From contig CAZDCG010000001.1 of the NCBI GenBank assembly GCA_964503955.1, positions 237,804-301,803 of the forward strand: DNA of 64,000 nucleotides. The letters are read 5' to 3'. Numbering within the stretch: position 1 is the stretch's first letter; each line of letters opens with the position of its first letter. The DNA comes from an uncultured Gammaproteobacteria bacterium (GTDB lineage: Bacteria; Patescibacteriota; Patescibacteriia; VMEV01; CAYQCH01). The notes below the pieces were generated by a model. The model did not search any database, was not told where the DNA came from, and saw only the letters and a list, made by a program, of their open reading frames with translations. The position numbers were made by a program, and so were the translations under genes. Shown here piece after piece: positions 1-64,000 of this stretch.

Positions 1-1
1 A

Positions 2-328
2 AGGCAAGGACGCCTAATCGTACTTGGCAAGAAAGTCATCGCCAGCCATGAAAATCTTGTTGGGCAGGATTTTCGAACCAATGCCGGCGACAATAGCGCG
101 CGAAAGAGACGCATTGTCACTTACCCAAAACCTGTCCAGGCCATTGCCGTGAAGGCCGTTCAAAGCCTTGGATTCGAATTTGGCGGAGTTGATATCCTCT
201 TTGACCAAAAAGGACGCCCGTTCGTGGCCGAAGTTAATATCCCGTGCTACTTTACGACCACCCAGCAGCTGACCGGCATTGATATTGCCCTGGCCATGAT
301 CAAGCATCTCTTCCCCGCTCGCAGGTAA
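2..328 (+). CDS. ATP-grasp protein (RimK / alpha-L-glutamate ligase family), C-terminal fragment entering from upstream of the window
   Basis: Frame +2 translates to ...GDNSARKRRIVTYPKPVQAIAVKAVQSLGFEFGGVDILFDQKGRPFVAEVNIPCYF...TGIDIALAMIKHLFPARR*, which tracks the RimK C-terminus (..EREIAIKAA..LDVAGVDIL...GPLVMEVNASPG..TGIDIAGKMI). It is missing from the ORF track because no start codon lies inside the window. The stop is TAA 326-328. Confidence 0.7.
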   Translation, partial: RQGRLIVLGKKVIASHENLVGQDFRTNAGDNSARKRRIVTYPKPVQAIAVKAVQSLGFEFGGVDILFDQKGRPFVAEVNIPCYFTTTQQLTGIDIALAMIKHLFPARR

Positions 329-517
329 AAAAGTGTGGAAATACGATAAAATGCTGATTTTTATCAGCCCAGTCAAGAAAACAGGATTGTGAGCTATTTT
401 GATCCTCGCATTGTATAATAAACAGGGCCAGACGGCTCTGTTTTCTGTTTCAAGTTTTACACAGTTCAAATACGGGCTTTTTTGCTATAATCTGAACCTT
501 AATCAACTTATTTTATA

Positions 518-1249
518 ATGAAACCTATGAACAAAGGGATCATCATTGCGATCGCGGTGGTTGTCATCGCCGGCGCGCTTTATCTCCTCTCCTCTAAAAA
601 AGATGCCCAGGAAGCATCCGCTCCAACAAACACAGCTTCGCAAAATGCGGCTAATGATTCGACAAATGAAAACGAAGCCGTAGCCGTTGACACCAATGAA
701 GTCGAAGCGGGCAACTACGCGGTCGCGACCGAAGAAAGCACCGTTCAATGGCAAGGATCAAAAACGCTCATCGCCAACTATAAGGATAACGGAATCTTAA
801 AGATTGAAAGCGGGAACCTGATCGCCGCTGAAGACGGAAATGTCACAGGAACTATCATCTTTGACATGACGACGATTGCGGCAACAAGCACCGGGCGGGG
901 AACCGGAGAAGACATGCTTTCCAATCATTTGAAATCCGATGATTTCTTCTCTGTAGAAACCTATCCGACCGCGGAATTCACGATCAAAAAGGCTGAACCG
1001 GCTACTGAAGGATCTGCTTCTCACACGATCACCGGAGACCTGACGATCAAAGGCATCACGCATGAAATTTCTTTCCCGGCGACTGTTGGCATGAAAGACG
1101 GCCAGCTCGTGGCAAATGCTACCGTAACGCTTGACCGCACCCTTTGGGATGTCCGCTTTGGTTCAGATAAATTCTTCGATAATCTGGCCAATAATGTCAT
1201 CGATGACAACTTCATCGTGACATTCGCGCTCATTGCCAACAAGCAATAA
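518..1249 (+). CDS. YceI-like periplasmic/membrane-anchored protein (polyisoprenoid-binding family)
   Basis: N-terminal TM/signal anchor, then a YceI-type beta-barrel signature (GDLTIKGITHEISF...TLDRTLWDV...FG). Confidence 0.7.
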   Translation: MKPMNKGIIIAIAVVVIAGALYLLSSKKDAQEASAPTNTASQNAANDSTNENEAVAVDTNEVEAGNYAVATEESTVQWQGSKTLIANYKDNGILKIESGNLIAAEDGNVTGTIIFDMTTIAATSTGRGTGEDMLSNHLKSDDFFSVETYPTAEFTIKKAEPATEGSASHTITGDLTIKGITHEISFPATVGMKDGQLVANATVTLDRTLWDVRFGSDKFFDNLANNVIDDNFIVTFALIANKQ

Positions 1250-1262
1250 GATCGCTCTTCAG

Positions 1263-1289
1263 GCCCCGGGCATACCGGGGCCTTTTCAT
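1263..1289 (+). terminator. Rho-independent terminator after the yceI-like gene
   Basis: AGGCCCCGG-gcata-CCGGGGCCT hairpin followed by TTTT. Confidence 0.6.
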
Positions 1290-1293
1290 ATCT

Positions 1294-1893
1294 ATGCTCA
1301 AGAAAAATCAATACCCTATCGCCGCCGTGAATGCGATCGCCATCATCGGTTTTTTATGGCTCTTTCTTTCCCGCCACAATTATGAATTCATTTTCTATGT
1401 GGCAGTCATTGTCTTTTTTTACGCCGTTATCCTGCTCACGAATACGCGCGTGAACTATCCAAATGGATTGCTCTGGGGGCTTACGCTTTGGGGATTGATG
1501 CATATGTCTGGCGGCGGACTCTATCTGGGCGGTACAAAGCTTTATGAAGTGATTTTGATTCCTTTAAGCGAGCAGTATCAAATCTTCAAGTACGATCAGC
1601 TCGTCCATATCATCGGATTTGGCGTCGCGACAGGAGTCATGTGGATTCTTCTGCGGCCCCATCTCGAACCTCGGCGGACACATTGGACCGCGCTTTCCAT
1701 CGTGGTGATTATGGCGGGGCTTGGCGTAGGCGCGCTTAATGAAATTATCGAATTCATCGCCACCGTGATCACGCCTGAAACAGGTGTCGGAGGCTACGAG
1801 AATACCTCGCTTGATCTGATCGCCGACCTGATCGGCGCAATCATTGCCATGGCCTGGATTTACCTGAGCGAAAAGAAAGCCACAGCCGTGTAA
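1294..1893 (+). CDS. polytopic inner-membrane protein, DUF2238/YjdF-like
   Basis: 199 aa with about 6 TM segments and a conserved-looking NEIIEF...GYENTSLDLIADLIG segment. Confidence 0.45.
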   Translation: MLKKNQYPIAAVNAIAIIGFLWLFLSRHNYEFIFYVAVIVFFYAVILLTNTRVNYPNGLLWGLTLWGLMHMSGGGLYLGGTKLYEVILIPLSEQYQIFKYDQLVHIIGFGVATGVMWILLRPHLEPRRTHWTALSIVVIMAGLGVGALNEIIEFIATVITPETGVGGYENTSLDLIADLIGAIIAMAWIYLSEKKATAV

Positions 1894-1918
1894 AACAACT
1901 GGAAAAGAAGGCAAAGAT

Positions 1919-1956
1919 CAAGGTACCTTGCATAACAAGGTACCTTGTGCTATATT
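1919..1956 (+). promoter_or_regulatory. padR promoter with two tandem copies of the perfect 12-bp palindrome CAAGGTACCTTG overlapping -35/spacer; putative PadR operator
   Basis: CAAGGTACCTTG at 1919-1930 and 1936-1947, 5 bp apart. TTGCAT (1928-1933), a 17-bp spacer and TATATT (1951-1956) with an upstream TG. Confidence 0.55.
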
Positions 1957-1977
1957 GCCCATGATATTGAAAAACCT

Positions 1978-2328
1978 ATGAGTGAAGTCAATAATTCGCT
2001 TGAAAATACCAAAGCGCAGATGCGCAAAGGCACCCTGGAATTTTGCATTCTGCTCATTATCGCGGCAGGCAAAAAAATGTACGCCTCAGATATTTTGAAA
2101 GAACTGAAAAAGGCCCAGCTTATCGTGGTGGAAGGCACGCTCTACCCCCTGCTCAACCGGCTGAAACGCGAAGGGCTGCTTGATTATGAATGGATCGAGT
2201 CAAAGAACGGCCCTCCTCGCAAGTATTACGTCGTTACTGCTAACGGGCATAAAATGATCGCTCAGCTTATTGACACCTGGAAATCCCTCAATAAATCCAT
2301 CAATTCGCTCATGAAACAATATGAATAA
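1978..2328 (+). CDS. PadR family transcriptional regulator
   Basis: Winged-helix PadR signature (LEFCILLII...YASDILKELKK...VEGTLYPLLNRLKREGLLDYEW...PRKYYVVT). The ORF-track start at 1945 is TTG inside the promoter, so the first ATG (1978) was chosen. Confidence 0.8.
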   Translation: MSEVNNSLENTKAQMRKGTLEFCILLIIAAGKKMYASDILKELKKAQLIVVEGTLYPLLNRLKREGLLDYEWIESKNGPPRKYYVVTANGHKMIAQLIDTWKSLNKSINSLMKQYE

Positions 2329-4147
2329 GACGATTAGCATCACAATCAGCGGGCAGCTCTTCCACATCGAGGAAGAAGCCTACAAACGATTAGACGAATA
2401 TTTGCGCTCTATCCGCCAGCATTTTTCCACGTTTGAAGGCCACGAAGAAATCGTTGCCGACATTGAAGCGCGCATCGCCGAACACTTTGAGGAACGCTTA
2501 ACCGGCAAACAAGTACTCTCCGTCGCCGATGTTGATGACTTGATCTTAAATATGGGCACGGTCAACGATTTTGCCGAGTTTGAAGGCGAAGGCGGCAAAC
2601 AAGACCGCGAGGAGGAACGCAAACGAACAAAAAAACTCTACCGTGATCCGGATGACAAAATCTTGGGCGGTGTTGCCGCCGGTTTGGCAGCCTACTTTGG
2701 CCTTGATACGACCTTGGTGCGTCTGATCTTTGTGGTTGCGGTTTTAACAGGCGGCTGGGGAATCCTCTTGTATCTGATCCTCTGGATTGTCACCCCTGAG
2801 GCAAGCACCACCGCAGAAAAGGCGCATATGCGCGGCGAACCCGTGACGCTTTCTTCGATAGAACAGAAAATCCGCTCCGCCATGCCTAAACGAGACGGCG
2901 CAGATAACGGCCTTAAAAAAAAATTGGTTGAACCGCCGCTGAATCTGATTGCGCGCCTATTCAACTGGATCGCGGAAGTTATCCGTGTCATCGTCCCGTT
3001 CATCGGCAAAGTTATCGGCTTCTGTGTCACGCTCGGGGCCTCCATCGCTCTATTCTTTCTCACCTTCGGCTTTATCACCTTCATGGTGAACGCCGATTCG
3101 CAGTATGTCGATTTTCCGCTGCAATCAATTGTGGCGCCCACGGTGTTTTATGCCGTCAGCATTGCCGGCTTGATCGCCGTATTTGTGCCGCTGCTATTTA
3201 TCCTGCTGGTCGGTTCTTCCCTGCTAAAAGGGAGAAGCGCATTTTCCACCACGGTGGTCGGCAGTCTGATCGCGTTATGGATCACGGCCTTGATGGTTGG
3301 CGGCGTTACGGCATTCTCTGTCGCGCCAGAATACCGTGAAAAGTGGCTGGCGCAGGAATCAACACGCGTAGAGACGGATAAGCTGTTTGAAATAACGGAG
3401 TTTAACAACATTGAACTGTCCAATGGCTTTCGCGTGAACGTACAACAAGGTGATGCTTTTGCCGTCAGCGCGTCAGGCGACATGGAAGAACTCGACCACC
3501 TGCGCATCTTTGTGGAAAATGGCGTACTGCGAGCTGAACGAGAGGCATTTGATCGCCCATGGAGGCTCTGCTTCTTCTGCTTCCGTAACCGCCAGGTGAC
3601 GCTAGATGTGACCGCACCAACCCTGCAGGGTATCAGTGCGGAAAACGGAACATCTATCCGTGCAGAAGGATTTACGTTAGAAGCATTAACGCTTTCGGCA
3701 CGCAATGGTTCTCGCCTTGAAGTAATCGCCGATGCAACAACGATTGATGCCGATGTCAGTTCAGGCTCGCGGCTGATCCTGAACGGAAACAGTGAACAGG
3801 CTGACTTGCGTCTGAGCAATGGATCACGCATCGAATGGACTGGTGGCGTAAACCGCGTCAAGACTGATATCAGCAGCGCTTCCCGTCTGATCCTTGAAGG
3901 AACGGGCAATGACCTGAACGCGAAAGTTTATAACGGCTCCGTATTGGACGCCATCGATTTTATCTCCCAAACCGCAACGGTGAATGCAAGCTCGGCCAGT
4001 TCCGCGCATGTGCATGCCACAACCAAACTTGATCTTCGCGCAACCAATGGCAGCCGCATTGACTATGCTGATACCGGCATCGTACCAACAAAAGAAGTTT
4101 CTACCGGCAGCCGCATCCAGGTAATTGGAGGAGAGTATTACGAATAG
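2321..4147 (+). CDS. PspC-domain membrane protein with C-terminal DUF4097/DUF2807 beta-helical (putative adhesin, YvlB/LiaG-like) repeats
   Basis: PspC motif (KKLYRDPDDKILGGVAAGLAAYFGLDTTLVRLIFVVAVLTGGWGILLYLILWIV), several TM helices, then repeated NGS(R)(I/L) beta-strand motifs. Its ATG overlaps the padR stop by 8 nt. Confidence 0.75.
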   Translation: MNKTISITISGQLFHIEEEAYKRLDEYLRSIRQHFSTFEGHEEIVADIEARIAEHFEERLTGKQVLSVADVDDLILNMGTVNDFAEFEGEGGKQDREEERKRTKKLYRDPDDKILGGVAAGLAAYFGLDTTLVRLIFVVAVLTGGWGILLYLILWIVTPEASTTAEKAHMRGEPVTLSSIEQKIRSAMPKRDGADNGLKKKLVEPPLNLIARLFNWIAEVIRVIVPFIGKVIGFCVTLGASIALFFLTFGFITFMVNADSQYVDFPLQSIVAPTVFYAVSIAGLIAVFVPLLFILLVGSSLLKGRSAFSTTVVGSLIALWITALMVGGVTAFSVAPEYREKWLAQESTRVETDKLFEITEFNNIELSNGFRVNVQQGDAFAVSASGDMEELDHLRIFVENGVLRAEREAFDRPWRLCFFCFRNRQVTLDVTAPTLQGISAENGTSIRAEGFTLEALTLSARNGSRLEVIADATTIDADVSSGSRLILNGNSEQADLRLSNGSRIEWTGGVNRVKTDISSASRLILEGTGNDLNAKVYNGSVLDAIDFISQTATVNASSASSAHVHATTKLDLRATNGSRIDYADTGIVPTKEVSTGSRIQVIGGEYYE

Positions 4148-4181
4148 GCTGATAGCGTATTTGCGTTAACCAAACAGAATA

Positions 4182-4220
4182 CCCCCGGCTGGATGGAATC
4201 CAATCGGGGGTTATGTTTTG
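4182..4220 (+). terminator. Rho-independent terminator after the pspC-domain gene
   Basis: CCCCCG...CGGGGG hairpin followed by TTATGTTTT. Confidence 0.55.
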
Positions 4221-4343
4221 CTGCAGAGCAAGACGGCGGGATTCAACTTCCCGAAAGGAGGAGGAGAAGAAGGATAAGGACAAGAAGCAGGGTTTGGGAT
4301 TGACACAACCGCTCCTTTACCGTAGACTTTTAGAATTTCCCCT

Positions 4344-5387
4344 ATGACACGCAATGAATTCTTCAAAACCGAGTTTGCCGATGAGCCTGCCTACCGCGTG
4401 AAACAGCTGCTGCAGGCGCTTTATCGTCCTGAAATCCGTTCTTTCAACGATATTTCCACCCTGCCCGCCGCTCTTCGCGTGCGATTGCAGCAGCTGCCTT
4501 TTATCGCCTTTCAAGCGTCCACCGTGCTTGAGAGCAAAGACAAGCGGACATTCAAAGCTATGCTGACATTGCATGACGGCGAGCAAATCGAAACCGTTCT
4601 GATGAACAACCGCAAAGGAGCCTGGACGATTTGTGTTTCATCGCAAGTCGGCTGCGCCATGCGCTGCGGCTTCTGCGCGACCGGCACCATGGGCTTTAAG
4701 CGCAATCTGACCAGCGATGAAATTACGGACCAGTACCGTTTCTGGATGCACTTTCTGGCAGACAGGCCGCAGCTTGAACAGCGCATCTCCAATATTGTCT
4801 TCATGGGCATGGGAGAGCCTTTGGCAAATTACGCGCATGTCAAAGAAGCTATCAATGAATGGTTGAACTTCGTTGAGATCGGACCAACACGCATTACGGT
4901 TTCAACCGTGGGCATGCTTCCGCAGATGGAAAAACTGCTCACTGATCCTGAATGGCCGGGCATTAAGTTTGCTGTTTCTCTTCATTCCGCCGACCGGACC
5001 ATCCGTAAAGAAATCGTGCCTACATCGTACCCTGACTTTCTCCCCCGTCTTCAGCAATGGTGCAAAGAATATCTGCAAAGATTCGGCACCCGGGGCAAGC
5101 ACCTGACGTTTGAATACGTCATGCTTGATCAGACAAATGACAGCCTTGAAGACGCAAAAAAGCTCGCGAATTATGTAAACCGTACAGGCCCCATCAAGGT
5201 GAATCTGATTCCGTATAATCGCACCTCAAATCCCTTTGAGCGGACAAAATCAGAAGGGCTTGAACAATTCTTAGAGATGCTCAAATCAAAAGGTGTCACA
5301 GCGACCATCCGCGACACCCAGGGACAGGATATTGAAGCTGCTTGCGGCCAGCTCGTGAAACTCGGCCAGAGAAAGAAAGCAGCCTAG
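4344..5387 (+). CDS. rlmN: 23S rRNA/tRNA adenine-C2 methyltransferase RlmN (radical SAM)
   Basis: CxxxCxxC radical-SAM motif (GCAMRCGFCATG), and RlmN-like N- and C-terminal regions (MGMGEPLANY, IPYN). Confidence 0.85.
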   Translation: MTRNEFFKTEFADEPAYRVKQLLQALYRPEIRSFNDISTLPAALRVRLQQLPFIAFQASTVLESKDKRTFKAMLTLHDGEQIETVLMNNRKGAWTICVSSQVGCAMRCGFCATGTMGFKRNLTSDEITDQYRFWMHFLADRPQLEQRISNIVFMGMGEPLANYAHVKEAINEWLNFVEIGPTRITVSTVGMLPQMEKLLTDPEWPGIKFAVSLHSADRTIRKEIVPTSYPDFLPRLQQWCKEYLQRFGTRGKHLTFEYVMLDQTNDSLEDAKKLANYVNRTGPIKVNLIPYNRTSNPFERTKSEGLEQFLEMLKSKGVTATIRDTQGQDIEAACGQLVKLGQRKKAA

Positions 5388-5590
5388 TTTTTTTGCGAAT
5401 TAATTGCAAGTACGCGTTCGATGATTGCATCGTACATCAGAAATCTTTTCCATCAAGATTCCTGTTCACAGCATCTGATGATGGAGGCAGGTCCATTGCA
5501 ATTTTTTTGCATTTGAAAGAGTGATGTCTCTATCATAAACAGAGGAACAGGCAATCTCAAGCTTCTTGTCATCATTCACGCATAACAAAA

Positions 5591-5625
5591 GAAACACACC
5601 GCTGAACCGGTGTGTTTCTTTATCG
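5591..5625. terminator. bidirectional hairpin terminator in the convergent rlmN/KGG intergenic region
   Basis: GAAACACACCG-gctgaa-CCGGTGTGTTTC followed by a T-rich tail. Confidence 0.5.
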
Positions 5626-5945
5626 ACTCGAAAGTCTCAGACGAGAATCAAAAAAGCCGCAGGATTTTGGTCCGGTACTTTCGCCGAAACGATGACATGT
5701 TTTGCTGAGCACGTCCTCCTCCAAGGGGAGAACGGAACACATCGATCGTCAGCGGAAGATACGCGCGATCCACCTGCCGCTTTGTTGAGAAAAAGAACAT
5801 TCCCCTCACCTCCTTCCATTGATTAACGATAAATCGTTAACTGTAAAAATCATATATTGCCGCAGCATTGCCATCAATAGAACTGTCATCAAAATGCCCT
5901 GACAAACAAAGACCACCCTGTTCAGGTGGTCTCTGGTCGACTGTT

Positions 5946-6191
5946 TTATGCTAATTCTTTTTTCCGCTTCCTCGAGGCTTTCCCTCCCTGGCGTGCGTAC
6001 TCACGGACTTGCTCAGGCGTCATGCTTTGAAATCCGCCGGAGCTGTTTTTCCCTCCCCGGCTGCGCTCTTCGCGCGTCAGCTGGTGAGCCCGGCCGCTTG
6101 CTTGAGCGGCCTTTCCCCCTTTTTGCGCGACGCGTCGCCGGGTTTCCGGGTCCGCCGAAGCAAGTCCGCGTTTCGACTTTGTTTCAGCCAT
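5946..6191 (-). CDS. KGG-repeat general stress protein (YciG/GsiB-like)
   Basis: MAETKSKRGLASADPETRRRVAQKGGKAAQ...RGGKNSSGGFQSMTPEQVREYARQGGKA carries the KGG stress-protein repeats. The start was moved to the internal ATG at 6191; the track ORF has a longer non-protein-like leader. Confidence 0.7.
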   Translation of the reverse strand: MAETKSKRGLASADPETRRRVAQKGGKAAQASGRAHQLTREERSRGGKNSSGGFQSMTPEQVREYARQGGKASRKRKKELA

Positions 6192-6417
6192 AGAAATTGA
6201 TAAATGATAGAAAAGGCAGCTCTCTTCTAGTGGTTCCGACCTGCAGTTGCCTGCCACCACCAATTGCCGCTAAAAGGACCATCCGTTTCAACCGTATCTG
6301 TATATACTACGGAGGCACAGTACGCTTTTCAAGTGGAAAGCACGTGTAAGAGGGGGTTTTGTTGTCATTTTGCAACAGCAGAAGAAATAAAAACACCTCC
6401 TTGTCTTATTCTGGGAG

Positions 6418-6678
6418 GTGAATGAAACATCTATGGAAATCCTATCGATTCTGCTGGTCGGGCTTGTTGCCGGCTGGCTTGCAAGCCTCATTATGAAAGG
6501 CCGCGGCCTTGGATTCTGGGGAGATCTGCTGATCGGGATTGCAGGAGCCTTTATCGGAGGAATGATTTTTGACGCTCTGGATATTTTTACGCCCGGACTT
6601 GTCGGTTCGATCATTTCCGCCACAATCGGGGCTCTGGTTCTGCTGGCAATGATCAGCGTGATCCGCCGTCCGGCTTAA
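6418..6678 (+). CDS. GlsB/YeaQ/YmgE family small stress-response membrane protein
   Basis: Two glycine-zipper TM helices (LLVGLVAGWLASLIMKGRGLGFWGDLLIGIAGAFIGG). Alternative start at 6433. Confidence 0.7.
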   Translation: MNETSMEILSILLVGLVAGWLASLIMKGRGLGFWGDLLIGIAGAFIGGMIFDALDIFTPGLVGSIISATIGALVLLAMISVIRRPA

Positions 6679-7270
6679 ATCTCTCACGCCGCAGTTTGGC
6701 CAGCAAAATACCTTGGACAACCAGCAGCAACGCAAACGCGGTCAGCGACATTTGCGGAATGGTAATATAGCCGAATTCCAGAAAATAGTACGACGAACAT
6801 GCCGGCCCTTCCGTTCCGGCAGCGCATTCAATCACGGAAAGAAAGGAACCTCCGTAGGTTTCTTGTATCTGAATGGCGTAGTGGTATGCGGCAATCAGAA
6901 AGCCAATCGCCGTTAACGGCAGCGTATACAGAACGGCAGCCAAATCTTTCCTCTTCAAAGCAATAGCCGCGATGAATGCCTGCGGGTAAATAAAAATGCG
7001 CTGCCACCAGCAAAGCAGGCATGGGGCAAAATCAGCTACTTCAGAATAAAACAAGCTCATAAGAACGGCCGTGGCGGGAATCAGCAGAGAAAGCCAAAGC
7101 CCATAGCGTTCGATTTCGGTTCTCGCCTTAATCCAGATACCGCTGAAAGCCGGCAGCTTTCGTAAAAGAAAACAGACCAGCAGAACAGCCAGACCAAGAT
7201 GCGTGAGCAATACAAAAACGCTTAAAACTTTGGTGACGTACAGGGCAAGATAGTAATGCATAATAACCAC
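6653..7270 (-). CDS. disulfide bond formation protein B (DsbB/BdbC family)
   Basis: Four-TM protein with a CLLCWWQR pair and a second Cys pair (ECAAGTEGPAC), matching the BdbC/DsbB thiol-oxidase topology. Confidence 0.7.
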   Translation of the reverse strand: MVIMHYYLALYVTKVLSVFVLLTHLGLAVLLVCFLLRKLPAFSGIWIKARTEIERYGLWLSLLIPATAVLMSLFYSEVADFAPCLLCWWQRIFIYPQAFIAAIALKRKDLAAVLYTLPLTAIGFLIAAYHYAIQIQETYGGSFLSVIECAAGTEGPACSSYYFLEFGYITIPQMSLTAFALLLVVQGILLAKLRRERFKPDGGSR

Positions 7271-7304
7271 ATCCTACTAAAAAGCGTTTGGAAAGTCCAT
7301 GATG

Positions 7305-7338
7305 AAAAAGACAAAAGCCGCGCTATGGCGGCTTTTTC
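7305..7338 (-). terminator. terminator downstream of hup (minus strand)
   Basis: AAAGCCGCG-ctat-GGCGGCTTT hairpin with a T-run on the minus strand. Confidence 0.5.
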
Positions 7339-7362
7339 TTGTCTGTTGCTAAGAATGCCTAC

Positions 7363-7647
7363 TTACAATACGGCGTCTTTTGCAGCTTTTGCAACGCGGA
7401 ATTTCACCACGGTTTTTGCAGGAATCTGGATCTGTTCACCAGTCATCGGGTTGCGGCCGGTGCGAGCAGCACGCTGCTTCTTCACAAGCTTCCCAAGCCC
7501 CGGCAAGGTTACTTCACCAGCGCTCTTCACTTCGCGGTAGACCATGTCGGTCAAAGCATCCCACAAAGTCATCACATCTTTCTTGCTCATTTCGGTTTTG
7601 TCAGCCAAAGCCTGCATGAGCTGAGATTTTGTCATACCTTTTGCCAT
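7363..7647 (-). CDS. hup: HU family DNA-binding protein
   Basis: MTKSQLMQALADKTEMSKKDVMTLWDALTDMVYREVKSAGEVTLPGLGKLVKKQRAARTGRNPMTGEQIQIPAKTVVKFR carries the HU arm motif. The start is an internal ATG (7647, alternative 7635); the track ORF has a non-protein-like N-extension. Confidence 0.85.
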   Translation of the reverse strand: MAKGMTKSQLMQALADKTEMSKKDVMTLWDALTDMVYREVKSAGEVTLPGLGKLVKKQRAARTGRNPMTGEQIQIPAKTVVKFRVAKAAKDAVL

Positions 7648-8063
7648 ATCTATTTTTAGGCATTTAAAGATAAGTTCTCCCCTATTATAAAGCAAAGACC
7701 GCAATTTTGTACAAGTGCGGACTATTTCACAGATCAAAGTCATCTTCTTTTGTCAAATTGAAAACCCCGTTTACTGCCCGTCAGCGTCGAGGAAATAGGA
7801 CCGATGGGCTAGGAGGGGAACCCCGGTATTCTTTCCCGCTGACAGGCAGAAAAAGGGGTTCTGCCTTGTCGGGCGCAATCTTATCTAATCACCTCCCTGC
7901 TGTCAATCCATAGCAGACAAAATCCAAAAGGCCAAACCAAGAGTGATCTTGCGGTTTTTGCCTAAGTTGACGAGAATTTGTTGATACACGCCGACAATTT
8001 TCCGGTCCGTGTTCATTTCTGCTATAATGAAGTTGCCCACCCCTGTTGCAAGGGGATTTTTTT

Positions 8064-9161
8064 ATGGAGAAAGAAGCGCTTTACCGCCATGCCTTCAATC
8101 TGGTCGAAGGCATCGGCCCGTCCCGGTTCAAACGGTTACTTCAGTATTACGGCGGCGACGTGCAAGCCGCCTGGGAAGAGATCACCAGCGCCCCTCCCGG
8201 CCTGCTACCGGCCAAATGCATGCAGTCGCTGCGAGCGCTTAAGCAAAGCATCAACCTTGATCAGGAAGCTGCTCTGCTGCAGGCGCGCAATATTTCCACT
8301 ACCTATCCAGGCCAGGCGGATTTTCCTGTTCTGCTCAGCCAAATGCCTGATCCTCCCCTGCTCATTTACTATCAGGGAACGCTGCCGTCTCAACCTTCTG
8401 TCACCCTTGTTGGCTCCCGCACGCCAACCGCATATGGCAAGCGCATTGTTGACTGGATCATGGATACGCTTGCTCCTTTTCCTATTTCCATCATCAGCGG
8501 ACTCGCCCTTGGAATTGACGGCCTCAGCCATAAAGCAGCCCTGCGTTGCGGATTAGCAACGGCGGGGATCTTAGGTTCGGGCATTGAGCGTCTTTCCCCG
8601 CCAAGCCACCGTGAGCTCGCTGAAACAATGATCAATAAAGGAGGTTGCGTGCTGAGTGAGTTCCCCCCGTTCAAGCAGGCTCATAACGGATCCTTTCCGC
8701 GGCGCAACAGGCTTTTGGCTGCCTATTCGCGCGTGACCGTTGTTATTGAGGCTGCCAGACAATCCGGAGCACTCATCACCGCGCGCTATACCAATGACTA
8801 TGGCCGGGAAGTCTTTGCCGTTCCAGGCTCCATCTTCTCCGACCGATCAGACGGTTGCCATGAATTGATCAGCCAGGGAGCTGGCATCCTGCGTGAAGCC
8901 TCGGACCTGCTTGAGGCGCTGGGATTTGGACCAAAACCAGCTCCACAGCAGTCGGCAGCTATCTCAGCGGAAGAACAGGAAATCTACTCCTTATTAGGCA
9001 GCGAGCCAAAACCTCTTGATGAAATCCGAAAGAGCTCCGCCCGCTCAAGCGGGGAATTGCTGTCGATTCTCTCAAAATTGGAACTAAAACGCCTGATACT
9101 GCATACTCCCGGTCTTGGTTATCATTGGAATGAAATGAGGATCTCAAACAGGCACTTTTGA
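8064..9161 (+). CDS. dprA: DNA processing protein DprA (Smf)
   Basis: DprA Rossmann signature (VTLVGSRTPTAYGKRIVDWIMDTLAPFPISIISGLALGIDGLSHKAAL...TVVIEAARQSGALITA). dprA-topA synteny. Confidence 0.85.
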   Translation: MEKEALYRHAFNLVEGIGPSRFKRLLQYYGGDVQAAWEEITSAPPGLLPAKCMQSLRALKQSINLDQEAALLQARNISTTYPGQADFPVLLSQMPDPPLLIYYQGTLPSQPSVTLVGSRTPTAYGKRIVDWIMDTLAPFPISIISGLALGIDGLSHKAALRCGLATAGILGSGIERLSPPSHRELAETMINKGGCVLSEFPPFKQAHNGSFPRRNRLLAAYSRVTVVIEAARQSGALITARYTNDYGREVFAVPGSIFSDRSDGCHELISQGAGILREASDLLEALGFGPKPAPQQSAAISAEEQEIYSLLGSEPKPLDEIRKSSARSSGELLSILSKLELKRLILHTPGLGYHWNEMRISNRHF

Positions 9162-9203
9162 CAAAATTTCAAGGTTTGTGCTCTAATCAGACTACATTTT
9201 TCT

Positions 9204-11489
9204 ATGGGAAAGAAGCTGGTCATTGTTGAGTCTCCCACCAAAGCCAAGACCATCAAGAAGTTTTTAGGCTCGGGATACGAGGTCGAATCTTCATTCGGGC
9301 ATGTTCGTGATTTGCCAAAAAGCAAGCTTGGCGTTGATGTGGAACATGGATTTACCCCCACCTATGTCGTTCCGGCTACCTCAAAGAAGCAGGTCACATC
9401 GCTGAAAAAACTGGCAAAAACCGCCGATGAAATTATTCTGGCGACTGACGAAGACCGCGAAGGAGAAGCCATCGCCTGGCATTTGCTTGAAGCGCTGCAA
9501 TTAAAGGATCAGCCCATTTCCCGCATCGTCTTTCACGAAATCACGAAAACAGCCATTGAAGAAGCTCTGGCTCATCCCCGCCAGATTGACCAGAACCTTG
9601 TTGATGCCCAGCAGGCCCGCCGCATCCTGGATCGCTTAGTCGGTTACCGGCTCTCTCCTCTGCTTTGGGAAAAAGTGCGCCGCGGGCTCTCTGCCGGCCG
9701 CGTGCAATCGGTCGCGGTACGCATGATTGTTGAACGCGAGCGCGAGCGGCAGGCTTTCAAGGTCGATGAATATTGGACTATTGATGCTGTTTTCAAAAAA
9801 GATCAGCAAACATTTGAAGCAAAGCTGGGGGCAATTGACGGCAAGAAACTTGATAAGCTCGCCATCGCCAATGAACAGGAGGCGAAAAAAATCCTCGAGG
9901 ATTTAAGCTCCGCCTCGTATCGTGTTGATGAAGTTGAAAAGAAACAGGCCAGCCGCAAGCCGCCGACTCCGTTTAAAACGTCGGTTCTTCAGCAGGAAGC
10001 CAATAATGTGCTTGGATTCAGCGCCAAGCAAACCATGACGCTCGCGCAAAAACTGTACGAAACCGGGTATATCACCTATATGCGTACGGATTCCCTCAAT
10101 TTGTCGGAAAAATTCCTGAATGAAGCGCAGGTCTTTATCAAGAATAACTACGGGGATGCTTATGCCAAAGGGCCTGTCCGCTACAGAACTTCAGGCAAAG
10201 GCGCGCAGGAAGCGCATGAAGCCATCCGCCCCACCGACGTAAACGCCCATCCTTCCCTGTTGCAAAAGAAGCTTGAGCGAGGCCAGTGGAAACTCTATGA
10301 CCTGATCTGGCGCCGATCGGTAGCCAGCCAGCTGCCAGCTGCCAAACTTGAACGCACCGGCATCAATATCAATGCCAAGAACTACACCTTCCGCGCCAAT
10401 GGCAGCACAGTTGTCTTTGACGGGTTCATGAAAGTGTATAAAGCAAGCAAAGAAACCCTTCTGCCAACGCTTCAAAAAGGCGATGCTGTTGAAGCAGAGT
10501 CCATCACGCCGGTCCAGCATTTTACTGAACCGCCCGCCCGCTATTCAGATGCGACCCTGGTCAAGGCGCTTGAAGAATACGGCATTGGCCGCCCTTCAAC
10601 ATACGCGCCTACGATTAGCACCATTATCAGCCGCGGCTATGTTGAACGAGACGACAACAAAAAGCTCTATCCGACCGACACCGCCTACATTGTCAATGAT
10701 TTGCTCGTGAATCATTTCCCCAAAATCGTTGATTTTGAATTCACCGCTACCATGGAAGCCTCGCTAGATGAAATAGCGGACGGCAAAATCGAAGCCACGC
10801 CAATGCTTGAAGCTTTCTACGGACCATTCAATGAAAATATCCAGGAAAAGTCTGAAGAGCTGAAACGAGAAGATATTCTTCCAGAACGCGAACTCGGCAT
10901 TGACCCGGAAACAGGCAAAACCATTCACGTAAAAACCGGCCGCTACGGAGCGTATATTCAGCTTGGCGAATGGGATGAAAAAGACCGCAAGGCAAAAAAG
11001 AACAAGCCAAAAAGCGTTTCTTTGCTGAAAGGCATGACCTTTGAAGGAGTCACGCTCCAACAGGCTCTTGATCTTCTCTCCCTGCCAAAAACGCTTGGCC
11101 AGACATCGGAGGGAGAGGATATTCAGTTGCTTATGGGACCATTCGGCCCATATCTGAAAGCCGGCAAAATGAATGTTTCTGCTCCGGCTGATGTAAACCC
11201 GCTTGAGCTTACGCCTGAAGAAGCCGTGCGCATTTTCACGGAAGGAGCCGAGAAAAAGAAAAAGATGATGGAACCTATTGCCACTCTTGGAGAAGATCCG
11301 GCAAGCGGTGGCGCGATCCTTGTAAAGCTGGGACGGTTCGGCCCGTATGTCACGGACGGCACCACCAATGTGTCCATTAAGAAGTCGATAGCTCCTGAAG
11401 AAGTCACGCATGAAATGGCCGTTGAAATGCTTGCAAAAAAACGGGCGGCAGGACCAAGCAAATTCAGACGGCGCAAGAAAACATCCTAG
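9204..11489 (+). CDS. topA: DNA topoisomerase I
   Basis: The Toprim N-terminus (LVIVESPTKAKTIKKFLG..GHVRDLP) and 761 aa of type IA topoisomerase domains. Confidence 0.9.
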   Translation: MGKKLVIVESPTKAKTIKKFLGSGYEVESSFGHVRDLPKSKLGVDVEHGFTPTYVVPATSKKQVTSLKKLAKTADEIILATDEDREGEAIAWHLLEALQLKDQPISRIVFHEITKTAIEEALAHPRQIDQNLVDAQQARRILDRLVGYRLSPLLWEKVRRGLSAGRVQSVAVRMIVERERERQAFKVDEYWTIDAVFKKDQQTFEAKLGAIDGKKLDKLAIANEQEAKKILEDLSSASYRVDEVEKKQASRKPPTPFKTSVLQQEANNVLGFSAKQTMTLAQKLYETGYITYMRTDSLNLSEKFLNEAQVFIKNNYGDAYAKGPVRYRTSGKGAQEAHEAIRPTDVNAHPSLLQKKLERGQWKLYDLIWRRSVASQLPAAKLERTGININAKNYTFRANGSTVVFDGFMKVYKASKETLLPTLQKGDAVEAESITPVQHFTEPPARYSDATLVKALEEYGIGRPSTYAPTISTIISRGYVERDDNKKLYPTDTAYIVNDLLVNHFPKIVDFEFTATMEASLDEIADGKIEATPMLEAFYGPFNENIQEKSEELKREDILPERELGIDPETGKTIHVKTGRYGAYIQLGEWDEKDRKAKKNKPKSVSLLKGMTFEGVTLQQALDLLSLPKTLGQTSEGEDIQLLMGPFGPYLKAGKMNVSAPADVNPLELTPEEAVRIFTEGAEKKKKMMEPIATLGEDPASGGAILVKLGRFGPYVTDGTTNVSIKKSIAPEEVTHEMAVEMLAKKRAAGPSKFRRRKKTS

Positions 11490-11517
11490 TGTCAAGTTTA
11501 CCTGACACGGCGTTTTT
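11489..11517 (+). terminator. first terminator after topA
   Basis: GTGTCA...TGACAC hairpin followed by GGCGTTTTT. Confidence 0.5.
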
Positions 11518-11536
11518 ACCGCTTGAAAAAGGAAAA

Positions 11537-11566
11537 GGCCCCTGTTATAGTGTACGGGCCTTTTTG
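11537..11566 (+). terminator. second terminator after topA
   Basis: GGCCCC-tgttatagtgta-CGGGCC followed by TTTTT. It overlaps the ORF-track start of the next gene, which argues for the downstream ATG. Confidence 0.55.
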
Positions 11567-11579
11567 TTTTCCTACGCAT

Positions 11580-13061
11580 ATGGCGGATGTTGAAAGTTTG
11601 TATCAACAGTTCATACAAACAGTCCGCAAACATAATCCGGACGCGGATTTTGCGCTTCTTGAAAAAGCGTTTCAATTCTCAAATGAATGCCACAAAGGGC
11701 AGATGAGGCAGAGCGGTGAACCGTATATCATCCACCCTACCCTTGTTGCGACAAATCTTGCCAGACTCAATATGGACTCGCCGGCTATTGCCGCGGGTCT
11801 TTTGCATGATGTGATTGAAGACACCGCCACCACGCCTGACCAGCTTGAAGAGTTGTTTGGCAAAAGCGTACGCGAACTCGTGGAAGGCGTTTCAAACCTG
11901 CGCCGCATCCGTTTCAGCAATAAAAGCCAGTACATCGAAAATCTGCGCAAAATGTTTGTTGCAACAGCCAAAGATATCCGCGTTATCATCATCCGTCTTT
12001 GCGACCGTCTGCACAATATGCAGACATTGGAGTATCTTACGGCCGAGCAGCAGCATCGTATCGCGCTTGAAACGCTTGAAATCTACGCCCCGATCGCCCA
12101 CCGGCTCCAAATGGGACAGCTTCGCGGCGAATTGGAAGACTGGGCATTTAAATATTTGCACCCGGAGGAGTACCGCTGGCTCTATAATGTCACTCGAAAG
12201 AATTTACAGGACAATGAAGTCCGCCTGAATCGTACCAGCGGACGCATCCGCGAATTGCTCGAACGCGAACAGATCCAGGTGGTCAATATTCAGAAGCGCA
12301 TCAAGTTTTTGTACAGCCTGTATAAAAAACTCCAGCGTTATGACAATGACCTATCGCGTATTTACGATGTCGTCGCGCTCCGCGTGATCGTCCCAAAGGT
12401 AGCTGACTGTTACGCGGCCCTAGGAATCATTCATCGTGAGTTCAAACCAGTGAAAGGACGTATCAAAGACTATATCGCCCGGCCGAAAACGAACGGCTAC
12501 ACGTCGCTGCATACCACCGTTATCATTGAAGAAGGACATATCATCGAAGTGCAAATACGCACCCCTGAAATGCATGAGAAAGCGGAATACGGTATCGCGG
12601 CCCATTGGCTGTACAAAGACGGCACGAATTCACAGCGCCCGATTGAAATCTCCTGGGTCAAGGAGCTGGCAAGACTCATCCAGGAAATTCGCGATCCGAA
12701 TGATTTTGAATCAATGAAGATCGATTTGTTCAATCACCGCATTTTCGTGCTGACCCCCCAGGGAGATGTGATCGATCTGCCTGAAGAAGCCACCCCGGTC
12801 GACTTTGCCTACCACATCCATACCGATGTCGGAAATCAAACAACCCGAGCCAAGGTCAACGGGGTTGTCCAGCCGCTTGATGCAAAACTGCAGAATGGAG
12901 ATATCGTGGAGATTATCACGGACAAGAAAAAAACCGGGCCGGATATCGAATGGCTCGATTTCGTCAAAACACATTTGGCTATATCAAAGATCAAATACTA
13001 TAACCGCAAACGTTTAGCGAAGTGGAGAGACAAGCTGCAACAGACAAAGAACTCCTCTTAA
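11580..13061 (+). CDS. rel: RelA/SpoT-family (p)ppGpp synthetase/hydrolase, short form (HD + synthetase + TGS, no C-terminal ACT/RRM)
   Basis: HD domain (HPTLVATNLARL..LLHDVIEDT), synthetase region (RIKDYIARPKTNGYTSLHTTV) and a TGS domain (VLTPQGDVIDLPEEATPVDFAYHIHTDVG). It ends after TGS at about 494 aa. Confidence 0.8.
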   Translation: MADVESLYQQFIQTVRKHNPDADFALLEKAFQFSNECHKGQMRQSGEPYIIHPTLVATNLARLNMDSPAIAAGLLHDVIEDTATTPDQLEELFGKSVRELVEGVSNLRRIRFSNKSQYIENLRKMFVATAKDIRVIIIRLCDRLHNMQTLEYLTAEQQHRIALETLEIYAPIAHRLQMGQLRGELEDWAFKYLHPEEYRWLYNVTRKNLQDNEVRLNRTSGRIRELLEREQIQVVNIQKRIKFLYSLYKKLQRYDNDLSRIYDVVALRVIVPKVADCYAALGIIHREFKPVKGRIKDYIARPKTNGYTSLHTTVIIEEGHIIEVQIRTPEMHEKAEYGIAAHWLYKDGTNSQRPIEISWVKELARLIQEIRDPNDFESMKIDLFNHRIFVLTPQGDVIDLPEEATPVDFAYHIHTDVGNQTTRAKVNGVVQPLDAKLQNGDIVEIITDKKKTGPDIEWLDFVKTHLAISKIKYYNRKRLAKWRDKLQQTKNSS

Positions 13062-15133
13062 GCTAATCCCTTGATACCTTCGTGCCGGGTCATCCCATCA
13101 CGAGGGATGGAAACATAAAACGTAGAACCTTCTCCTTCAACCGATTTGAACCAGATTTCACAACCGGCCTGCTCAAGCACTTTCTTTGTTGTATAAAGAC
13201 CAAGCCCCGTTCCCTCATGCGCAGACGTATTAGATGCCCTGAATAATCGGCTAAAAACCTTCTCCTGATCTTTTTTAGGGATGCCGATTCCCGTATCGGA
13301 TACCGTCAGTTGAATGTAATTGGCCACATGATGCATCCCTAAGACAATCTTACCTTGCTTGGGAGTGAATTTGACGGCATTCGAGATAAGATTACGAAGA
13401 ACCACTGACATAATTTGCGGGTCAACCAGAATCCCCCCAATAGAATCGTCAAACTCCTTCTTGACATTGATTTTTTTCTGCTTGATTTGCGGTATGAATT
13501 CAAGCAGCGTTTTTTCAAAAAGATGCTTTGCATCAACAATTTTAGGCTCAACGGCGATCGTTCCAAGATCGATGCGAGAAATATTCAACATCCCATTGAT
13601 AAGTTCATTCATCTTATCTGCAGCCATGATCATGGTTGATAACATGTCATGTTGCTTTGTTGATAATTTGCCGGCATCTCCATTGATCAACAAGTCTGCG
13701 TAACCACGAATCGCCGTAAGCGGCGTTCGCAGCTCATGTGAAGCAAGTGAAATGAATTCTTTGCGAAGTTTCGCCAGTTCACGTTCTTTTGTCACATCTC
13801 GAAATACCAGAATAGCTCCCCTCACCCGGCCTTCATCATCAAAGAGCGGCGCGCATGAATCAGCCACGGGCAACTGTGCCCCTGATCGTGTGATCAGGAG
13901 CGTGTCGTTTTCCATATCATGTTGTTTACCATACAACATGGTTTCTTCAATAAAGCGTATATTCTCCTGCTGGTCGTCTGCACGAACAAGTTTGAGGTAC
14001 TCTCGCAGCGGCCTGCCCAGCACTTCAGACGCTTTCCAGCCGCTGAGCTCCTCAGCCATATGATTCCATAAGGTGATATTCCAAAAACGATCAATGGCGC
14101 AAACACCGTCTCCAATGCCCTCCAAGTACACCTGATTTACCTGGCGGTATCCATCAAGCAAATTGACGAACCTGATAAGCAAATACGTGATGAGCAATGC
14201 GATCAGAGCAATCGTTGCATAGACCACCCCGAGATTTTTCAGTACATTTGTCCTGATCAGAAAAAAATCCTGATAGTGGGACAGGATCATCACTTTCCAG
14301 TCAAAACCCGGAACCGGTGCCCAGGACAAAAAAGCATCCGTATTCGACAATGGATTCCTCACCTGAACGCCGGAACCCTCCAAGTGAAGCCCAAGACTCT
14401 CAAGGCTAGCTGTAGCTGCCTCATTCAGAGAGGTCGATTTGTTTACTAATGCGTTATTTCCGTCGATATAGTAAAATTCTCCACTAAACGTTGCTTGCAG
14501 GGAAAAGCTTGCATCCGTCAAAACCTGGGGCAACATTTGAAAGACGAGGATACCAATGGGTTGAGCAAGGCTGTTTTTTATCGGGATGGCAACGGCAATC
14601 ACATCCTTCTGCGGCTCAGCGCCCCTTTCATAAATCGAGCTGACATATGGTTCCCAGTCCAGGCTCACCCCATGATACCATTCACGATGTGCATAGTTCT
14701 GCCCCACCCCGCCTCTCAGTAAAGGAAAAGCGGCAAGCTCATTACCCTCTGTATCCGTTAAAAAAATCCGGTCAATATACGGTGAATCGTTGACCAGCGG
14801 TGCCAGCTGGTTGGCCGCCTCCTCCCAACGTTGCTGCGTGACAAGGACATGAATAGCGGGATTAGCGGAAAGGATATCTGAACCCTGCGTAATAAGTTTT
14901 TCTAAATCTTCGCGCAAATGTCCGGCAAGGATGCGGACTTCATCTTCTTGCCGCTGAACTGTCAAATATGTGAGCTCTGTATATGCTGAATACAGACTGA
15001 ACACCGCAAGCAAAACAACGGGAGACAACCCGATCGTATAAAAAAAGACGTGAACCAGCCACTTGTATTTGCCGCGGGTCATCATCAAGGATGTAATGCG
15101 GTCAAGCAGGCTCTTTTTCATCATCCCCCTCAT
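13058..15133 (-). CDS. sensor histidine kinase (extracytoplasmic Cache-like sensor, PAS, HisKA, HATPase_c)
   Basis: Two TM segments flank a periplasmic sensor domain. H-box (LASHELRTPLTAIRGYADLL) and N/G-box ATPase motifs (NLISNAVKFT...DTGIGIP...GTGLGL). Confidence 0.85.
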   Translation of the reverse strand: MRGMMKKSLLDRITSLMMTRGKYKWLVHVFFYTIGLSPVVLLAVFSLYSAYTELTYLTVQRQEDEVRILAGHLREDLEKLITQGSDILSANPAIHVLVTQQRWEEAANQLAPLVNDSPYIDRIFLTDTEGNELAAFPLLRGGVGQNYAHREWYHGVSLDWEPYVSSIYERGAEPQKDVIAVAIPIKNSLAQPIGILVFQMLPQVLTDASFSLQATFSGEFYYIDGNNALVNKSTSLNEAATASLESLGLHLEGSGVQVRNPLSNTDAFLSWAPVPGFDWKVMILSHYQDFFLIRTNVLKNLGVVYATIALIALLITYLLIRFVNLLDGYRQVNQVYLEGIGDGVCAIDRFWNITLWNHMAEELSGWKASEVLGRPLREYLKLVRADDQQENIRFIEETMLYGKQHDMENDTLLITRSGAQLPVADSCAPLFDDEGRVRGAILVFRDVTKERELAKLRKEFISLASHELRTPLTAIRGYADLLINGDAGKLSTKQHDMLSTMIMAADKMNELINGMLNISRIDLGTIAVEPKIVDAKHLFEKTLLEFIPQIKQKKINVKKEFDDSIGGILVDPQIMSVVLRNLISNAVKFTPKQGKIVLGMHHVANYIQLTVSDTGIGIPKKDQEKVFSRLFRASNTSAHEGTGLGLYTTKKVLEQAGCEIWFKSVEGEGSTFYVSIPRDGMTRHEGIKGLA

Positions 15134-15140
15134 AGACTCA

Positions 15141-16040
15141 TTACGTCAGCTCGTTAAGCAGACGCTGCAATTCTTCACGGGAATAAAAGTGAATAGTGAT
15201 TTGTCCTTTCTCGCCCGTTTTTTTGATTTGCACCTTGGTCCCGAGCCGCTCACGCAGCATTTCTTCCTGGGCTTCCCGCACAGGATCAAAGCTCATACCG
15301 GAATTGGTTCGCTGGTGTTTCCTTACCGCACGCGTCGCCTGCTCAAGATCGCGCACGCTCAATTTATTTGAAAGTGCTTCCTGGGCATATTTTTTCTGCT
15401 CCTCTGAAGAATCAAGACTGGCCAGAACCTTCGCATGCCCTAAGGACAGCTTGCCCTCAGACACGGCTGTCTGAATATCAGCCGGCAAATCAAGCAGGCG
15501 CAGGATATTGGCAACCGTAGAGCGGCTTTTTCCAAGCCGTTTGGATACTTCTTCCTGCGTGAGATTGAATTCAGACATCAGGCGCTGATACGCCTGCGCT
15601 TCTTCAAGAGGGTTCAGGTCGGCGCGCTGGACATTTTCCACGATTGCAAGCGCCATTTTATCGTGTTCGCTTGCTTCCCTTACGATCGCCGGAACTTTTT
15701 TTAATCCCGCAAGCTTTGACGCGCGCAGACGACGTTCGCCGGCAATCAGCACATGCTTGCCTTGCGCATCCGCAGGCATAACAACCAGAGGCTGAAGAAC
15801 ACCATGTTCTTTGATGGATGATGTTAATTCCTCAAGCGCATGATGATCAAAATGTTTTCGCGGCTGGTGCGGGTTTGGCAAAATAAGATCAAGCGACACC
15901 TGATGCACCTGGTCTTTTGGATCGATTTGCTGCTCTGCCGCAATGGATGCTGGAGCAGACGAAGACCGCGAAGCAGCCGCTTCTGCCGGCTTATTTGGAA
16001 TAAGTGCTCCTAGTCCTTTGCCTAATCCTTTCATTGCCAT
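15141..16040 (-). CDS. parB: chromosome partitioning protein ParB (Spo0J)
   Basis: The ParB N-terminal box (PNPHQPRKHFDHHALEELTSSIKEHGVLQPLVV...GERRLRA) and an HTH. Confidence 0.85.
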   Translation of the reverse strand: MAMKGLGKGLGALIPNKPAEAAASRSSSAPASIAAEQQIDPKDQVHQVSLDLILPNPHQPRKHFDHHALEELTSSIKEHGVLQPLVVMPADAQGKHVLIAGERRLRASKLAGLKKVPAIVREASEHDKMALAIVENVQRADLNPLEEAQAYQRLMSEFNLTQEEVSKRLGKSRSTVANILRLLDLPADIQTAVSEGKLSLGHAKVLASLDSSEEQKKYAQEALSNKLSVRDLEQATRAVRKHQRTNSGMSFDPVREAQEEMLRERLGTKVQIKKTGEKGQITIHFYSREELQRLLNELT

Positions 16041-16042
16041 AC

Positions 16043-16807
16043 TTAAAATTGATGCGCTAAAAATTCTCTCGCCAGCCGGTCATAGGCTTTCGCCCCCTTT
16101 GAACGCGCGTCATATGCGAAGATGGAAATGCCATGGCTTGGCGCTTCCGTCAGACGCACATTGCGTGGAATCGCCGTGCGGTATACGTAATACGGAAAAT
16201 GCTGATATAACTCTTCAAGCACCTGCTGGGAGAGGCGGTTGCGTTTATCAAACATGGTAATCACCGCGCCGCGGACTTTGAGCTCGGGCTTGAGGTGCTG
16301 CTGGACAAGGCTGACGGTCTGCAAAAGCTGCCCTAGCCCTTCCAGGGCATAATACTCGGACTGCACGGGAATAAGGACCTCGTCGGAAGCGACAAGCGCG
16401 TTGACCGTGAGCAAGCCCAGTGCCGGCGGACAGTCGATGAGTACATAATCGTAGTCATTTCGTATTTCAAGAATCTGGCGAGCCAGCTGGAATTCGCGCT
16501 GTTCCATATCCGCCATTTCCACCGAAGCCCCGGCCAGATCCAAATTCGCCGGAGCCAGTTTGTAGCCATGATGCGTTGTTTGCATAATGACATCTCGAAA
16601 GGATTTCTGCCCGATCAAAACTTCATACATGCCATGCGATAAATTCCGGTAATCCACGCCCAGGCCTGATGTTGCGTTTGCCTGCGGATCAAGGTCAATC
16701 AGCAAAACAAATTTTCCAAGAGCAGCCAAAGCGGCCCCAAGATTCACCGCGGTTGTAGTCTTACCCACCCCGCCTTTCTGATTGACAATAGAGATCACGC
16801 GTCCCAT
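16043..16807 (-). CDS. parA: chromosome partitioning ATPase ParA (Soj)
   Basis: Deviant Walker A (KGGVGKTT) and the ParA/MinD fold. Its stop abuts the parB start. Confidence 0.85.
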   Translation of the reverse strand: MGRVISIVNQKGGVGKTTTAVNLGAALAALGKFVLLIDLDPQANATSGLGVDYRNLSHGMYEVLIGQKSFRDVIMQTTHHGYKLAPANLDLAGASVEMADMEQREFQLARQILEIRNDYDYVLIDCPPALGLLTVNALVASDEVLIPVQSEYYALEGLGQLLQTVSLVQQHLKPELKVRGAVITMFDKRNRLSQQVLEELYQHFPYYVYRTAIPRNVRLTEAPSHGISIFAYDARSKGAKAYDRLAREFLAHQF

Positions 16808-16962
16808 AGAGTAGGCTTTATTATACTTGAAAAGCGCGGCTTATACCAAATTCTGCTTTGACAAAAAACTGTGGATTTTGTAAAGTCCAAGCGACCTCAG
16901 CCAAAGAGCAGAGGTTTTTCTTTTCCGTCGGCCGCGGTGACGGAATCGTTTGTCATGACTGG

Positions 16963-17047
16963 TGGGCGAATGGCGGAACTGGTAGACGCGCACGACTCAA
17001 AATCGTGTGTCTTCGGACATGAGGGTTCGAGTCCCTCTTCGCCCACC
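16963..17047 (+). tRNA. tRNA-Leu (anticodon CAA), type II with long variable arm, CCA encoded
   Basis: Acceptor GGGCGAA/TTCGCCC, anticodon stem CACGA/TCGTG with loop CTCAAAA, variable arm GTGTCTTCGGACATG, T-arm GAGGG-TTCGAGT-CCCTC, then A + CCA. Confidence 0.8.
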
Positions 17048-17078
17048 AGTAATGATAAGCGCACGCCTGTCCGCCTCC

Positions 17079-17137
17079 GGCGGAACTCAAAATCGTGTGT
17101 CTTCGGACATGAGGGTTCGAGTCCCTCCCGCGCTACC
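17079..17137 (+). repeat. degenerate tandem copy of the 3' two-thirds of tRNA-Leu(CAA) (anticodon loop to CCA), possible integrase att scar
   Basis: GGCGGAACT followed by CAAAATCGTGTGTCTTCGGACATGAGGGTTCGAGTCCCTC is identical to the tRNA, but D-arm/anticodon 5' stem residues (GGTAGACGCGCACGA) are deleted and the acceptor 3' strand differs (CCGCGCTACCA). It lies 31 bp after the intact tRNA. Confidence 0.6.
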
Positions 17138-17215
17138 ACAAGGCGCTCGCAATTGCGAGCGTTTTGTTTTTGACAAAAGCTCAGCCTCCTCCTACTCTGC
17201 GATTTGGAGGAAGGC

Positions 17216-17767
17216 ATGAACAAAAATCAGGCTCGCGAACAGGCACGCTTGCTGCTTGGCCTTGGCGGAATGTACTGGGCTGTTGTTCAGGATCTTGCAG
17301 ACGGTCCACGCATGAAGATTCTGAATTTCTGCCACACCTTCCACGACTTTCTGGCTTGCGAGCGCCATCAGAAAAAAGGCGAACGGACATTAAACATCCT
17401 GCGCCGCAAGCTAAGTACCTGGAATCTTCGCCTTGGTATGTCCAGACCAGAAATCGAAGAACTGCTTGGCCCCTGTGCACATACCGGCAACCTCAGGCTC
17501 AAAGAGTACCTGAAGCGGCGCCCGGTCTCTGACCTGTATCAGAGCTGCATCAAGAGCATTCATGGCACCAAACGGAACATCGACCGAATGCTCTCGACGA
17601 AAGGGATCAATGATCTTTCAACGCTTTTGGCTATTCCCTACAAGAGGATGCGCTCCCACGACCGCTGGTGTATCCTGAAGATTCTTCTCCCGCTCAACCT
17701 GAATGTCGGGATGACAGCCGAAGAAATCCGGCTCGCGCTGGATTTGGAAAACGAAGAGGCCCGCTGA
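17216..17767 (+). CDS. hypothetical protein
   Basis: GGAGG ribosome-binding site 5 nt before ATG 17216. No recognisable domain. It lies between the two tRNA-remnant loci. Confidence 0.4.
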   Translation: MNKNQAREQARLLLGLGGMYWAVVQDLADGPRMKILNFCHTFHDFLACERHQKKGERTLNILRRKLSTWNLRLGMSRPEIEELLGPCAHTGNLRLKEYLKRRPVSDLYQSCIKSIHGTKRNIDRMLSTKGINDLSTLLAIPYKRMRSHDRWCILKILLPLNLNVGMTAEEIRLALDLENEEAR

Positions 17768-17927
17768 TGTGTTATCGCGGGCCTTCTTGCTTGCAAAATA
17801 TCTGAATTTATGATAGATTCGTTCATGAATGAAACGCGCGTTTCTCCTACGCCGTTTTTTGTTCACAAATATCTTATCGCTCATTTCTCCACGCATTTAA
17901 CCAGTTTAGCTGCATAAACTTGTTCAA

Positions 17928-18003
17928 CGCGGGGTAGAGAAATTGGCATCTCGCCAGGCCCATAACCTGGAGATTCCCGGTTCGAGTCCGGGCCCCGCAA
18001 CCA
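17928..18003 (+). tRNA. initiator tRNA-fMet (anticodon CAT), CCA encoded
   Basis: CGCGGGG...CCCCGCA-A-CCA with the C1:A72 mismatch typical of bacterial initiators. Anticodon loop CCCATAA, T-arm CCCGG-TTCGAGT-CCGGG. The D-arm is short (GAG/CTC). Confidence 0.7.
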
Positions 18004-18242
18004 AAAGTGCGCCACGACAAGTGGTGCATTTTTGATTGTGGGTGGACTCGCGGGGATGTTAAGGGGGCAGCGCCCCCTTATATTCCGGGGGTGACAGTGA
18101 ACCTGAGCTTGCGAAGGTGAACGCCAGAGGGGCGCAAGCCCCTATGGAGAGGTCGACGAATGAATTGAGTCGACCGAGAGTCCGGGCCCCGCAACCAAAA
18201 GACCGCCACGTAAGTGGTGGTTTTTTGATTGTGGGTGGACTA
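17984..18242 (+). repeat. two ~65-bp direct repeats (17984-18048 and 18178-18242, ~90% identical), each = last 20 nt of tRNA-fMet + terminator hairpin + GATTGTGGGTGGACT; the 130-bp spacer starts with CGCGGGGA
   Basis: Direct sequence comparison. Each copy carries a CCACG-nnn-AGTGG hairpin plus a T-run. The region between a second CGCGGGG and the second ...CCCCGCAACCA forms a tRNA-like frame holding a ~120-nt insert. Confidence 0.6.
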
Positions 18243-18252
18243 GAACCGGACA

Positions 18253-18325
18253 AGACTCACAGACAAACATTTGTCTGTGATGTCTGCCAAGTCTGCGAGT
18301 CTTAAAAGTCTGTCTATCTAGTCTG
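18253..18325 (+). promoter_or_regulatory. candidate operator module upstream of rhodanese gene: palindrome AGACTCACAGACAAA-cat-TTTGTCTGTGAtGTCT followed by GTCTG half-sites phased ~9 bp
   Basis: GTCTG/GTCT at 18273, 18282, 18291, 18299, 18308 and 18321 (spacing 9, 9, 8, 9, 13). The same module recurs at 60918-61048. Confidence 0.5.
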
Positions 18326-18383
18326 TCTTGAGCGGATTAGATATACTTACCCTGATGCAACCTGTTATTCAATCCGCGAATAT

Positions 18384-18776
18384 ATGTCTGAAAATGTCAC
18401 CCTTATCAACCAGGAGGAATCTGAAAAAGGTCTGCCTGAGCAGCTTCCCTGCGAGGCGCTTTGGCAGCTCGAACATGCCGGCGAGCGTCCCAATATTTTA
18501 GATGTCCGCGAGCAGGATGAATGGGATGCTGGCCATATTGAATGGGCAACGCATCTTCCTCTCAGTAATGTGCGTGAGCAGGTTGAAAAGATTTTTCCAA
18601 ATAAAAATGAATTGATCATCTCCTGCTGCGCTTCCGGCGGACGGTCGGCAAAAGCGGTCGATATCATGAAAGAATTGGGATACACGAATGTCAAAAATTT
18701 AATCGGCGGATACACCGGATACTGCGGCCGCGAAGACAACCCGGAGGAAATGCTTTCCGATGAGGAAGGAGCTTGA
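18384..18776 (+). CDS. rhodanese-domain sulfurtransferase
   Basis: ILDVREQDEWDAGHIEWATHLP...IISCCASGGRSAKAV carries the rhodanese active-site Cys loop. Confidence 0.8.
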   Translation: MSENVTLINQEESEKGLPEQLPCEALWQLEHAGERPNILDVREQDEWDAGHIEWATHLPLSNVREQVEKIFPNKNELIISCCASGGRSAKAVDIMKELGYTNVKNLIGGYTGYCGREDNPEEMLSDEEGA

Positions 18777-18835
18777 CTCAAGACTAACTAGACTAGCTAG
18801 TTGAGCCAGACGAAGTCCGGCAACGTTTATAACTT

Positions 18836-19765
18836 ATGCATTGGTTCTTTGACGCCATCATTTTCGGATACCTTTTGTTTTGCTTTCCGGCTGTTTACTG
18901 GCTCGCCACCGGAATGAGAAAACGCATTTCCCCCCGTATGGCGGGCATCATCACCTTCTGGCTGATTGCAGGATGGATTACTATTTTTTACGGCAGTTTT
19001 GTTGAGCCGAGAATGATTGTGGAACATGAACAGGAAATCGAACTGATCCAAGGAGACGATCAGCCGTTTACCATTGCCGTGCTTTCTGATTTGCATGTCG
19101 GTCCGTATAGAAAAGAACATTCAATCATGCGTCTGGTTGAAAAGATTGAAGAACGGAATCCGGATGCTGTTGTTCTGCTTGGAGATTTTGTGTACAAATC
19201 AGCCGAAAGCCTGCCTGAGCTCTCCCCTCTCTACTTCCTCAGCGAGTCATATCCTGTTTTTGCCGTTCTTGGAAACCATGATTACGACTTGTCCGGCAAC
19301 CAAAAAGAACCGAATGATGAACTGGCCGTAAAGGTACGCGCCGCACTAAAAACGCTTGGCGTCACTGTCTTGGAAAATGACGGGCTTCCAATTGCAAATG
19401 GCAGGCTGTACCTTGCCGGCCTGCAGGAAATCTGGACGCATCGAACCGATATCGATGCTGCATTGCAAACCAATATCGAAGGCCTGCCCGTGATCGCTCT
19501 CGCACATAACCCTGATACGGTGGCCGCCTACACGGAACGCCACGATATCGCTCTGACACTTTCCGGGCATACGCATGGAGGACAGATCCGTCTTCCCTTC
19601 ATTGGACCCGCGGGCATCATTCCAACCGAGCTTGGCCAGAAAATCGATAAAGGATTGTTTACGATTAACAATCATCAAGTCCTCATCACTTCAGGCGTTG
19701 GCGAGAGCGGCCCTCGCGCGCGGCTTTTCAATCCGCCTGAAATCATTTACCTGACCATCAAATAA
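18836..19765 (+). CDS. membrane-anchored metallophosphoesterase (calcineurin-like, YkuE/MPP family)
   Basis: N-terminal TM helices and the MPP motifs DLHVGP, GDFV, GNHD, GHTHGG. Confidence 0.8.
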   Translation: MHWFFDAIIFGYLLFCFPAVYWLATGMRKRISPRMAGIITFWLIAGWITIFYGSFVEPRMIVEHEQEIELIQGDDQPFTIAVLSDLHVGPYRKEHSIMRLVEKIEERNPDAVVLLGDFVYKSAESLPELSPLYFLSESYPVFAVLGNHDYDLSGNQKEPNDELAVKVRAALKTLGVTVLENDGLPIANGRLYLAGLQEIWTHRTDIDAALQTNIEGLPVIALAHNPDTVAAYTERHDIALTLSGHTHGGQIRLPFIGPAGIIPTELGQKIDKGLFTINNHQVLITSGVGESGPRARLFNPPEIIYLTIK

Positions 19766-19773
19766 AAAAGAGC

Positions 19774-19806
19774 GACCCCCCGCAAGCCAGAGCCGAGCGG
19801 GGGGTC
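19774..19806. terminator. strong GC hairpin after the phosphoesterase gene
   Basis: GACCCCCCG-caagccagagccgag-CGGGGGGTC. The A-run precedes it on the plus strand, so it is oriented for minus-strand termination. Function uncertain. Confidence 0.35.
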
Positions 19807-20062
19807 ATTGATGTCTGCCGGGGGATCGAGTGAACCGGCAGTGGGAGTAAGATCTCAGAGCGCGTGGGGAAGCGCGCCTTTCAATCTCCACCAGCAGAAA
19901 CGATCTGCTCTCCCTTGCCCACCGTAGGAGGCCACTGTGAGCGGTTTCTTTTTAGCAAGTCTGGAGTATTTGGTCAAACGACCGTAAAACGTTGACAAAA
20001 GGCGTTTTGAATGGCATTATGGAATTCAGACGCATACCTGTGCGTCTTTGTTTTCATATCAT

Positions 20063-20138
20063 GGCGGTGTAGCTCAGCGGTTAGAGCGATGCCTTCATAA
20101 GGCAGAGGTCGGTGGTTCAAATCCACCCACCGCTACCA
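20063..20138 (+). tRNA. tRNA-Met (CAT) elongator type (or tRNA-Ile2 lysidine; indistinguishable by sequence alone), CCA encoded
   Basis: GGCGGTG acceptor, D-arm GCTCAGCGGTTAGAGC, anticodon loop TTCATAA, T-arm GGTGG-TTCAAAT-CCACC. Confidence 0.8.
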
Positions 20139-20140
20139 CG

Positions 20141-20172
20141 AAAAAATCGCACGTACTCGGTGCGATTTTTTC
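20141..20172 (+). terminator. terminator after tRNA-Met
   Basis: AATCGCAC-gtactcg-GTGCGATT hairpin followed by TTTTT. Confidence 0.6.
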
Positions 20173-20712
20173 GTGGAAATTGACGACATGTTCCGCAAGA
20201 TAAAAATAAGACCGTAGGCAGATCACTCCGCCTACGGCCGTCTAACATTTTAGCGGCAACGTTGATACCTAAAAGTTGCAAAAGATTGCCTTCGCCTACT
20301 GAGGGCGAAATTGATTTCGTCCCTGGATTTGCCAGGCCCGAAACACAGCGTTCGATTTCAGTTGCTTAGCTTTCTGAGCTAAGTCGGGACGCGTTTCCCG
20401 CCAGACCCGCTCGAGCAGGTCCGCTAAATCCTGGTGCTTTTCTTTCTTCAAGACATGCTCCTTTGTCTCAGATTGAGACAGCTTCAATCTAGCGTGCTAT
20501 CGCTGAAAAGACAAGAGCGATGAACAATCGCCAGCCAACAAAAAACCAGCAGACTTCTGCCGGTTTTTTGTTGACGGCCTTCTTGTCTTTCTCGGATGAC
20601 TCCAAGATTGTTCAAGAAAGCCGCTCCGGCTTACTCGCGCCTTGCGCGCTTTCATGCCGGCTCGTTTTCGCACGATTTTTCCGTTTTTGTCGTGTGAAAC
20701 GCATATCCCTCC

Positions 20713-22065
20713 TTATACCCCGGCTTGTCCGGTTCTGAAGAGGGACTTGAACCAGCCAAATACCCCGGCCGCCCCGTTCTGCTGGCGCCTGGAGCGCCTG
20801 GTCAGCAGATCCGTGATCATCTGATTGGGCGATGGCCGGCGGGCGGGATCCTTGGACATGGCCTGAGCGAGCACATCGCTGAATCCCTTCGTGACTCCGC
20901 CATTGGTGGCAAGAATCGCCGGCTTGGGATCCTTCGCCTTGATCAGGCTGATATGATCCTGCAGATTCATCCCCACAAGCGGAGGATGGCCGGTCACCAC
21001 ATGGTAGAGGGTCGCAGCCACGCCGTAGACATCCGTCTTGCTGTCTACGCGCGCGCCGTCAGCCTGTTCGGGAGCCATATAGTGCAAGGTTCCAAACCCT
21101 TCGCCTTCCTGCGTCAGGGTTTCAAGCACCTTCTCGGCATCCGCGTCTTGCAGCGAAGCCGCTTCCAGCAGACGGTACGGCGAAGGGCCGTCGGTCTTAT
21201 TGCAGCGGGCCTCGCCAAAGTCGATCAGGACGGCCTTGAGATTCTCCAGCAGGATCATGACATTGGCCGGCTTGATGTCGCGGTGGACGATCCCATGCTG
21301 CTCAGCCACCACGATGACCGTAAGCAGCTGGACGCCGATCTTGATAGCCGATTCCTCGGTCAGCGTCCTGCTTGCTTCAAGCACGCTCTTGAGCGGAATC
21401 CCCATGGCCTGCTGCTCGATCACAACGAGGCCGTACTCAGGATCCTCGATCAGCTCGTACACCTCGGGAACACTCTCAAGATTCGACAGCCTTCGCTGGA
21501 TCTCAAATGCCCGGCGCACGCGCCTTGCGGCCAGACGGCCGTCATCACTGTTCACCGAAGTCGCCGGCGTGAGCTTGAGAGCCACTTGCTTCTTGTGCTG
21601 CAGATCCTGAGCCGCGACCACGATGGAGTTGGCACCTGAACCAAGCAGCTCAAATACCCGAAAGCGGTCAAAAAGCACCGGCTTGCGCCCCATCTGAACG
21701 GTCCAACGCAACCGGGCATCATTGCAGGCATGCTTGAACGCATCCTCCGCAACTTTCCCCGACATCTGCAATGCGTCCGCCAACGGAACGGTATCCGCTT
21801 CATCCGACGTATCGGGCAGCAGCGTACCGTTGGACTTGAGAGCGGACAAGCGCCTTCTCCTCGAAGATGCCGACCTGGCCAGCCTGTCCGGCAGAACCAG
21901 CGTCATCCGCTCATCCACCGCGATCACCTTATTGCAGGTAATGCAGGTGAATGTCCTGGAATTAGGGTCGAGCTCCTGGCGGATTTGCAGCAGGGAATAG
22001 CTCTTCCCCTTGCAGGCGGGGCACCACTGGTATTGTGGCGGACCCGTCTCACTCTGAAGTTTCAC
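20713..22065 (-). CDS. cytoplasmic Ser/Thr protein kinase with N-terminal zinc-ribbon
   Basis: CPACKGK...CITCNK zinc ribbon, Hanks kinase motifs (VALKL, HRDIKPANVMI, DFGEA, APE). GTG start with a strong AGGAG ribosome-binding site. Confidence 0.8.
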   Translation of the reverse strand: MKLQSETGPPQYQWCPACKGKSYSLLQIRQELDPNSRTFTCITCNKVIAVDERMTLVLPDRLARSASSRRRRLSALKSNGTLLPDTSDEADTVPLADALQMSGKVAEDAFKHACNDARLRWTVQMGRKPVLFDRFRVFELLGSGANSIVVAAQDLQHKKQVALKLTPATSVNSDDGRLAARRVRRAFEIQRRLSNLESVPEVYELIEDPEYGLVVIEQQAMGIPLKSVLEASRTLTEESAIKIGVQLLTVIVVAEQHGIVHRDIKPANVMILLENLKAVLIDFGEARCNKTDGPSPYRLLEAASLQDADAEKVLETLTQEGEGFGTLHYMAPEQADGARVDSKTDVYGVAATLYHVVTGHPPLVGMNLQDHISLIKAKDPKPAILATNGGVTKGFSDVLAQAMSKDPARRPSPNQMITDLLTRRSRRQQNGAAGVFGWFKSLFRTGQAGV

Positions 22066-22370
22066 GGCCTATCTCCTAATGAGTAGGGAGTTTGTTTGTC
22101 TTTGGTATTTCCAAAGACCGGTGAATATAACACAAAAGGAGGGGAAACACAATCCCCTCCTCCTGGCTATATTATAGCATGAGCCATCTCAACAACCAGG
22201 AAGCGTATCTGTTCTGGCATCTGCTTTCTGGAATCTGGGATCTTGCATCTGAAGCTTCCAAATTTTCACAAGCGGACCCCAGAGATCCAGAGTCTAGATG
22301 CCCGGAGCTCAGATACCAGATCTAAAGCAAAGGAGGGACAGAAAGCTTTCACCTCCCTTGCCCCTCCCCT

Positions 22371-22730
22371 TCAACTCGCTTTTCGCAATGCGCCGCCAAG
22401 CGAACGCAGCACATCATATGGATCCGCGAGCTTTGAAAGCGCGCAGGTGAAAAAAACATAATGGCCGGGAATATCCGAATCCTTTCCCACCTGCAGCTTG
22501 CATTCAATGCCACGAATGGCATCCATGCGAAAAATAATGCCTTGCGATTTCGGCAAACGGATGAATGGGTCGATTTCCTCATCCGCGAGCCGCGCCTTCT
22601 GTTCGTTCGACTTTGAACACAAGGCCGCAAAAGAGCGTCTGGCGATGGCTCGAAGAAACTGCCGTTCATCCACGCCCGGATGCACGTAGAGATGAGCGAA
22701 ACCACCGTCGGGAACGAACACGATTTGCAT
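22371..22730 (-). CDS. hypothetical protein (119 aa)
   Basis: The frame looks more protein-like than the overlapping R/C-rich alternative (22349-22774). No domain recognised. Confidence 0.3.
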   Translation of the reverse strand: MQIVFVPDGGFAHLYVHPGVDERQFLRAIARRSFAALCSKSNEQKARLADEEIDPFIRLPKSQGIIFRMDAIRGIECKLQVGKDSDIPGHYVFFTCALSKLADPYDVLRSLGGALRKAS

Positions 22731-22843
22731 TCCACATACCTCCGTTTCAGTTTCCTGAATCGACGAAACCTCATCGGCTCAGGAAGCGCCCCGTAAACAC
22801 CTTGTTCACGGGGCCGGCGGCAAAGACGCGAGTCTCTTCCGCC

Positions 22844-24991
22844 TTACGGAATCGAGGGCGCGGCCGGCAGGGTGATATTCCCTGTGACCGGATCAATGAC
22901 CAGGATGAATCCGCGATGCGGATCATGGTCATCATAGTTGTGGTTGCGCCCCGGCTCGTTCAGCGGCTGTGCCGGAGGATTCCCCGGATTATCGTCGCCG
23001 TCGAGCTTGAACCACAACAGGTGCTCCCCAAGGTCAATGCGGATGCGGACCGTGGCATGAAGGAGCTTGCCCGTGCCATAGTCCTGTGCGAGCGTCATCG
23101 ACGTACCCAGGTAATAGGCCGCCGGCGCGCCCGTATTGATCGGGTTGCGGAAAACGAATGGCTGCCAGCCCGCCTGAACGGTATTGCTTGTCGCAATCCA
23201 GGAATCCGGACAGTCGAGCAGCACATCCAGGTCCACCTCCGTCGCGCTCACGGACGTGACCGCCGCGATGGCGAACAGGCCCGGTCCCTGGTGGATGGTG
23301 CCGGTGACATCATCCACCTGAACCGAGTGCTGGCGGTAGCCCGGGAAGTCAACGAAACGGTTGCGTCTGAACACCTGAAGGTTTTTCTGCGGGCTGATGC
23401 CCTGCAAACCGCCGGGATCGGCCGCCACCGCGTCGAAGACGAAGAACGAAGGCTGCGAAGCCACGTCTTGGCTGACAAAGACATTGAAGGTGAACGAAGT
23501 GACATTGCCGATCGTTGCCGATGTCACCAGCGAGATCGTTGCCTGTTCACCCGCCAGCCTCGTCAGCGCGCAAGTCAGCGGATCGCCATTGTCATCCTGG
23601 AAGGCCACCTGCACCACCGCGGTTGTGAGCGCGGCAATCGTGGTGGAACTTGACGCAAGACCGGAGACGACCGTTGCCACATGAATCGGGGCCACGGGTG
23701 TGGGAACATGCGTCGTGAGGTTCACGGTCACCTGGCTGGTGGCCGTACTTCCGCGGCTGTCGCTTGCCGTCACGGTAAAGGTGATCGGCTGGTCGCTTGC
23801 AACCGCGGGCGTGCTAACCACGGTGGCCGCGGACGCTGGGTGAGCAATGCTTGCCGCCACGCCTGACGTCTGCGACCAGATATAGGAGATGCTCCCCTTC
23901 CCGCCGCTTACCGTCACCGAGAGGGTCGTTGAACCGCCGCCCTGCAGGGTCGAAGGAGAAGCCGCGGCCGCCGTGATTGACACGGGAGGCGTTGGCGTAA
24001 CCGTTACCTGTACGGGATTGCTGGTAATCGACTTGCTCTGATCGGTCACGGTCACCGTGAACTGCATGTCCTGGCTCGTAGCCGAAGCCGGAGCCGTCAC
24101 GGTTGTCTGCGCCACCTGCGGGCTCGCGATCTGAGCGGCCGGACCGGCAACCTGCGTCCACTGGTATGACACGGCACCGTTTGCACCGGCGGCCTGCGCC
24201 TGCAGCGTGAATGTCTGCTCCTCCTCCACGCTGCTTGGCGACGCATTCGCGCTGGTAATAGACAGTGTTGAAGGAGGCTGAGGCAAGGTCGAAGCCGGCT
24301 GAGGCGGCGCGGACGCGCCTGCATAAGGCGGCACGTAGGTATGCCAGTTGCCGTCGCTGCCAATCGCCACCCAGAGCCTGAGCTCCTTGGGCGGATCCTG
24401 GTACGACGAATCAAACGGCAGGCCCGTGAAGTAGTGGGCCGGATTGCTTGAGCCGGCCGCGGTGACAGGGTTGGTCTTATACAGGGTGATATGCATCCCC
24501 TGCGCCACGGGAACCTTGATCGTCCCGCGCCAGCCATTTCCGCCCGAAGGCATGAGCTGCACCGCGTCGAAGTTGCCCACGACCGGCGCATTCATCTTCA
24601 CCCATACCTCCGAGAGGGCGTTGTGGTTGTCGTCAAACGCCGCGTTGACCACCACGTCCACCAGCATCTGGTTGGGATCATTGGGATCAGGCCGGGGATC
24701 GGAGTACGCCACCACGCCCGGCCCGACAGCATTGCCGCCGGCCGTATCCAGGCGCCTGGTGACCACCACGACTTGCTGCCCGCTGAATGCGGGCGTCGTC
24801 TTGATCAGGTCGGCATCGGATGGCTGGTTTGTGCCGCTCGGCTGGTTCTGACCGCCGTTATTGCCCGTGGGCTGGTTCCCCTGCCCGTTGAGCACCGGCG
24901 AACCGGAGCTGCGCTTCTCCGAACAGCCAGACGAGACAATCCCCGTCATGAGGATCGCCGCCATCATCAGGATCCAATTGAACCAAGGCAT
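22844..24991 (-). CDS. secreted lipoprotein with two PKD/Ig-like repeats and low-complexity N-region
   Basis: Signal peptide plus lipobox-like VSSGC. Two ~60-aa repeats SYQWTQVAGP...FTVTVTDQSKSITSNPVQVTV and SYIWSQTSGV...FTVTASDSRGSTATSQVTV. The start was moved to the ATG with the GGGGGAGG ribosome-binding site. Confidence 0.65.
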   Translation of the reverse strand: MPWFNWILMMAAILMTGIVSSGCSEKRSSGSPVLNGQGNQPTGNNGGQNQPSGTNQPSDADLIKTTPAFSGQQVVVVTRRLDTAGGNAVGPGVVAYSDPRPDPNDPNQMLVDVVVNAAFDDNHNALSEVWVKMNAPVVGNFDAVQLMPSGGNGWRGTIKVPVAQGMHITLYKTNPVTAAGSSNPAHYFTGLPFDSSYQDPPKELRLWVAIGSDGNWHTYVPPYAGASAPPQPASTLPQPPSTLSITSANASPSSVEEEQTFTLQAQAAGANGAVSYQWTQVAGPAAQIASPQVAQTTVTAPASATSQDMQFTVTVTDQSKSITSNPVQVTVTPTPPVSITAAAASPSTLQGGGSTTLSVTVSGGKGSISYIWSQTSGVAASIAHPASAATVVSTPAVASDQPITFTVTASDSRGSTATSQVTVNLTTHVPTPVAPIHVATVVSGLASSSTTIAALTTAVVQVAFQDDNGDPLTCALTRLAGEQATISLVTSATIGNVTSFTFNVFVSQDVASQPSFFVFDAVAADPGGLQGISPQKNLQVFRRNRFVDFPGYRQHSVQVDDVTGTIHQGPGLFAIAAVTSVSATEVDLDVLLDCPDSWIATSNTVQAGWQPFVFRNPINTGAPAAYYLGTSMTLAQDYGTGKLLHATVRIRIDLGEHLLWFKLDGDDNPGNPPAQPLNEPGRNHNYDDHDPHRGFILVIDPVTGNITLPAAPSIP

Positions 24992-25031
24992 GACACCTCC
25001 CCCTGTGAGACGTTTCCTGTTTTTTGTTAAG

Positions 25032-25056
25032 ATCATCCTTATGAAATAAGGATCAT
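25032..25056. promoter_or_regulatory. palindrome GATC-ATCCTTAT-gaa-ATAAGGAT-CATC between promoter and RBS of the PKD lipoprotein gene
   Basis: Perfect 8-bp inverted arms. A TTGACA -35-like hexamer lies upstream on the minus strand (25083-25088). Confidence 0.4.
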
Positions 25057-25107
25057 CCAGAATAAAAAGAATTGTTGTTTTTGTCAAGCCAGGTGAGCGT
25101 CATTTTT

Positions 25108-25136
25108 CGACAAAAAAGCGGCCTTTCGGCCGCTTT
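25108..25136 (-). terminator. terminator immediately after the A2M-like anti-sigma gene
   Basis: AAGCGGCC-tttc-GGCCGCTT hairpin with a T-run on the minus strand, 3 nt after the stop. Confidence 0.6.
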
Positions 25137-25138
25137 CT

Positions 25139-28100
25139 CTATTCGTTTATTTCAATGCGCTGCCTTGGCGTTCTCAATGCAACAGCTTCATGTTCGCCTC
25201 CTGTCACCGAAACTCCTTCTGCAACATAACTGCCCCCTTCGGCAACCGCCATGGCACGGTAACGAACGGTGTAGGAACTGCATTCAGGTCCAAGCCAGAT
25301 ATGCGCGTTCATGCGCCCTTCAGAGAGCCGATACGGTGCCGTGGTACAACGCTGGCCTGCTGTGTCATGCATCCACGACAATCCTCTCCACCGCCCTTGC
25401 AGTCCGCTTGGCAAAATGTCTTCCACTAGATACCCGCCGCCAAATTGAGGATTTTTCAGGCTGACAACAATTTCCACCTCCACCGGCAACGAAGGATCAA
25501 TAGACTCAACGATCCTTCCATTCTGTCGATACATGCGCGAAGCACTGATCATGGATGAATCAACCGCATCCGTGAACGGGATCTCATAGGCGGCTGTCGC
25601 ATAGAGGGGGCCTTGAACATCCTCCAGGGAAAGCTGCTGATAATCATCACGGCTCAAGCTTAAGGTAAAGCTTTCATATCCCCGCAAGGTGACAAAACGT
25701 TCTTCCTCGCCTGCACGAACGACAAAGCGCATATCTGCCACCGGCTGATGCGCAAGCTGCGCTTTCCAGTAGCGCACGAGTGCAGCCGGATCCATTTTGT
25801 CTGATTGCGCGAGAAGATAGGCATAGAACAATTCCGCACGCGCATCCTGCAATTGTGCTGCGACCAACATGGCTAATTCTGTCTGCGCGCGAATTTCTAA
25901 CGTTTCCGCATCCTCTGCTGTAATCCATGCCCGGCCGTCCTCTTCCTGATACCCAAGATCAATAGCACGAGCAAAGAGTGACCGCGCTGTCTGCACATCT
26001 CCATAAAGCAGGAGTGCGTCAGCCGCGGTCAATATAGTTTGCACATTCAAATCGTCACGATGTGCGAATTGCTGCAATTGAGCAAGACCGGGCTTCTGTA
26101 AAGCAGCCAATCCCCTGAATGCAAGGGCTGTTTCCTCAAGGGTTCGGTCCTCGTCACTGAGCACTGACGCGAAGTAGACAGCCATTTCTTCAGGTGCGTA
26201 TTCCTGATCATCAAGCAATGGCAGTAAAGCAGATGTCCGCTCAAGGTCAGCCTCGCCGAATGGATAAAGCGTGAATCCTCCGTTCGGTACTTTATACGGT
26301 GTTGTAACAGCCGTTTCCGCCGTCGCATGATCCACGCCAAAGTACTGCTTCAGTAATCCGGCTGCTGCGTCCTGAGCCACACGCCCGTCAAGGCGGGTTC
26401 CATATGCAGAGAATCCTGTCAGCATGCGATACGCATCCGCTCCAATCGATGACGAGAACGAAACATCAATACGCTTTGCTTCTTCAGGTACCTGGGGCAA
26501 CCCCTCTTGCGCCGGTTTGGCAACGGCTTCTCGTCTGGTCGCGTAACTGTCGCGAACCATAAACGACTTGATCACGATATCCTGGCGTTCCTGCGCTGTT
26601 GCTCTTATGGCGTATGCGTACAAACCCGGTTTCAATTGCCCGATAGCAAACTGAGGGTGTTCGGTTAAACGAACCGTTTGCAGCTGATCGGCGACCGGAA
26701 AATCCGCAAGCGAAGACGGCACGGCTTCAACCGCCAGCGGGCCGTAAAAAGCATATTGCACGTCATCATCGGCATGAAGGAAATCCGCATAGCTGCGGGC
26801 GGAAAGCACAATCGAATCCTCCGCCAAGTATTGATCGTTGGCAATCACTTCCACCTGCAAAGGCTGCGCGACTACCACGTCTTTGATCCCAAGCCCGCCT
26901 TTTCTGTCGGATGTGGCGGCTTTTGCAAGGATCGCCCAGGTCGTGACATTATCCGGCAAACGGAACGAAATGCGGGCATAGCCATTGGCATCCGTTTGCA
27001 CGATTTCATAATGCGCGAGTTCAAGGAATTCAGAGCGCACGTCACCGCCGCCGCCACCGCCTCCTTCAAACAGATACGGCGGATGATGCGTGGCTGCCTG
27101 CTGGCGCAGACGATGATACTGCCCAGACCACAATTCCGTCAGAGGATTTTCCGCGGCCGCATACTGGTCAAGTTCCAGATAAGCCCGATCAAGCACGCTG
27201 ATATTTACCTCCGCGCGGACAGGCTTGCCCTGCGCGTCCTTCACCTGGATTTCAGCGTTCACCTCGTCTCCCCTGCCATAAGCATCCGCGCCGGTTTGCA
27301 CGTTTACATCAAGGCGATACGGCTCCTGATCCACCGTGACCGAATCGAGAAAGAACGGATAGGTATAGTAGATTCTGCCATCAATAAGCGCCGCTCCTGC
27401 AAGCGTGAATGAAGGGCGATGTCTGTCTTCAATAAGGAAATCAGCCGTTGCCCCGCGCGTAACTTTGTACCCTTCAATCGAAGGAGCAAGCGCGTACACG
27501 AAGAAAAGCGTGTCTTCAGAAATATTGATGGCCGCGTCCTGCCAGGAATTGAGCTTGGCCTGCAATTTCACAATATCCCCCACCTGGAATCCATCTTCAG
27601 CTTTTTCATGAGAAATCGTCAGATGCGGCTGATAATGCGGCGGGGTCGCGACCTGCACGGGGATTTCTTCATCCGGATTCTCTACATACACCCTGCCATA
27701 AGGCAATTCATAGAACGAAATGTACTCTGTCTGACTGTCGTAGCGTTCAAATGCATCCATGGCTTCAAAGCGGATTTCGTAATTTCGCTCAGGCTGAGGA
27801 GTGAAGGTGAAATGTGTTCGTCCTTGCTCGTCCGTTAATCCCTCATGACGGTCAACAACCTGCTCCTTGCGGGTATATTCGTAGTAATATCTGGTGGTAT
27901 TCGTGTACTCGTCATATTCAGACATCAAAGCAGAAGAAAGCTCGGAGCTGATTTCCACCACCGTCGCGCGGAATGGCACTCCTGCCGCATGGAAGCGCTG
28001 TATCTTATTTTGCGGAGGATACGGTTCGTCTGAGGTGAGATAGTTCAAGCCCTGGACATGCGCAGTAAAGAGTACGGAGCCGTCCTCAACTTCATGCGCC

Positions 28101-30412
28101 AAATCGAAATGCAGATATTCCTGGGTTGTCATCCATGAGACGGACGCAGCGATATCACTGCCAAGGGCCTCAACAGGCTCGGCGCTGAGCCATACCCATT
28201 CGTCAGAGCAGCCCCATTCCGCCAAACATTCACGAATCTCTGATGGATAAACAAATGATGCCATTCCGGCCCCATCCGTCTGAACTGTTGCCACCGTTTG
28301 CTCATCTTGGCGGACACGGAATTCCATGAACGCCGCTGGTTTGCCATCAAACAATGTCGCGCGCAAGGTTACGAAATTGTCCTCTCCGGCATCAACACGT
28401 TGTTTCTCCGGTTCCATCGAGAGGGCGATTTCAGGCGCGCTGAATTCACGCACATCAATGGATTTTGAAAAATGAGATTGCCCATTCACATTCACGTTCA
28501 ATGAATAATAGCCTTCTGCAAGATGCGTAAGGTCAAGATCGCCGGAAAAGAAACCCAAATCATTCACAGCCGGATGCTCTGAAGCAACAACCACCTGCCC
28601 GTTCCAAACAGAGTCGCGCCAGCCGACAAGCTCTATTTCAACTTCCGACGGCATTTCTCCGTCCTGGCGCTGAACAAATCCCCAATAGCGGACCGTATCA
28701 TCCGGATGGGCTAAATACTGATCCAGAGTAACAAACCCATTGTAAATCTCTCGCTGATCAAATCTTCCAAGACGGATCGGCAACGCAGACTGATACGCGC
28801 TCGTGCGGACAAACAAAACGGTCTGCTCCTGCATCATGGCGATTTGCTCCTGCGTCAGCTCGAGCACACCGTCCGCATTGGTCGTGCCAAGCAAGGTGTC
28901 AAACGCGTAAACGGATGCCTGTGCCAATGTTTCTCCTTTTTCCACGTCCACAGCCCAGACCAAACCGTCATTCTCGGTGATTGCCGCGTACATCCCTGCC
29001 GGTGAAACAATCCACGGCATGAGGTATAAACCGCCTCCCACCTCGATCGCCAGCAAGTAGACTCCTTCATTCGCGATCGGCCTTAATGCATAGAATGCCT
29101 GATACGAAGCACTTGATTGCGAAGCAAGCTCATACTGCTGCACAGGCGAAGCAAAATCTTGATCTTCAAGAAATTCCCTAAACAATTCAGACCGCAGCTG
29201 CGACGGAATCCAAGGCGCGATCGTTGAGATTTCCCGCAATACGGATTCTGTCATTTCTTCATTCAATGCGAATACCCGCACTTGCGCCACCGGCTGGCGG
29301 GCTGTGCCGTAATGATATCCGACAAGCTCTGCTCCTTGTCCCGGCTGTGATCCGAGCTGTTCTTCATGGAACCAAATCGCGCCTGAAGAAAGCGCCTCGT
29401 CATTGGTAGCAAATTGAATGACATAATCTTCCTGCAATTCCCAATGGCCTTCAGGCTCGTTTTCCGGGCGATATTCTTCCGCCACGCCAAAGCCGGCGCG
29501 CAGACGAACCGTGTAAACCGTATTCTTCTCCCATGGACGCTCCGGCACGATAATGAATGTTCGATACCCTTCTTCAATCTTGAACGGATGCGCCGGCTCA
29601 ATGCTCACATAATCAGCCGCATTTTTTGTATTGGTATGGCTCACGTTTATGCGAACCGCCGTGTCGACGGGAATATACGAGCTTTGATCAGCCGGTGTGC
29701 TGCCCATCACCTTGAAATGATCCTGAATCTCAAATGCCCATGCGTACTCATATGGATTAAGCCCTGACGCGTCCTGGACAAGGCTTGCGATACGGACCTG
29801 CGTGACACCGCCGCGCTCAAGCTGTTCTTCAGGTTCAATGCGGTACACTGTCCCGCGCTCAATGGTTTTGATCGAAAATGATGTTCCACCGAATGAGAGA
29901 AATGCTTTCAGATCACCGGCTGAAATGCTTGTTTTGCTTGTAAGAATGAAACTGCTATCCGGCCTGACCACTCCAAGCGCATCAACGGATTCAGGTTCAA
30001 GCGTGAAATTGTCATGCGCATGCGCAACAGGCAGCATAATCCCGCCGATCTGCCCCGGCTTATTCAAGCCAGGCAAAGCAGACGGGGTGTAATGCGTAAA
30101 CGCGATCACAAGCGCGATCGCCACCATCAGGACACCGGCCGCCGAGAATGATTTCACGTGAACGAGTTTGAATAAATGTTTTCTCTGCTTTTTCTTCTTC
30201 TCTTGCTGTTCAACCGCCTTGCGTAAAATTTTTCGGAGCAGCATGTCTTTAAATTCCATACGATAGGGTTTAACGTCATGACGAGAGGCAATCATTTTCT
30301 CAGCCATGCGCAAAGCATCCTGTTCTTCAGGACTGAGCTGTTTGCGCTCAGCGTCGGAAATCTGTTCGCCCCGCAAGAGCGCATCCATGAATTGTTGCAA
30401 ATGGCTATTCAT
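25139..30412 (-). CDS. 1757-aa single-pass membrane protein: N-terminal cytoplasmic anti-sigma-factor-like domain + TM + large extracytoplasmic alpha-2-macroglobulin (A2M/MG-domain) family region
   Basis: Start ATG overlaps the ECF sigma stop by 8 nt (TATGAATAG). ~84-aa N-domain, then TM AAGVLMVAIALVIAF. MG-like segments (LRATLFDGKPAAFMEFRVRQDEQTVATVQTDGAGMASFVYP). A2M hallmark ...VLDRAYLEL...DVRSEFLELAHYEIVQTDANGYARISFRLPDNVTTW (cf. RSxFPETWxW...PDSITTW). C-terminal GGYLVEDILPSGL receptor-binding-domain-like segment. No CxEQ thioester seen. Confidence 0.7.
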   Translation of the reverse strand: MNSHLQQFMDALLRGEQISDAERKQLSPEEQDALRMAEKMIASRHDVKPYRMEFKDMLLRKILRKAVEQQEKKKKQRKHLFKLVHVKSFSAAGVLMVAIALVIAFTHYTPSALPGLNKPGQIGGIMLPVAHAHDNFTLEPESVDALGVVRPDSSFILTSKTSISAGDLKAFLSFGGTSFSIKTIERGTVYRIEPEEQLERGGVTQVRIASLVQDASGLNPYEYAWAFEIQDHFKVMGSTPADQSSYIPVDTAVRINVSHTNTKNAADYVSIEPAHPFKIEEGYRTFIIVPERPWEKNTVYTVRLRAGFGVAEEYRPENEPEGHWELQEDYVIQFATNDEALSSGAIWFHEEQLGSQPGQGAELVGYHYGTARQPVAQVRVFALNEEMTESVLREISTIAPWIPSQLRSELFREFLEDQDFASPVQQYELASQSSASYQAFYALRPIANEGVYLLAIEVGGGLYLMPWIVSPAGMYAAITENDGLVWAVDVEKGETLAQASVYAFDTLLGTTNADGVLELTQEQIAMMQEQTVLFVRTSAYQSALPIRLGRFDQREIYNGFVTLDQYLAHPDDTVRYWGFVQRQDGEMPSEVEIELVGWRDSVWNGQVVVASEHPAVNDLGFFSGDLDLTHLAEGYYSLNVNVNGQSHFSKSIDVREFSAPEIALSMEPEKQRVDAGEDNFVTLRATLFDGKPAAFMEFRVRQDEQTVATVQTDGAGMASFVYPSEIRECLAEWGCSDEWVWLSAEPVEALGSDIAASVSWMTTQEYLHFDLAHEVEDGSVLFTAHVQGLNYLTSDEPYPPQNKIQRFHAAGVPFRATVVEISSELSSALMSEYDEYTNTTRYYYEYTRKEQVVDRHEGLTDEQGRTHFTFTPQPERNYEIRFEAMDAFERYDSQTEYISFYELPYGRVYVENPDEEIPVQVATPPHYQPHLTISHEKAEDGFQVGDIVKLQAKLNSWQDAAINISEDTLFFVYALAPSIEGYKVTRGATADFLIEDRHRPSFTLAGAALIDGRIYYTYPFFLDSVTVDQEPYRLDVNVQTGADAYGRGDEVNAEIQVKDAQGKPVRAEVNISVLDRAYLELDQYAAAENPLTELWSGQYHRLRQQAATHHPPYLFEGGGGGGGDVRSEFLELAHYEIVQTDANGYARISFRLPDNVTTWAILAKAATSDRKGGLGIKDVVVAQPLQVEVIANDQYLAEDSIVLSARSYADFLHADDDVQYAFYGPLAVEAVPSSLADFPVADQLQTVRLTEHPQFAIGQLKPGLYAYAIRATAQERQDIVIKSFMVRDSYATRREAVAKPAQEGLPQVPEEAKRIDVSFSSSIGADAYRMLTGFSAYGTRLDGRVAQDAAAGLLKQYFGVDHATAETAVTTPYKVPNGGFTLYPFGEADLERTSALLPLLDDQEYAPEEMAVYFASVLSDEDRTLEETALAFRGLAALQKPGLAQLQQFAHRDDLNVQTILTAADALLLYGDVQTARSLFARAIDLGYQEEDGRAWITAEDAETLEIRAQTELAMLVAAQLQDARAELFYAYLLAQSDKMDPAALVRYWKAQLAHQPVADMRFVVRAGEEERFVTLRGYESFTLSLSRDDYQQLSLEDVQGPLYATAAYEIPFTDAVDSSMISASRMYRQNGRIVESIDPSLPVEVEIVVSLKNPQFGGGYLVEDILPSGLQGRWRGLSWMHDTAGQRCTTAPYRLSEGRMNAHIWLGPECSSYTVRYRAMAVAEGGSYVAEGVSVTGGEHEAVALRTPRQRIEINE

Positions 30413-31055
30413 ATGATTGTTCAGCGGCTTTCGCGTAGAGTTTTTTCAATCCGCGGTGAATGCGCACGGAAACGGCATTAGGCGTCAGCTCTACGATGGA
30501 AGAAATCTCTTTTACCGAGAGTTCGGCAAAGAATCGCAGCTCAATAATTTTGCGGTCTGTCTTTGAAAGCGAAGAAAGCAGCAATAAGACTTCTTCTTTT
30601 CTTTCTGCGCTGATCACTTCCTGATGCGCGCCGGCTGAAGTATCGGGACGCTCCGGCAGCACATCGGTGGCATACTCGTTCTTCGTGGAGGATTTCCGAT
30701 AATAATCCGTCAAAAGATTTGCAGCGATACGATATACCCAGGCCCCGAACGGCGCGCCGGTAATTTGAAAGCGGGGCAGCTTTTCAAAGGCTTTCAGAAA
30801 AACCTGCGAAGTCAGGTCTTCGGTTGTTTGTTCATGTCCGCAGCGGCGGTAAATATACCGGTAAATCAGCGGGAAATAGTGATGATAAAGCTTCGTGAAT
30901 GCCTGTTCATCGCCGCGTTTTGCTTTTTTAACAAGCTCTTTTTCTCCGGCAAGCGTCTCATGAGTCTGATTGGCTGAAGCCATGGCAAAAAAACGGAGCG
31001 ACTCCCGGAAAAAACCTCCTGCAAATTGTCCAATAAGATCAGCCAAAAGCGTCAT
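30405..31055 (-). CDS. ECF (sigma-70 family group 4) RNA polymerase sigma factor
   Basis: Region 2 (EQAFTKLYHHYFPLIYRYIYRRCGHEQTTEDLTSQVFLKAFEKL) and region 4 (LSSLSKTDRKIIELRFFAELSVKEISSIVELTPNAVSVRIHRGLKKL). The true start may be the internal ATG at 30983. Confidence 0.8.
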   Translation of the reverse strand: MTLLADLIGQFAGGFFRESLRFFAMASANQTHETLAGEKELVKKAKRGDEQAFTKLYHHYFPLIYRYIYRRCGHEQTTEDLTSQVFLKAFEKLPRFQITGAPFGAWVYRIAANLLTDYYRKSSTKNEYATDVLPERPDTSAGAHQEVISAERKEEVLLLLSSLSKTDRKIIELRFFAELSVKEISSIVELTPNAVSVRIHRGLKKLYAKAAEQSYE

Positions 31056-31201
31056 AAAACCGGTTCTATAGAGAAAAACGGCAATGGTTTCTCTATCTTA
31101 CATGAGCGGGTGCTTTTTCTCCATTTCCTGTACAGCAGCTCAAAGCGTGCCTGAGCAGGGATATTCTTGTATACTTTTAAGAGATTCTTAACGTTACTCA
31201 T

Positions 31202-31447
31202 GTGAGAATACTTTTAGCAATTGTGATGATTGTTTCGGGTTTCATGGTCACCTGGAAATCCGAATGGCTCTTTCAAAACTTTGGTACCATTCCGTTTTTT
31301 GAAAAATATTTCCACTCATCGGGCGGAGGAAGATTCGGCTACAAAATGGTTGGCATTATCGGGACTTTTGCGGGGATTTTTGTTCTGACCAATCTTCATA
31401 TACGCGTTCTGACAAAGATCGCGGAACTTTTCACATTCAGCTCATAA
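31202..31447 (+). CDS. small two-TM membrane protein, hypothetical
   Basis: 81-aa ORF with two hydrophobic helices. No homolog recognised. Confidence 0.3.
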   Translation: MRILLAIVMIVSGFMVTWKSEWLFQNFGTIPFFEKYFHSSGGGRFGYKMVGIIGTFAGIFVLTNLHIRVLTKIAELFTFSS

Positions 31448-31887
31448 TGGAAAAGAAGGGGCGCCAGAGCTGGCATCCCCTTCCTGATATCTCCACGCCT
31501 CAGCCATGCTGCGGCGTTTTTAATCCCCTTTATCGTTTCTCAAGGATCGCGGCCGCCCGATCACGCCAATTCTTGCCACAGACACCGCAGCAGTCAATGT
31601 GGCTTGCCGCCTGCGGATGCCTGGGCCGCACTTCACTGGCTTGCAGGACAGCCTTGCTCGAATGCTGTTGCTCATGCAGACGCCTCAGATCCTCTCGCAG
31701 CAGAGGATAAATATGCATCCACTGGGCGCAATCCGGTTCAACGCGCATGATATCTCCATGGCTTCTGCGTTTTTCATCCCGATCTGATCGGATCAGGGTG
31801 AAAAATACCGAGCCGGAACCAGACTCTTGTTGACCCGCGCGCGATCATTGAAATGCCAGGCGCCAGATCCATCTCGATCTGATCTAT

Positions 31888-31971
31888 GTGCGGACGGAGA
31901 GACTCGAACTCTCATGGGCTGATGCCCACTACGCCCTGAACGTAGCGCGTCTACCAATTCCGCCACGTCCG
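31888..31971 (-). tRNA. tRNA-Leu (anticodon CAG), type II, no encoded CCA
   Basis: Reverse complement GCGGACG...anticodon arm CTACG-TTCAGGG-CGTAG, long variable arm, T-arm GAGAG-TTCGAGT-CTCTC, CGTCCGC-A. Confidence 0.8.
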
Positions 31972-32318
31972 CACGCAAATCAGATCTGATTCTGCCAAGC
32001 CTGCGCATTAAAATCATCATGCCCGCAAGGAGAATGCCCCTTTGCGGGTGGAAAATATCATATTACAGACGAACATAACTTGCAACTAATGCAAAAGCCG
32101 CGCTGGACGAGCATCCGGCGCGGCTGATGTTACCTGCTTGCGCGGTAACGTTCGCGGTCAACACAGAAGGCCTCAAGGCCAGGCCTATTGTCGACGTAGA
32201 TCCCTGGGCTGAGCACTCCCTGATCCATGATCAAGGTGTTTTCCCAAGGCAGGTAGATGGCGTTTGCGGAATCTTCCCAGGCGAGGCAACCGGACCGGTC
32301 GCCAATGGGGCTGGTCAC

Positions 32319-32900
32319 TCAGCCCCAGGCATCATCCTCCTGAGAACCGTTTTGTCTCAGAGCAAAGCTGAACTGAAAGCGTTCAGGAGCCTCGCCGTCA
32401 TAGCGCCAGAAGACGATCTTCCCGTCGCTTCCATCCGCAAAGGACCACTCGTACATGGGCGAGCCCGCGAACTGGAGATAAACCTGCTCAACCGCCGGAC
32501 CGCCTTGCAGGGTATCAGCCCGAGCGGGAACGGCCGCGATGATGAAGGACGGGTTCCAGTACACGCCGCAGATGCGCACGCGGCCGGGATTTGCCTTCGC
32601 CGACGGCTCTCCATTCCAGCCGGCATTCCGTTGAACTTTTTGCATCCAGCTCTTTAACGCCCTGTCCTCCCCCGCGAGGGAAGCGGACGTAAGCTGGATC
32701 ACCGAGCTTGAGACAGAAGCTTCAACTCCCCTGTTCTCCCCCGGCAATGCAAGCGATGTCTCATGGCTGCGGGGAAGGCTTCGTTGAGGCGAATCACACC
32801 CGCAAACCAGAAGAAGAACGGAAAGGCGAAGAAAGCCTTTTCGCACGGATTTCCTCCTTTCAGAGACATCTATCGTAAAAGTTCTGCCAAAGAGCGTCAA
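32319..32900 (-). CDS. secreted hypothetical protein with signal peptide
   Basis: Basic n-region then hydrophobic LSVLLLVCGC. Preferred over the overlapping antisense ORF 32127-32657. Confidence 0.35.
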   Translation of the reverse strand: MTLFGRTFTIDVSERRKSVRKGFLRLSVLLLVCGCDSPQRSLPRSHETSLALPGENRGVEASVSSSVIQLTSASLAGEDRALKSWMQKVQRNAGWNGEPSAKANPGRVRICGVYWNPSFIIAAVPARADTLQGGPAVEQVYLQFAGSPMYEWSFADGSDGKIVFWRYDGEAPERFQFSFALRQNGSQEDDAWG

Positions 32901-32992
32901 GGGCCCACCGCCATGGCTTGCTCAAAAAAAGCCCCTATGCTATGATCATCTCAAGAAATCGCGACGCGCGGTTTTTTATTCTGTGAAATTCC

Positions 32993-33068
32993 GGGCCCGT
33001 AGCTCATCTGGTAGAGCGCCTCGTTTGCACCGAGGAGGTGGCAGGTTCGAGTCCTGTCGGGTCCACCA
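32993..33068 (+). tRNA. tRNA-Ala (anticodon TGC), CCA encoded
   Basis: GGGCCCG acceptor with a G3:U70-type wobble. Anticodon loop TTTGCAC. Confidence 0.85.
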
Positions 33069-33070
33069 CA

Positions 33071-33126
33071 AAACGCCGTAGCTCATGGTGTCATCTTCTG
33101 CAGACATCATCCGCTACGGCGTTTTG
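33071..33126 (+). terminator. long-stem hairpin terminator after tRNA-Ala
   Basis: AAACGCCGTAGC...GCTACGGCGTTT 12-bp stem followed by TTGC. Confidence 0.5.
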
Positions 33127-33171
33127 CTTGCTTTGCGCATTTATTGTCACAATGAAAAATTCTGGTAGACT

Positions 33172-33750
33172 TTGTGTACTATGACTATGCGATTAAAACT
33201 TATTTCAGGAATTTCCCTGGTGATCATCGCTCTCCTCTTGATTCCATGGGCATTGACGCACTTTTTTCTCAGCGCTCCTCAGGCGCCCGCGCAAGAGCCA
33301 ATAATCACCGACAATGCAGACCCATCAGACGTGACCGGCACTCCCTATGAGCTTGCAGAAGGCTTTGTGATCAATATACCCGCGCAATGGGAATTGCTCG
33401 TGCATGATGAAGAACGCAGCGTGGATCGTTATCGGTTTGAGCGCAATGGAAGCGCGAAAGGAATTTTCACCGTCAGTTTTTATCCGGAGAAAACAGATTT
33501 TCAGGAGGTGATTGAAGCGCGATACGGAAGCGGATTTGTCACTGAACCAAAACCGGTTGAGATTGGCGAGATGGAGGCCGTTTTAGTTCATTCCGCTTTC
33601 TTTGAACAAGGCGATACGGCCGATATGATTGTGCAAATTAACGAAACCACATTTCTCTCGCTCTACGGCGTATTCCTGCCTGACGGAGAAGAAGGCCAAT
33701 CAATCAAAAATGAGATCCGTTATATGCAGGAATCGCTTCGCGCCTCCTAA
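33172..33750 (+). CDS. membrane-anchored/secreted hypothetical protein
   Basis: An N-terminal TM helix, then a soluble domain with no recognised motif. A terminator hairpin follows at 33760-33795. Confidence 0.4.
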   Translation: MCTMTMRLKLISGISLVIIALLLIPWALTHFFLSAPQAPAQEPIITDNADPSDVTGTPYELAEGFVINIPAQWELLVHDEERSVDRYRFERNGSAKGIFTVSFYPEKTDFQEVIEARYGSGFVTEPKPVEIGEMEAVLVHSAFFEQGDTADMIVQINETTFLSLYGVFLPDGEEGQSIKNEIRYMQESLRAS

Positions 33751-33867
33751 AAGATCTCTTGAAATGAGAGCAGCCCCGCTCGGATGAAATCCAAGCGGGG
33801 CCGTTTTGTGGTTTGCCTCAGAGCGGGAGGATGCTCCTTGGCAGGCCGATCCACGTGGCCCAGGGAA

Positions 33868-34941
33868 CTAGCTGCGGCTCTGGCGCCAGCTCTCGCCGTT
33901 GCCGCCGAAGCTGGGCAGGCCGTAGGTGCCGCCGTTGATGCCGGCGCCCACGAGCGCGGGGCTCTCCATGCCGTCGTACACCGTGGCGGCCGCGTCGGAG
34001 ATGGCCTTGTACTGCTCGCCGGTCAGGTTCTCGGGGTTGACCTCACCGACGGCCGAGGTGCCGGCCTGGATCTGCTCGTTGACCGAGTTGACCTTGCTCA
34101 GGGCGCGGAACCACATGCCGAAGACGTAGCGCTGGCCCATGTCGTAGGCCCCCTCCAGGAACTCGGACGGGTTCTCGATGCCCAGCTGCTGGGTCTTGAT
34201 GCTCCCCGTCGAGATCAGCTGGGTGAGCATCTCGGTGAAGGGCACCTGCCGCGTGTCCGTGGCGATGTCGTGGATGTGGAAGCGGCTCGCCGCGGTCTTC
34301 TTGGCGAAGCTGCCGCCGAGCTTGACGTCGGTCACGACGTACTGGCCGTCGATCAGCAGGGCGCGCACCACGGCCATGGGGGCCGTCTTGAAGACGGTGC
34401 TCTTGCGGACGCTGCGGTCGTAGACCGCGAGCGTGAGCTCGAGGGTGTCCACCTGGCCCTCGTACTGGCCGTAGTTCAGCCAGGCGTTGAGGGCGTTCTT
34501 GATCTTGGTCACCGTCGTGACGAGGTTCGTCCGGCGGCCCTTGCCGCGCCCGGTCTTGCCCTTGTTGAACGGGATCTTGAGCACCGAGCGCATGATGTCC
34601 GCGGGCGACATCTCGAGCATCGGGTTGATCCCCCTGCCGGCGAGCGTCGCGGTGAGCGTCTCGGAGGTCACCTGCACGCCGAAGTAGTTGAAGACGCGGG
34701 AGATGCCCTCGAACATCATGATCGGCCCGCGCTTCATCTGCATCCGCGCGGTGATCTGATCGAGCGTGACGACGGTGTTGTCCTCGCAGAGCGAGATGCC
34801 GCCCGTCGCGCGGAACTGCACGAACTCGTGGCGGCTGACCAGCCGGACCTTGCCCTGCTTGATCAGGTCCACGATGCGAGCGCGGTCCGTGAACGAGGCG
34901 GCGAGCCGGGTGGAGACGTTGTTGAGGTTGATCGAACGCAT
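33868..34941 (-). CDS. hypothetical protein encoded in a ~67% GC compositional island (possible horizontally acquired / virus-derived gene)
   Basis: Of three overlapping ORFs, only this frame has a balanced, protein-like composition; the other two are Arg/Ala/Gly-rich antisense artefacts. GGAG ribosome-binding site 7 nt before ATG 34941. GC3-biased codons contrast with ~50% GC flanks. No family recognised. Confidence 0.55.
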   Translation of the reverse strand: MRSINLNNVSTRLAASFTDRARIVDLIKQGKVRLVSRHEFVQFRATGGISLCEDNTVVTLDQITARMQMKRGPIMMFEGISRVFNYFGVQVTSETLTATLAGRGINPMLEMSPADIMRSVLKIPFNKGKTGRGKGRRTNLVTTVTKIKNALNAWLNYGQYEGQVDTLELTLAVYDRSVRKSTVFKTAPMAVVRALLIDGQYVVTDVKLGGSFAKKTAASRFHIHDIATDTRQVPFTEMLTQLISTGSIKTQQLGIENPSEFLEGAYDMGQRYVFGMWFRALSKVNSVNEQIQAGTSAVGEVNPENLTGEQYKAISDAAATVYDGMESPALVGAGINGGTYGLPSFGGNGESWRQSRS

Positions 34942-35611
34942 GAAACACTCCGTGTTCTCTGGCTCTCCGTGCCCTCTTCATGAGGGCTCGACGGAGAACA
35001 CAACACTTTCAGAAACGTTGTCGGGGCGCACGCCCCAACCCTTCAGAGCGGAGTTTTGGACCTCAGTGTTCTTTTGAGGGACCAAAAAACCCCGATCTCT
35101 ATGAATACCTTTTTTCAATCGAAACTGCGAAAGTACCCATAGGGATCGGAGTTATAAAAACTCCTTACCCCAAAGTGTATGTAAAGAGCAGCCAGACCGA
35201 AGTCTGAACCCTGATCACATGAATCTATGAGCAGATTTCAGTTTTCGGAACTGCCGGAAAAAAAAAGCGCTCCCGCTTTCACGGTGGCCTTCGCATTCCA
35301 GACTGGATAGCGAAGTAAATCTATTGAAGGCAGTCGACGTCCCTCAAAAGTTTAACTTCGCTGTTCAGCCGGCAATGGAAAGAACAATTTTCTACGTGTT
35401 GATCCTCATACTATCACAGCCTAAGAGGTTGTCAAGGAATGACAACACACAGGAAAGGCCCAGCTCAAAGCCCTGATTTCCTTGGATTTCCTGTTGAATA
35501 CCTCTAATTCATCAACAGCGCTGTGGATAAGTCATCTCCAAAGAACACTTAGCGAACCCGGCTGAAGTTTTCTTCTCGAGCCGATCAAAGGTTGCGTATA
35601 CATTCCATTCT

Positions 35612-35686
<75 letters not shown>

Positions 35687-35814
35687 ACCGGGAATGAAAT
35701 GCATGATCGCCAGTAATCAGAAAGGATCGTCCAAGCCGATCCCTTTGCGCGATACTATAACAAGTCAAACATAATTCGGCAATACAAAAGAGCCCCCAAT
35801 GGGGCTCTTATTGT

Positions 35815-36387
35815 TTATTCTACGCCTCTGCCTTTTCCATACTGGACGATTTCTACTTTGATATAACGTCGTCCCCATTCTTTGGCATCAGTCTTGCTCT
35901 CCATCCAGATATCAAGGGTTTTGCTGTAGCGGGGATTCATGCGATCCTCGACGCGAAAAACCTTTTCCCCGTAGTAATCCGGAATACGGATTTTTGTTCC
36001 GATAGGATAGTAATTTGTTGCAATGACTCCGTCTCGCGTAAGCGATCCGATGGCCGTAAGGTACGGAGAGCCGTCCGTTTGCTCGGGAAGGCTGTTATAA
36101 GCGCTCGCCATCATATAATCGACGGCAATTGGCTCAACCTTCTTCATTTTCTCCGTCCATTTCTGTTCTGCCTGCTCGCGCTGTTCGCCGGCAAGCATCA
36201 CGATTGAACGTTCCGGCAAGTGGATCGTTTCACGGCCGATCAGGGAAGGAGCAACAGCATTGGTTGTGAAGAGCTCCGCGGCGCGCGACTGGTCAACCAG
36301 AAAGAGAAACCCGAATGAGAGAAGCGCCGTGGTTAGAACTACTTGTGTTTTGGTGTAACCAGAAGGATACGCTTCTGGTGACTTCAT
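35815..36387 (-). CDS. 3D-domain (MltA/YuiC-like) cell-wall-binding protein
   Basis: C-terminal VIATNYYPIGTKIRIPDYYGEKVFRVEDRMNPRYSKTLDIWMES 3D domain. Signal anchor. The start was moved to the ATG with a GGAG ribosome-binding site. Confidence 0.7.
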   Translation of the reverse strand: MKSPEAYPSGYTKTQVVLTTALLSFGFLFLVDQSRAAELFTTNAVAPSLIGRETIHLPERSIVMLAGEQREQAEQKWTEKMKKVEPIAVDYMMASAYNSLPEQTDGSPYLTAIGSLTRDGVIATNYYPIGTKIRIPDYYGEKVFRVEDRMNPRYSKTLDIWMESKTDAKEWGRRYIKVEIVQYGKGRGVE

Positions 36388-36639
36388 AGTGCAACTCCGT
36401 CTCCCCTTATCACGCAAATACCCTTTATCAGAACAACCAGATTCAGTAGAGTACCGAAAGGACACCGCGTAACAAGGAGTTAATAGACAAACGAAAAAAG
36501 GCTTGCGTGCCTTTTGTTTTTTCGTTTACCTACTAGGTGACTGGGACCTTATGGAATTTTTGTTTCTTTTGCAAGGTACGATTACCAGAATAACATATCT
36601 GGCTAAATTTGTCAAGCCTGCTGGCTGTTTTTTCGCTAA

Positions 36640-36675
36640 GGTAAAAGAAAAAACACCCGTACATACAGGTGTTTT
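36640..36675 (-). terminator. terminator after membrane-protein gene 36693-37406
   Basis: AACACC-cgtacataca-GGTGTT hairpin with a T-run on the minus strand. Confidence 0.5.
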
Positions 36676-36692
36676 CTCAAGGATGGACGAAC

Positions 36693-37406
36693 TTAAGCCG
36701 TTTGTGAAGTGCTTCCCTTCATTGAAACAAGCCCCTGATAGACCAGATACGAAAAGGCGACGGAATATGGAACAAGCAGGATGGAAACCAGCATATTCAC
36801 GATATTCATGACCATAGGCCCCGCGAGCCCTGCCAACCCTGTCGCCACGACCACAGCCAATCCAACGACAATGCCAAAGAGAAGGATTCTGCCAAAAACG
36901 GCCCACCAATATCCTTTAACAAGTGTTCTGCTGCGATCGGCAGATTCCCAGCCTCGTTTGCCTTCAAGCACCAAGGTATATGAATAGAAAGACAAGGCAA
37001 TTGCCAGATAGATTCCGGGCAGGACCAAAGCGATCATGCCAAGTGCAGTGACGATGGCCACCAGAATTCCTACCCACAGCAACGGGAAAAAGAGTGAAGC
37101 GCCGTCGCGAAAGGCCTGCTTTACGTCAGCGTATTCCGGCTGATGAAGGCCTTTGATCAACCCTACGGAAATAATGATGCTCAGGATGGCGCTCGCAAGA
37201 GTCAAAATCCAGAACGTCGTAAAAGATGAGGAAGATTCAGGATTCATGGAAAGAAGAATGCTTCCAACTCCCGAAATGACCATTGGGATCGCGGACAAAG
37301 TAAGATAAAAAGATGCTTTCTTTTTGACGATCTCATATGATTCGCTGAGCAGCTTCATGGTTGAAGGCAGCTTTGGCTTTAGGACCGGAGCGGTTGTTGG
37401 TTCCAT
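36693..37406 (-). CDS. polytopic membrane protein, hypothetical
   Basis: 237 aa with about 6 TM helices. No motif recognised. Confidence 0.45.
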   Translation of the reverse strand: MEPTTAPVLKPKLPSTMKLLSESYEIVKKKASFYLTLSAIPMVISGVGSILLSMNPESSSSFTTFWILTLASAILSIIISVGLIKGLHQPEYADVKQAFRDGASLFFPLLWVGILVAIVTALGMIALVLPGIYLAIALSFYSYTLVLEGKRGWESADRSRTLVKGYWWAVFGRILLFGIVVGLAVVVATGLAGLAGPMVMNIVNMLVSILLVPYSVAFSYLVYQGLVSMKGSTSQTA

Positions 37407-37450
37407 AGGCGAAGGGTTAAGTTTTCCCTAGTTTAACAGAAAGCTGGTCC

Positions 37451-38197
37451 TTAAGCCACCGACTGCTTCCAGAGCAGCTCAAAGGAATCGATATAGGATC
37501 TGGCAATGGTTTTATTGCGGATCTGGATAATAATCGGCTGATGGGAATAGACCTCGATATTTACAAGCTCCCTGGTAATGCGGTGAAAAGCCGGTGTTTC
37601 AAGCCCCGTTGGCAGGAAGCGAAACTCGTCCTGGGATTTCTTATTGCAATGGCGGCGAAATCCCCCGGAATGCGCTTCAGGAGCAAGCAGCAATTTTTTC
37701 ACATTGTATTGCTTTTGGAGCTGGATATAGGTGGGATACCACTCGCCCACCGTTTCATAAAATGCCTTGTCGCTCACTCCTCCAAGGATACGCATGACTT
37801 TATCTGTTGCGGCGGCGCTCTTTACGGCTGATTCCAGGCTTTCAAGCAGCCCGCTTTTCCCATAGAGAATCTGGACATGGGTATCATCCTGATTATTGTT
37901 GCGGACTTCTTCAAGCTCCTCTACGAGCACTTTTGCAAGGCGCTGCTGTTTCTCAAGCCGGTCAAGCAGAATGGATGGATTGGTTGCATGCCAATGCTGC
38001 CGGCCATTCTTCATGACCATGGTAGCCATTTGCATGTCCTTGAGCTTTTCAAGAGATTGATACACAAGCATGCGATGCAGCTTTGTTTTATTCACGATAG
38101 GGCCGACCGTGGTCATGCCTTCCTTTAAAAGCGCTAAATAGACCTGAGCCTCTCGCTCAGGAATATTCAACTGTTCCAGCTTTTTTTGTAACACCAT
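37451..38197 (-). CDS. TrmB-family transcriptional regulator
   Basis: N-terminal TrmB HTH (NIPEREAQVYLALLKEGMTTVGPIVNKTKLHRMLVYQSLEKL). The track start is TTG; the internal ATG at 38197 was chosen. Confidence 0.65.
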   Translation of the reverse strand: MVLQKKLEQLNIPEREAQVYLALLKEGMTTVGPIVNKTKLHRMLVYQSLEKLKDMQMATMVMKNGRQHWHATNPSILLDRLEKQQRLAKVLVEELEEVRNNNQDDTHVQILYGKSGLLESLESAVKSAAATDKVMRILGGVSDKAFYETVGEWYPTYIQLQKQYNVKKLLLAPEAHSGGFRRHCNKKSQDEFRFLPTGLETPAFHRITRELVNIEVYSHQPIIIQIRNKTIARSYIDSFELLWKQSVA

Positions 38198-38329
38198 AGG
38201 AAATCGATCAAAACAAAGACTTTCCAAAAGAGGCCGATTCAACGGAACTCCAAATGGAGCGTCAAATTGGCCTCTCCCCTCCTAGCCCATCTATGAAGAT
38301 GCTCTCTACATACACTTTAAGCGTAATGT

Positions 38330-38366
38330 CAAACTTAACAACAAAAGCCCTGTGTTGCAAGGGCCC
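38330..38366 (-). terminator. terminator after secreted-protein gene 38394-38924
   Basis: GCCCT-gtgttgca-AGGGC hairpin with a T-run on the minus strand. Confidence 0.5.
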
Positions 38367-38393
38367 TGTCGTCAGGATGTTATGACACTTATG

Positions 38394-38924
38394 TCAGCTC
38401 AGCAGAAGCTCGTCGCTGCCTGAAATCCATATCTGGACCGAAAACGCCTGCAATTCGCTGGTCCCGACCCCCTTTATGCAGGAGGTGGAGCACCCTGAAT
38501 CACCTGTTTCCGGCTGATACGAAATTGTCAGATACCCCTGGCGGAGCGTCGAACCGAATACCGACTCATCAAGATCAACTTGTATATAGGCAAACGGATT
38601 TGACTGCCCTCCCGCAATGGATACCTGACGGATGGGAATAACAATGTCTTCAAAATGAACCTTCAGTCCGTATGGACTTGAGCCGGCAAGCACCCATTCC
38701 TGTCTCCCCTGATTTGCGACCGTGAACAAAATCTGGTCAATGGAACCGTCAACATTTGTATCCCAGAAATGGAATCGGAGCGGCTTTCCATCTGTGGCAG
38801 CTTGAGTCAAAGCCAGGGCTTTGCGGGGCAATCCCGTCGCCAACAAGACAGCGAACACTACATTGATCAATACAGCCGCGAACAGGATCTTGCCGGATAA
38901 GATTGGCTCTTTCATCGTGCGCAT
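38394..38924 (-). CDS. secreted hypothetical protein (starts MRTMK...)
   Basis: N-terminal signal anchor. No domain recognised. Confidence 0.45.
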   Translation of the reverse strand: MRTMKEPILSGKILFAAVLINVVFAVLLATGLPRKALALTQAATDGKPLRFHFWDTNVDGSIDQILFTVANQGRQEWVLAGSSPYGLKVHFEDIVIPIRQVSIAGGQSNPFAYIQVDLDESVFGSTLRQGYLTISYQPETGDSGCSTSCIKGVGTSELQAFSVQIWISGSDELLLS

Positions 38925-39050
38925 AAGTGCGGTTCTCCACGATGAGAGATGAAAGACAATCGCTTAAGAAAGGATTCGCCTTTCAACGCTAGGCAAATAG
39001 ACGTTTCTAAGCAAGTATACTGCTGTCACCGCAAGGCGACGTTACGCAGC

Positions 39051-40550
39051 CTAGCTCGACAATATCCCCACTGCCATGGCGGGAACCCAGAAATACGCGT
39101 ACGGGCTAATCCATCCGTAGACCTGCCACTCAAAAAAATAAAGCAGGAGAAAGATCATCAATGTGCAGACATTCAGCACCAGCCGCTTTTTGGGCAAACG
39201 AGTGGCGTCTGCGGCCGTTTTCTTGCCGGCGGTTTTTGGCGTTTTAAACCAATCTGATTGTATGCCAAGCAATCCCTTCAGGTTGGCCCAAAAGTACGTG
39301 TGAAGCAATGACCAGAATAGCCATGAAGTGAAGAAAACATAAGGCAGTTCCCGAAAATGCCTCCTTCTGACCGCCGCGACGAATAAAGGCAGAAAATTGC
39401 TGATCAAAGCGACGAAAAGAAGAACCATGTACGGACCGGATAGACGAGACATGTAATACAAATACAAATTGGCCTGATAACTTTCCGGGGCAAAGCCCAG
39501 CCATGCGACGGAGATGACCGCTGAGAGAAGAGAAAGCTCTATGGCTACCGCGGTGAAGTAGTACAAATTCTGGCGAAGCAATGAGATGCGCTCCGGCCAG
39601 GATAAGTGAACGCTGCTGATGACATCGGAAAAAAATTCACGCAATGAGCGGGCTGTTCCCTGCGCCCAGCGCTCCTGCTGGCGGATCAATGAGCGATAGG
39701 TAGGAGCCACCTCTCCTTGATTGGCTACGGTTGAAAGATACGCCCCTTTCCAGCCGCGCAAATAAAATCGATTCGTCAGGTCAATATCTTCCGTCAGATG
39801 CCCGGACGTAAACCCGCCGACATCCTTGATGGCCCGTACGCGAAATAATGTGCAACATCCGGTGAAAAGCATTGGATGTCCAAGAACCTGGCGCCCCTCA
39901 TACTCAACTTCATAGCCCGATTCTTCGCTGATGCTCGCCGCATGCTGCAGAACCCCTTGAAGCCGGTTGTAATGCAAGCGCTTTGTTTGCACAAAGGCGA
40001 GTTCGTCATTTGCTTCAAGCACGGACAGGGTGTCTGACAGCGCCGAACGGTCCGGCAGCCAGTCCGCGTCCAGCAGGTACATGTATTGGATTTTCTGCCG
40101 TTGCAAATACTGCTGGACATTGCGCAGGCTCCCCGCTTTAAAACCGCTTTTCGTATAGCGGTGGATCAGGACAAATTCTTTTTTGGGAGTTGTCCAAACT
40201 TCAGCTCCGCCATAATGCTTCGCGCAATACGCGGCAGAAAGAGGCTTGCCCCCCTTCTCTTGAATCCATTTTCTAAGCAAAGGAAATGTTTCTCCATCGT
40301 CGGAATCGTCGGCGGCGATGATGGATTTGTTTTCGTATGCAAGCCGCTCGCAGGCTTTGAGCGTTTGCAGCAATACAGCCGATTCATTGTAAGAAACCAC
40401 CACGACGGCAATCCGTTTGCCGGAATGCGGCACCTTTTCAGGCTCGCGATAAAAAAAACTCGCGAACGTGTAGAGATAGTTGAAAAAAGCGAAAAAAAGA
40501 AAGTAGCTGAGGAGGAGCAGATTCACTGCTACCAAGATGAGAGCAAGCAT
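39051..40550 (-). CDS. family-2 glycosyltransferase, processive membrane-embedded type (cellulose/hyaluronan-synthase-like)
   Basis: GT-A motifs (VVVVSYNE...AADDSDD, DADW), QxxRW (IRQQERWAQG) and C-terminal TM helices. Confidence 0.8.
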   Translation of the reverse strand: MLALILVAVNLLLLSYFLFFAFFNYLYTFASFFYREPEKVPHSGKRIAVVVVSYNESAVLLQTLKACERLAYENKSIIAADDSDDGETFPLLRKWIQEKGGKPLSAAYCAKHYGGAEVWTTPKKEFVLIHRYTKSGFKAGSLRNVQQYLQRQKIQYMYLLDADWLPDRSALSDTLSVLEANDELAFVQTKRLHYNRLQGVLQHAASISEESGYEVEYEGRQVLGHPMLFTGCCTLFRVRAIKDVGGFTSGHLTEDIDLTNRFYLRGWKGAYLSTVANQGEVAPTYRSLIRQQERWAQGTARSLREFFSDVISSVHLSWPERISLLRQNLYYFTAVAIELSLLSAVISVAWLGFAPESYQANLYLYYMSRLSGPYMVLLFVALISNFLPLFVAAVRRRHFRELPYVFFTSWLFWSLLHTYFWANLKGLLGIQSDWFKTPKTAGKKTAADATRLPKKRLVLNVCTLMIFLLLYFFEWQVYGWISPYAYFWVPAMAVGILSS

Positions 40551-40551
40551 A

Positions 40552-41166
40552 TCAGCGCGGACGGAACGCCAGAGGAACCATAATGGTCAGCATGGCCAAA
40601 ACGGTCAAAGAAATGCCAAATGTCCATGAGTAGCTTCGGCCATGTGCCAAGGAGTCGCTTATCGTTTCAAAAGGGGTAAAGCTTGAGAAACTCGTCACAG
40701 AAAAGACCCAGAGCATATTTCCCGCATCGTCTGATTGGATCGGAATTACCTTAGTTGCCGTTTCATACGTCACAGGCGCGCCGTGATGTTCATGCCGGAT
40801 GACCAGAGAAGGCGCGTCCGGAGCCCACATATAGATCGTAGCCTGCTGCAAAGCATCATTGATCTTTTGCGGGACGATGATATCAAATGCCTGATCCGAT
40901 CCTTCAGGATACTCTTTGATAAGAATATGAGTATCAACAGGCTCCGTGGTTTCCACGATCATTGAGTGGATATAGCGCAGTCCCATGTCAATCGCATGGA
41001 CTCCGTCTTCCGTGTTCAAATCGAAACGGGTTACCTGAACCGAAGACGGGCCGCCAAAAGCTCCTGGCAAAATGCCGTAGCTCCCCGTGTACGCCTTGGC
41101 CGAGGGTATTTGCAAAAAGAAGAGGATAGGAAGAAAAAAGAAAGTGAGTCGCTTCATAGTCCTCAC
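40552..41166 (-). CDS. secreted hypothetical protein with C-terminal TM anchor (starts MRTMK...)
   Basis: Signal peptide ...PSAKA, and a C-terminal hydrophobic helix plus basic tail LAFRPR. Its start is 2 nt from the GT2 stop. Confidence 0.45.
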   Translation of the reverse strand: MRTMKRLTFFFLPILFFLQIPSAKAYTGSYGILPGAFGGPSSVQVTRFDLNTEDGVHAIDMGLRYIHSMIVETTEPVDTHILIKEYPEGSDQAFDIIVPQKINDALQQATIYMWAPDAPSLVIRHEHHGAPVTYETATKVIPIQSDDAGNMLWVFSVTSFSSFTPFETISDSLAHGRSYSWTFGISLTVLAMLTIMVPLAFRPR

Positions 41167-41221
41167 CTATTATGAAATGGAAGAGGACTTTGAGCAAGCC
41201 CGCAAACAAAAAAGCTCCACA

Positions 41222-41297
41222 TGGAGCGGGTAACGGGAATCGAACCCGTATCTTCAGCTTGGAAGGCTGACATAATAAACCATTATACTATACCCGC
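41222..41297 (-). tRNA. tRNA-Gly (anticodon TCC), CCA encoded
   Basis: Reverse complement GCGGGTA...anticodon loop CTTCCAA, T-arm ACGGG-TTCGATT-CCCGT, TACCCGC-T-CCA. Confidence 0.75.
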
Positions 41298-41436
41298 TCC
41301 ACATGGAACTTATTGGTAGGCGAGATTGTAACAAATGCCTTTCTGATTGTCTAGCTAAGCCCTCGACGGAAGACGAACTTGCACGAATTTTTATCGCCGG
41401 TCGTATTAGCGGCAGGAGGACCTAAACCGATTTTCT

Positions 41437-41748
41437 ATGCCTAAACGAATGAAAACCTATATTGACATGACAAAAGAAAAGCTCCGTGAATGGGAAAGCA
41501 AAGTAAAAGAACGCCAGGCAAGAGATGTTCGCTCGCAAGAACGATGGAGCCGCTATCAGGACAAAAAAGACAAGCTGGATCAAAAGCTTGAATCAATGAA
41601 AGACTCCGGCCAGGAACGGTGGGAGCAACTCAAAGAGGAAGCCGAGCGCCTGACCGATGAATTGCGAGCAGACTACGAAGAGGCAATGAAAGATCAGACA
41701 GAAGAAAGCATGCCGGATGAGGAACATGCGCGCGATCGCCGGCCCTGA
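41437..41748 (+). CDS. charged coiled-coil hypothetical protein
   Basis: 103 aa, strongly K/E/R/D-rich and helical. Confidence 0.35.
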   Translation: MPKRMKTYIDMTKEKLREWESKVKERQARDVRSQERWSRYQDKKDKLDQKLESMKDSGQERWEQLKEEAERLTDELRADYEEAMKDQTEESMPDEEHARDRRP

Positions 41749-41794
41749 TTGCCGAGCTTTTGCTCCTTTGACGTTCATGTTATGCTCTTTCTCT

Positions 41795-42322
41795 ATGAAA
41801 GAGCAACTTATTTTGGTTGATACCCAAGACCGCCAAATCGGCATTCAGGAAAAAATCGAGGCGCACAAGCGAGGCCAGCTGCACCGGGCTTTTTCCGTCT
41901 ATATCGTGAATGCTTCAGGCCAGCTCATGCTGCAGCTTCGCGCCAGCTCGAAATACCATTGCGGAGGACTTTGGACAAATACGGCTTGCGGCCACCCTCG
42001 CCCCGATGAGCCAGTAAAAGAGGCCGCGCAAAGGCGATTGAGAGAAGAAATGGGCATCGAAACCGAGCTTTGCAAAGGAGTTGAATTTATCTACCATGTC
42101 CCATTCGACAATGGCCTGACCGAACATGAATATCTTCATGTCTTTATCGGGCGCTATGAAGGAATCCCCGTGCTCAACCCTGAAGAAGCGGATGGCTGGA
42201 AATGGGTTGATATTAAAAACCTGCAAAAAGAAATCGACGCTGATCCGGACGCTTACACGTATTGGATGAAGATGACATTGCAAAAGATCCAGAAGCAACT
42301 TTTAGCTCAGGCTCGCGCTTGA
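41795..42322 (+). CDS. idi: isopentenyl-diphosphate delta-isomerase type 1 (Nudix)
   Basis: GQLHRAFSVYIVNASGQLMLQLRASSKYHCGGLWTNTACGHP...E parallels E. coli Idi (LHRAFSVFLFN...LQRRA..K..PGVWTNSVCGHP). Confidence 0.85.
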   Translation: MKEQLILVDTQDRQIGIQEKIEAHKRGQLHRAFSVYIVNASGQLMLQLRASSKYHCGGLWTNTACGHPRPDEPVKEAAQRRLREEMGIETELCKGVEFIYHVPFDNGLTEHEYLHVFIGRYEGIPVLNPEEADGWKWVDIKNLQKEIDADPDAYTYWMKMTLQKIQKQLLAQARA

Positions 42323-42922
42323 AAAGAGAACGGAAAAAGCGCGGCACCAGATAATGACACTTTTATATTTACTCATGTCGACATCGCTTGGGATGACGTA
42401 ATTTTGACTCCCTTTATTTCCTTTCAGCCTGCCCAGATTCACATAATCGTCTCCCACATCGCTGCTTGATGCGACTCCATTTGGCACAAGCCAGACATGC
42501 AGATCAGGCCCGTTCGTCACCTCAAAATCCTCAAAGCGGATAATATGCTCTCCGTCCGGCAGACGATACAAGAGTGCTTTCCCGCTTCCTTTATGAAAGC
42601 TGTCCGCATTTTGAAATGTTCCTGAAGCAAGAAGCGACGACGGCTGCCCTGATACTTCCTCCATGGCCTCTGCAACGCCAATCGGCTCGATATCAGCCAT
42701 CCGTTGGACAATGGATTGTTCTAGAGCCATCTTGACCTCGTCTGACATTGCGTCAAGCAGCTCCTGATCAGGGACCTCTACCAGATTAACCGTGTCTTGC
42801 GGTTCACGTTCCGATACGGGAAAGGACTCGTTCACCTCTTTGTCAAAAAAGAACGGAGAAACCAAATACGCCGCAATAGCCGCCGCGCAGAAAACGCAAA
42901 ACCACAAAATGATTTTTTTCAT
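42302..42922 (-). CDS. DM13-domain secreted protein
   Basis: C-terminal DM13 signature (DGEHIIRFEDFEVTNGPDLHVWL...KGSQNYVIPSDVDMSKYKSVIIWCRAFSVLF) and an N-terminal signal. Confidence 0.65.
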   Translation of the reverse strand: MKKIILWFCVFCAAAIAAYLVSPFFFDKEVNESFPVSEREPQDTVNLVEVPDQELLDAMSDEVKMALEQSIVQRMADIEPIGVAEAMEEVSGQPSSLLASGTFQNADSFHKGSGKALLYRLPDGEHIIRFEDFEVTNGPDLHVWLVPNGVASSSDVGDDYVNLGRLKGNKGSQNYVIPSDVDMSKYKSVIIWCRAFSVLFSSASLS

Positions 42923-43037
42923 AGAAACGTGTCAAAGATGAACAGAGTATACCATGCTGGTGCATCTCCCACACACCCGCCATACAACAAGGAGCTTTTC
43001 AAGCGGGCCGCAAGCATGCTTTAATAGCAGTACATCT

Positions 43038-43502
43038 ATGGCTCATAAAAAATTATTTGAATTCTTCTTTGTTCTTACGCGTATCGCTCTTGGCTCATTC
43101 ATGCTCTATGCCGGAGTGAGCAAATTGCTTTCGCAAAACTGGTCTGCTCAGATGTACCTTGAGAAAGCGCAGACATTTTCCAGCTTTTATCAATGGCTTG
43201 CACAGCCGGACATTCTTCCTTTTGTAAACATCGGCAATAGCTGGGGATTAACACTGCTTGGCGTCTCGCTGATTCTTGGCATTTTTGTCCGGCTCAGCGG
43301 ATTTTTGGGTGCCGTTTTGATGCTTCTTTACTATTTCCCCATTCTGCATTTTCCGATCGCGGGCGAACGCGCTTTGCTCATTGACGAGCATATCATTTAC
43401 GCGCTGCTGCTGCTCTCCTTTTCAGCCGGCGCAGCGGGACGCATATTCGGGGTTGATCGATGGCTTGTGAAAAAATTTCCAAAGCTCAGCCGACTGGCTT
43501 AA
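43038..43502 (+). CDS. DoxX-family membrane protein
   Basis: RIALGSFMLYAGVSKL...four TM helices typical of DoxX. Internal ATG start chosen. Confidence 0.65.
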   Translation: MAHKKLFEFFFVLTRIALGSFMLYAGVSKLLSQNWSAQMYLEKAQTFSSFYQWLAQPDILPFVNIGNSWGLTLLGVSLILGIFVRLSGFLGAVLMLLYYFPILHFPIAGERALLIDEHIIYALLLLSFSAGAAGRIFGVDRWLVKKFPKLSRLA

Positions 43503-43960
43503 TGTGCTGCCTCCCAGCAAGGACGTGATTCATTCCACGGAGAAGTTCCATACCGTTCGTACAAATACAGACCCATGTCGATATTGGCAATCGGGTCTGT
43601 TTTTCGTTTTCCTTCGTTAAATTGCGGAGTAGAGCGTTCGGTTTTATCAAGGATCTGAAAATAACCAAATGCGGAGGAAGCTTTATTCTGCACCATGCGC
43701 CACCCGCTCTCGCATTCAATAATCCTGTTCAACAGCCGATAGTTTAGCCCGTGTTCACTGGCCTGGGCGTATAAATACTGCTTGGGCAAGACTTGAGCCT
43801 GCGCGATCCGGATATACGTTTGCTCCTGACCAGCGTAATACAATAATCCCGAAGCAATCGCGAATAGCCCGCTCAAGACGAAAAACTGCAAAGCGCCGAA
43901 TTGAAAATTCCGCAGGTTCATATAGCTAAGTGTAGCATAGAACGTCAGCAGAACGCGCAT
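43499..43960 (-). CDS. transglycosylase-like (Rpf/SLT-like lysozyme fold) membrane-anchored protein
   Basis: IIECESGWRMVQNKASSAFGYFQIL catalytic-Glu motif. N-terminal TM. Confidence 0.5.
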   Translation of the reverse strand: MRVLLTFYATLSYMNLRNFQFGALQFFVLSGLFAIASGLLYYAGQEQTYIRIAQAQVLPKQYLYAQASEHGLNYRLLNRIIECESGWRMVQNKASSAFGYFQILDKTERSTPQFNEGKRKTDPIANIDMGLYLYERYGTSPWNESRPCWEAAH

Positions 43961-44021
43961 ATAAAACCCTTGCGGCAAACACCCGTTCATGGTGTGCTGC
44001 TTGATTCCGCAAGGAGGCGAC

Positions 44022-44411
44022 ATGCGATACCGAGCCTACGCAGCCGCGGCGATACTTAGCCTGCTCTTGCTCATGAGCAGCCGCGCATTTGCTGCCTTCG
44101 AGCAAAAATCAGAAGAATCCCAGGCGAGGATTATTCCTCACCCTTCCGCTGAATCGCCGTATTCAGACGCAAGCCTGAATACGCAAACGAATGCCCCCCT
44201 CGTGAGCGCCAAGACGCAGGCTCTCGTGGCGCCCCGAACGCCGGTCTACCAGGAACCGAAGGTGCGCATCACCATCATGGGCATGGAAGCAAGCCTCTTT
44301 TTCATCGTTCTGATGGCTTCGCAATCAGTGCTGGCCATTATGCTTGTCGGTGCGGACATGCGCCGGATGCAAAGAGTCAACGCGATCCTGCGCGCCTGCC
44401 AAGGAAGTTGA
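44022..44411 (+). CDS. small secreted/membrane hypothetical protein
   Basis: AAGGAGG ribosome-binding site 5 nt before ATG 44022. Signal peptide and a C-terminal TM. Confidence 0.4.
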   Translation: MRYRAYAAAAILSLLLLMSSRAFAAFEQKSEESQARIIPHPSAESPYSDASLNTQTNAPLVSAKTQALVAPRTPVYQEPKVRITIMGMEASLFFIVLMASQSVLAIMLVGADMRRMQRVNAILRACQGS

Positions 44412-44449
44412 CCGCGCCGCCGTCTGTGCTGAACGCATGGGCGGCGGCT

Positions 44450-45400
44450 TCACTGCAGGCAGCGCATGGCTTCAACCAAATGCGCGCGGTTCTCACGCAT
44501 GAGCGAAAGATAATCCTCTCCGTCAGCGACCTGGCCGGCCGTAAGATTTTCAAGCGTATGCAGCACATCGGTTGAAGCGCCGACTTCAGCCGCGATCGCC
44601 TGAGCTAATCTCGGACTGACCGTATTTTCAAAAAAGACGACATTGATCTGATGATCTCTTGCAAGCTGTGCAATTTGGGCGAGCCTTCGCACGGACGGCT
44701 CTTCTTGTGGAGAGATGCCTGAAATCGCGATCAGTTCAAATCCGTATCTGCTGGCAAGATAGTTAAACGCATCATGTGCGACAATGATTTTGTTCAGATC
44801 GCAAATAGCAAACGCTTGCTCAAACTCCGCATCAAGTTGTTTCAACTCATCAGCAAGTCTCTGCTGACGATCCGTGAAGTTGGCAGAAGATTCAGGCGCC
44901 AATTCCGCAAGACGCGTGCTGAACGCTTGTGCAAACGCAGCATAGACAACAGGATCAAGCCAGAAATGCGGATCAAATACGCCATGGTCATCCTCCTCTT
45001 CATGCTCGTATTCTTCATGCTCTTCCGTTTCAAGCAGATTCACTAATGAAGCGGCTTCGACAAGCCTGCTTGAAGGCAGATTGAGATTGTCAGCCGTCTG
45101 CTCAATCCAGGCGTCAAGCCCTGCTCCGTTATAAAGAATGAGATCAGCTCTTCGTAAAATCGTGATATCGGAAGGACGAGGCGAAAAACTATGCGGATCA
45201 GCGCCGCTTGGAAGCAAAAGCAGAACCTGCGCGTCATCACCCGCCAGATACTCCGCCGCATAAGCAAGCGGATACGTCGTAGTCACAATCAACGGCCGCC
45301 CGGCAAATATCTCTTCCCGCCCGCCTCTCCAAAAGAACACCAAGGCTAAGACGAGCGCAATAAGCGCAAGAGCAGAAAAAACGGCGATGCTATTCTTCAT
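44450..45400 (-). CDS. znuA: metal ABC transporter substrate-binding protein (ZnuA/TroA family) with His/Glu-rich loop
   Basis: TroA-fold SBP motifs (DPHSFSP...DPHFWLDP) and an acidic His-rich insert (EEHEEYEHEEEDDHG) typical of zinc-specific ZnuA. Confidence 0.7.
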   Translation of the reverse strand: MKNSIAVFSALALIALVLALVFFWRGGREEIFAGRPLIVTTTYPLAYAAEYLAGDDAQVLLLLPSGADPHSFSPRPSDITILRRADLILYNGAGLDAWIEQTADNLNLPSSRLVEAASLVNLLETEEHEEYEHEEEDDHGVFDPHFWLDPVVYAAFAQAFSTRLAELAPESSANFTDRQQRLADELKQLDAEFEQAFAICDLNKIIVAHDAFNYLASRYGFELIAISGISPQEEPSVRRLAQIAQLARDHQINVVFFENTVSPRLAQAIAAEVGASTDVLHTLENLTAGQVADGEDYLSLMRENRAHLVEAMRCLQ

Positions 45401-45490
45401 ATGATGCCAGTATAAATCAAATGCAAATCATTAGCAATTAGAAAACTTGCTCTTTTCATGGCAGCAGGCGTATCCTGAGATATTGCGCTT

Positions 45491-46258
45491 ATGCATATCA
45501 ATACATTCATCAAAGACCAGCTCTACGCTGCCGGCGAACTGATCCGGTCGCGTTATGGCAGGCAGCAGATGATTTCCACCAAAGAAAATCCCAGCGATTT
45601 TGTCACGCAAACCGATACGGAGATTCAAACGGAAATCGTCGCCGCCATTAAACGCGCGTTTCCTTCGCACGGGATCCTGTCCGAGGAAAATATCGACCAG
45701 CCAGGCGACAGCTGGACCTGGATTCTTGATCCGCTGGACGGAACAACCAATTTTGTCAGCCAGATCCCTCTTTTTGGAACCATGCTGACGCTCTGCGAGG
45801 GAGAACAGGTCATGGCCTGCGGCGTTTATCTTCCTATGAGCGACGAATACTTTCATGCGGAGCATGGGAAAGGAGCCTATTTGCATGCAACCAAAATCCA
45901 GGCGACAGAAAAAACAGATTGGCCGTATACATTCGGCTGCAGCAGCGCACGCATCAATCCTGGAAAAAAAATCATCCGTGAAGCCATGCTGAAAGCATCT
46001 AACCAAAATGATTTTTGGCTGAGCTGCTATGGATCTTCAGCCATTAGCGGCAGCTTTGTTGCCAGCGGCAAGCGCGACTGGTATCTCAGCAAGGGTTCGC
46101 TTGTCTGGGACTACGCGCCTATCGCCCTGCTGATGAGAGAAGCTGGCTGCAAAGTAACGAACCTTTCAGGAGATGAATGGACATTGCAAGATCGTGAAAT
46201 GCTTGCGGCAAATCCGGTGCTGCATGAACAGCTTTTTACTTTGTTGGAAAACGCATGA
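45491..46258 (+). CDS. inositol monophosphatase family protein (SuhB/IMPase-like)
   Basis: DPLDGTTNF, WDYAPIALL and GSSA motifs. Confidence 0.8.
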   Translation: MHINTFIKDQLYAAGELIRSRYGRQQMISTKENPSDFVTQTDTEIQTEIVAAIKRAFPSHGILSEENIDQPGDSWTWILDPLDGTTNFVSQIPLFGTMLTLCEGEQVMACGVYLPMSDEYFHAEHGKGAYLHATKIQATEKTDWPYTFGCSSARINPGKKIIREAMLKASNQNDFWLSCYGSSAISGSFVASGKRDWYLSKGSLVWDYAPIALLMREAGCKVTNLSGDEWTLQDREMLAANPVLHEQLFTLLENA

Positions 46259-46288
46259 TCAACCAAGCTGAGTGATCGGGTGGAAAAT

Positions 46289-46458
46289 CTGAAAAACTGT
46301 CACTGAATTTTCGTGAACGGGTTAACGAGTTCATGCGTTAACGGGTTTAGCTGCCCCCTTCACAACTCGTTAACACGTTAACCCGGGAACACGTTAACTC
46401 AAACACATACGATCCACTTGGTCGGGTACCCATGGAAAAACTTAAAACCTGAAAAACT
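46289..46458. repeat. ~150-bp element bounded by 10-bp direct repeats CTGAAAAACT (46289, 46449) containing five GTTAAC palindromes and terminal inverted CGGGTTAAC / GTTAACCCGG
   Basis: GTTAAC at 46321, 46337, 46369, 46377 and 46393. Inverted ends at 46318-46326 and 46377-46386. Direct repeats were read by eye. Confidence 0.45.
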
Positions 46459-46513
46459 TAAAAAAGCGAAAGCCGCGGGATCCCTAGTTAAAGGATAACC
46501 GCGGCCTCTTTGT

Positions 46514-48844
46514 TTACCGTGCTTCACGGACGATGCGCAAGCCTTCGCAAGCTTGCTCGTACTGATCACGATACCCGGCAAAATTCTTGTCGGACAGGTG
46601 CTTGCTGCATTCGTCCAGCTGCACCTCAGCAAGATCGGCGTACCGGGCTCGCCGCTCTCCCTGTTCAAAGGCTCCCATGTCCAGCAGGCTTTGCGCATGG
46701 CGCAGATCGATGAGCGGTGCGCCAGGCTTGAGCACTTGAAGGCGCTCAAGATCCTGGATGGCCGCCGTGGTATGCGCACGTGCCTCAGCCATCAGGTTAT
46801 TCCTTGTAAGAATTGCCTGATTTCGTTCGCCGCCCTGGGGCATGCGATTGATCTGCTGCGCGAGCTGTGATGCCGTTGTCACGCACTTGATAGCCAGGAG
46901 CCTGCGAATCTCCGCACGATGCTGAAGCACCATATGGAAGTTCGGATTCTGAGCGGCCGCCGCGAGCACGAAGTCGAGCGCCCGTTCGGGGTCGAGCGTG
47001 CTCATCAGCGCAGCCAAGGTGTACTTCTGCACCCATGAAGACCATTCGCGGCGAGCGAGTTCTCCGGCAAGCTGAACGAAGTGATTCTGCAGCCGCTCCG
47101 CTTCCTCGTTGAACCCGTCCCGCAAAACGACGGTCTGCGTCTGGTAGTAGATACCAACCGCGCGTCCGATACTTGCCGTCGGTTCTTCAAGCCGATCGAT
47201 AATCGAGTCGATCACCGGCCGCTCGGAGATGAAGACCTCGCTTCCCTCTCGGGTATAGGCCTCCACAGCGAGCAGCGCCTGCAAAAGATAGTCCTGACGC
47301 GTCTGGCCTTCGCTCTGCTCGGCCAGCCAGTCGTAGACCTCCACCACGCGAGGATCCTCGAGAATCGTGAGAGCCTCCGCCAGCAGAACATGCGCCTGCC
47401 GGTGCTCAGGATCAAGCTCCAGCGCGGCGAACAGCTCGTCGCGTGCCTGCTCCCACTGTGCGTAACGCGTGGCAAGATAGGCCTCGGACAGATGGCGTGA
47501 AAGACGGTTCTGACGGTTTTCCGTCTCAATCCGCGCTTCAGCCTCCTGCTTGGCCTGCGATTCCGCCTTGGCAAGCGCCTCGGCGGTGCGCCGCTTCTGA
47601 GACGCGACGATAGCCAGCAAACCAAGCAGCACCGAGATCACTGCGACAATAGCGAACAGAATCAGCATGAACTTCGCCCGCAGGCTTTGCTTGGCCGCAA
47701 AAGCGTTCAGTTCAATGCGTGTCTGCACATCAGCCTGGCGCTCCGCCTCGAAATGGGCTTCAAGATCGGCCAGCATTTCTCCCGCGTGGGCATGACGCCC
47801 TGCAGGATCATGCGAAAGACCTTTCTCCAACAGAGCGCGAATCGCAGGCGGGACGGAGAATTTCTCGATCTCCGCGAACTCCGCCGGCAGGCCGGGCTTG
47901 AGTATGGCTTCAAAGACTCCCATGGCCGTAGCCGGCGAACCGTGAAGCTTCACGCCCGTGATCAGCTCAAAGCCGATTTTGGCCAGCGCGTATACGTCGG
48001 TTCCGGGCGTGGTTGAATCGGAATTCACCTGTTCAGGCGCCATGTAGACCGGCGTTCCAAGCAAGGAGCCGTCTTCCGTGAGGCGCTGGCCAAGCTTATT
48101 GCCGCCCACAAGCCCCAGATCCATGACCACGCAGTCGCCATCGGCCTTGCGGACCATGATATTGGCCGGCTTGAGATCGCGGTGAACCAGCTCCGCCTTG
48201 TGAATCGCTTTCACACCCTTGAGCACGGAGCGGAACATGGACAGAGCCTGTTCAAGCGGGAGTCCTCCGGGGCGGATGATCTGCTTGAGATCCAGCCCCT
48301 CGATGTACTCCATGATGATCGCCTGATCGCTTCCCTCGTTGACCACCTGGAAGATGGTCACGACATTGGGGTGGCGGATCGCCGCCATGGCAGCGGCTTC
48401 ACGCATGAAGCGCAGGCGGGTTTCAAGGTCGACCGCGCCATCAAGACAAAGCTTGATCACTTCCCTGCGCTTGAGGCTGCGATTCTGGGCGAGGTAAACC
48501 ACTCCCATGGCGCCGCGCCCAAGCTCGTTCTCGATCTGGTGAGTCCTGCTCAGAAACCCCGTGTGCTGAGGCTCCCTGATTCCGGACTGGCTCTTGGCCG
48601 GCCCCGCAGCCGTTTCGTCCATGGAGCCAGCCGACTTCCACTGCGCGAGAAGGCCGGGCACTGCCTGCGCAGGCAGCCGTCCCAATCTCACGAGTTCAGC
48701 CAGCACCTGCTCAGGACTGCTGAAATTGTGCTGCGCGAAGTAGGTTTCCGCGCTCGCCGAGAGAGTCATCCCTCGAGACCGCAGAAACTGCAAAAACGTC
48801 CGCATGCTTCCCCCTTGCCCCGGATCGGGGCGATGATTGCTCAT
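46514..48844 (-). CDS. membrane Ser/Thr protein kinase with extracytoplasmic helical-repeat (TPR-like) sensor region
   Basis: Hanks motifs (GRGAMGVVYLA, HRDLKPANIMV, DLGLV, APE), a TM at FMLILFAIVAVISVLLGLLAIVA, and ~380 aa of helical repeats. The start is uncertain (48874/48844/48805); the track start is TTG. Confidence 0.8.
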   Translation of the reverse strand: MSNHRPDPGQGGSMRTFLQFLRSRGMTLSASAETYFAQHNFSSPEQVLAELVRLGRLPAQAVPGLLAQWKSAGSMDETAAGPAKSQSGIREPQHTGFLSRTHQIENELGRGAMGVVYLAQNRSLKRREVIKLCLDGAVDLETRLRFMREAAAMAAIRHPNVVTIFQVVNEGSDQAIIMEYIEGLDLKQIIRPGGLPLEQALSMFRSVLKGVKAIHKAELVHRDLKPANIMVRKADGDCVVMDLGLVGGNKLGQRLTEDGSLLGTPVYMAPEQVNSDSTTPGTDVYALAKIGFELITGVKLHGSPATAMGVFEAILKPGLPAEFAEIEKFSVPPAIRALLEKGLSHDPAGRHAHAGEMLADLEAHFEAERQADVQTRIELNAFAAKQSLRAKFMLILFAIVAVISVLLGLLAIVASQKRRTAEALAKAESQAKQEAEARIETENRQNRLSRHLSEAYLATRYAQWEQARDELFAALELDPEHRQAHVLLAEALTILEDPRVVEVYDWLAEQSEGQTRQDYLLQALLAVEAYTREGSEVFISERPVIDSIIDRLEEPTASIGRAVGIYYQTQTVVLRDGFNEEAERLQNHFVQLAGELARREWSSWVQKYTLAALMSTLDPERALDFVLAAAAQNPNFHMVLQHRAEIRRLLAIKCVTTASQLAQQINRMPQGGERNQAILTRNNLMAEARAHTTAAIQDLERLQVLKPGAPLIDLRHAQSLLDMGAFEQGERRARYADLAEVQLDECSKHLSDKNFAGYRDQYEQACEGLRIVREAR

Positions 48845-49079
48845 AGCCCCCTCGGAAAACGAAGGAAGAGTCATAAACAAGAACAACCGCGAACCATTCG
48901 CGGCCGCTCTTTATACCACAAAAGGAGCTTTATATCAAGCCCCACGTTATGATTGAACCAGCTAGATTAGCGAGACCAATCACAACCACATTGTCGAGCG
49001 CGGGGATCCCGTCCCCGCCCGAGGAGCGGCCCCAGCCTTTCAAGAGCCTCCATTCGGGCAGTCATGATATGATTTAGAC

Positions 49080-50516
49080 ATGAAGGATCCTTTCTCTGAC
49101 AAATCCTGGCCGTTTATCGATTCTCTGCTCAAAGCTTTCCCTCAAGCGGAGGTTTTCCTCGTGGGAGGATCGGTTCGTGACGCTTTGCTTGGCCGCCCGC
49201 AAAAGGATGATGATTTTGTCGTCCGCGGCATTGAACTTGAACAGCTCTCTGCCGCATTAAGCGAGTTTGGCAAAGTAAACCTGGTTGGCAAACGATTCGG
49301 CGTCATCAAATTCCGCCCGCATGACAGCCAGACAACCTATGACATTGCCCTGCCGCGCACCGAAAGCTCCCGCTCGTTTTCAGGGGCATATCGGGATTTC
49401 GATATCCAATCCGACCCGCATTTGCCCATTGAACAGGATCTCGCACGCAGGGATTTCACGATCAATGCCATGGCATTTGATTTACGGACAAAGCAGCTTG
49501 TCGATCCTTTTCTTGGCCGCAAAGATCTTGAGGACAAAGCCATTCGCGCTGTTGGTTCCCCAGCTCTTCGTTTTCAGGAGGATTACTCACGCATGCTGCG
49601 CGCGATCCGTTTTGCAAGCCAGCTTGGCTTCGCTTTGTCTGAAAAAACATCATTGGCCGTAAGAAAACTTGCTCCTCATCTTAATGACCGCATCGACAAT
49701 GAATGGGTGGTTTCAAGAGAAATCATCGGACAGGAATTCTTAAAATCATTCGACGCTTCGCCGCTCAATGCTCTGCGGCTGCTGGACGAATATCAAATAC
49801 TTGCGATTATCCTCCCCGAACTCAAAGCTCTGCAGACAACGGAGCAAACGCCTCCCTATCACCACGAAGGTACGGCATATGATCATGTGATGCTTGCGCT
49901 TAAAGCCACCGAATCGCCGGAGTATCAAATGCATTTCCCCAAGCCGCTTCCTCTGCTCAGCAAACTTGGCATTCTGTTTCACGATATTGCCAAACCGCTG
50001 ACTCCAAGCGTCGATAAAAAAGGACAGATCCATTTTTACGGGCATCAACACAAAGGCGCTGAACTCACCGCCGCCATTTGCCGACGCCTGCATTTCCCTG
50101 CCTCCTTATACGCAATTGATTGCGGCGATCTTGCCTGGATCGTGAAGCATCATCTTTTTGCCATTTCCGATTTCCATCAGCCGGCCCCTCTCACCACCCT
50201 TGAAGAGCTCTTCTTTTCGAAACGCCCCGGTGAAAGCCTTCAGCATGTTATCCTTGCAGATCTGATGGCCTCAAAAGCAGATAAAGGTATCAAGCGAGTA
50301 GAACTGTTTACGAGGTTGAAACAGCGCCTCAACGGGCTGGCTCCTGACGGAGTCTTGCCCGATCCTTTCTTGTCCGGCGATGATGTGATAGAGTTGCTGC
50401 ACATTAAACCGGGCCCGAAAATCAAGGAGATTCTGCTTGATCTGCGGGAACGCCAGCTGAAACGGGAGATCAAAACCAAACAGGAGGCGATTGATTACCT
50501 AAACGCATCAAAATGA
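49080..50516 (+). CDS. cca: CCA-adding tRNA nucleotidyltransferase with HD domain
   Basis: Pol-beta superfamily head (VFLVGGSVRD..LLGRPQKDDDF), TINAMAF, and RDFTINA...RF.ED..RMLRAIRFASQLGF. Confidence 0.8.
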   Translation: MKDPFSDKSWPFIDSLLKAFPQAEVFLVGGSVRDALLGRPQKDDDFVVRGIELEQLSAALSEFGKVNLVGKRFGVIKFRPHDSQTTYDIALPRTESSRSFSGAYRDFDIQSDPHLPIEQDLARRDFTINAMAFDLRTKQLVDPFLGRKDLEDKAIRAVGSPALRFQEDYSRMLRAIRFASQLGFALSEKTSLAVRKLAPHLNDRIDNEWVVSREIIGQEFLKSFDASPLNALRLLDEYQILAIILPELKALQTTEQTPPYHHEGTAYDHVMLALKATESPEYQMHFPKPLPLLSKLGILFHDIAKPLTPSVDKKGQIHFYGHQHKGAELTAAICRRLHFPASLYAIDCGDLAWIVKHHLFAISDFHQPAPLTTLEELFFSKRPGESLQHVILADLMASKADKGIKRVELFTRLKQRLNGLAPDGVLPDPFLSGDDVIELLHIKPGPKIKEILLDLRERQLKREIKTKQEAIDYLNASK

Positions 50517-51421
50517 ACTCATTTATTGTCCAACCGGAAGAATCCAATATGCGGCTCGATAAGTTTCTGAATGAAAAGCTGGCGGACATGACCCGCAGCC
50601 AAATTCAGAAATTGATTGAGCGAGGCTTTGTTACGGTAAACGGCAAGCAGCCCTCCGTTCATAAATTTCTGAAAAACGGAGATGAGATCTCCGTTACGCA
50701 GCCGGATATCGCGCCGCCTCCGCCTGTTCCAAAACTCACTGTCATCGCCGAAACTGACGATTATGTTGTCATTAATAAGCCCGCAGGAATTCTTACCCAT
50801 TCCGCAACCGCTTCACCTGATGCCCCGACAGTAACAAGCTGGGCATTGCAGCAGTATCCGCATATCGCTGAGGTCGGTGATCCGGGCCGGCCGGGAATCG
50901 TGCACAGACTTGATAAAGACACGTCCGGAGTCTTGGTCATCGCGAAAACGCAGGCCATGTATGACTCGCTCAAGCGCCAATTCCACGACCGGGAAGTGGA
51001 GAAAACCTACTTGGCTTTGGTTGAGGGGCATCTGGCCACGGAAAACGGATCCATCGATAAGCCGATCGGCCGTTCAAAGCAGCACCATCGCATGGCCGCG
51101 CGCACAACGCAGCTTGATGACCGGGACCGCGAAGCCGTAACGGAATATCAGGTCATAAACAGGTTTCAAAAGCGCGATTATGTGGAAGTGCATCCAAAAA
51201 CAGGCAGAACACACCAGATCCGCGTGCACCTGTACTCGCTTGGCAACCCGGTTGTGGGAGATACGCTTTACAAAATCCGGGCAATCAAACCGGATACAAC
51301 GCTTGGCAGATTATTTCTGCACGCGGCAAAACTGCGTTTTTCAGACCTTGCCGGCGAAAGAGTCAGCGTAAGCGCTCCGCTTCCAAAAGAACTTAAGCAT
51401 TACCTGGATTCACAAAAGTAG
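50513..51421 (+). CDS. rluD: RluA-family 23S rRNA pseudouridine synthase (RluD-like)
   Basis: S4 domain (RLDKFL), catalytic HRLDKDTSGVLVIAKT. Its start overlaps the cca stop. Confidence 0.75.
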   Translation: MNSFIVQPEESNMRLDKFLNEKLADMTRSQIQKLIERGFVTVNGKQPSVHKFLKNGDEISVTQPDIAPPPPVPKLTVIAETDDYVVINKPAGILTHSATASPDAPTVTSWALQQYPHIAEVGDPGRPGIVHRLDKDTSGVLVIAKTQAMYDSLKRQFHDREVEKTYLALVEGHLATENGSIDKPIGRSKQHHRMAARTTQLDDRDREAVTEYQVINRFQKRDYVEVHPKTGRTHQIRVHLYSLGNPVVGDTLYKIRAIKPDTTLGRLFLHAAKLRFSDLAGERVSVSAPLPKELKHYLDSQK

Positions 51422-51423
51422 CT

Positions 51424-52011
51424 ATGCCACGAGGAACTCTCACGGTCATGTCCGGTCCATCCGGCGTCGGTAAAAATGCCGTTGAGCAAAGACTGCGCTT
51501 GATATTGCCTGAACTGCAAAGAGTTGTGACCATGACCACGCGCAGCCCGCGCCCCAATGAACAGGAAGGAGTTGACTATCACTTCGTCACAAAGCACAAA
51601 TTTCAGGAATTAGCGGAGGCAAATGCGTTCATTGAGTGGGCCGTTGTGCACGACCAAATGTACGGTGCCCTCAAATCCTCGGTCGAGCAGGCGCTCGAGC
51701 AAGGCCGTCATCTGCTCTTGATTGTTGATGTGCAGGGAGCTCTCAAATATAAAGAAGTTTTTCCCGAAGCTCTGCTGATCTTTCTTGAGCCAGAGTCCAT
51801 GGATCAATTGAAAAAGCATCTGGCGCGCCGGTCCGGCTCCGACCAGGCGGACCTTGAATTACGCCTGAAGAACGCGGAAAAAGAGCTGGCTTTGCGTGAT
51901 TTTTATGATGAAATCGTGATAAACAGCGAAGGAAAGCTTCAGGAAACCGCCCGGCAGGTCGCCAATTTGATCCAAGTCCGCCTGAGCGGCTCCCCCGTTG
52001 ACAAAAAATAG
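51424..52011 (+). CDS. gmk: guanylate kinase
   Basis: P-loop SGPSGVGKN, and TTRSPRPNEQEGVDYHFV. Confidence 0.85.
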   Translation: MPRGTLTVMSGPSGVGKNAVEQRLRLILPELQRVVTMTTRSPRPNEQEGVDYHFVTKHKFQELAEANAFIEWAVVHDQMYGALKSSVEQALEQGRHLLLIVDVQGALKYKEVFPEALLIFLEPESMDQLKKHLARRSGSDQADLELRLKNAEKELALRDFYDEIVINSEGKLQETARQVANLIQVRLSGSPVDKK

Positions 52012-52107
52012 GGATATCGATATACTGTTGCTACTGAAATCCGCAGACGTACAGGTCTATCTGTCGTCTGTGTTTATTTGCGCCGATTCCAGCTAACTCT
52101 AACTTGT

Positions 52108-52461
52108 ATGGCGAAAAAGAAGAGCGCCCTCACATTCGACGAAATCAACATGTCAGACGTAAAACCTGGCATGGTTATTCGTTTGCACCAAACCATTAAG
52201 GACGTCAACGCAAAAGGCGAAGAAAAAGAACGTATCCAGGTATACGAAGGCTTGGTGATCCGCCACCGCGGAGGCAATGAAGCAGGCGCGACCATCACCG
52301 TTCGAAAAATCTCTGACGGCGTAGGCGTAGAAAAAATCTTCCCGGTTCATTTGCCAAGCATCAAAAAAGTAGAACTGGTCAAGCGATTCAAAGTCCGCCG
52401 CGCAAACCTCGGCTTTGTCCGAACCGAAAAGAAGCGCATGAAAGAAATTCAGGCGGCATAA
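52108..52461 (+). CDS. rplS: 50S ribosomal protein L19
   Basis: KERIQVYEGLVIRHRGGNEAGATITVRKISDGVGVEKIFPVHLPSIKKVELVKRFKVRRANL matches L19. Start at the first ATG (52108); the track start is TTG. Confidence 0.85.
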   Translation: MAKKKSALTFDEINMSDVKPGMVIRLHQTIKDVNAKGEEKERIQVYEGLVIRHRGGNEAGATITVRKISDGVGVEKIFPVHLPSIKKVELVKRFKVRRANLGFVRTEKKRMKEIQAA

Positions 52462-52474
52462 AACGAATTCCAAT

Positions 52475-52508
52475 CAAAAAACCTGCTTTTGTAAGCAGGT
52501 TTTTTGAT
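52475..52508. terminator. bidirectional terminator between rplS and tRNA-Leu(GAG)
   Basis: AAAAAACCTGCTT-ttgt-AAGCAGGTTTTTT. Confidence 0.65.
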
Positions 52509-52594
52509 TGGTGCGGACGGAGGGACTCGAACCCTCACCCTCTTACGAGGCTAGGCCCTCAACCTAGTGCGTATACCAATTCCGCCACGTCCGC
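52509..52594 (-). tRNA. tRNA-Leu (anticodon GAG), type II, CCA encoded
   Basis: Reverse complement GCGGACG..., anticodon arm CTAGG-TTGAGGG-CCTAG, long variable arm, T-arm GAGGG-TTCGAGT-CCCTC, CGTCCGC-A-CCA. Confidence 0.8.
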
Positions 52595-52810
52595 CAGCGT
52601 TTAATATTTAGCGAATCGTTTCGTTGGATTTTCCGGTGCACGATCGGTGTACAGGCGTACACCTCCGTGCGCTCCTCAAATCCGCCTCACGCTTCATCTA
52701 AATCTTAAACGCTGAAGGAAATTACTGCGGTCACGTCCGCCTGAGCTTCATGAAGCTCAGAAGAAACTGGCTATCCCAACAAGAAATCATTCATCAAAAA
52801 ATCACCAAAC

Positions 52811-52887
52811 TGGTGGGCGCTGAGGGATTCGAACCCCCGACCCTCTCGGTGTAAACGAGATGCTCTAGCCAGCTGAGCTAAGCGCCC
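52811..52887 (-). tRNA. tRNA-Val (anticodon TAC), CCA encoded
   Basis: Reverse complement GGGCGCT-TA-GCTCAGCTGGCTAGAGC, anticodon arm TCTCG-TTTACAC-CGAGA, T-arm GGGGG-TTCGAAT-CCCTC. Confidence 0.85.
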
Positions 52888-53058
52888 ACAAGTCTGATGA
52901 CCTGGTTTTGATAAAACAAGGCCTGTCCGTATTGGCAGGCGTGGCATCATAATACAATACCTCCATGGAAAAAACAAGAGGCCGCCCCCTTTTCCAAAGC
53001 GAATTTCATTGACATTCCCTCGATTTCCTCGTATTCTTTTCGTCATAGAAGTCTTCCT

Positions 53059-54102
53059 ATGTACAAATACGCAAACAATTTTGACCGCGAGACGCTTGAA
53101 AAAAAGCTTGCGGCTGAACCATTCAAACGAAAGGCTATTTCGTTCTATAAGTATGTCCGCCTGCAGGACGTACCTGCTTTGCGCAATAAACTCTACGCCG
53201 AATGGGAAGTGCTTGGCGTGCTTGGCCGCATCTATATCGCCGAGGAAGGAATCAATGCGCAGATCAGCGTGCCTGAGCATGAGGCAGATGCATTCCGCGC
53301 TTCTGTCGACCGTTATCCTTTTTTCAAAGACGTTCCTTTCAAGTTCGGCCTGGTCGACACAAAAGCGTTCATCAAGCTCACGATAAAAGTCAAAAAACAG
53401 ATCGTAGCAGATGGATTGACGATAGACGATTACGATATCGCAAATGTTGGCAACCACCTTGAACCGGAAGAATGGAACGAAGCGATGAGCAGCCCTGAAA
53501 CGATTGTGGTTGACATGCGCAATCATTATGAAAGCCGGATCGGCCGCTTTGAAAATGCGATCACTCCCGATGTCGATACGTTCAGAGAGGAATTGCCGAA
53601 AGTAAAAGAATTGCTGCAAGGCAAGGAAGACAAAAAAATTCTTCTGTACTGCACGGGAGGCATTCGCTGCGAAAAAGCCAGCGCGTATTTGAAGTCAAAA
53701 GGATTCAAAGATGTCAATCAACTCCACGGAGGCATCATCAATTATGGACATGCCGTGAAACAAGGACGTATCCAGAGCAAATATCTGGGCAAAAACTTCG
53801 TCTTTGACGAACGGCTTGCCGAACCGATCACGGATGATGTGCTTGCAGAATGCGACCAGTGCGGAGGAAAAAGCGACCGCCAAATCAATTGTAAAAATGA
53901 AACCTGCCACTTGCTTTTTATCCAATGCAATGACTGTGCTGCAAAAATGCAGGATTGCTGCTCGCAGGCCTGCATGGAATTTGCCGCCCTGGCGCTTGAA
54001 GAGCGAAGACGGCTGCGAAAACTGAATTCACATCCAACAAGCAAGTCGCAGTACGGAGAGCGGCTCAGACCAAGGCTCAAACAATCCGCGCGCCAGAACT
54101 AG
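53059..54102 (+). CDS. trhO: tRNA uridine(34) hydroxylase TrhO (rhodanese-like, YceA/UPF0176) with C-terminal Cys-rich tail
   Basis: YceA N-domain (ISFYKYVRL.D....R.....W..LGVLGRIYIAEEGINAQIS) and a rhodanese domain with catalytic Cys (LLYCTGGIRCEKASAYL). Confidence 0.75.
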   Translation: MYKYANNFDRETLEKKLAAEPFKRKAISFYKYVRLQDVPALRNKLYAEWEVLGVLGRIYIAEEGINAQISVPEHEADAFRASVDRYPFFKDVPFKFGLVDTKAFIKLTIKVKKQIVADGLTIDDYDIANVGNHLEPEEWNEAMSSPETIVVDMRNHYESRIGRFENAITPDVDTFREELPKVKELLQGKEDKKILLYCTGGIRCEKASAYLKSKGFKDVNQLHGGIINYGHAVKQGRIQSKYLGKNFVFDERLAEPITDDVLAECDQCGGKSDRQINCKNETCHLLFIQCNDCAAKMQDCCSQACMEFAALALEERRRLRKLNSHPTSKSQYGERLRPRLKQSARQN

Positions 54103-54105
54103 AGA

Positions 54106-54133
54106 CCGAACCCCGAAACGGGGTTCTTTGCTT
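54106..54133 (+). terminator. terminator after trhO
   Basis: GAACCCC-gaaac-GGGGTTC followed by TTTGCTT. Confidence 0.6.
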
Positions 54134-54183
54134 ATTGTCCAGCAGAAGCTTTCGTGGTAAGAAAGGATCAGGGAGGAGAATCC

Positions 54184-54795
54184 ATGGTTTTCTTTTTTCA
54201 AACGAGGCTTTCCAGAGCCTTTCCCGGTAAGGAAAAGGCCATTCTGAGGTGTTTTACACCTTTTAGATTCGCCCTGACACCGCCATGGTGGATGGGAACA
54301 ATTCTGATCAGCCAGGAAATCGGTCAGAGGCCGTCTAAGAACGGGCAGCCTGCCCAGCCGATCCGCCGCGAGCTCAAGCTCGCCGACCATTATCTGCCGG
54401 CAACCATCCCGCTGGATTTCAACCGAAGACATGGCCAGGAGCTTTCAGTCGTGCTCGACAGCCTTTGCCTTGCTCTCTGCAGCCGCCGAGGCCGATCGAC
54501 ACAACAGTACGAAGCACTGAAATCGCTGCTGCAGACGAAGATGCAGCAGACCGCCTACGGATTCCAACGATATCTGGACGGATACAATGTCCGTTTTCCC
54601 CAAGGATTCACCCAGATGCTTGGGAAGAACCTCTCGTACCTGCTGCTTGCCCAGGCTTGGTTTGAAGCTGTCGGCGAAGAAGACGATCGCGGACTCCGGC
54701 TGCTGCTGGAACTGTTCAAACGGGGAACACCGATCGTCTTCAGCGACACCAATCTTGAATGGCTGACCCTCTTCACCCTGCCGGCACAGGCGTGA
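54184..54795 (+). CDS. hypothetical protein
   Basis: GGGAGGAG ribosome-binding site before ATG 54184. No domain recognised. Confidence 0.4.
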   Translation: MVFFFQTRLSRAFPGKEKAILRCFTPFRFALTPPWWMGTILISQEIGQRPSKNGQPAQPIRRELKLADHYLPATIPLDFNRRHGQELSVVLDSLCLALCSRRGRSTQQYEALKSLLQTKMQQTAYGFQRYLDGYNVRFPQGFTQMLGKNLSYLLLAQAWFEAVGEEDDRGLRLLLELFKRGTPIVFSDTNLEWLTLFTLPAQA

Positions 54796-54845
54796 AGCGC
54801 GCAAGGAGGGACAAACACCGCTGCGAAAAACAGCGGTGTTCCCAT

Positions 54846-55379
54846 TTAAGCGCGCGCGTTTTTCAACGCGGTCGCGTACCAGAACATTTCTTCAAAAAGC
54901 TGATCAATCGATTTGCCGTAGATTTCATGCAGCTCTTTGTCTGTTGTCTCCTCCGAAATCTGCTGCACGTATACGCTTCGAGGAACAGGAACCATTTTTA
55001 ATCCAAGCGCCGTCCACTCGAGCTGCTGCGCGGCTTTTGTTCCCCCTCGTCCATCCGAAACCGTCACAATCCCCATCGGTTTGCGGTGGTATTCAACATA
55101 AGCCTTGTCCAGCAGAATTTTCAACTCTCCCGGATAGCCTCGATTGTATTCAGGCGAAACAATAATCAACCCGTCCGCTTTGCTGGCGATCATCTGCCAT
55201 CGCTGCACAAGCTCGTCTTCAGGATCCTTTGTAGTGACAAGCGTGGCAAAATCCGCAACAAAAATCATTTCCGTATTGACCTTTCGGTCTTTCAGTTCAG
55301 CGAGAACGAATTCAGCAACTTTTTGCGTATTGCTGCCCTCTCTGCCTGTTCCAAGAATGGTAGGGATAAACAATGGCAT
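54846..55379 (-). CDS. NAD(P)H-dependent FMN reductase family oxidoreductase
   Basis: Flavodoxin-like fold, with IIVSPEYNRGYPGELK matching SsuE/ArsH-type FMN reductases. Confidence 0.7.
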   Translation of the reverse strand: MPLFIPTILGTGREGSNTQKVAEFVLAELKDRKVNTEMIFVADFATLVTTKDPEDELVQRWQMIASKADGLIIVSPEYNRGYPGELKILLDKAYVEYHRKPMGIVTVSDGRGGTKAAQQLEWTALGLKMVPVPRSVYVQQISEETTDKELHEIYGKSIDQLFEEMFWYATALKNARA

Positions 55380-55381
55380 AG

Positions 55382-55849
55382 TTATGACAATGATTCCAGA
55401 TCGGCAAGCACCTCTTTGGCATGATCAGCTGGTTTTACCTTCGGGTAGATTTTGGCAATCTTGCCGGTTGGATCGATCAAAAATGACATGCGATTGATGC
55501 CCATGTATTCTCGCCCCATGAATTTCTTCTTCCCCCAGACACCGTATGCCTTCACAACGGTTTTCTCTTCATCTGCGAGGAGATCAAACGGGAGTCCGTA
55601 TTTTTCAACAAATTTTTTATGCCTTGCAACACTGTCCGCGCTCACGCCAAGCACCTCCACCTTTTGCTTTTTATAATCTGCATACTGGTCTCTAATACCG
55701 CAAGCTTCCTTTGTGCACCCAGGCGTATCGTCTTTTGGGTAGAAATACAGAAGCAGCCACTTGCCTTTGTAATCAGAAAGCTTATGCATTTCCCCGTCCT
55801 GATCGGCGAGCGCGAAGGCAGGGGCTTTGTCCCATTCTTTGAGTTTCAT
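55382..55849 (-). CDS. bcp: peroxiredoxin Bcp (thiol peroxidase)
   Basis: FYPKDDTPGCTKEAC peroxidatic-Cys motif. Confidence 0.85.
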   Translation of the reverse strand: MKLKEWDKAPAFALADQDGEMHKLSDYKGKWLLLYFYPKDDTPGCTKEACGIRDQYADYKKQKVEVLGVSADSVARHKKFVEKYGLPFDLLADEEKTVVKAYGVWGKKKFMGREYMGINRMSFLIDPTGKIAKIYPKVKPADHAKEVLADLESLS

Positions 55850-55982
55850 ATTCGTGAGTGGTTACAAATTATGTGTTGCTGATTGTAGGTGACATGCTTG
55901 TACTTGAACTCTAACAGACTTAGAACTCAAGCTCGTATTCGAGTTGAGCGATGAATAAAATACAGCATCGACTCCTTTAAAC

Positions 55983-56393
55983 CTACAGCCGTACATAGCT
56001 TAGAACAAGGATGACGGTTGTCAATGCGGCTGATATGACACACCAACTGCACCAGTTTTTAAGCACAAATGCCTGAATAGAGAGGAGATACAGAGAGAAC
56101 AGAAATCCGCTGATGCTGGCAAAAACCAGAAGCTGATAAACAATGGCGGGCAGAATAAATTCATAAATCATCAGCTTATAGGCTCCGGCAATCATGCCAT
56201 AATACGCCATGCCAAGCAGCGTTACTTCCATGCCTAAAACCCTGGCGTATCTGCTATGGATCACGGAATCGCAGGTATGGCCGATCGGACAGACAAGCGG
56301 GGCTTCCTTGCGTCTGCGCTTATGCAGATAGATATACAAAGCAATGCAAAAACCTGAAAGAGCGCAAAGCACAATCATCCATTCAATCAACAT
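55983..56393 (-). CDS. vitamin K epoxide reductase (VKOR) family membrane protein
   Basis: Four TM helices, a loop Cys pair (CPIGHTC) and the active-site CSWC. Confidence 0.7.
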   Translation of the reverse strand: MLIEWMIVLCALSGFCIALYIYLHKRRRKEAPLVCPIGHTCDSVIHSRYARVLGMEVTLLGMAYYGMIAGAYKLMIYEFILPAIVYQLLVFASISGFLFSLYLLSIQAFVLKNWCSWCVISAALTTVILVLSYVRL

Positions 56394-56932
56394 AAGCTGA
56401 ATCTGTTTAACAATGTATAATGCGGACCTTTATTGCTCAGAACCGATTCCATGAGCAGAACAGATGAAACATTTACGATAAAGGGGGGCATGGCAGGTAG
56501 GTCTGCGAGTTTGCCTGCGGATCCCTGCATTCTCGCCAACGTAATATGCGGGATCGGCTCCCTCGTATCAATGACAAGCGCTTCTGAAAACCGTTTCAGT
56601 TCATGCTTCATGTCACGTGCCAGTGCCGTGAACTCCGGTGCTTGAGCAAAGCTCATCCAGATCATCCTTGGAGAACCGTTTTTTAAAGGAACATACTGGT
56701 ACCCAGCGGATATGAGCGTAAACGGCCTATGCATCTTGACCACGCGCTCCACGGCTTCCTTCAAAGCAGACAGCCATTGCTGATCGACATCTCCGAGAAA
56801 TGCCACGGTGATATGATACTGTTCCTTCTCCACCCATTTCACTTGTCCGCCTGCGGAGATTTGCTGAATACACACCAATGCATCTTTTTGTCCATCTGTC
56901 AGCTCAAGAGTGAGAAACAGGCGCTTGCTCAT
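56387..56932 (-). CDS. thpR: RNA 2',3'-cyclic phosphodiesterase (ThpR/LigT, 2H family)
   Basis: Two H-x-T-x motifs (HITVAFLG and HITLAR). ATG 56932 overlaps the stop of the upstream VIT gene (ATGA). Confidence 0.7.
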   Translation of the reverse strand: MSKRLFLTLELTDGQKDALVCIQQISAGGQVKWVEKEQYHITVAFLGDVDQQWLSALKEAVERVVKMHRPFTLISAGYQYVPLKNGSPRMIWMSFAQAPEFTALARDMKHELKRFSEALVIDTREPIPHITLARMQGSAGKLADLPAMPPFIVNVSSVLLMESVLSNKGPHYTLLNRFSLC

Positions 56933-57465
56933 ACAAGCAGCTGAGCCGACCATTTGTGGACGATCGAGCCGACAAAAACGCCTAAGAGAATCGCCACGCC
57001 CCCGATCAGCATCATGCGCAAAGCGGACCGCCAGATCTTTCTTGAAGACAAAATACCCGCCAAAATACCCAGAACAAAAAGCGCAAGCAAAGCCAGCGCA
57101 ATAGACACAGGAAAAGCCTGATGGGTTTCAAGGAATATGTACGGCGCAAGAGGCAAAAACCCGGCGCAAAAATAGGAAATGAACATTACAAGCCCGCCTG
57201 TCACGGTCAAGTGTGCGCTTGGATCCTTTTTCAGCAAAACGCCTCTGCCGGAATCTTCGGCAAGAAAGCTGCCCACGCCCATGGAAAACGCCTCCACAAA
57301 AATCAGCACCAGCCCCGAAAGCAAGATGGTCGCGCGCGGCACGTCTGAAATGGCAATGCCGGACAAAAGCCCCACGGTTGAAACAAGGCTGTCTTCCACC
57401 CCGAAAATGAAGTTACGAAAATAAAATGCGAACTGTTCTCGTCTCATATACCGACAGTGTAGCAC
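56929..57465 (-). CDS. VIT1/CCC1-family (DUF125) membrane transporter
   Basis: GVEDSLVSTVGLLSGIA signature and about 5 TM helices. Confidence 0.65.
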   Translation of the reverse strand: MLHCRYMRREQFAFYFRNFIFGVEDSLVSTVGLLSGIAISDVPRATILLSGLVLIFVEAFSMGVGSFLAEDSGRGVLLKKDPSAHLTVTGGLVMFISYFCAGFLPLAPYIFLETHQAFPVSIALALLALFVLGILAGILSSRKIWRSALRMMLIGGVAILLGVFVGSIVHKWSAQLLV

Positions 57466-57536
57466 AAGAACAGCTCTCCGGCGGCAAAAAACAATCCGGC
57501 CCCGCCTCCTCTTTTGCAGAGAAAACAGGGCCGGGT

Positions 57537-57908
57537 TCAGCGGCGGGCAAATGCTCCGGATATCATGCAGATGAGCGAAGCCATGGCCGCCGCGGCAAGC
57601 GCATTATGCCAGAACCAGCGTTCTAGCCCCGCCTTCGCTCCCTTGGGGAGAAAGGCGCGCTGCATGGACTGAACAATGTCGCGGACGAACGGGAAATGCA
57701 GCAGCGCCGCATAGGTGAGTATGAGCACCAGTGCGGACGCAAGCAATCCTCGCAGCGGATGCCCCTCCGGCATTTTGCCGGTGATCATCAGCCCGAGCAG
57801 CAATCCCATGAGCAGGCCAGGCGATACGCGCCAGACCGCCTGTTGCCATGAAGGCTTATTGCTCTTGCGGGGAACGGGAGCATTGCCGCTTGGCGATGTC
57901 TGTGTCAC
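57537..57908 (-). CDS. small membrane protein, hypothetical
   Basis: 123 aa with 3 TM helices. Confidence 0.35.
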   Translation of the reverse strand: MTQTSPSGNAPVPRKSNKPSWQQAVWRVSPGLLMGLLLGLMITGKMPEGHPLRGLLASALVLILTYAALLHFPFVRDIVQSMQRAFLPKGAKAGLERWFWHNALAAAAMASLICMISGAFARR

Positions 57909-57958
57909 GGTACCTCCTTATATGCGACTCGCAAATCTAACAAAGGAGGAGATTCCTG

Positions 57959-59248
57959 TCAATCATTCTTTGCAAGCACGTGCAGCATCTGTTTCTTGCC
58001 TTCTTCCACGCCCGGCTGGTCAAAGGCATTGATATCAAAGAATTCGGCCAGGTATACGCACGCTAGTTCAAAAAACATAATCAGCTGGCCCAAATGGTAT
58101 TCGTCAATTTGCGGCAGATGAATGGTTCCGCTGGGACGATGATGCGCGGCAAGCCCGAGCACGGTTCCTTTCTGCTCGGCAAGAAGCAGCTCCTGAAAGG
58201 TTTTTCCGCCGGCAAGATCCAAATACCCTCTCCGTTTTGGAATGCGCAAATTGTCAGAACCGCCAGCCGTCAGAAAGGTAATAAGCTTGTCGAACGGACC
58301 TTCATTGTAGAGCTGAATTTGTGAATGCTGATCGCGCGGCCCCATGGCAAGCACGGGCGTAAGGCCGGAATGAACCATCTTCCCTTTCCGATTCCGTGCC
58401 TTGCTAAGGCTTTCGCCAAAAAGCTGGCGGTACCATCCCCCCAGCGATTCAAGCCGGCTTGCATAGGGCATGAGAACGGCAATGCTCTGGCCTTTCTCTG
58501 CTCCAAGTGCGTGCAGACGGGCATAGCGCATGGCGGGATTGTCTGCATCTTTTTTTGCCATGCGGTAAAAAGCCAAAGCGCCTTTCCTCAAGGCGGCAAT
58601 ATCCGCTCCGCAAAACGCGGCGCTCAGCAGCCCCACATTCGAAAGAATAGACCAGCGTCCGCCGATATTCTTTGGATGCGCAAGGATCTGAAAATGTTCG
58701 GCCTCGGCCAGCTTGTGAAGCGCGCCTCCGTTCTTTTCCGTTGTCACAAGCACATGCTTTGCGGCTCGCCCGCCCACGTGCTTAACAAGTTCTCTATGCG
58801 CGGCCAAAAAGACGGAAAGCGTTTCCACCGTATTGCCCGATTTTGAAACAGGGTTGAGCAGGCATTGCTTCCACTTCACCTTTTGCAAAACGGTTCTGAT
58901 CGCTGCGGGATCAACCGTATCGCCCAAAAAATGTACAACCTGTTTACCCTTCTGAGAAAGTGCCTGATGCAATGCCCTCGCGCCAAGATCCGACCCTCCA
59001 ATACCAATAACAAGAAGCTCGGAAAACGTTTTTCTTGCTTTTGCCGCCGCCTGCTGAATTTCACGGGTATGAGACGATGACGCCAAATTTTTTACAAACC
59101 CCTGTTCGCCCGTATCAAGGAACGCATGCGCCGCCTTATGCGCTTTCATCGCCCTGATTTGCTGTTTGCGCAGCTCCTTGTGAGTAATGCCGTATCGGCC
59201 GACACGGTCGGACATCATCAGCGTGGAATCGTAATTCAATTGCTTCAT
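57959..59248 (-). CDS. pgi: glucose-6-phosphate isomerase (short bacterial type)
   Basis: IGIGGSDLGARA, SKSGNTVET, GGRWSILSNVG and HSQIQLYNEGP PGI motifs. Confidence 0.8.
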   Translation of the reverse strand: MKQLNYDSTLMMSDRVGRYGITHKELRKQQIRAMKAHKAAHAFLDTGEQGFVKNLASSSHTREIQQAAAKARKTFSELLVIGIGGSDLGARALHQALSQKGKQVVHFLGDTVDPAAIRTVLQKVKWKQCLLNPVSKSGNTVETLSVFLAAHRELVKHVGGRAAKHVLVTTEKNGGALHKLAEAEHFQILAHPKNIGGRWSILSNVGLLSAAFCGADIAALRKGALAFYRMAKKDADNPAMRYARLHALGAEKGQSIAVLMPYASRLESLGGWYRQLFGESLSKARNRKGKMVHSGLTPVLAMGPRDQHSQIQLYNEGPFDKLITFLTAGGSDNLRIPKRRGYLDLAGGKTFQELLLAEQKGTVLGLAAHHRPSGTIHLPQIDEYHLGQLIMFFELACVYLAEFFDINAFDQPGVEEGKKQMLHVLAKND

Positions 59249-59254
59249 ACGCGT

Positions 59255-59284
59255 AAATCAAAAGACAGGCATTCGCCTGTCTGT
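59255..59284 (-). terminator. terminator after small gene 59311-59559
   Basis: AGACAGGC-attc-GCCTGTCT hairpin with a T-run on the minus strand. Confidence 0.5.
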
Positions 59285-59310
59285 ATGATACTGGTTCTGT
59301 CAAAAACCTT

Positions 59311-59559
59311 CTAGTTTGAAGGCGGAGCATAGGTAGGCCCCATAGACTGCGTGCGCGGGTCTCCTTGCTGCGGCAAAGATGGCGGCGCTGCGGGCTGGCG
59401 GATCTGCGTGCCGTCCGGCGCGGTAACGTATGCGGGAACCTCCTCAATGAGCTGTGTCTTTTTCGCCAGAGCAAAGGTGAAGGAAGCACCAAGCACAAAG
59501 GCCGCCGCCAGAAGGAGAAGCAGCCGCCCAAGGGTAAAGGAGTACATGTCTTTTTTCAT
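59311..59559 (-). CDS. small secreted Pro-rich hypothetical protein
   Basis: A signal peptide, then a P/Q-rich tail. Confidence 0.35.
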   Translation of the reverse strand: MKKDMYSFTLGRLLLLLAAAFVLGASFTFALAKKTQLIEEVPAYVTAPDGTQIRQPAAPPSLPQQGDPRTQSMGPTYAPPSN

Positions 59560-59561
59560 AA

Positions 59562-59933
59562 TTATTTGGCCAAATCAGAAAGGCGCGTTTCTTCTTTGGC
59601 GGCACGTCCGGCTTTTTTCTGCTTTTGGCGAAGTTTGTCTTTATAATCCTTCAACTCCCGCTGAACTTCATCTTTAAGTTTGTCGATCGCTGCGTACAGA
59701 TCCTCCTCCTGCGCCTGCGCGTACAAGGTTGTAGAAGGAACGGAGATATTTGCCTCTGCACGAAAAACATCGCCTTTTCGATGATGATGCGTTGTTCGTT
59801 CAAATTCAAGGTCAATGCTGGCAAACATGCCCTCCGGAATAAATTTATCAAGCTCAATAAGCTTCTTCTGCACGTATTGTCGAATTGCGTCCGTCAACTC
59901 AAAATTTTTTCCCTGCATGAGATTTATTTTCAT
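59562..59933 (-). CDS. hpf: ribosome hibernation promoting factor (HPF/RaiA)
   Basis: MKINLMQGKNFELTDAIRQYVQKKLIELDKF...RAEANISVP matches HPF. The start was moved to the internal ATG (59933); the upstream part of the track ORF is not protein-like. Confidence 0.8.
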   Translation of the reverse strand: MKINLMQGKNFELTDAIRQYVQKKLIELDKFIPEGMFASIDLEFERTTHHHRKGDVFRAEANISVPSTTLYAQAQEEDLYAAIDKLKDEVQRELKDYKDKLRQKQKKAGRAAKEETRLSDLAK

Positions 59934-60003
59934 AAAGTTCACGGGTAAAGGTAAGTCAATGGCTGCCTCCCTATTATACCTTATTTTGTCCTCCCCCGTT
60001 TCA

Positions 60004-60864
60004 CTACTTCTGGCAATTCCTGCAAAAATGCGTTCCACGGCCTGCAATGACGCGCTTTTCGATGAAATCGTCACCACAGCGCAAACATCGCTCGCCCGCG
60101 CGGTTATAAACCCGCAAATGTTTATAAAAACCGCCTTTCCGGCCCGACGCATCCACAAAATTGGAAAAGGTTGTCCCGCGCTTTAAGACGGCAGCCTCAA
60201 GCACCATGGTCAAAGACCGGAAGAGCCGCTTCTGTTCCGCAGGCGAAAGAGAGGCCAATGACCGCCCGGGAAGGATTCTTGCCCGATGCAGAATTTCATC
60301 CGCGTAAATATTTCCTACGCCCGCGATATAGCGCTGATTTAGCAAAAAAGCTTTCACCTCTCCGCGCCGGTTTTTCAGCAATGACGCGAACTGCTCCCAG
60401 GAAAACGGTTCTGCAATCGGATCGATTCCATAGCCGCGCAGATAACCTTCATATTGCTCAGGCCCGACCAACTTGATCCAGCCAAACGTACGGATATCGT
60501 TGAAGTAAATATTCGTACCGTCCGCCAAGGTGATACGGACATGCGTATGCTTATTCGGCAATGATTCCGTGCTCGCCGACGGATGCCCGCCGACCACGAT
60601 TCCTCCAGGAACTTCGCAAATCACCTGCCCGGTCATTTTTAAATGCATGAGCATGCGTTTGTCTCCATAGGCCAGCTCAAAAATGAGCAGCTTTCCTTTT
60701 CGCAGAACCGCTTCAAAACGATTGAGGCAAAGGACTTGTTTCATGTCTTCCGGATCGCTCAAGACGCACTTTCCCGTATAAAACTCAATATCCCGGATCC
60801 CCTTTCCAAGGATGAGATATTGCAAGTCTCTTCGGATTGTTTCTACTTCGGGTAATTCGGGCAT
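60004..60864 (-). CDS. mutM: formamidopyrimidine-DNA glycosylase
   Basis: N-terminal MPELPEVE catalytic Pro, H2TH domain, and C-terminal zinc finger CLRCGDDFIEKRVIAGRGTHFCRNCQ. Confidence 0.85.
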   Translation of the reverse strand: MPELPEVETIRRDLQYLILGKGIRDIEFYTGKCVLSDPEDMKQVLCLNRFEAVLRKGKLLIFELAYGDKRMLMHLKMTGQVICEVPGGIVVGGHPSASTESLPNKHTHVRITLADGTNIYFNDIRTFGWIKLVGPEQYEGYLRGYGIDPIAEPFSWEQFASLLKNRRGEVKAFLLNQRYIAGVGNIYADEILHRARILPGRSLASLSPAEQKRLFRSLTMVLEAAVLKRGTTFSNFVDASGRKGGFYKHLRVYNRAGERCLRCGDDFIEKRVIAGRGTHFCRNCQK

Positions 60865-60917
60865 GGCATTTTGTATAAGCATTCTGCGGAGAATCCAGCT
60901 GAAACTTCCGCAGAATG

Positions 60918-61048
60918 CAGACATTTCAGACTTGCCAGACTCTCAGACAAAACGCCGGTTTGAAGCAGATCTTAAGCCATCAAAGCCGCTCTGTAAAGAA
61001 AGACTCACAGACAACCAGGTCTGTGAGTCTGAAAGGTCTGTACGTCTA
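60918..61048. promoter_or_regulatory. candidate operator module upstream of mutM: four CAGAC half-sites phased 9-9-8 bp plus perfect palindrome AGACTCACAGAC-aaccag-GTCTGTGAGTCT
   Basis: CAGAC at 60918, 60927, 60936 and 60944. Palindrome at 61001-61030. GTCTG/GTCTA at 61036 and 61044. It mirrors the 18253-18325 module when oriented toward the downstream gene. Confidence 0.5.
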
Positions 61049-61054
61049 ACAAGA

Positions 61055-62536
61055 CTATAATTCAAGGCTTCCGTAATGGAAGGCCATGAACACCTTGTAT
61101 CCATCTCCCTGAGGGACAAGCGCCACCCCTGCGCCAACACTATTCCAATCTTCATGATAAATGGTCCGGTAATGCGATCCATTATAAGAGGCTTCTGAAA
61201 GGTAGAAAGCAAGCGTATTGTCCATGGCTTTCTTTATCTGCTCATTGGTCGCGCCTGAAGCATAATCCCAGGAGATATTTTCCGTGAAGTAATTCGACTT
61301 CCATCCATCTTCGCTGTAGCGCTCAGTGAAATCAAGCCCCTTTGCGTCAATCCATTGATGCATGCTCTTGCCGTCCGGACGGTCGTGGCTTGTGACTCCG
61401 CTCTTGGCCATATATTCAGCCCACTCCGTTGCCGTTGCGCGCCAGCGGTCATCGAGCACAAGCAGGCGCAGCCCCTGCTTTGCGCGAAGTTCATTGATCT
61501 TTGAAAGCCAATATTGATTCAACAGATCCAAATCGATCCCCGCTGGAACAGAAGAGTCAGGCAAGAGCTCTTTTTTCTCCTCCTTGACCGGTGTGGATGT
61601 TTTCTTGTCGGTGATCACGTACTTCTCAAATTCTCCAGCCCCGATCTGCTCAAGATCCTTATTCGTAATACCAAGACTCAACTCGCGCATGATGCGGTAT
61701 GCCTCTTCCCCGTCTTTCAGATAATGCAAGGTAAGTTTTTCAGGATGAACATAGTAGGCCTCGCCATGCGCTTGCACTTTCAACACGATTCTTCCCTTGA
61801 TATTCACCAGGACTGACTTGTCGCCTTTCATCGCACGGTCCAGATCGGTATTGGAGATGCCAAGTCCAAAGGAGCGCATCATTTCATACGCGGTCGCGCC
61901 GTCTTTCATGTAAAAGCGCGTGCCTTTCTCGGGGTGCACATACCACGCTTCTCCGTTCTTCTCGACTTGCAAAAGAATATGTCCTTTGACGCGCTCCCTT
62001 AATACTTCTTTTGGCGGCTTGGCTAGCTTCTTGGCAGCTTCTTTCTCCACAAGCGCGCGCTCCTGCTCTTTTAGCAGCTTTTCCTTTTCAGCGAGCTTTC
62101 GTGCATACTCCTCCTCGCTTTTTAATTTTTCCTGCTCCTTGATTTTCTCGTAGCTTTCGTTTTTGACTGTTTCTTTCTTCACATCAGTTGAGCCGTTCTT
62201 TGACGTGATCGAAAGAAAATCCTGCCAGACAAAACCTTTGGTTCCGTCTGAAAGCTGAATCTTATACCAGCCGTCCGCTTCGCCTAAGATCGTTACTGAT
62301 GTTCCTCCGGGAACGGTACGAACCACATTGGAATCCATGCATGTGCGGTCGCGCATATTGACCCCGCTTTTGATTTGCCCGGTCCAGTTCACGGGCGTGA
62401 CCGGGTAATTGCAGTCGATAGTGGCCAATGCCGATGACGGCATGGAGAGCCCGGCAGCCAAAACGATTGCCACGCTGAGAAGAGAAAGACGCGCTTTCAT
62501 AAAAGATGTGTTAAAGACCTTCTTAGTATAAAACAA
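61055..62536 (-). CDS. secreted SH3b-domain / CAP (SCP/PR-1-like) domain protein with two internal ~48-aa repeats
   Basis: A signal peptide, an SH3b domain (NMRDRTCMDSNVVRTVPGGTSVTILGEADGWYKIQLSDGTKGFVW), repeats GHILLQVEKNGEAWYVHPEKGTRFYMKDGATAYEMMRSFGLGISNTDL and GRIVLKVQAHGEAYYVHPEKLTLHYLKDGEEAYRIMRELSLGITNKDL, and a C-terminal CAP domain. Confidence 0.6.
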   Translation of the reverse strand: MFYTKKVFNTSFMKARLSLLSVAIVLAAGLSMPSSALATIDCNYPVTPVNWTGQIKSGVNMRDRTCMDSNVVRTVPGGTSVTILGEADGWYKIQLSDGTKGFVWQDFLSITSKNGSTDVKKETVKNESYEKIKEQEKLKSEEEYARKLAEKEKLLKEQERALVEKEAAKKLAKPPKEVLRERVKGHILLQVEKNGEAWYVHPEKGTRFYMKDGATAYEMMRSFGLGISNTDLDRAMKGDKSVLVNIKGRIVLKVQAHGEAYYVHPEKLTLHYLKDGEEAYRIMRELSLGITNKDLEQIGAGEFEKYVITDKKTSTPVKEEKKELLPDSSVPAGIDLDLLNQYWLSKINELRAKQGLRLLVLDDRWRATATEWAEYMAKSGVTSHDRPDGKSMHQWIDAKGLDFTERYSEDGWKSNYFTENISWDYASGATNEQIKKAMDNTLAFYLSEASYNGSHYRTIYHEDWNSVGAGVALVPQGDGYKVFMAFHYGSLEL

Positions 62537-62585
62537 GCTCGTATTGAAAGAAATAGAACCTTTTCATTTCGAAAACGATACTCTA

Positions 62586-62614
62586 TTGACAAATAAACCT
62601 GACTGTACTATCAT
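62586..62614 (+). promoter_or_regulatory. strong sigma-70-like promoter (TTGACA-17-TATCAT) ~380 nt upstream of response-regulator gene
   Basis: TTGACA at 62586-62591, a 17-nt spacer and TATCAT at 62609-62614. The downstream ~380-nt GC-rich region has no credible ORF. Confidence 0.45.
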
Positions 62615-62996
62615 CGATTTTCGCGTTAAGGAACGTCCTTTGCGCGACGGGATCTGCAACCCGTGGTTTGCAATTCGCGCCCAGGCTTTCGAACCACCCT
62701 CGGAGCCGCCCATCTGCAGAGAGGAGCGCGTATGCGCTTGATCGGCAGAAGCACCTACTACTAGACGAGGCTGTAGCCACAGCCTCCCCAACCCCAGCAC
62801 ACAGGAGGAGATCCGTGCAGTACCGCTGCAGAGATCCGACCTGACCACCGACCCGGTTCGATCCGTTGCCGCCCCTCCGGCCGCGACGCGTCAGCCGGGT
62901 CTTCATTTTGCTTGACAAGAGGGGGATAGCATGACAGGATTGGCCCGTCGGATATGTCCGGCTGCCCGGGAAGGGGGACCATGGTGAATCGTTTAC

Positions 62997-63431
62997 ATGG
63001 TTATCCTGCCCGGGCATTTCTGTTGCCAAATATCAGGGGGAGACTGCGTGCATTCGCCTGTCCTTGTGGTGGAAGATGATCAGGCCGTTTCAGACCTGAT
63101 TCAAACCGTGCTGCAGCAGCTGGGGGAACAATCAGCCGTTTGTGACACCGCCGAAAAAGGAATCGAGCTTATTCAGCAAGGCAGACCGGAAATGGTGATC
63201 ACCGACATGGGACTGGCCGGCAAGCTTGACGGACGGCATGTTGCAAAAAAAGCCGCCGAATGCGGATGTAAAATGATCATTATCATCTCCGGAAACTTGT
63301 CAAAAAGCGGCGAGCTGGCTGAAGAGCTTTATCGGCTGGCGGGGGCAACACCGCTGTATATCTTGCGCAAACCGTTCCGCATCATGGAACTGCAGGAGCT
63401 TATCAGGCAAATGAAGGAGAAGAGATCATGA
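62997..63431 (+). CDS. single-domain response regulator (CheY-like receiver)
   Basis: VLVVEDDQAVSDLI...MVITDMGLAG...IIIISGN...LRKPF receiver motifs. The start is uncertain. Confidence 0.6.
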   Translation: MVILPGHFCCQISGGDCVHSPVLVVEDDQAVSDLIQTVLQQLGEQSAVCDTAEKGIELIQQGRPEMVITDMGLAGKLDGRHVAKKAAECGCKMIIIISGNLSKSGELAEELYRLAGATPLYILRKPFRIMELQELIRQMKEKRS

Positions 63432-63664
63432 GACAATCGATGATCCCGCTGAGCACGATCAGCCAGATCGCCTATGCCTGCTCCATGGCTCTGGCCTTAA
63501 CCGGGCTTGCTGTGCTGGGCCTGCACGATCTGCTCTGCAGCCGCCTCCCCGAGCATCAGTACACCCATGTTGTTCTGATCACGGTCTTCTTTGATCTCCA
63601 GGCATTCTGCTTCTGGATTCTGAGCATCTTCACTTTCCAGCCTGAACAGGTTTATGGAAGATGA
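63428..63664 (+). CDS. small membrane protein, hypothetical
   Basis: Its start overlaps the response-regulator stop (ATGA). Two TM helices. Confidence 0.35.
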   Translation: MRQSMIPLSTISQIAYACSMALALTGLAVLGLHDLLCSRLPEHQYTHVVLITVFFDLQAFCFWILSIFTFQPEQVYGR

Positions 63665-63722
63665 AAGAAAATCGACCCTCAACCGTCAATTATTCTCGGC
63701 GCGGGGCCTGAAAGGATTTGGC

Positions 63723-64000
63723 ATGAAGTTGTTCTTTATCGGTTCGCTCCACATGATCGCGGAGCATCTTCCAAAAGATGTTCCGCCCGAGGTGCAAGTG
63801 TTCACCGGCCCTCATCTGCTGTCAAACTACCTCGACACCTGCGAGGAGCATGACAGCCGGGTCATGATCATCCTCAGCACCTTCGAAGGCCTCTATGAAG
63901 GCCATGAGTTTGGCACAAGCATCAACGGCAAGCTGCCCATCGTCGAGGAGATCAAGACCAAGCGGGCAGACAGCAAACGCATCGTCATTGGCGTAACAGC
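63723..64000 (+). CDS. hypothetical protein, 5' part (runs off window end)
   Basis: ATG 63723, open frame MKLFFIGSLHMIAEHLPKDVPPEVQVFTGPHLL... to the window end. No stop inside the window. Confidence 0.35.
   Translation, partial: MKLFFIGSLHMIAEHLPKDVPPEVQVFTGPHLLSNYLDTCEEHDSRVMIILSTFEGLYEGHEFGTSINGKLPIVEEIKTKRADSKRIVIGVT

Follow-up and report, generated by a model that had tools for sequence, protein, structure and literature searches.

The intergenic DNA upstream from fpg (mutM) in an uncultivated bacterium of the Patescibacteria (CPR) carries several copies of the pentamer GTCTG, or CAGAC when read on the opposite strand, arranged around a perfect palindrome. A related module precedes a rhodanese/phosphoesterase operon. 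This raises the question of whether the two modules serve as operators for a common regulator or are repeats of some other kind. The ground covered here is a 64-kb stretch of the genome (51% GC), referred to below as the window. Within it, the pentamer clusters at only two sites, module A (18253-18328) and module B (60918-61056). These are the only two regions of the 64 kb with at least four GTCTG/CAGAC in 150 bp, and each of them contains 8 pentamers; the maximum attained in 200 first-order Markov simulations of the window was 5 pentamers per 150 bp. As single words, GTCTG and CAGAC occur in the 64 kb at close to the expected frequency (66 and 84 times versus approximately 57 and 72 expected). 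GTCTG-N3-4-GTCTG pairs occur 4 times in the window against 0.06 expected, and the combined array pattern is matched 3 times where 0.00 matches are expected. Chance is excluded for the clustering of GTCTG.

The two modules together comprise 21 GTCT/AGAC units. The four core positions are invariant (2 bits per position), the fifth is a G in 14 units out of 21, and the spacer positions between units carry 0.5 bits or less. The 21 cores fill an unbroken lattice with a step of 8-9 bp, with zero decayed units in either module. The combination of an intact GTCT, variable spacers and the lack of any decayed unit argues for constraint on the core rather than for a decaying duplication. In both modules the core occurs in either orientation and a dyad is present. 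Thus, as in operator arrays, a short core is significantly clustered on a regular lattice. Both modules are intergenic and no copy of the motif lies inside a gene within the 64 kb, a finding that runs against a repeat family residing mostly inside genes, which the preliminary description of this DNA had named as the alternative to a regulatory role.

Re-reading of the sequence confirmed the four CAGAC half-sites of module B at plus-strand positions 60918, 60927, 60936 and 60944. On the minus strand, this left array (60918..60948) reads as four GTCTG directed toward fpg with 8-9-9 spacing. The perfect palindrome with 12-bp arms described at 61001..61030, AGACTCACAGAC-aaccag-GTCTGTGAGTCT, is also present in the sequence and consists of 2+2 inverted AGAC/GTCT units. 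Its right arm is at the same time the first part of a rightward array (61019..61056, plus strand) made up of three GTCTG (61019, 61027 and 61036), one GTCTA (61044) and an inverted AGAC (61052) on an 8-9-8-8 lattice. This right array reaches the stop codon of the gene for an SH3 + CAP-domain secreted protein (61055..62536, minus strand), which lies upstream of fpg. A 52-bp gap separates the palindrome/right-array part from the left array, and some 82 bp, or about 8 helical turns, lie between the centres of the arrays. Finally, an inverted repeat, GCATTCTGCGGA...TCCGCAGAATGC (60879..60918, minus strand), separates the left array from the fpg ATG; it forms a 12-bp stem (-23.2 kcal/mol as RNA) and no U-tract comes after it. 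The parts reported initially are therefore all in place, but the module is larger than thought, as it includes the right array to 61056 and the inverted repeat at 60879-60918. The fpg gene itself (60004..60864, minus strand, 286 aa) begins at ATG 60864 with the N-terminus MPELPEVE, confirming the distances originally given for the half-sites (-54 to -84) and the palindrome (-137 to -166). The next gene after fpg is hpf, with a ggTATAAT promoter of its own. Pfam confirms the SH3/CAP, Fpg and HPF assignments around module B.

For comparison, we used about 139 kb of sequence from seven relatives (L001, L005, L006, L007, L136, L137 and L142). These are related to the window at 48-61% protein identity, the best Fpg homologs being 61% identical. 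The SH3/CAP-fpg-hpf order is kept in 5 of the 6 fpg relatives examined; in the sixth, L137, the CAP gene comes after fpg. A sigma-70-type fpg promoter is predicted at 60969..60997 (minus strand), with a -35 box TTTACA (60997-60992), a 17-bp spacer and a -10 box TAAGAT (60974-60969). It is sandwiched between the palindrome on one side and the left 4xGTCTG array on the other. Promoter calls are consensus matches only; this one gains support from similar -10 boxes in front of fpg orthologs and of further genes in the window. All five syntenic relatives have a TAAGAT, TAAAAT or TAAAAC -10 box in front of fpg, and boxes of the TAAGAT/TAAAAT type are also found at the ECF-sigma and hpf genes of the window. 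Transcription of fpg would most likely start near position 60962, placing the 4xGTCTG array at about +14 to +44. The order on the minus strand is then most likely CAP stop codon, right array, palindrome/terminator, fpg promoter, 4xGTCTG, hairpin and fpg ATG. Module B is promoter-proximal, and with this promoter its four half-sites lie downstream from the predicted transcription start rather than upstream of it.

The palindrome of module B has a second feature that bears on its role. On the minus strand, it specifies a hairpin of -19.8 kcal/mol followed by UUUCUUU, 25 nt past the stop codon of the SH3/CAP gene. A terminator scan called it terminator-like, and the B palindrome alone has the features of an intrinsic terminator. 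Moreover, it occupies the site where relatives place the SH3/CAP terminator: in 5 of 5 syntenic relatives an ordinary hairpin with a U-tract follows the CAP gene. From its sequence and position, the B palindrome probably doubles as the intrinsic terminator of SH3/CAP, which argues against its being simply a far-upstream operator. The 12-bp stem, the tail, the distance from the stop codon and the position all liken it to a Rho-independent terminator. Unlike a plain terminator, however, its stem is shared with module A, where the palindrome has no U-tract and no upstream gene to terminate, and it is embedded in arrays of its own half-arms.

Module A (18253..18328, plus strand) follows the same design as module B; this is continuous in A and split in two in B. 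It consists of an imperfect palindrome, AGACTCACAGAC-N8-GTCTGTGAtGTCT, that continues into a rightward array toward the rhodanese gene. GTCT units are found at 18273, 18282, 18291, 18299, 18308 (+18312) and 18321 (+18325), and the direct repeats stop about 55 bp short of the rhodanese ATG. Pfam identifies the two genes of the downstream operon (18384..19765, plus strand) as a rhodanese (18384-18776) and a metallophosphoesterase (18836-19765). The consensus scan returned no promoter on the plus strand of module A. By eye, a candidate -10 box for the operon, TATACT without a TG extension, can be seen at 18342..18347 (plus strand); the sole -35 candidate, TAGTCT (18319-18324), is a poor match and falls inside the last unit of the array. 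The placement of the arrays thus differs, that of A being upstream of or overlapping the putative promoter and those of B flanking it or lying downstream, a difference that weighs against a common operator function. The spacer between the rhodanese and phosphoesterase genes carries two further AGAC units (18781 and 18790). An inverted repeat, CTCAAGACTAACTAGACTAGCTAGTTGAG, spans this site (18778-18806) and contains two AGACT units 9 bp apart; it may belong to module A as an outlier.

The two modules are specifically related. The left arm of the B palindrome at 61001 is identical to 18253-18264, as previously noted, and the identity even extends to a 15-mer, AAGACTCACAGACAA. Both modules contain the sequence TTTGTCTG(t/a)GA(t)GTCTG(c/g)CAAGTCTG in the same polarity toward the respective downstream gene, and they have a 26-bp array segment in common. 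When each is read toward its gene, the A array is TTTGTCTGtGAtGTCTGcCAAGTCTG and the B left array TTTGTCTGaGA-GTCTGgCAAGTCTG; the spacers align too, the best alignment requiring a 1-bp gap. The 9-9-8 spacing initially ascribed to both holds only on plus-strand coordinates. Because the motif is oppositely oriented in the two modules, however, the spacing in common orientation is 9-9-8 in A and 8-9-9 in B. No homology between A and B was found in the flanks outside the arrays, nor any TIR/TSD or common internal sequence between the two. With no homology beyond the arrays, A and B are not copies of a mobile element with internal sequence. Their specific relatedness and their proximity to promoters make a common sequence-specific binding factor the most economical reading. 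The suggestion that fpg and the rhodanese/phosphoesterase operon share a regulator is therefore plausible, given the common cores, 15-mer and 26-bp segment, the same polarity and the promoter-proximal positions. The same does not apply to the further suggestion of an oxidative or sulfur-stress regulon, a label not supported by the distribution of the motif: none was found at the other thiol-redox genes of the window (bcp at 55382-55849, VKOR, DsbB-like and the TrhO-type rhodanese at 53059). The sole hint toward such a label comes from L136, where bcp is preceded by an array of the same syntax with a different core.

The DNA preceding module A shows duplications of another sort. A 65-bp direct repeat, 91% identical between its copies at 17984-18048 and 18178-18241, duplicates the 3′ end of tRNA-Met, its terminator and TTGATTGTGGGTGGACT. 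The copies enclose a 152-nt element (18049-18200) that starts with the 5′ strand of the tRNA's acceptor (CGCGGGG), ends with ...CCCCGCAACCA and contains three strong hairpins. This tRNA-like element gave no match to Rfam or with ARAGORN and is absent from L142. tRNA-Leu has likewise been duplicated in part, with the second copy some 90 bp further downstream (17008-17037 versus 17098-17127). Module A begins 11 bp past the duplicated tRNA-Met 3′ end and terminator. This vicinity, and the 12-6/8-12 geometry of the two palindromes, which resembles that of recombinase core sites, could be taken to indicate sites of recombination or integration, composed of a tyrosine-recombinase core and arm-type direct repeats, that would be either relics of a tRNA-Met element or the ends of an invertible 42.7-kb segment. 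We regard this as very improbable. The spacer is aaacattt in A and aaccag in B, a difference that would prevent recombination between the two. The repeated tRNA end is confined to its own locus, without a copy near B; for the same reason, an island bounded by tRNA repeats was discarded. No integrase or transposase is found among the annotated or scanned ORFs, and the interval is made up of housekeeping genes in an order syntenic with that of relatives. No similarity to phages or plasmids was detected, which also speaks against a plasmid or phage origin.

Modules A and B are absent from the relatives that keep fpg and the rhodanese-phosphoesterase pair, and GTCTGx4 is absent from the loci of L001, L005, L007, L136, L137 and L142. 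Loss of the module in close relatives retaining the expression features of fpg had been proposed as an argument against a regulatory role. The absence is real, but at protein identities of only 48-61% it points to a lineage-specific gain and does not refute function. In L142, tRNA-Leu and tRNA-Met are followed by a terminator, then by some 55 bp that include an extended -10 box (TGaTAAACT), and finally by the rhodanese-phosphoesterase genes, with nothing resembling an array. Module A was therefore added between terminator and promoter specifically in the lineage of the window. Closer sequences come from four Logan samples (SRR11843815/27/30/35), which contain the same organism in contigs matching the window at 99.8-100% identity. 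These contigs are from the same strain and show module A unchanged; as these are the only closer sequences, they provide no phylogenetic footprint. Three of the Logan contigs (L139, L140 and L141), from independent samples, all stop at position 21292, inside a Ser/Thr-kinase ORF region, which suggests a repeat or a strain-variable junction at this point.

One of the relatives does have the motif. L006, whose Fpg is 61% identical, carries GTCTGgattaGTCTGgcgtaGTCTGctaattGTCTG, that is, GTCTGx4, between fpg and hpf (10970-11005), about 90-125 bp upstream of a TGtATAAT promoter. When the seven loci were simulated together (139 kb, 100 simulations), an array of four units arose in 0 simulations and one of three units in 1. 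The period in L006 is 10-10-11 bp versus 8-9 bp in the window, and hence one protein geometry may not serve for both. An unbiased scan for arrays of any pentamer, run over the relatives, identified three further cases. In L136, CAGTGtccCAGTGatCACTGagaCACTGaaaCACTG (12937-12988) has CAGTG/CACTG in a 2+3 arrangement with an 8-bp period and ends 15 bp before the bcp start codon. In L005, TTTGCx4 with an 8-bp period (1277-1305) lies 20 bp before a start codon. In L006, GATATattGATAT...ATATCtcATATC (2984-3015), a 2+2 arrangement of GATAT/ATATC, lies between divergent genes. Since relatives use the same syntax near promoters with other cores, an operator grammar seems to recur in the clade, in which short cores follow an 8-10 bp lattice and an inverted centre is extended by direct repeats.

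Some of these findings can also be accommodated if the modules are repeats with no regulatory role, of the REP/BIME type or terminator hairpins, with arms that were locally duplicated or slipped, A and B being alike by descent or copying. The B palindrome has a terminator-like score and sits at the CAP terminator site of relatives, both modules entered intergenic DNA as lineage-specific insertions, and the tRNA locus beside A shows other local duplications. In addition, an unrelated genome, the Lentisphaerae MAG SIG83 (L011, L018, L043 and L075), has a dispersed repeat of about 170-350 bp, in many copies on several contigs, that holds 4-5 perfect tandem GTCTGAC(C/T)T 9-mers. This element is unrelated to the window modules, and the comparison shows what slippage produces: whole units are identical in the Lentisphaerae element, whereas in the window conservation stops at the 5-bp core. 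The palindrome of A, lacking a U-tract and a gene to terminate, does not suit a terminator hairpin. As regards REP, BIME or MITE elements, the 64 kb contain only 2 copies, without homology beyond the arrays, TIR/TSD or common internal sequence, with no copy in genes and no transposase among the ORFs. Searches for the exact palindrome pattern in metagenome and viral contigs gave isolated chance matches in coding DNA only. The array pattern GTCTGN{3,4}GTCTGNNNNGTCTGN{3,4}GTCT, searched across genome contigs, had no Patescibacteria among the matches listed, which were from unrelated, mostly high-GC genomes; of these, the Lentisphaerae MAG was the one inspected more closely. On balance, we consider a non-regulatory origin unlikely; with a coverage of 64 kb of the genome, a dispersed family of this kind nonetheless keeps an appreciable chance.

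Action at the RNA level was also considered. A multimeric RNA-binding protein like TRAP or HutP might bind GUCUG repeats in the 5′ UTR of fpg, perhaps also in the rhodanese leader, or these repeats might pair with the CAGAC-containing 3′ region of CAP when transcripts read through, so as to control processing or translation. From the predicted start, the 4x array and the 60879-60918 hairpin of B would be transcribed within a leader of some 98 nt, most relatives having a much shorter one, and variable spacing (8-9 bp, or 10-11 in L006) would be easier to tolerate on RNA. The fold of the module B region is unusually stable (z = -5.2), but this score is trivially explained by the perfect palindromes. 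The only plausible -10 box of A is downstream of the array, which would then not be transcribed from there. Furthermore, the units are divided equally between the two orientations and make up a dyad, an arrangement typical of duplex-DNA recognition. No Rfam family matched, even at permissive thresholds, and a known RNA family was discarded on these grounds. An RNA-level function is therefore given a small chance.

Tandem operators of similar make-up are known. The metboxes recognised by MetJ are tandem 8-bp AGAC/GTCT units (consensus AGACGTCT) present in 2-5 copies and occupied by adjacent RHH dimers. Their tetramers and period are similar to those of the window modules. In metboxes, however, AGAC and GTCT alternate within each 8-bp unit, whereas the window modules have runs of AGAC followed by runs of GTCT. 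MetJ is known from Gammaproteobacteria only. Another system is Omega, the ParB protein of pSM19035, which binds 7-10 contiguous 7-bp repeats, direct or inverted, overlapping three promoters; an isolated repeat is bound with low affinity, binding to neighbouring repeats is cooperative, and the number and arrangement of repeats vary between sites (PMC9499535). The likeness lies in the contiguous short, non-palindromic repeats in both orientations and in the use of one protein by Omega for several promoters. The Omega unit is a 7-bp WATCACW in runs of 7-10, whereas the window modules have an 8-9 bp unit with a GTCTG core in runs of 4-8. Omega is also plasmid-borne, in a ParA and toxin-antitoxin context, while the modules are chromosomal in a CPR bacterium. 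An Omega-type parS/operator was discarded on account of the unit; the ACTCACA in the palindrome arms fits the heptad at 6 of 7 positions only.

The direct-repeat 9-9-8 part of the modules is reminiscent of the sites of BldC, a small MerR-like protein of Streptomyces that binds direct repeats with a 9-bp unit per subunit, forming head-to-tail oligomers of variable number (PMC5859096). Its unit is AATTNNNN(C) and its sites are direct repeats only, unlike the window modules with their GTCTG core and inverted 2+2 centre. MraZ, an oligomer, binds four short boxes cooperatively, with a 10-bp period and overlapping the transcription start (PMC12957436). The closest likeness to this operator is found in the 4x GTCTG of L006 with its 10-10-11 period. 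MraZ boxes are GTG(G/T) with 6-nt spacers, all direct and upstream of mraZ; the window arrays have an 8-9 bp period, inverted units and no dcw context. Since core, period and context all differ, the modules are not MraZ operators. Several other identities were tried and discarded. Clustered TTATCCACA-like 9-mers with a GC-skew switch, as in an oriC/DnaA-box cluster, were not found. LexA (SOS) boxes, GAAC-N4-GTTC, are absent near either module and in the window fall below the count expected by chance. Reading GTCT as the -10 element of an ECF-sigma promoter (AAC-N17) fits B loosely and A not at all. A literature search for bacterial GTCTG-repeat operators returned nothing specific.

Pfam identifies several potential DNA-binding or regulatory proteins elsewhere in the window, including a PadR, a TrmB-like protein, an ECF sigma factor, HU and a receiver-only response regulator; none of these, nor ParB, could be linked to the GTCTG motif. 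No small RHH-, AbrB- or MerR-like ORF is evident in the window, and no mraZ or RHH gene and no BldC-like protein was found in it. At the PadR-family ORF (1945-2328), which precedes a PspC-domain gene, the start is overlapped by CAAGGTACCTTGcataaCAAGGTACCTTG (1919-1947), two copies of a perfect 12-bp palindrome that differ from the GTCTG modules and probably constitute a PadR auto-operator. The gene for the ECF-type sigma factor (30405-31055, minus strand) is directly followed by that for a 1757-aa protein, an unusually large partner for an ECF sigma (locus 25139-31055); at the corresponding position, L142 has a 1754-aa protein with A2M/Big_5 domains. An orphan ORF beside module A (17216-17767) encodes an all-helical protein of 183 aa; compared with L142, it is an insertion separating tRNA-Leu from tRNA-Met. 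Considered as a possible regulator, it was set aside: it has no Pfam match and no annotated homologs, and its structural model is of low confidence (pLDDT 45). Among 1.8 billion representatives, it matched only two weak unannotated partials (27-29% identity, E = 1e-8 and 3e-4). A separate observation concerns the ORF at 33784-34983 (plus strand, 399 aa), whose Ala/Gly/Arg/Leu-rich composition is typical of an antisense frame; the true gene is probably on the other strand.

Taken together, the constraint on the core, its occurrence in both orientations with a dyad, the promoter proximity, the L006 array and the architectural precedents argue for operator arrays. From the sequence, we give somewhat better than even chances to the proposal that modules A and B are bound by a single oligomerising protein that co-regulates the two operons. 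In this proposal, (A/T)GTCTG units on the 8-9 bp lattice form a 2+2 inverted centre extended by direct repeats, to which a sequence-specific protein would bind cooperatively as a multimer. In B, the arrays would flank the fpg promoter, with the palindrome and right array just upstream of the -35 box and the 4x array at about +14 to +44. Since the arrays bracket the promoter, occupancy would most simply repress fpg, through occlusion, roadblock or looping. In A, the array would abut or overlap the weak -35 box of the rhodanese-phosphoesterase promoter, so that either repression or activation may result. The B palindrome would additionally terminate SH3/CAP transcription. Protein binding, promoter positions, co-regulation and its sign are what we infer from the observed motif statistics, architecture, A/B relatedness, intergenic promoter-proximal placement and lineage specificity. 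The kind of element is most likely conventional, a short-repeat operator array with one part doubling as a terminator.

A broader proposal, which we hold to be rather unlikely, is that these bacteria have a family of regulators, small, oligomerising and RHH-, BldC- or MraZ-like, with fast-evolving 5-bp specificity and one operator syntax, a 2+2 inverted centre with direct repeats, and that one member of it in the organism of the window couples fpg, for the repair of oxidative DNA damage, and possibly hpf, for ribosome hibernation, to the rhodanese/phosphoesterase operon. The cores of such a family would be GTCTG in the window and L006, CACTG in L136, TTTGC in L005 and GATAT in L006, with a period of 8-10 bp. 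Transcriptional regulation in CPR bacteria is almost unknown, and very few transcription factors are recognisable in Patescibacteria. A motif common to two operons offers a concrete way toward a regulator, and the small regulon under it, in a lineage that has not been cultivated; its value is raised by the L006 array and by the arrays of the same syntax in other relatives.
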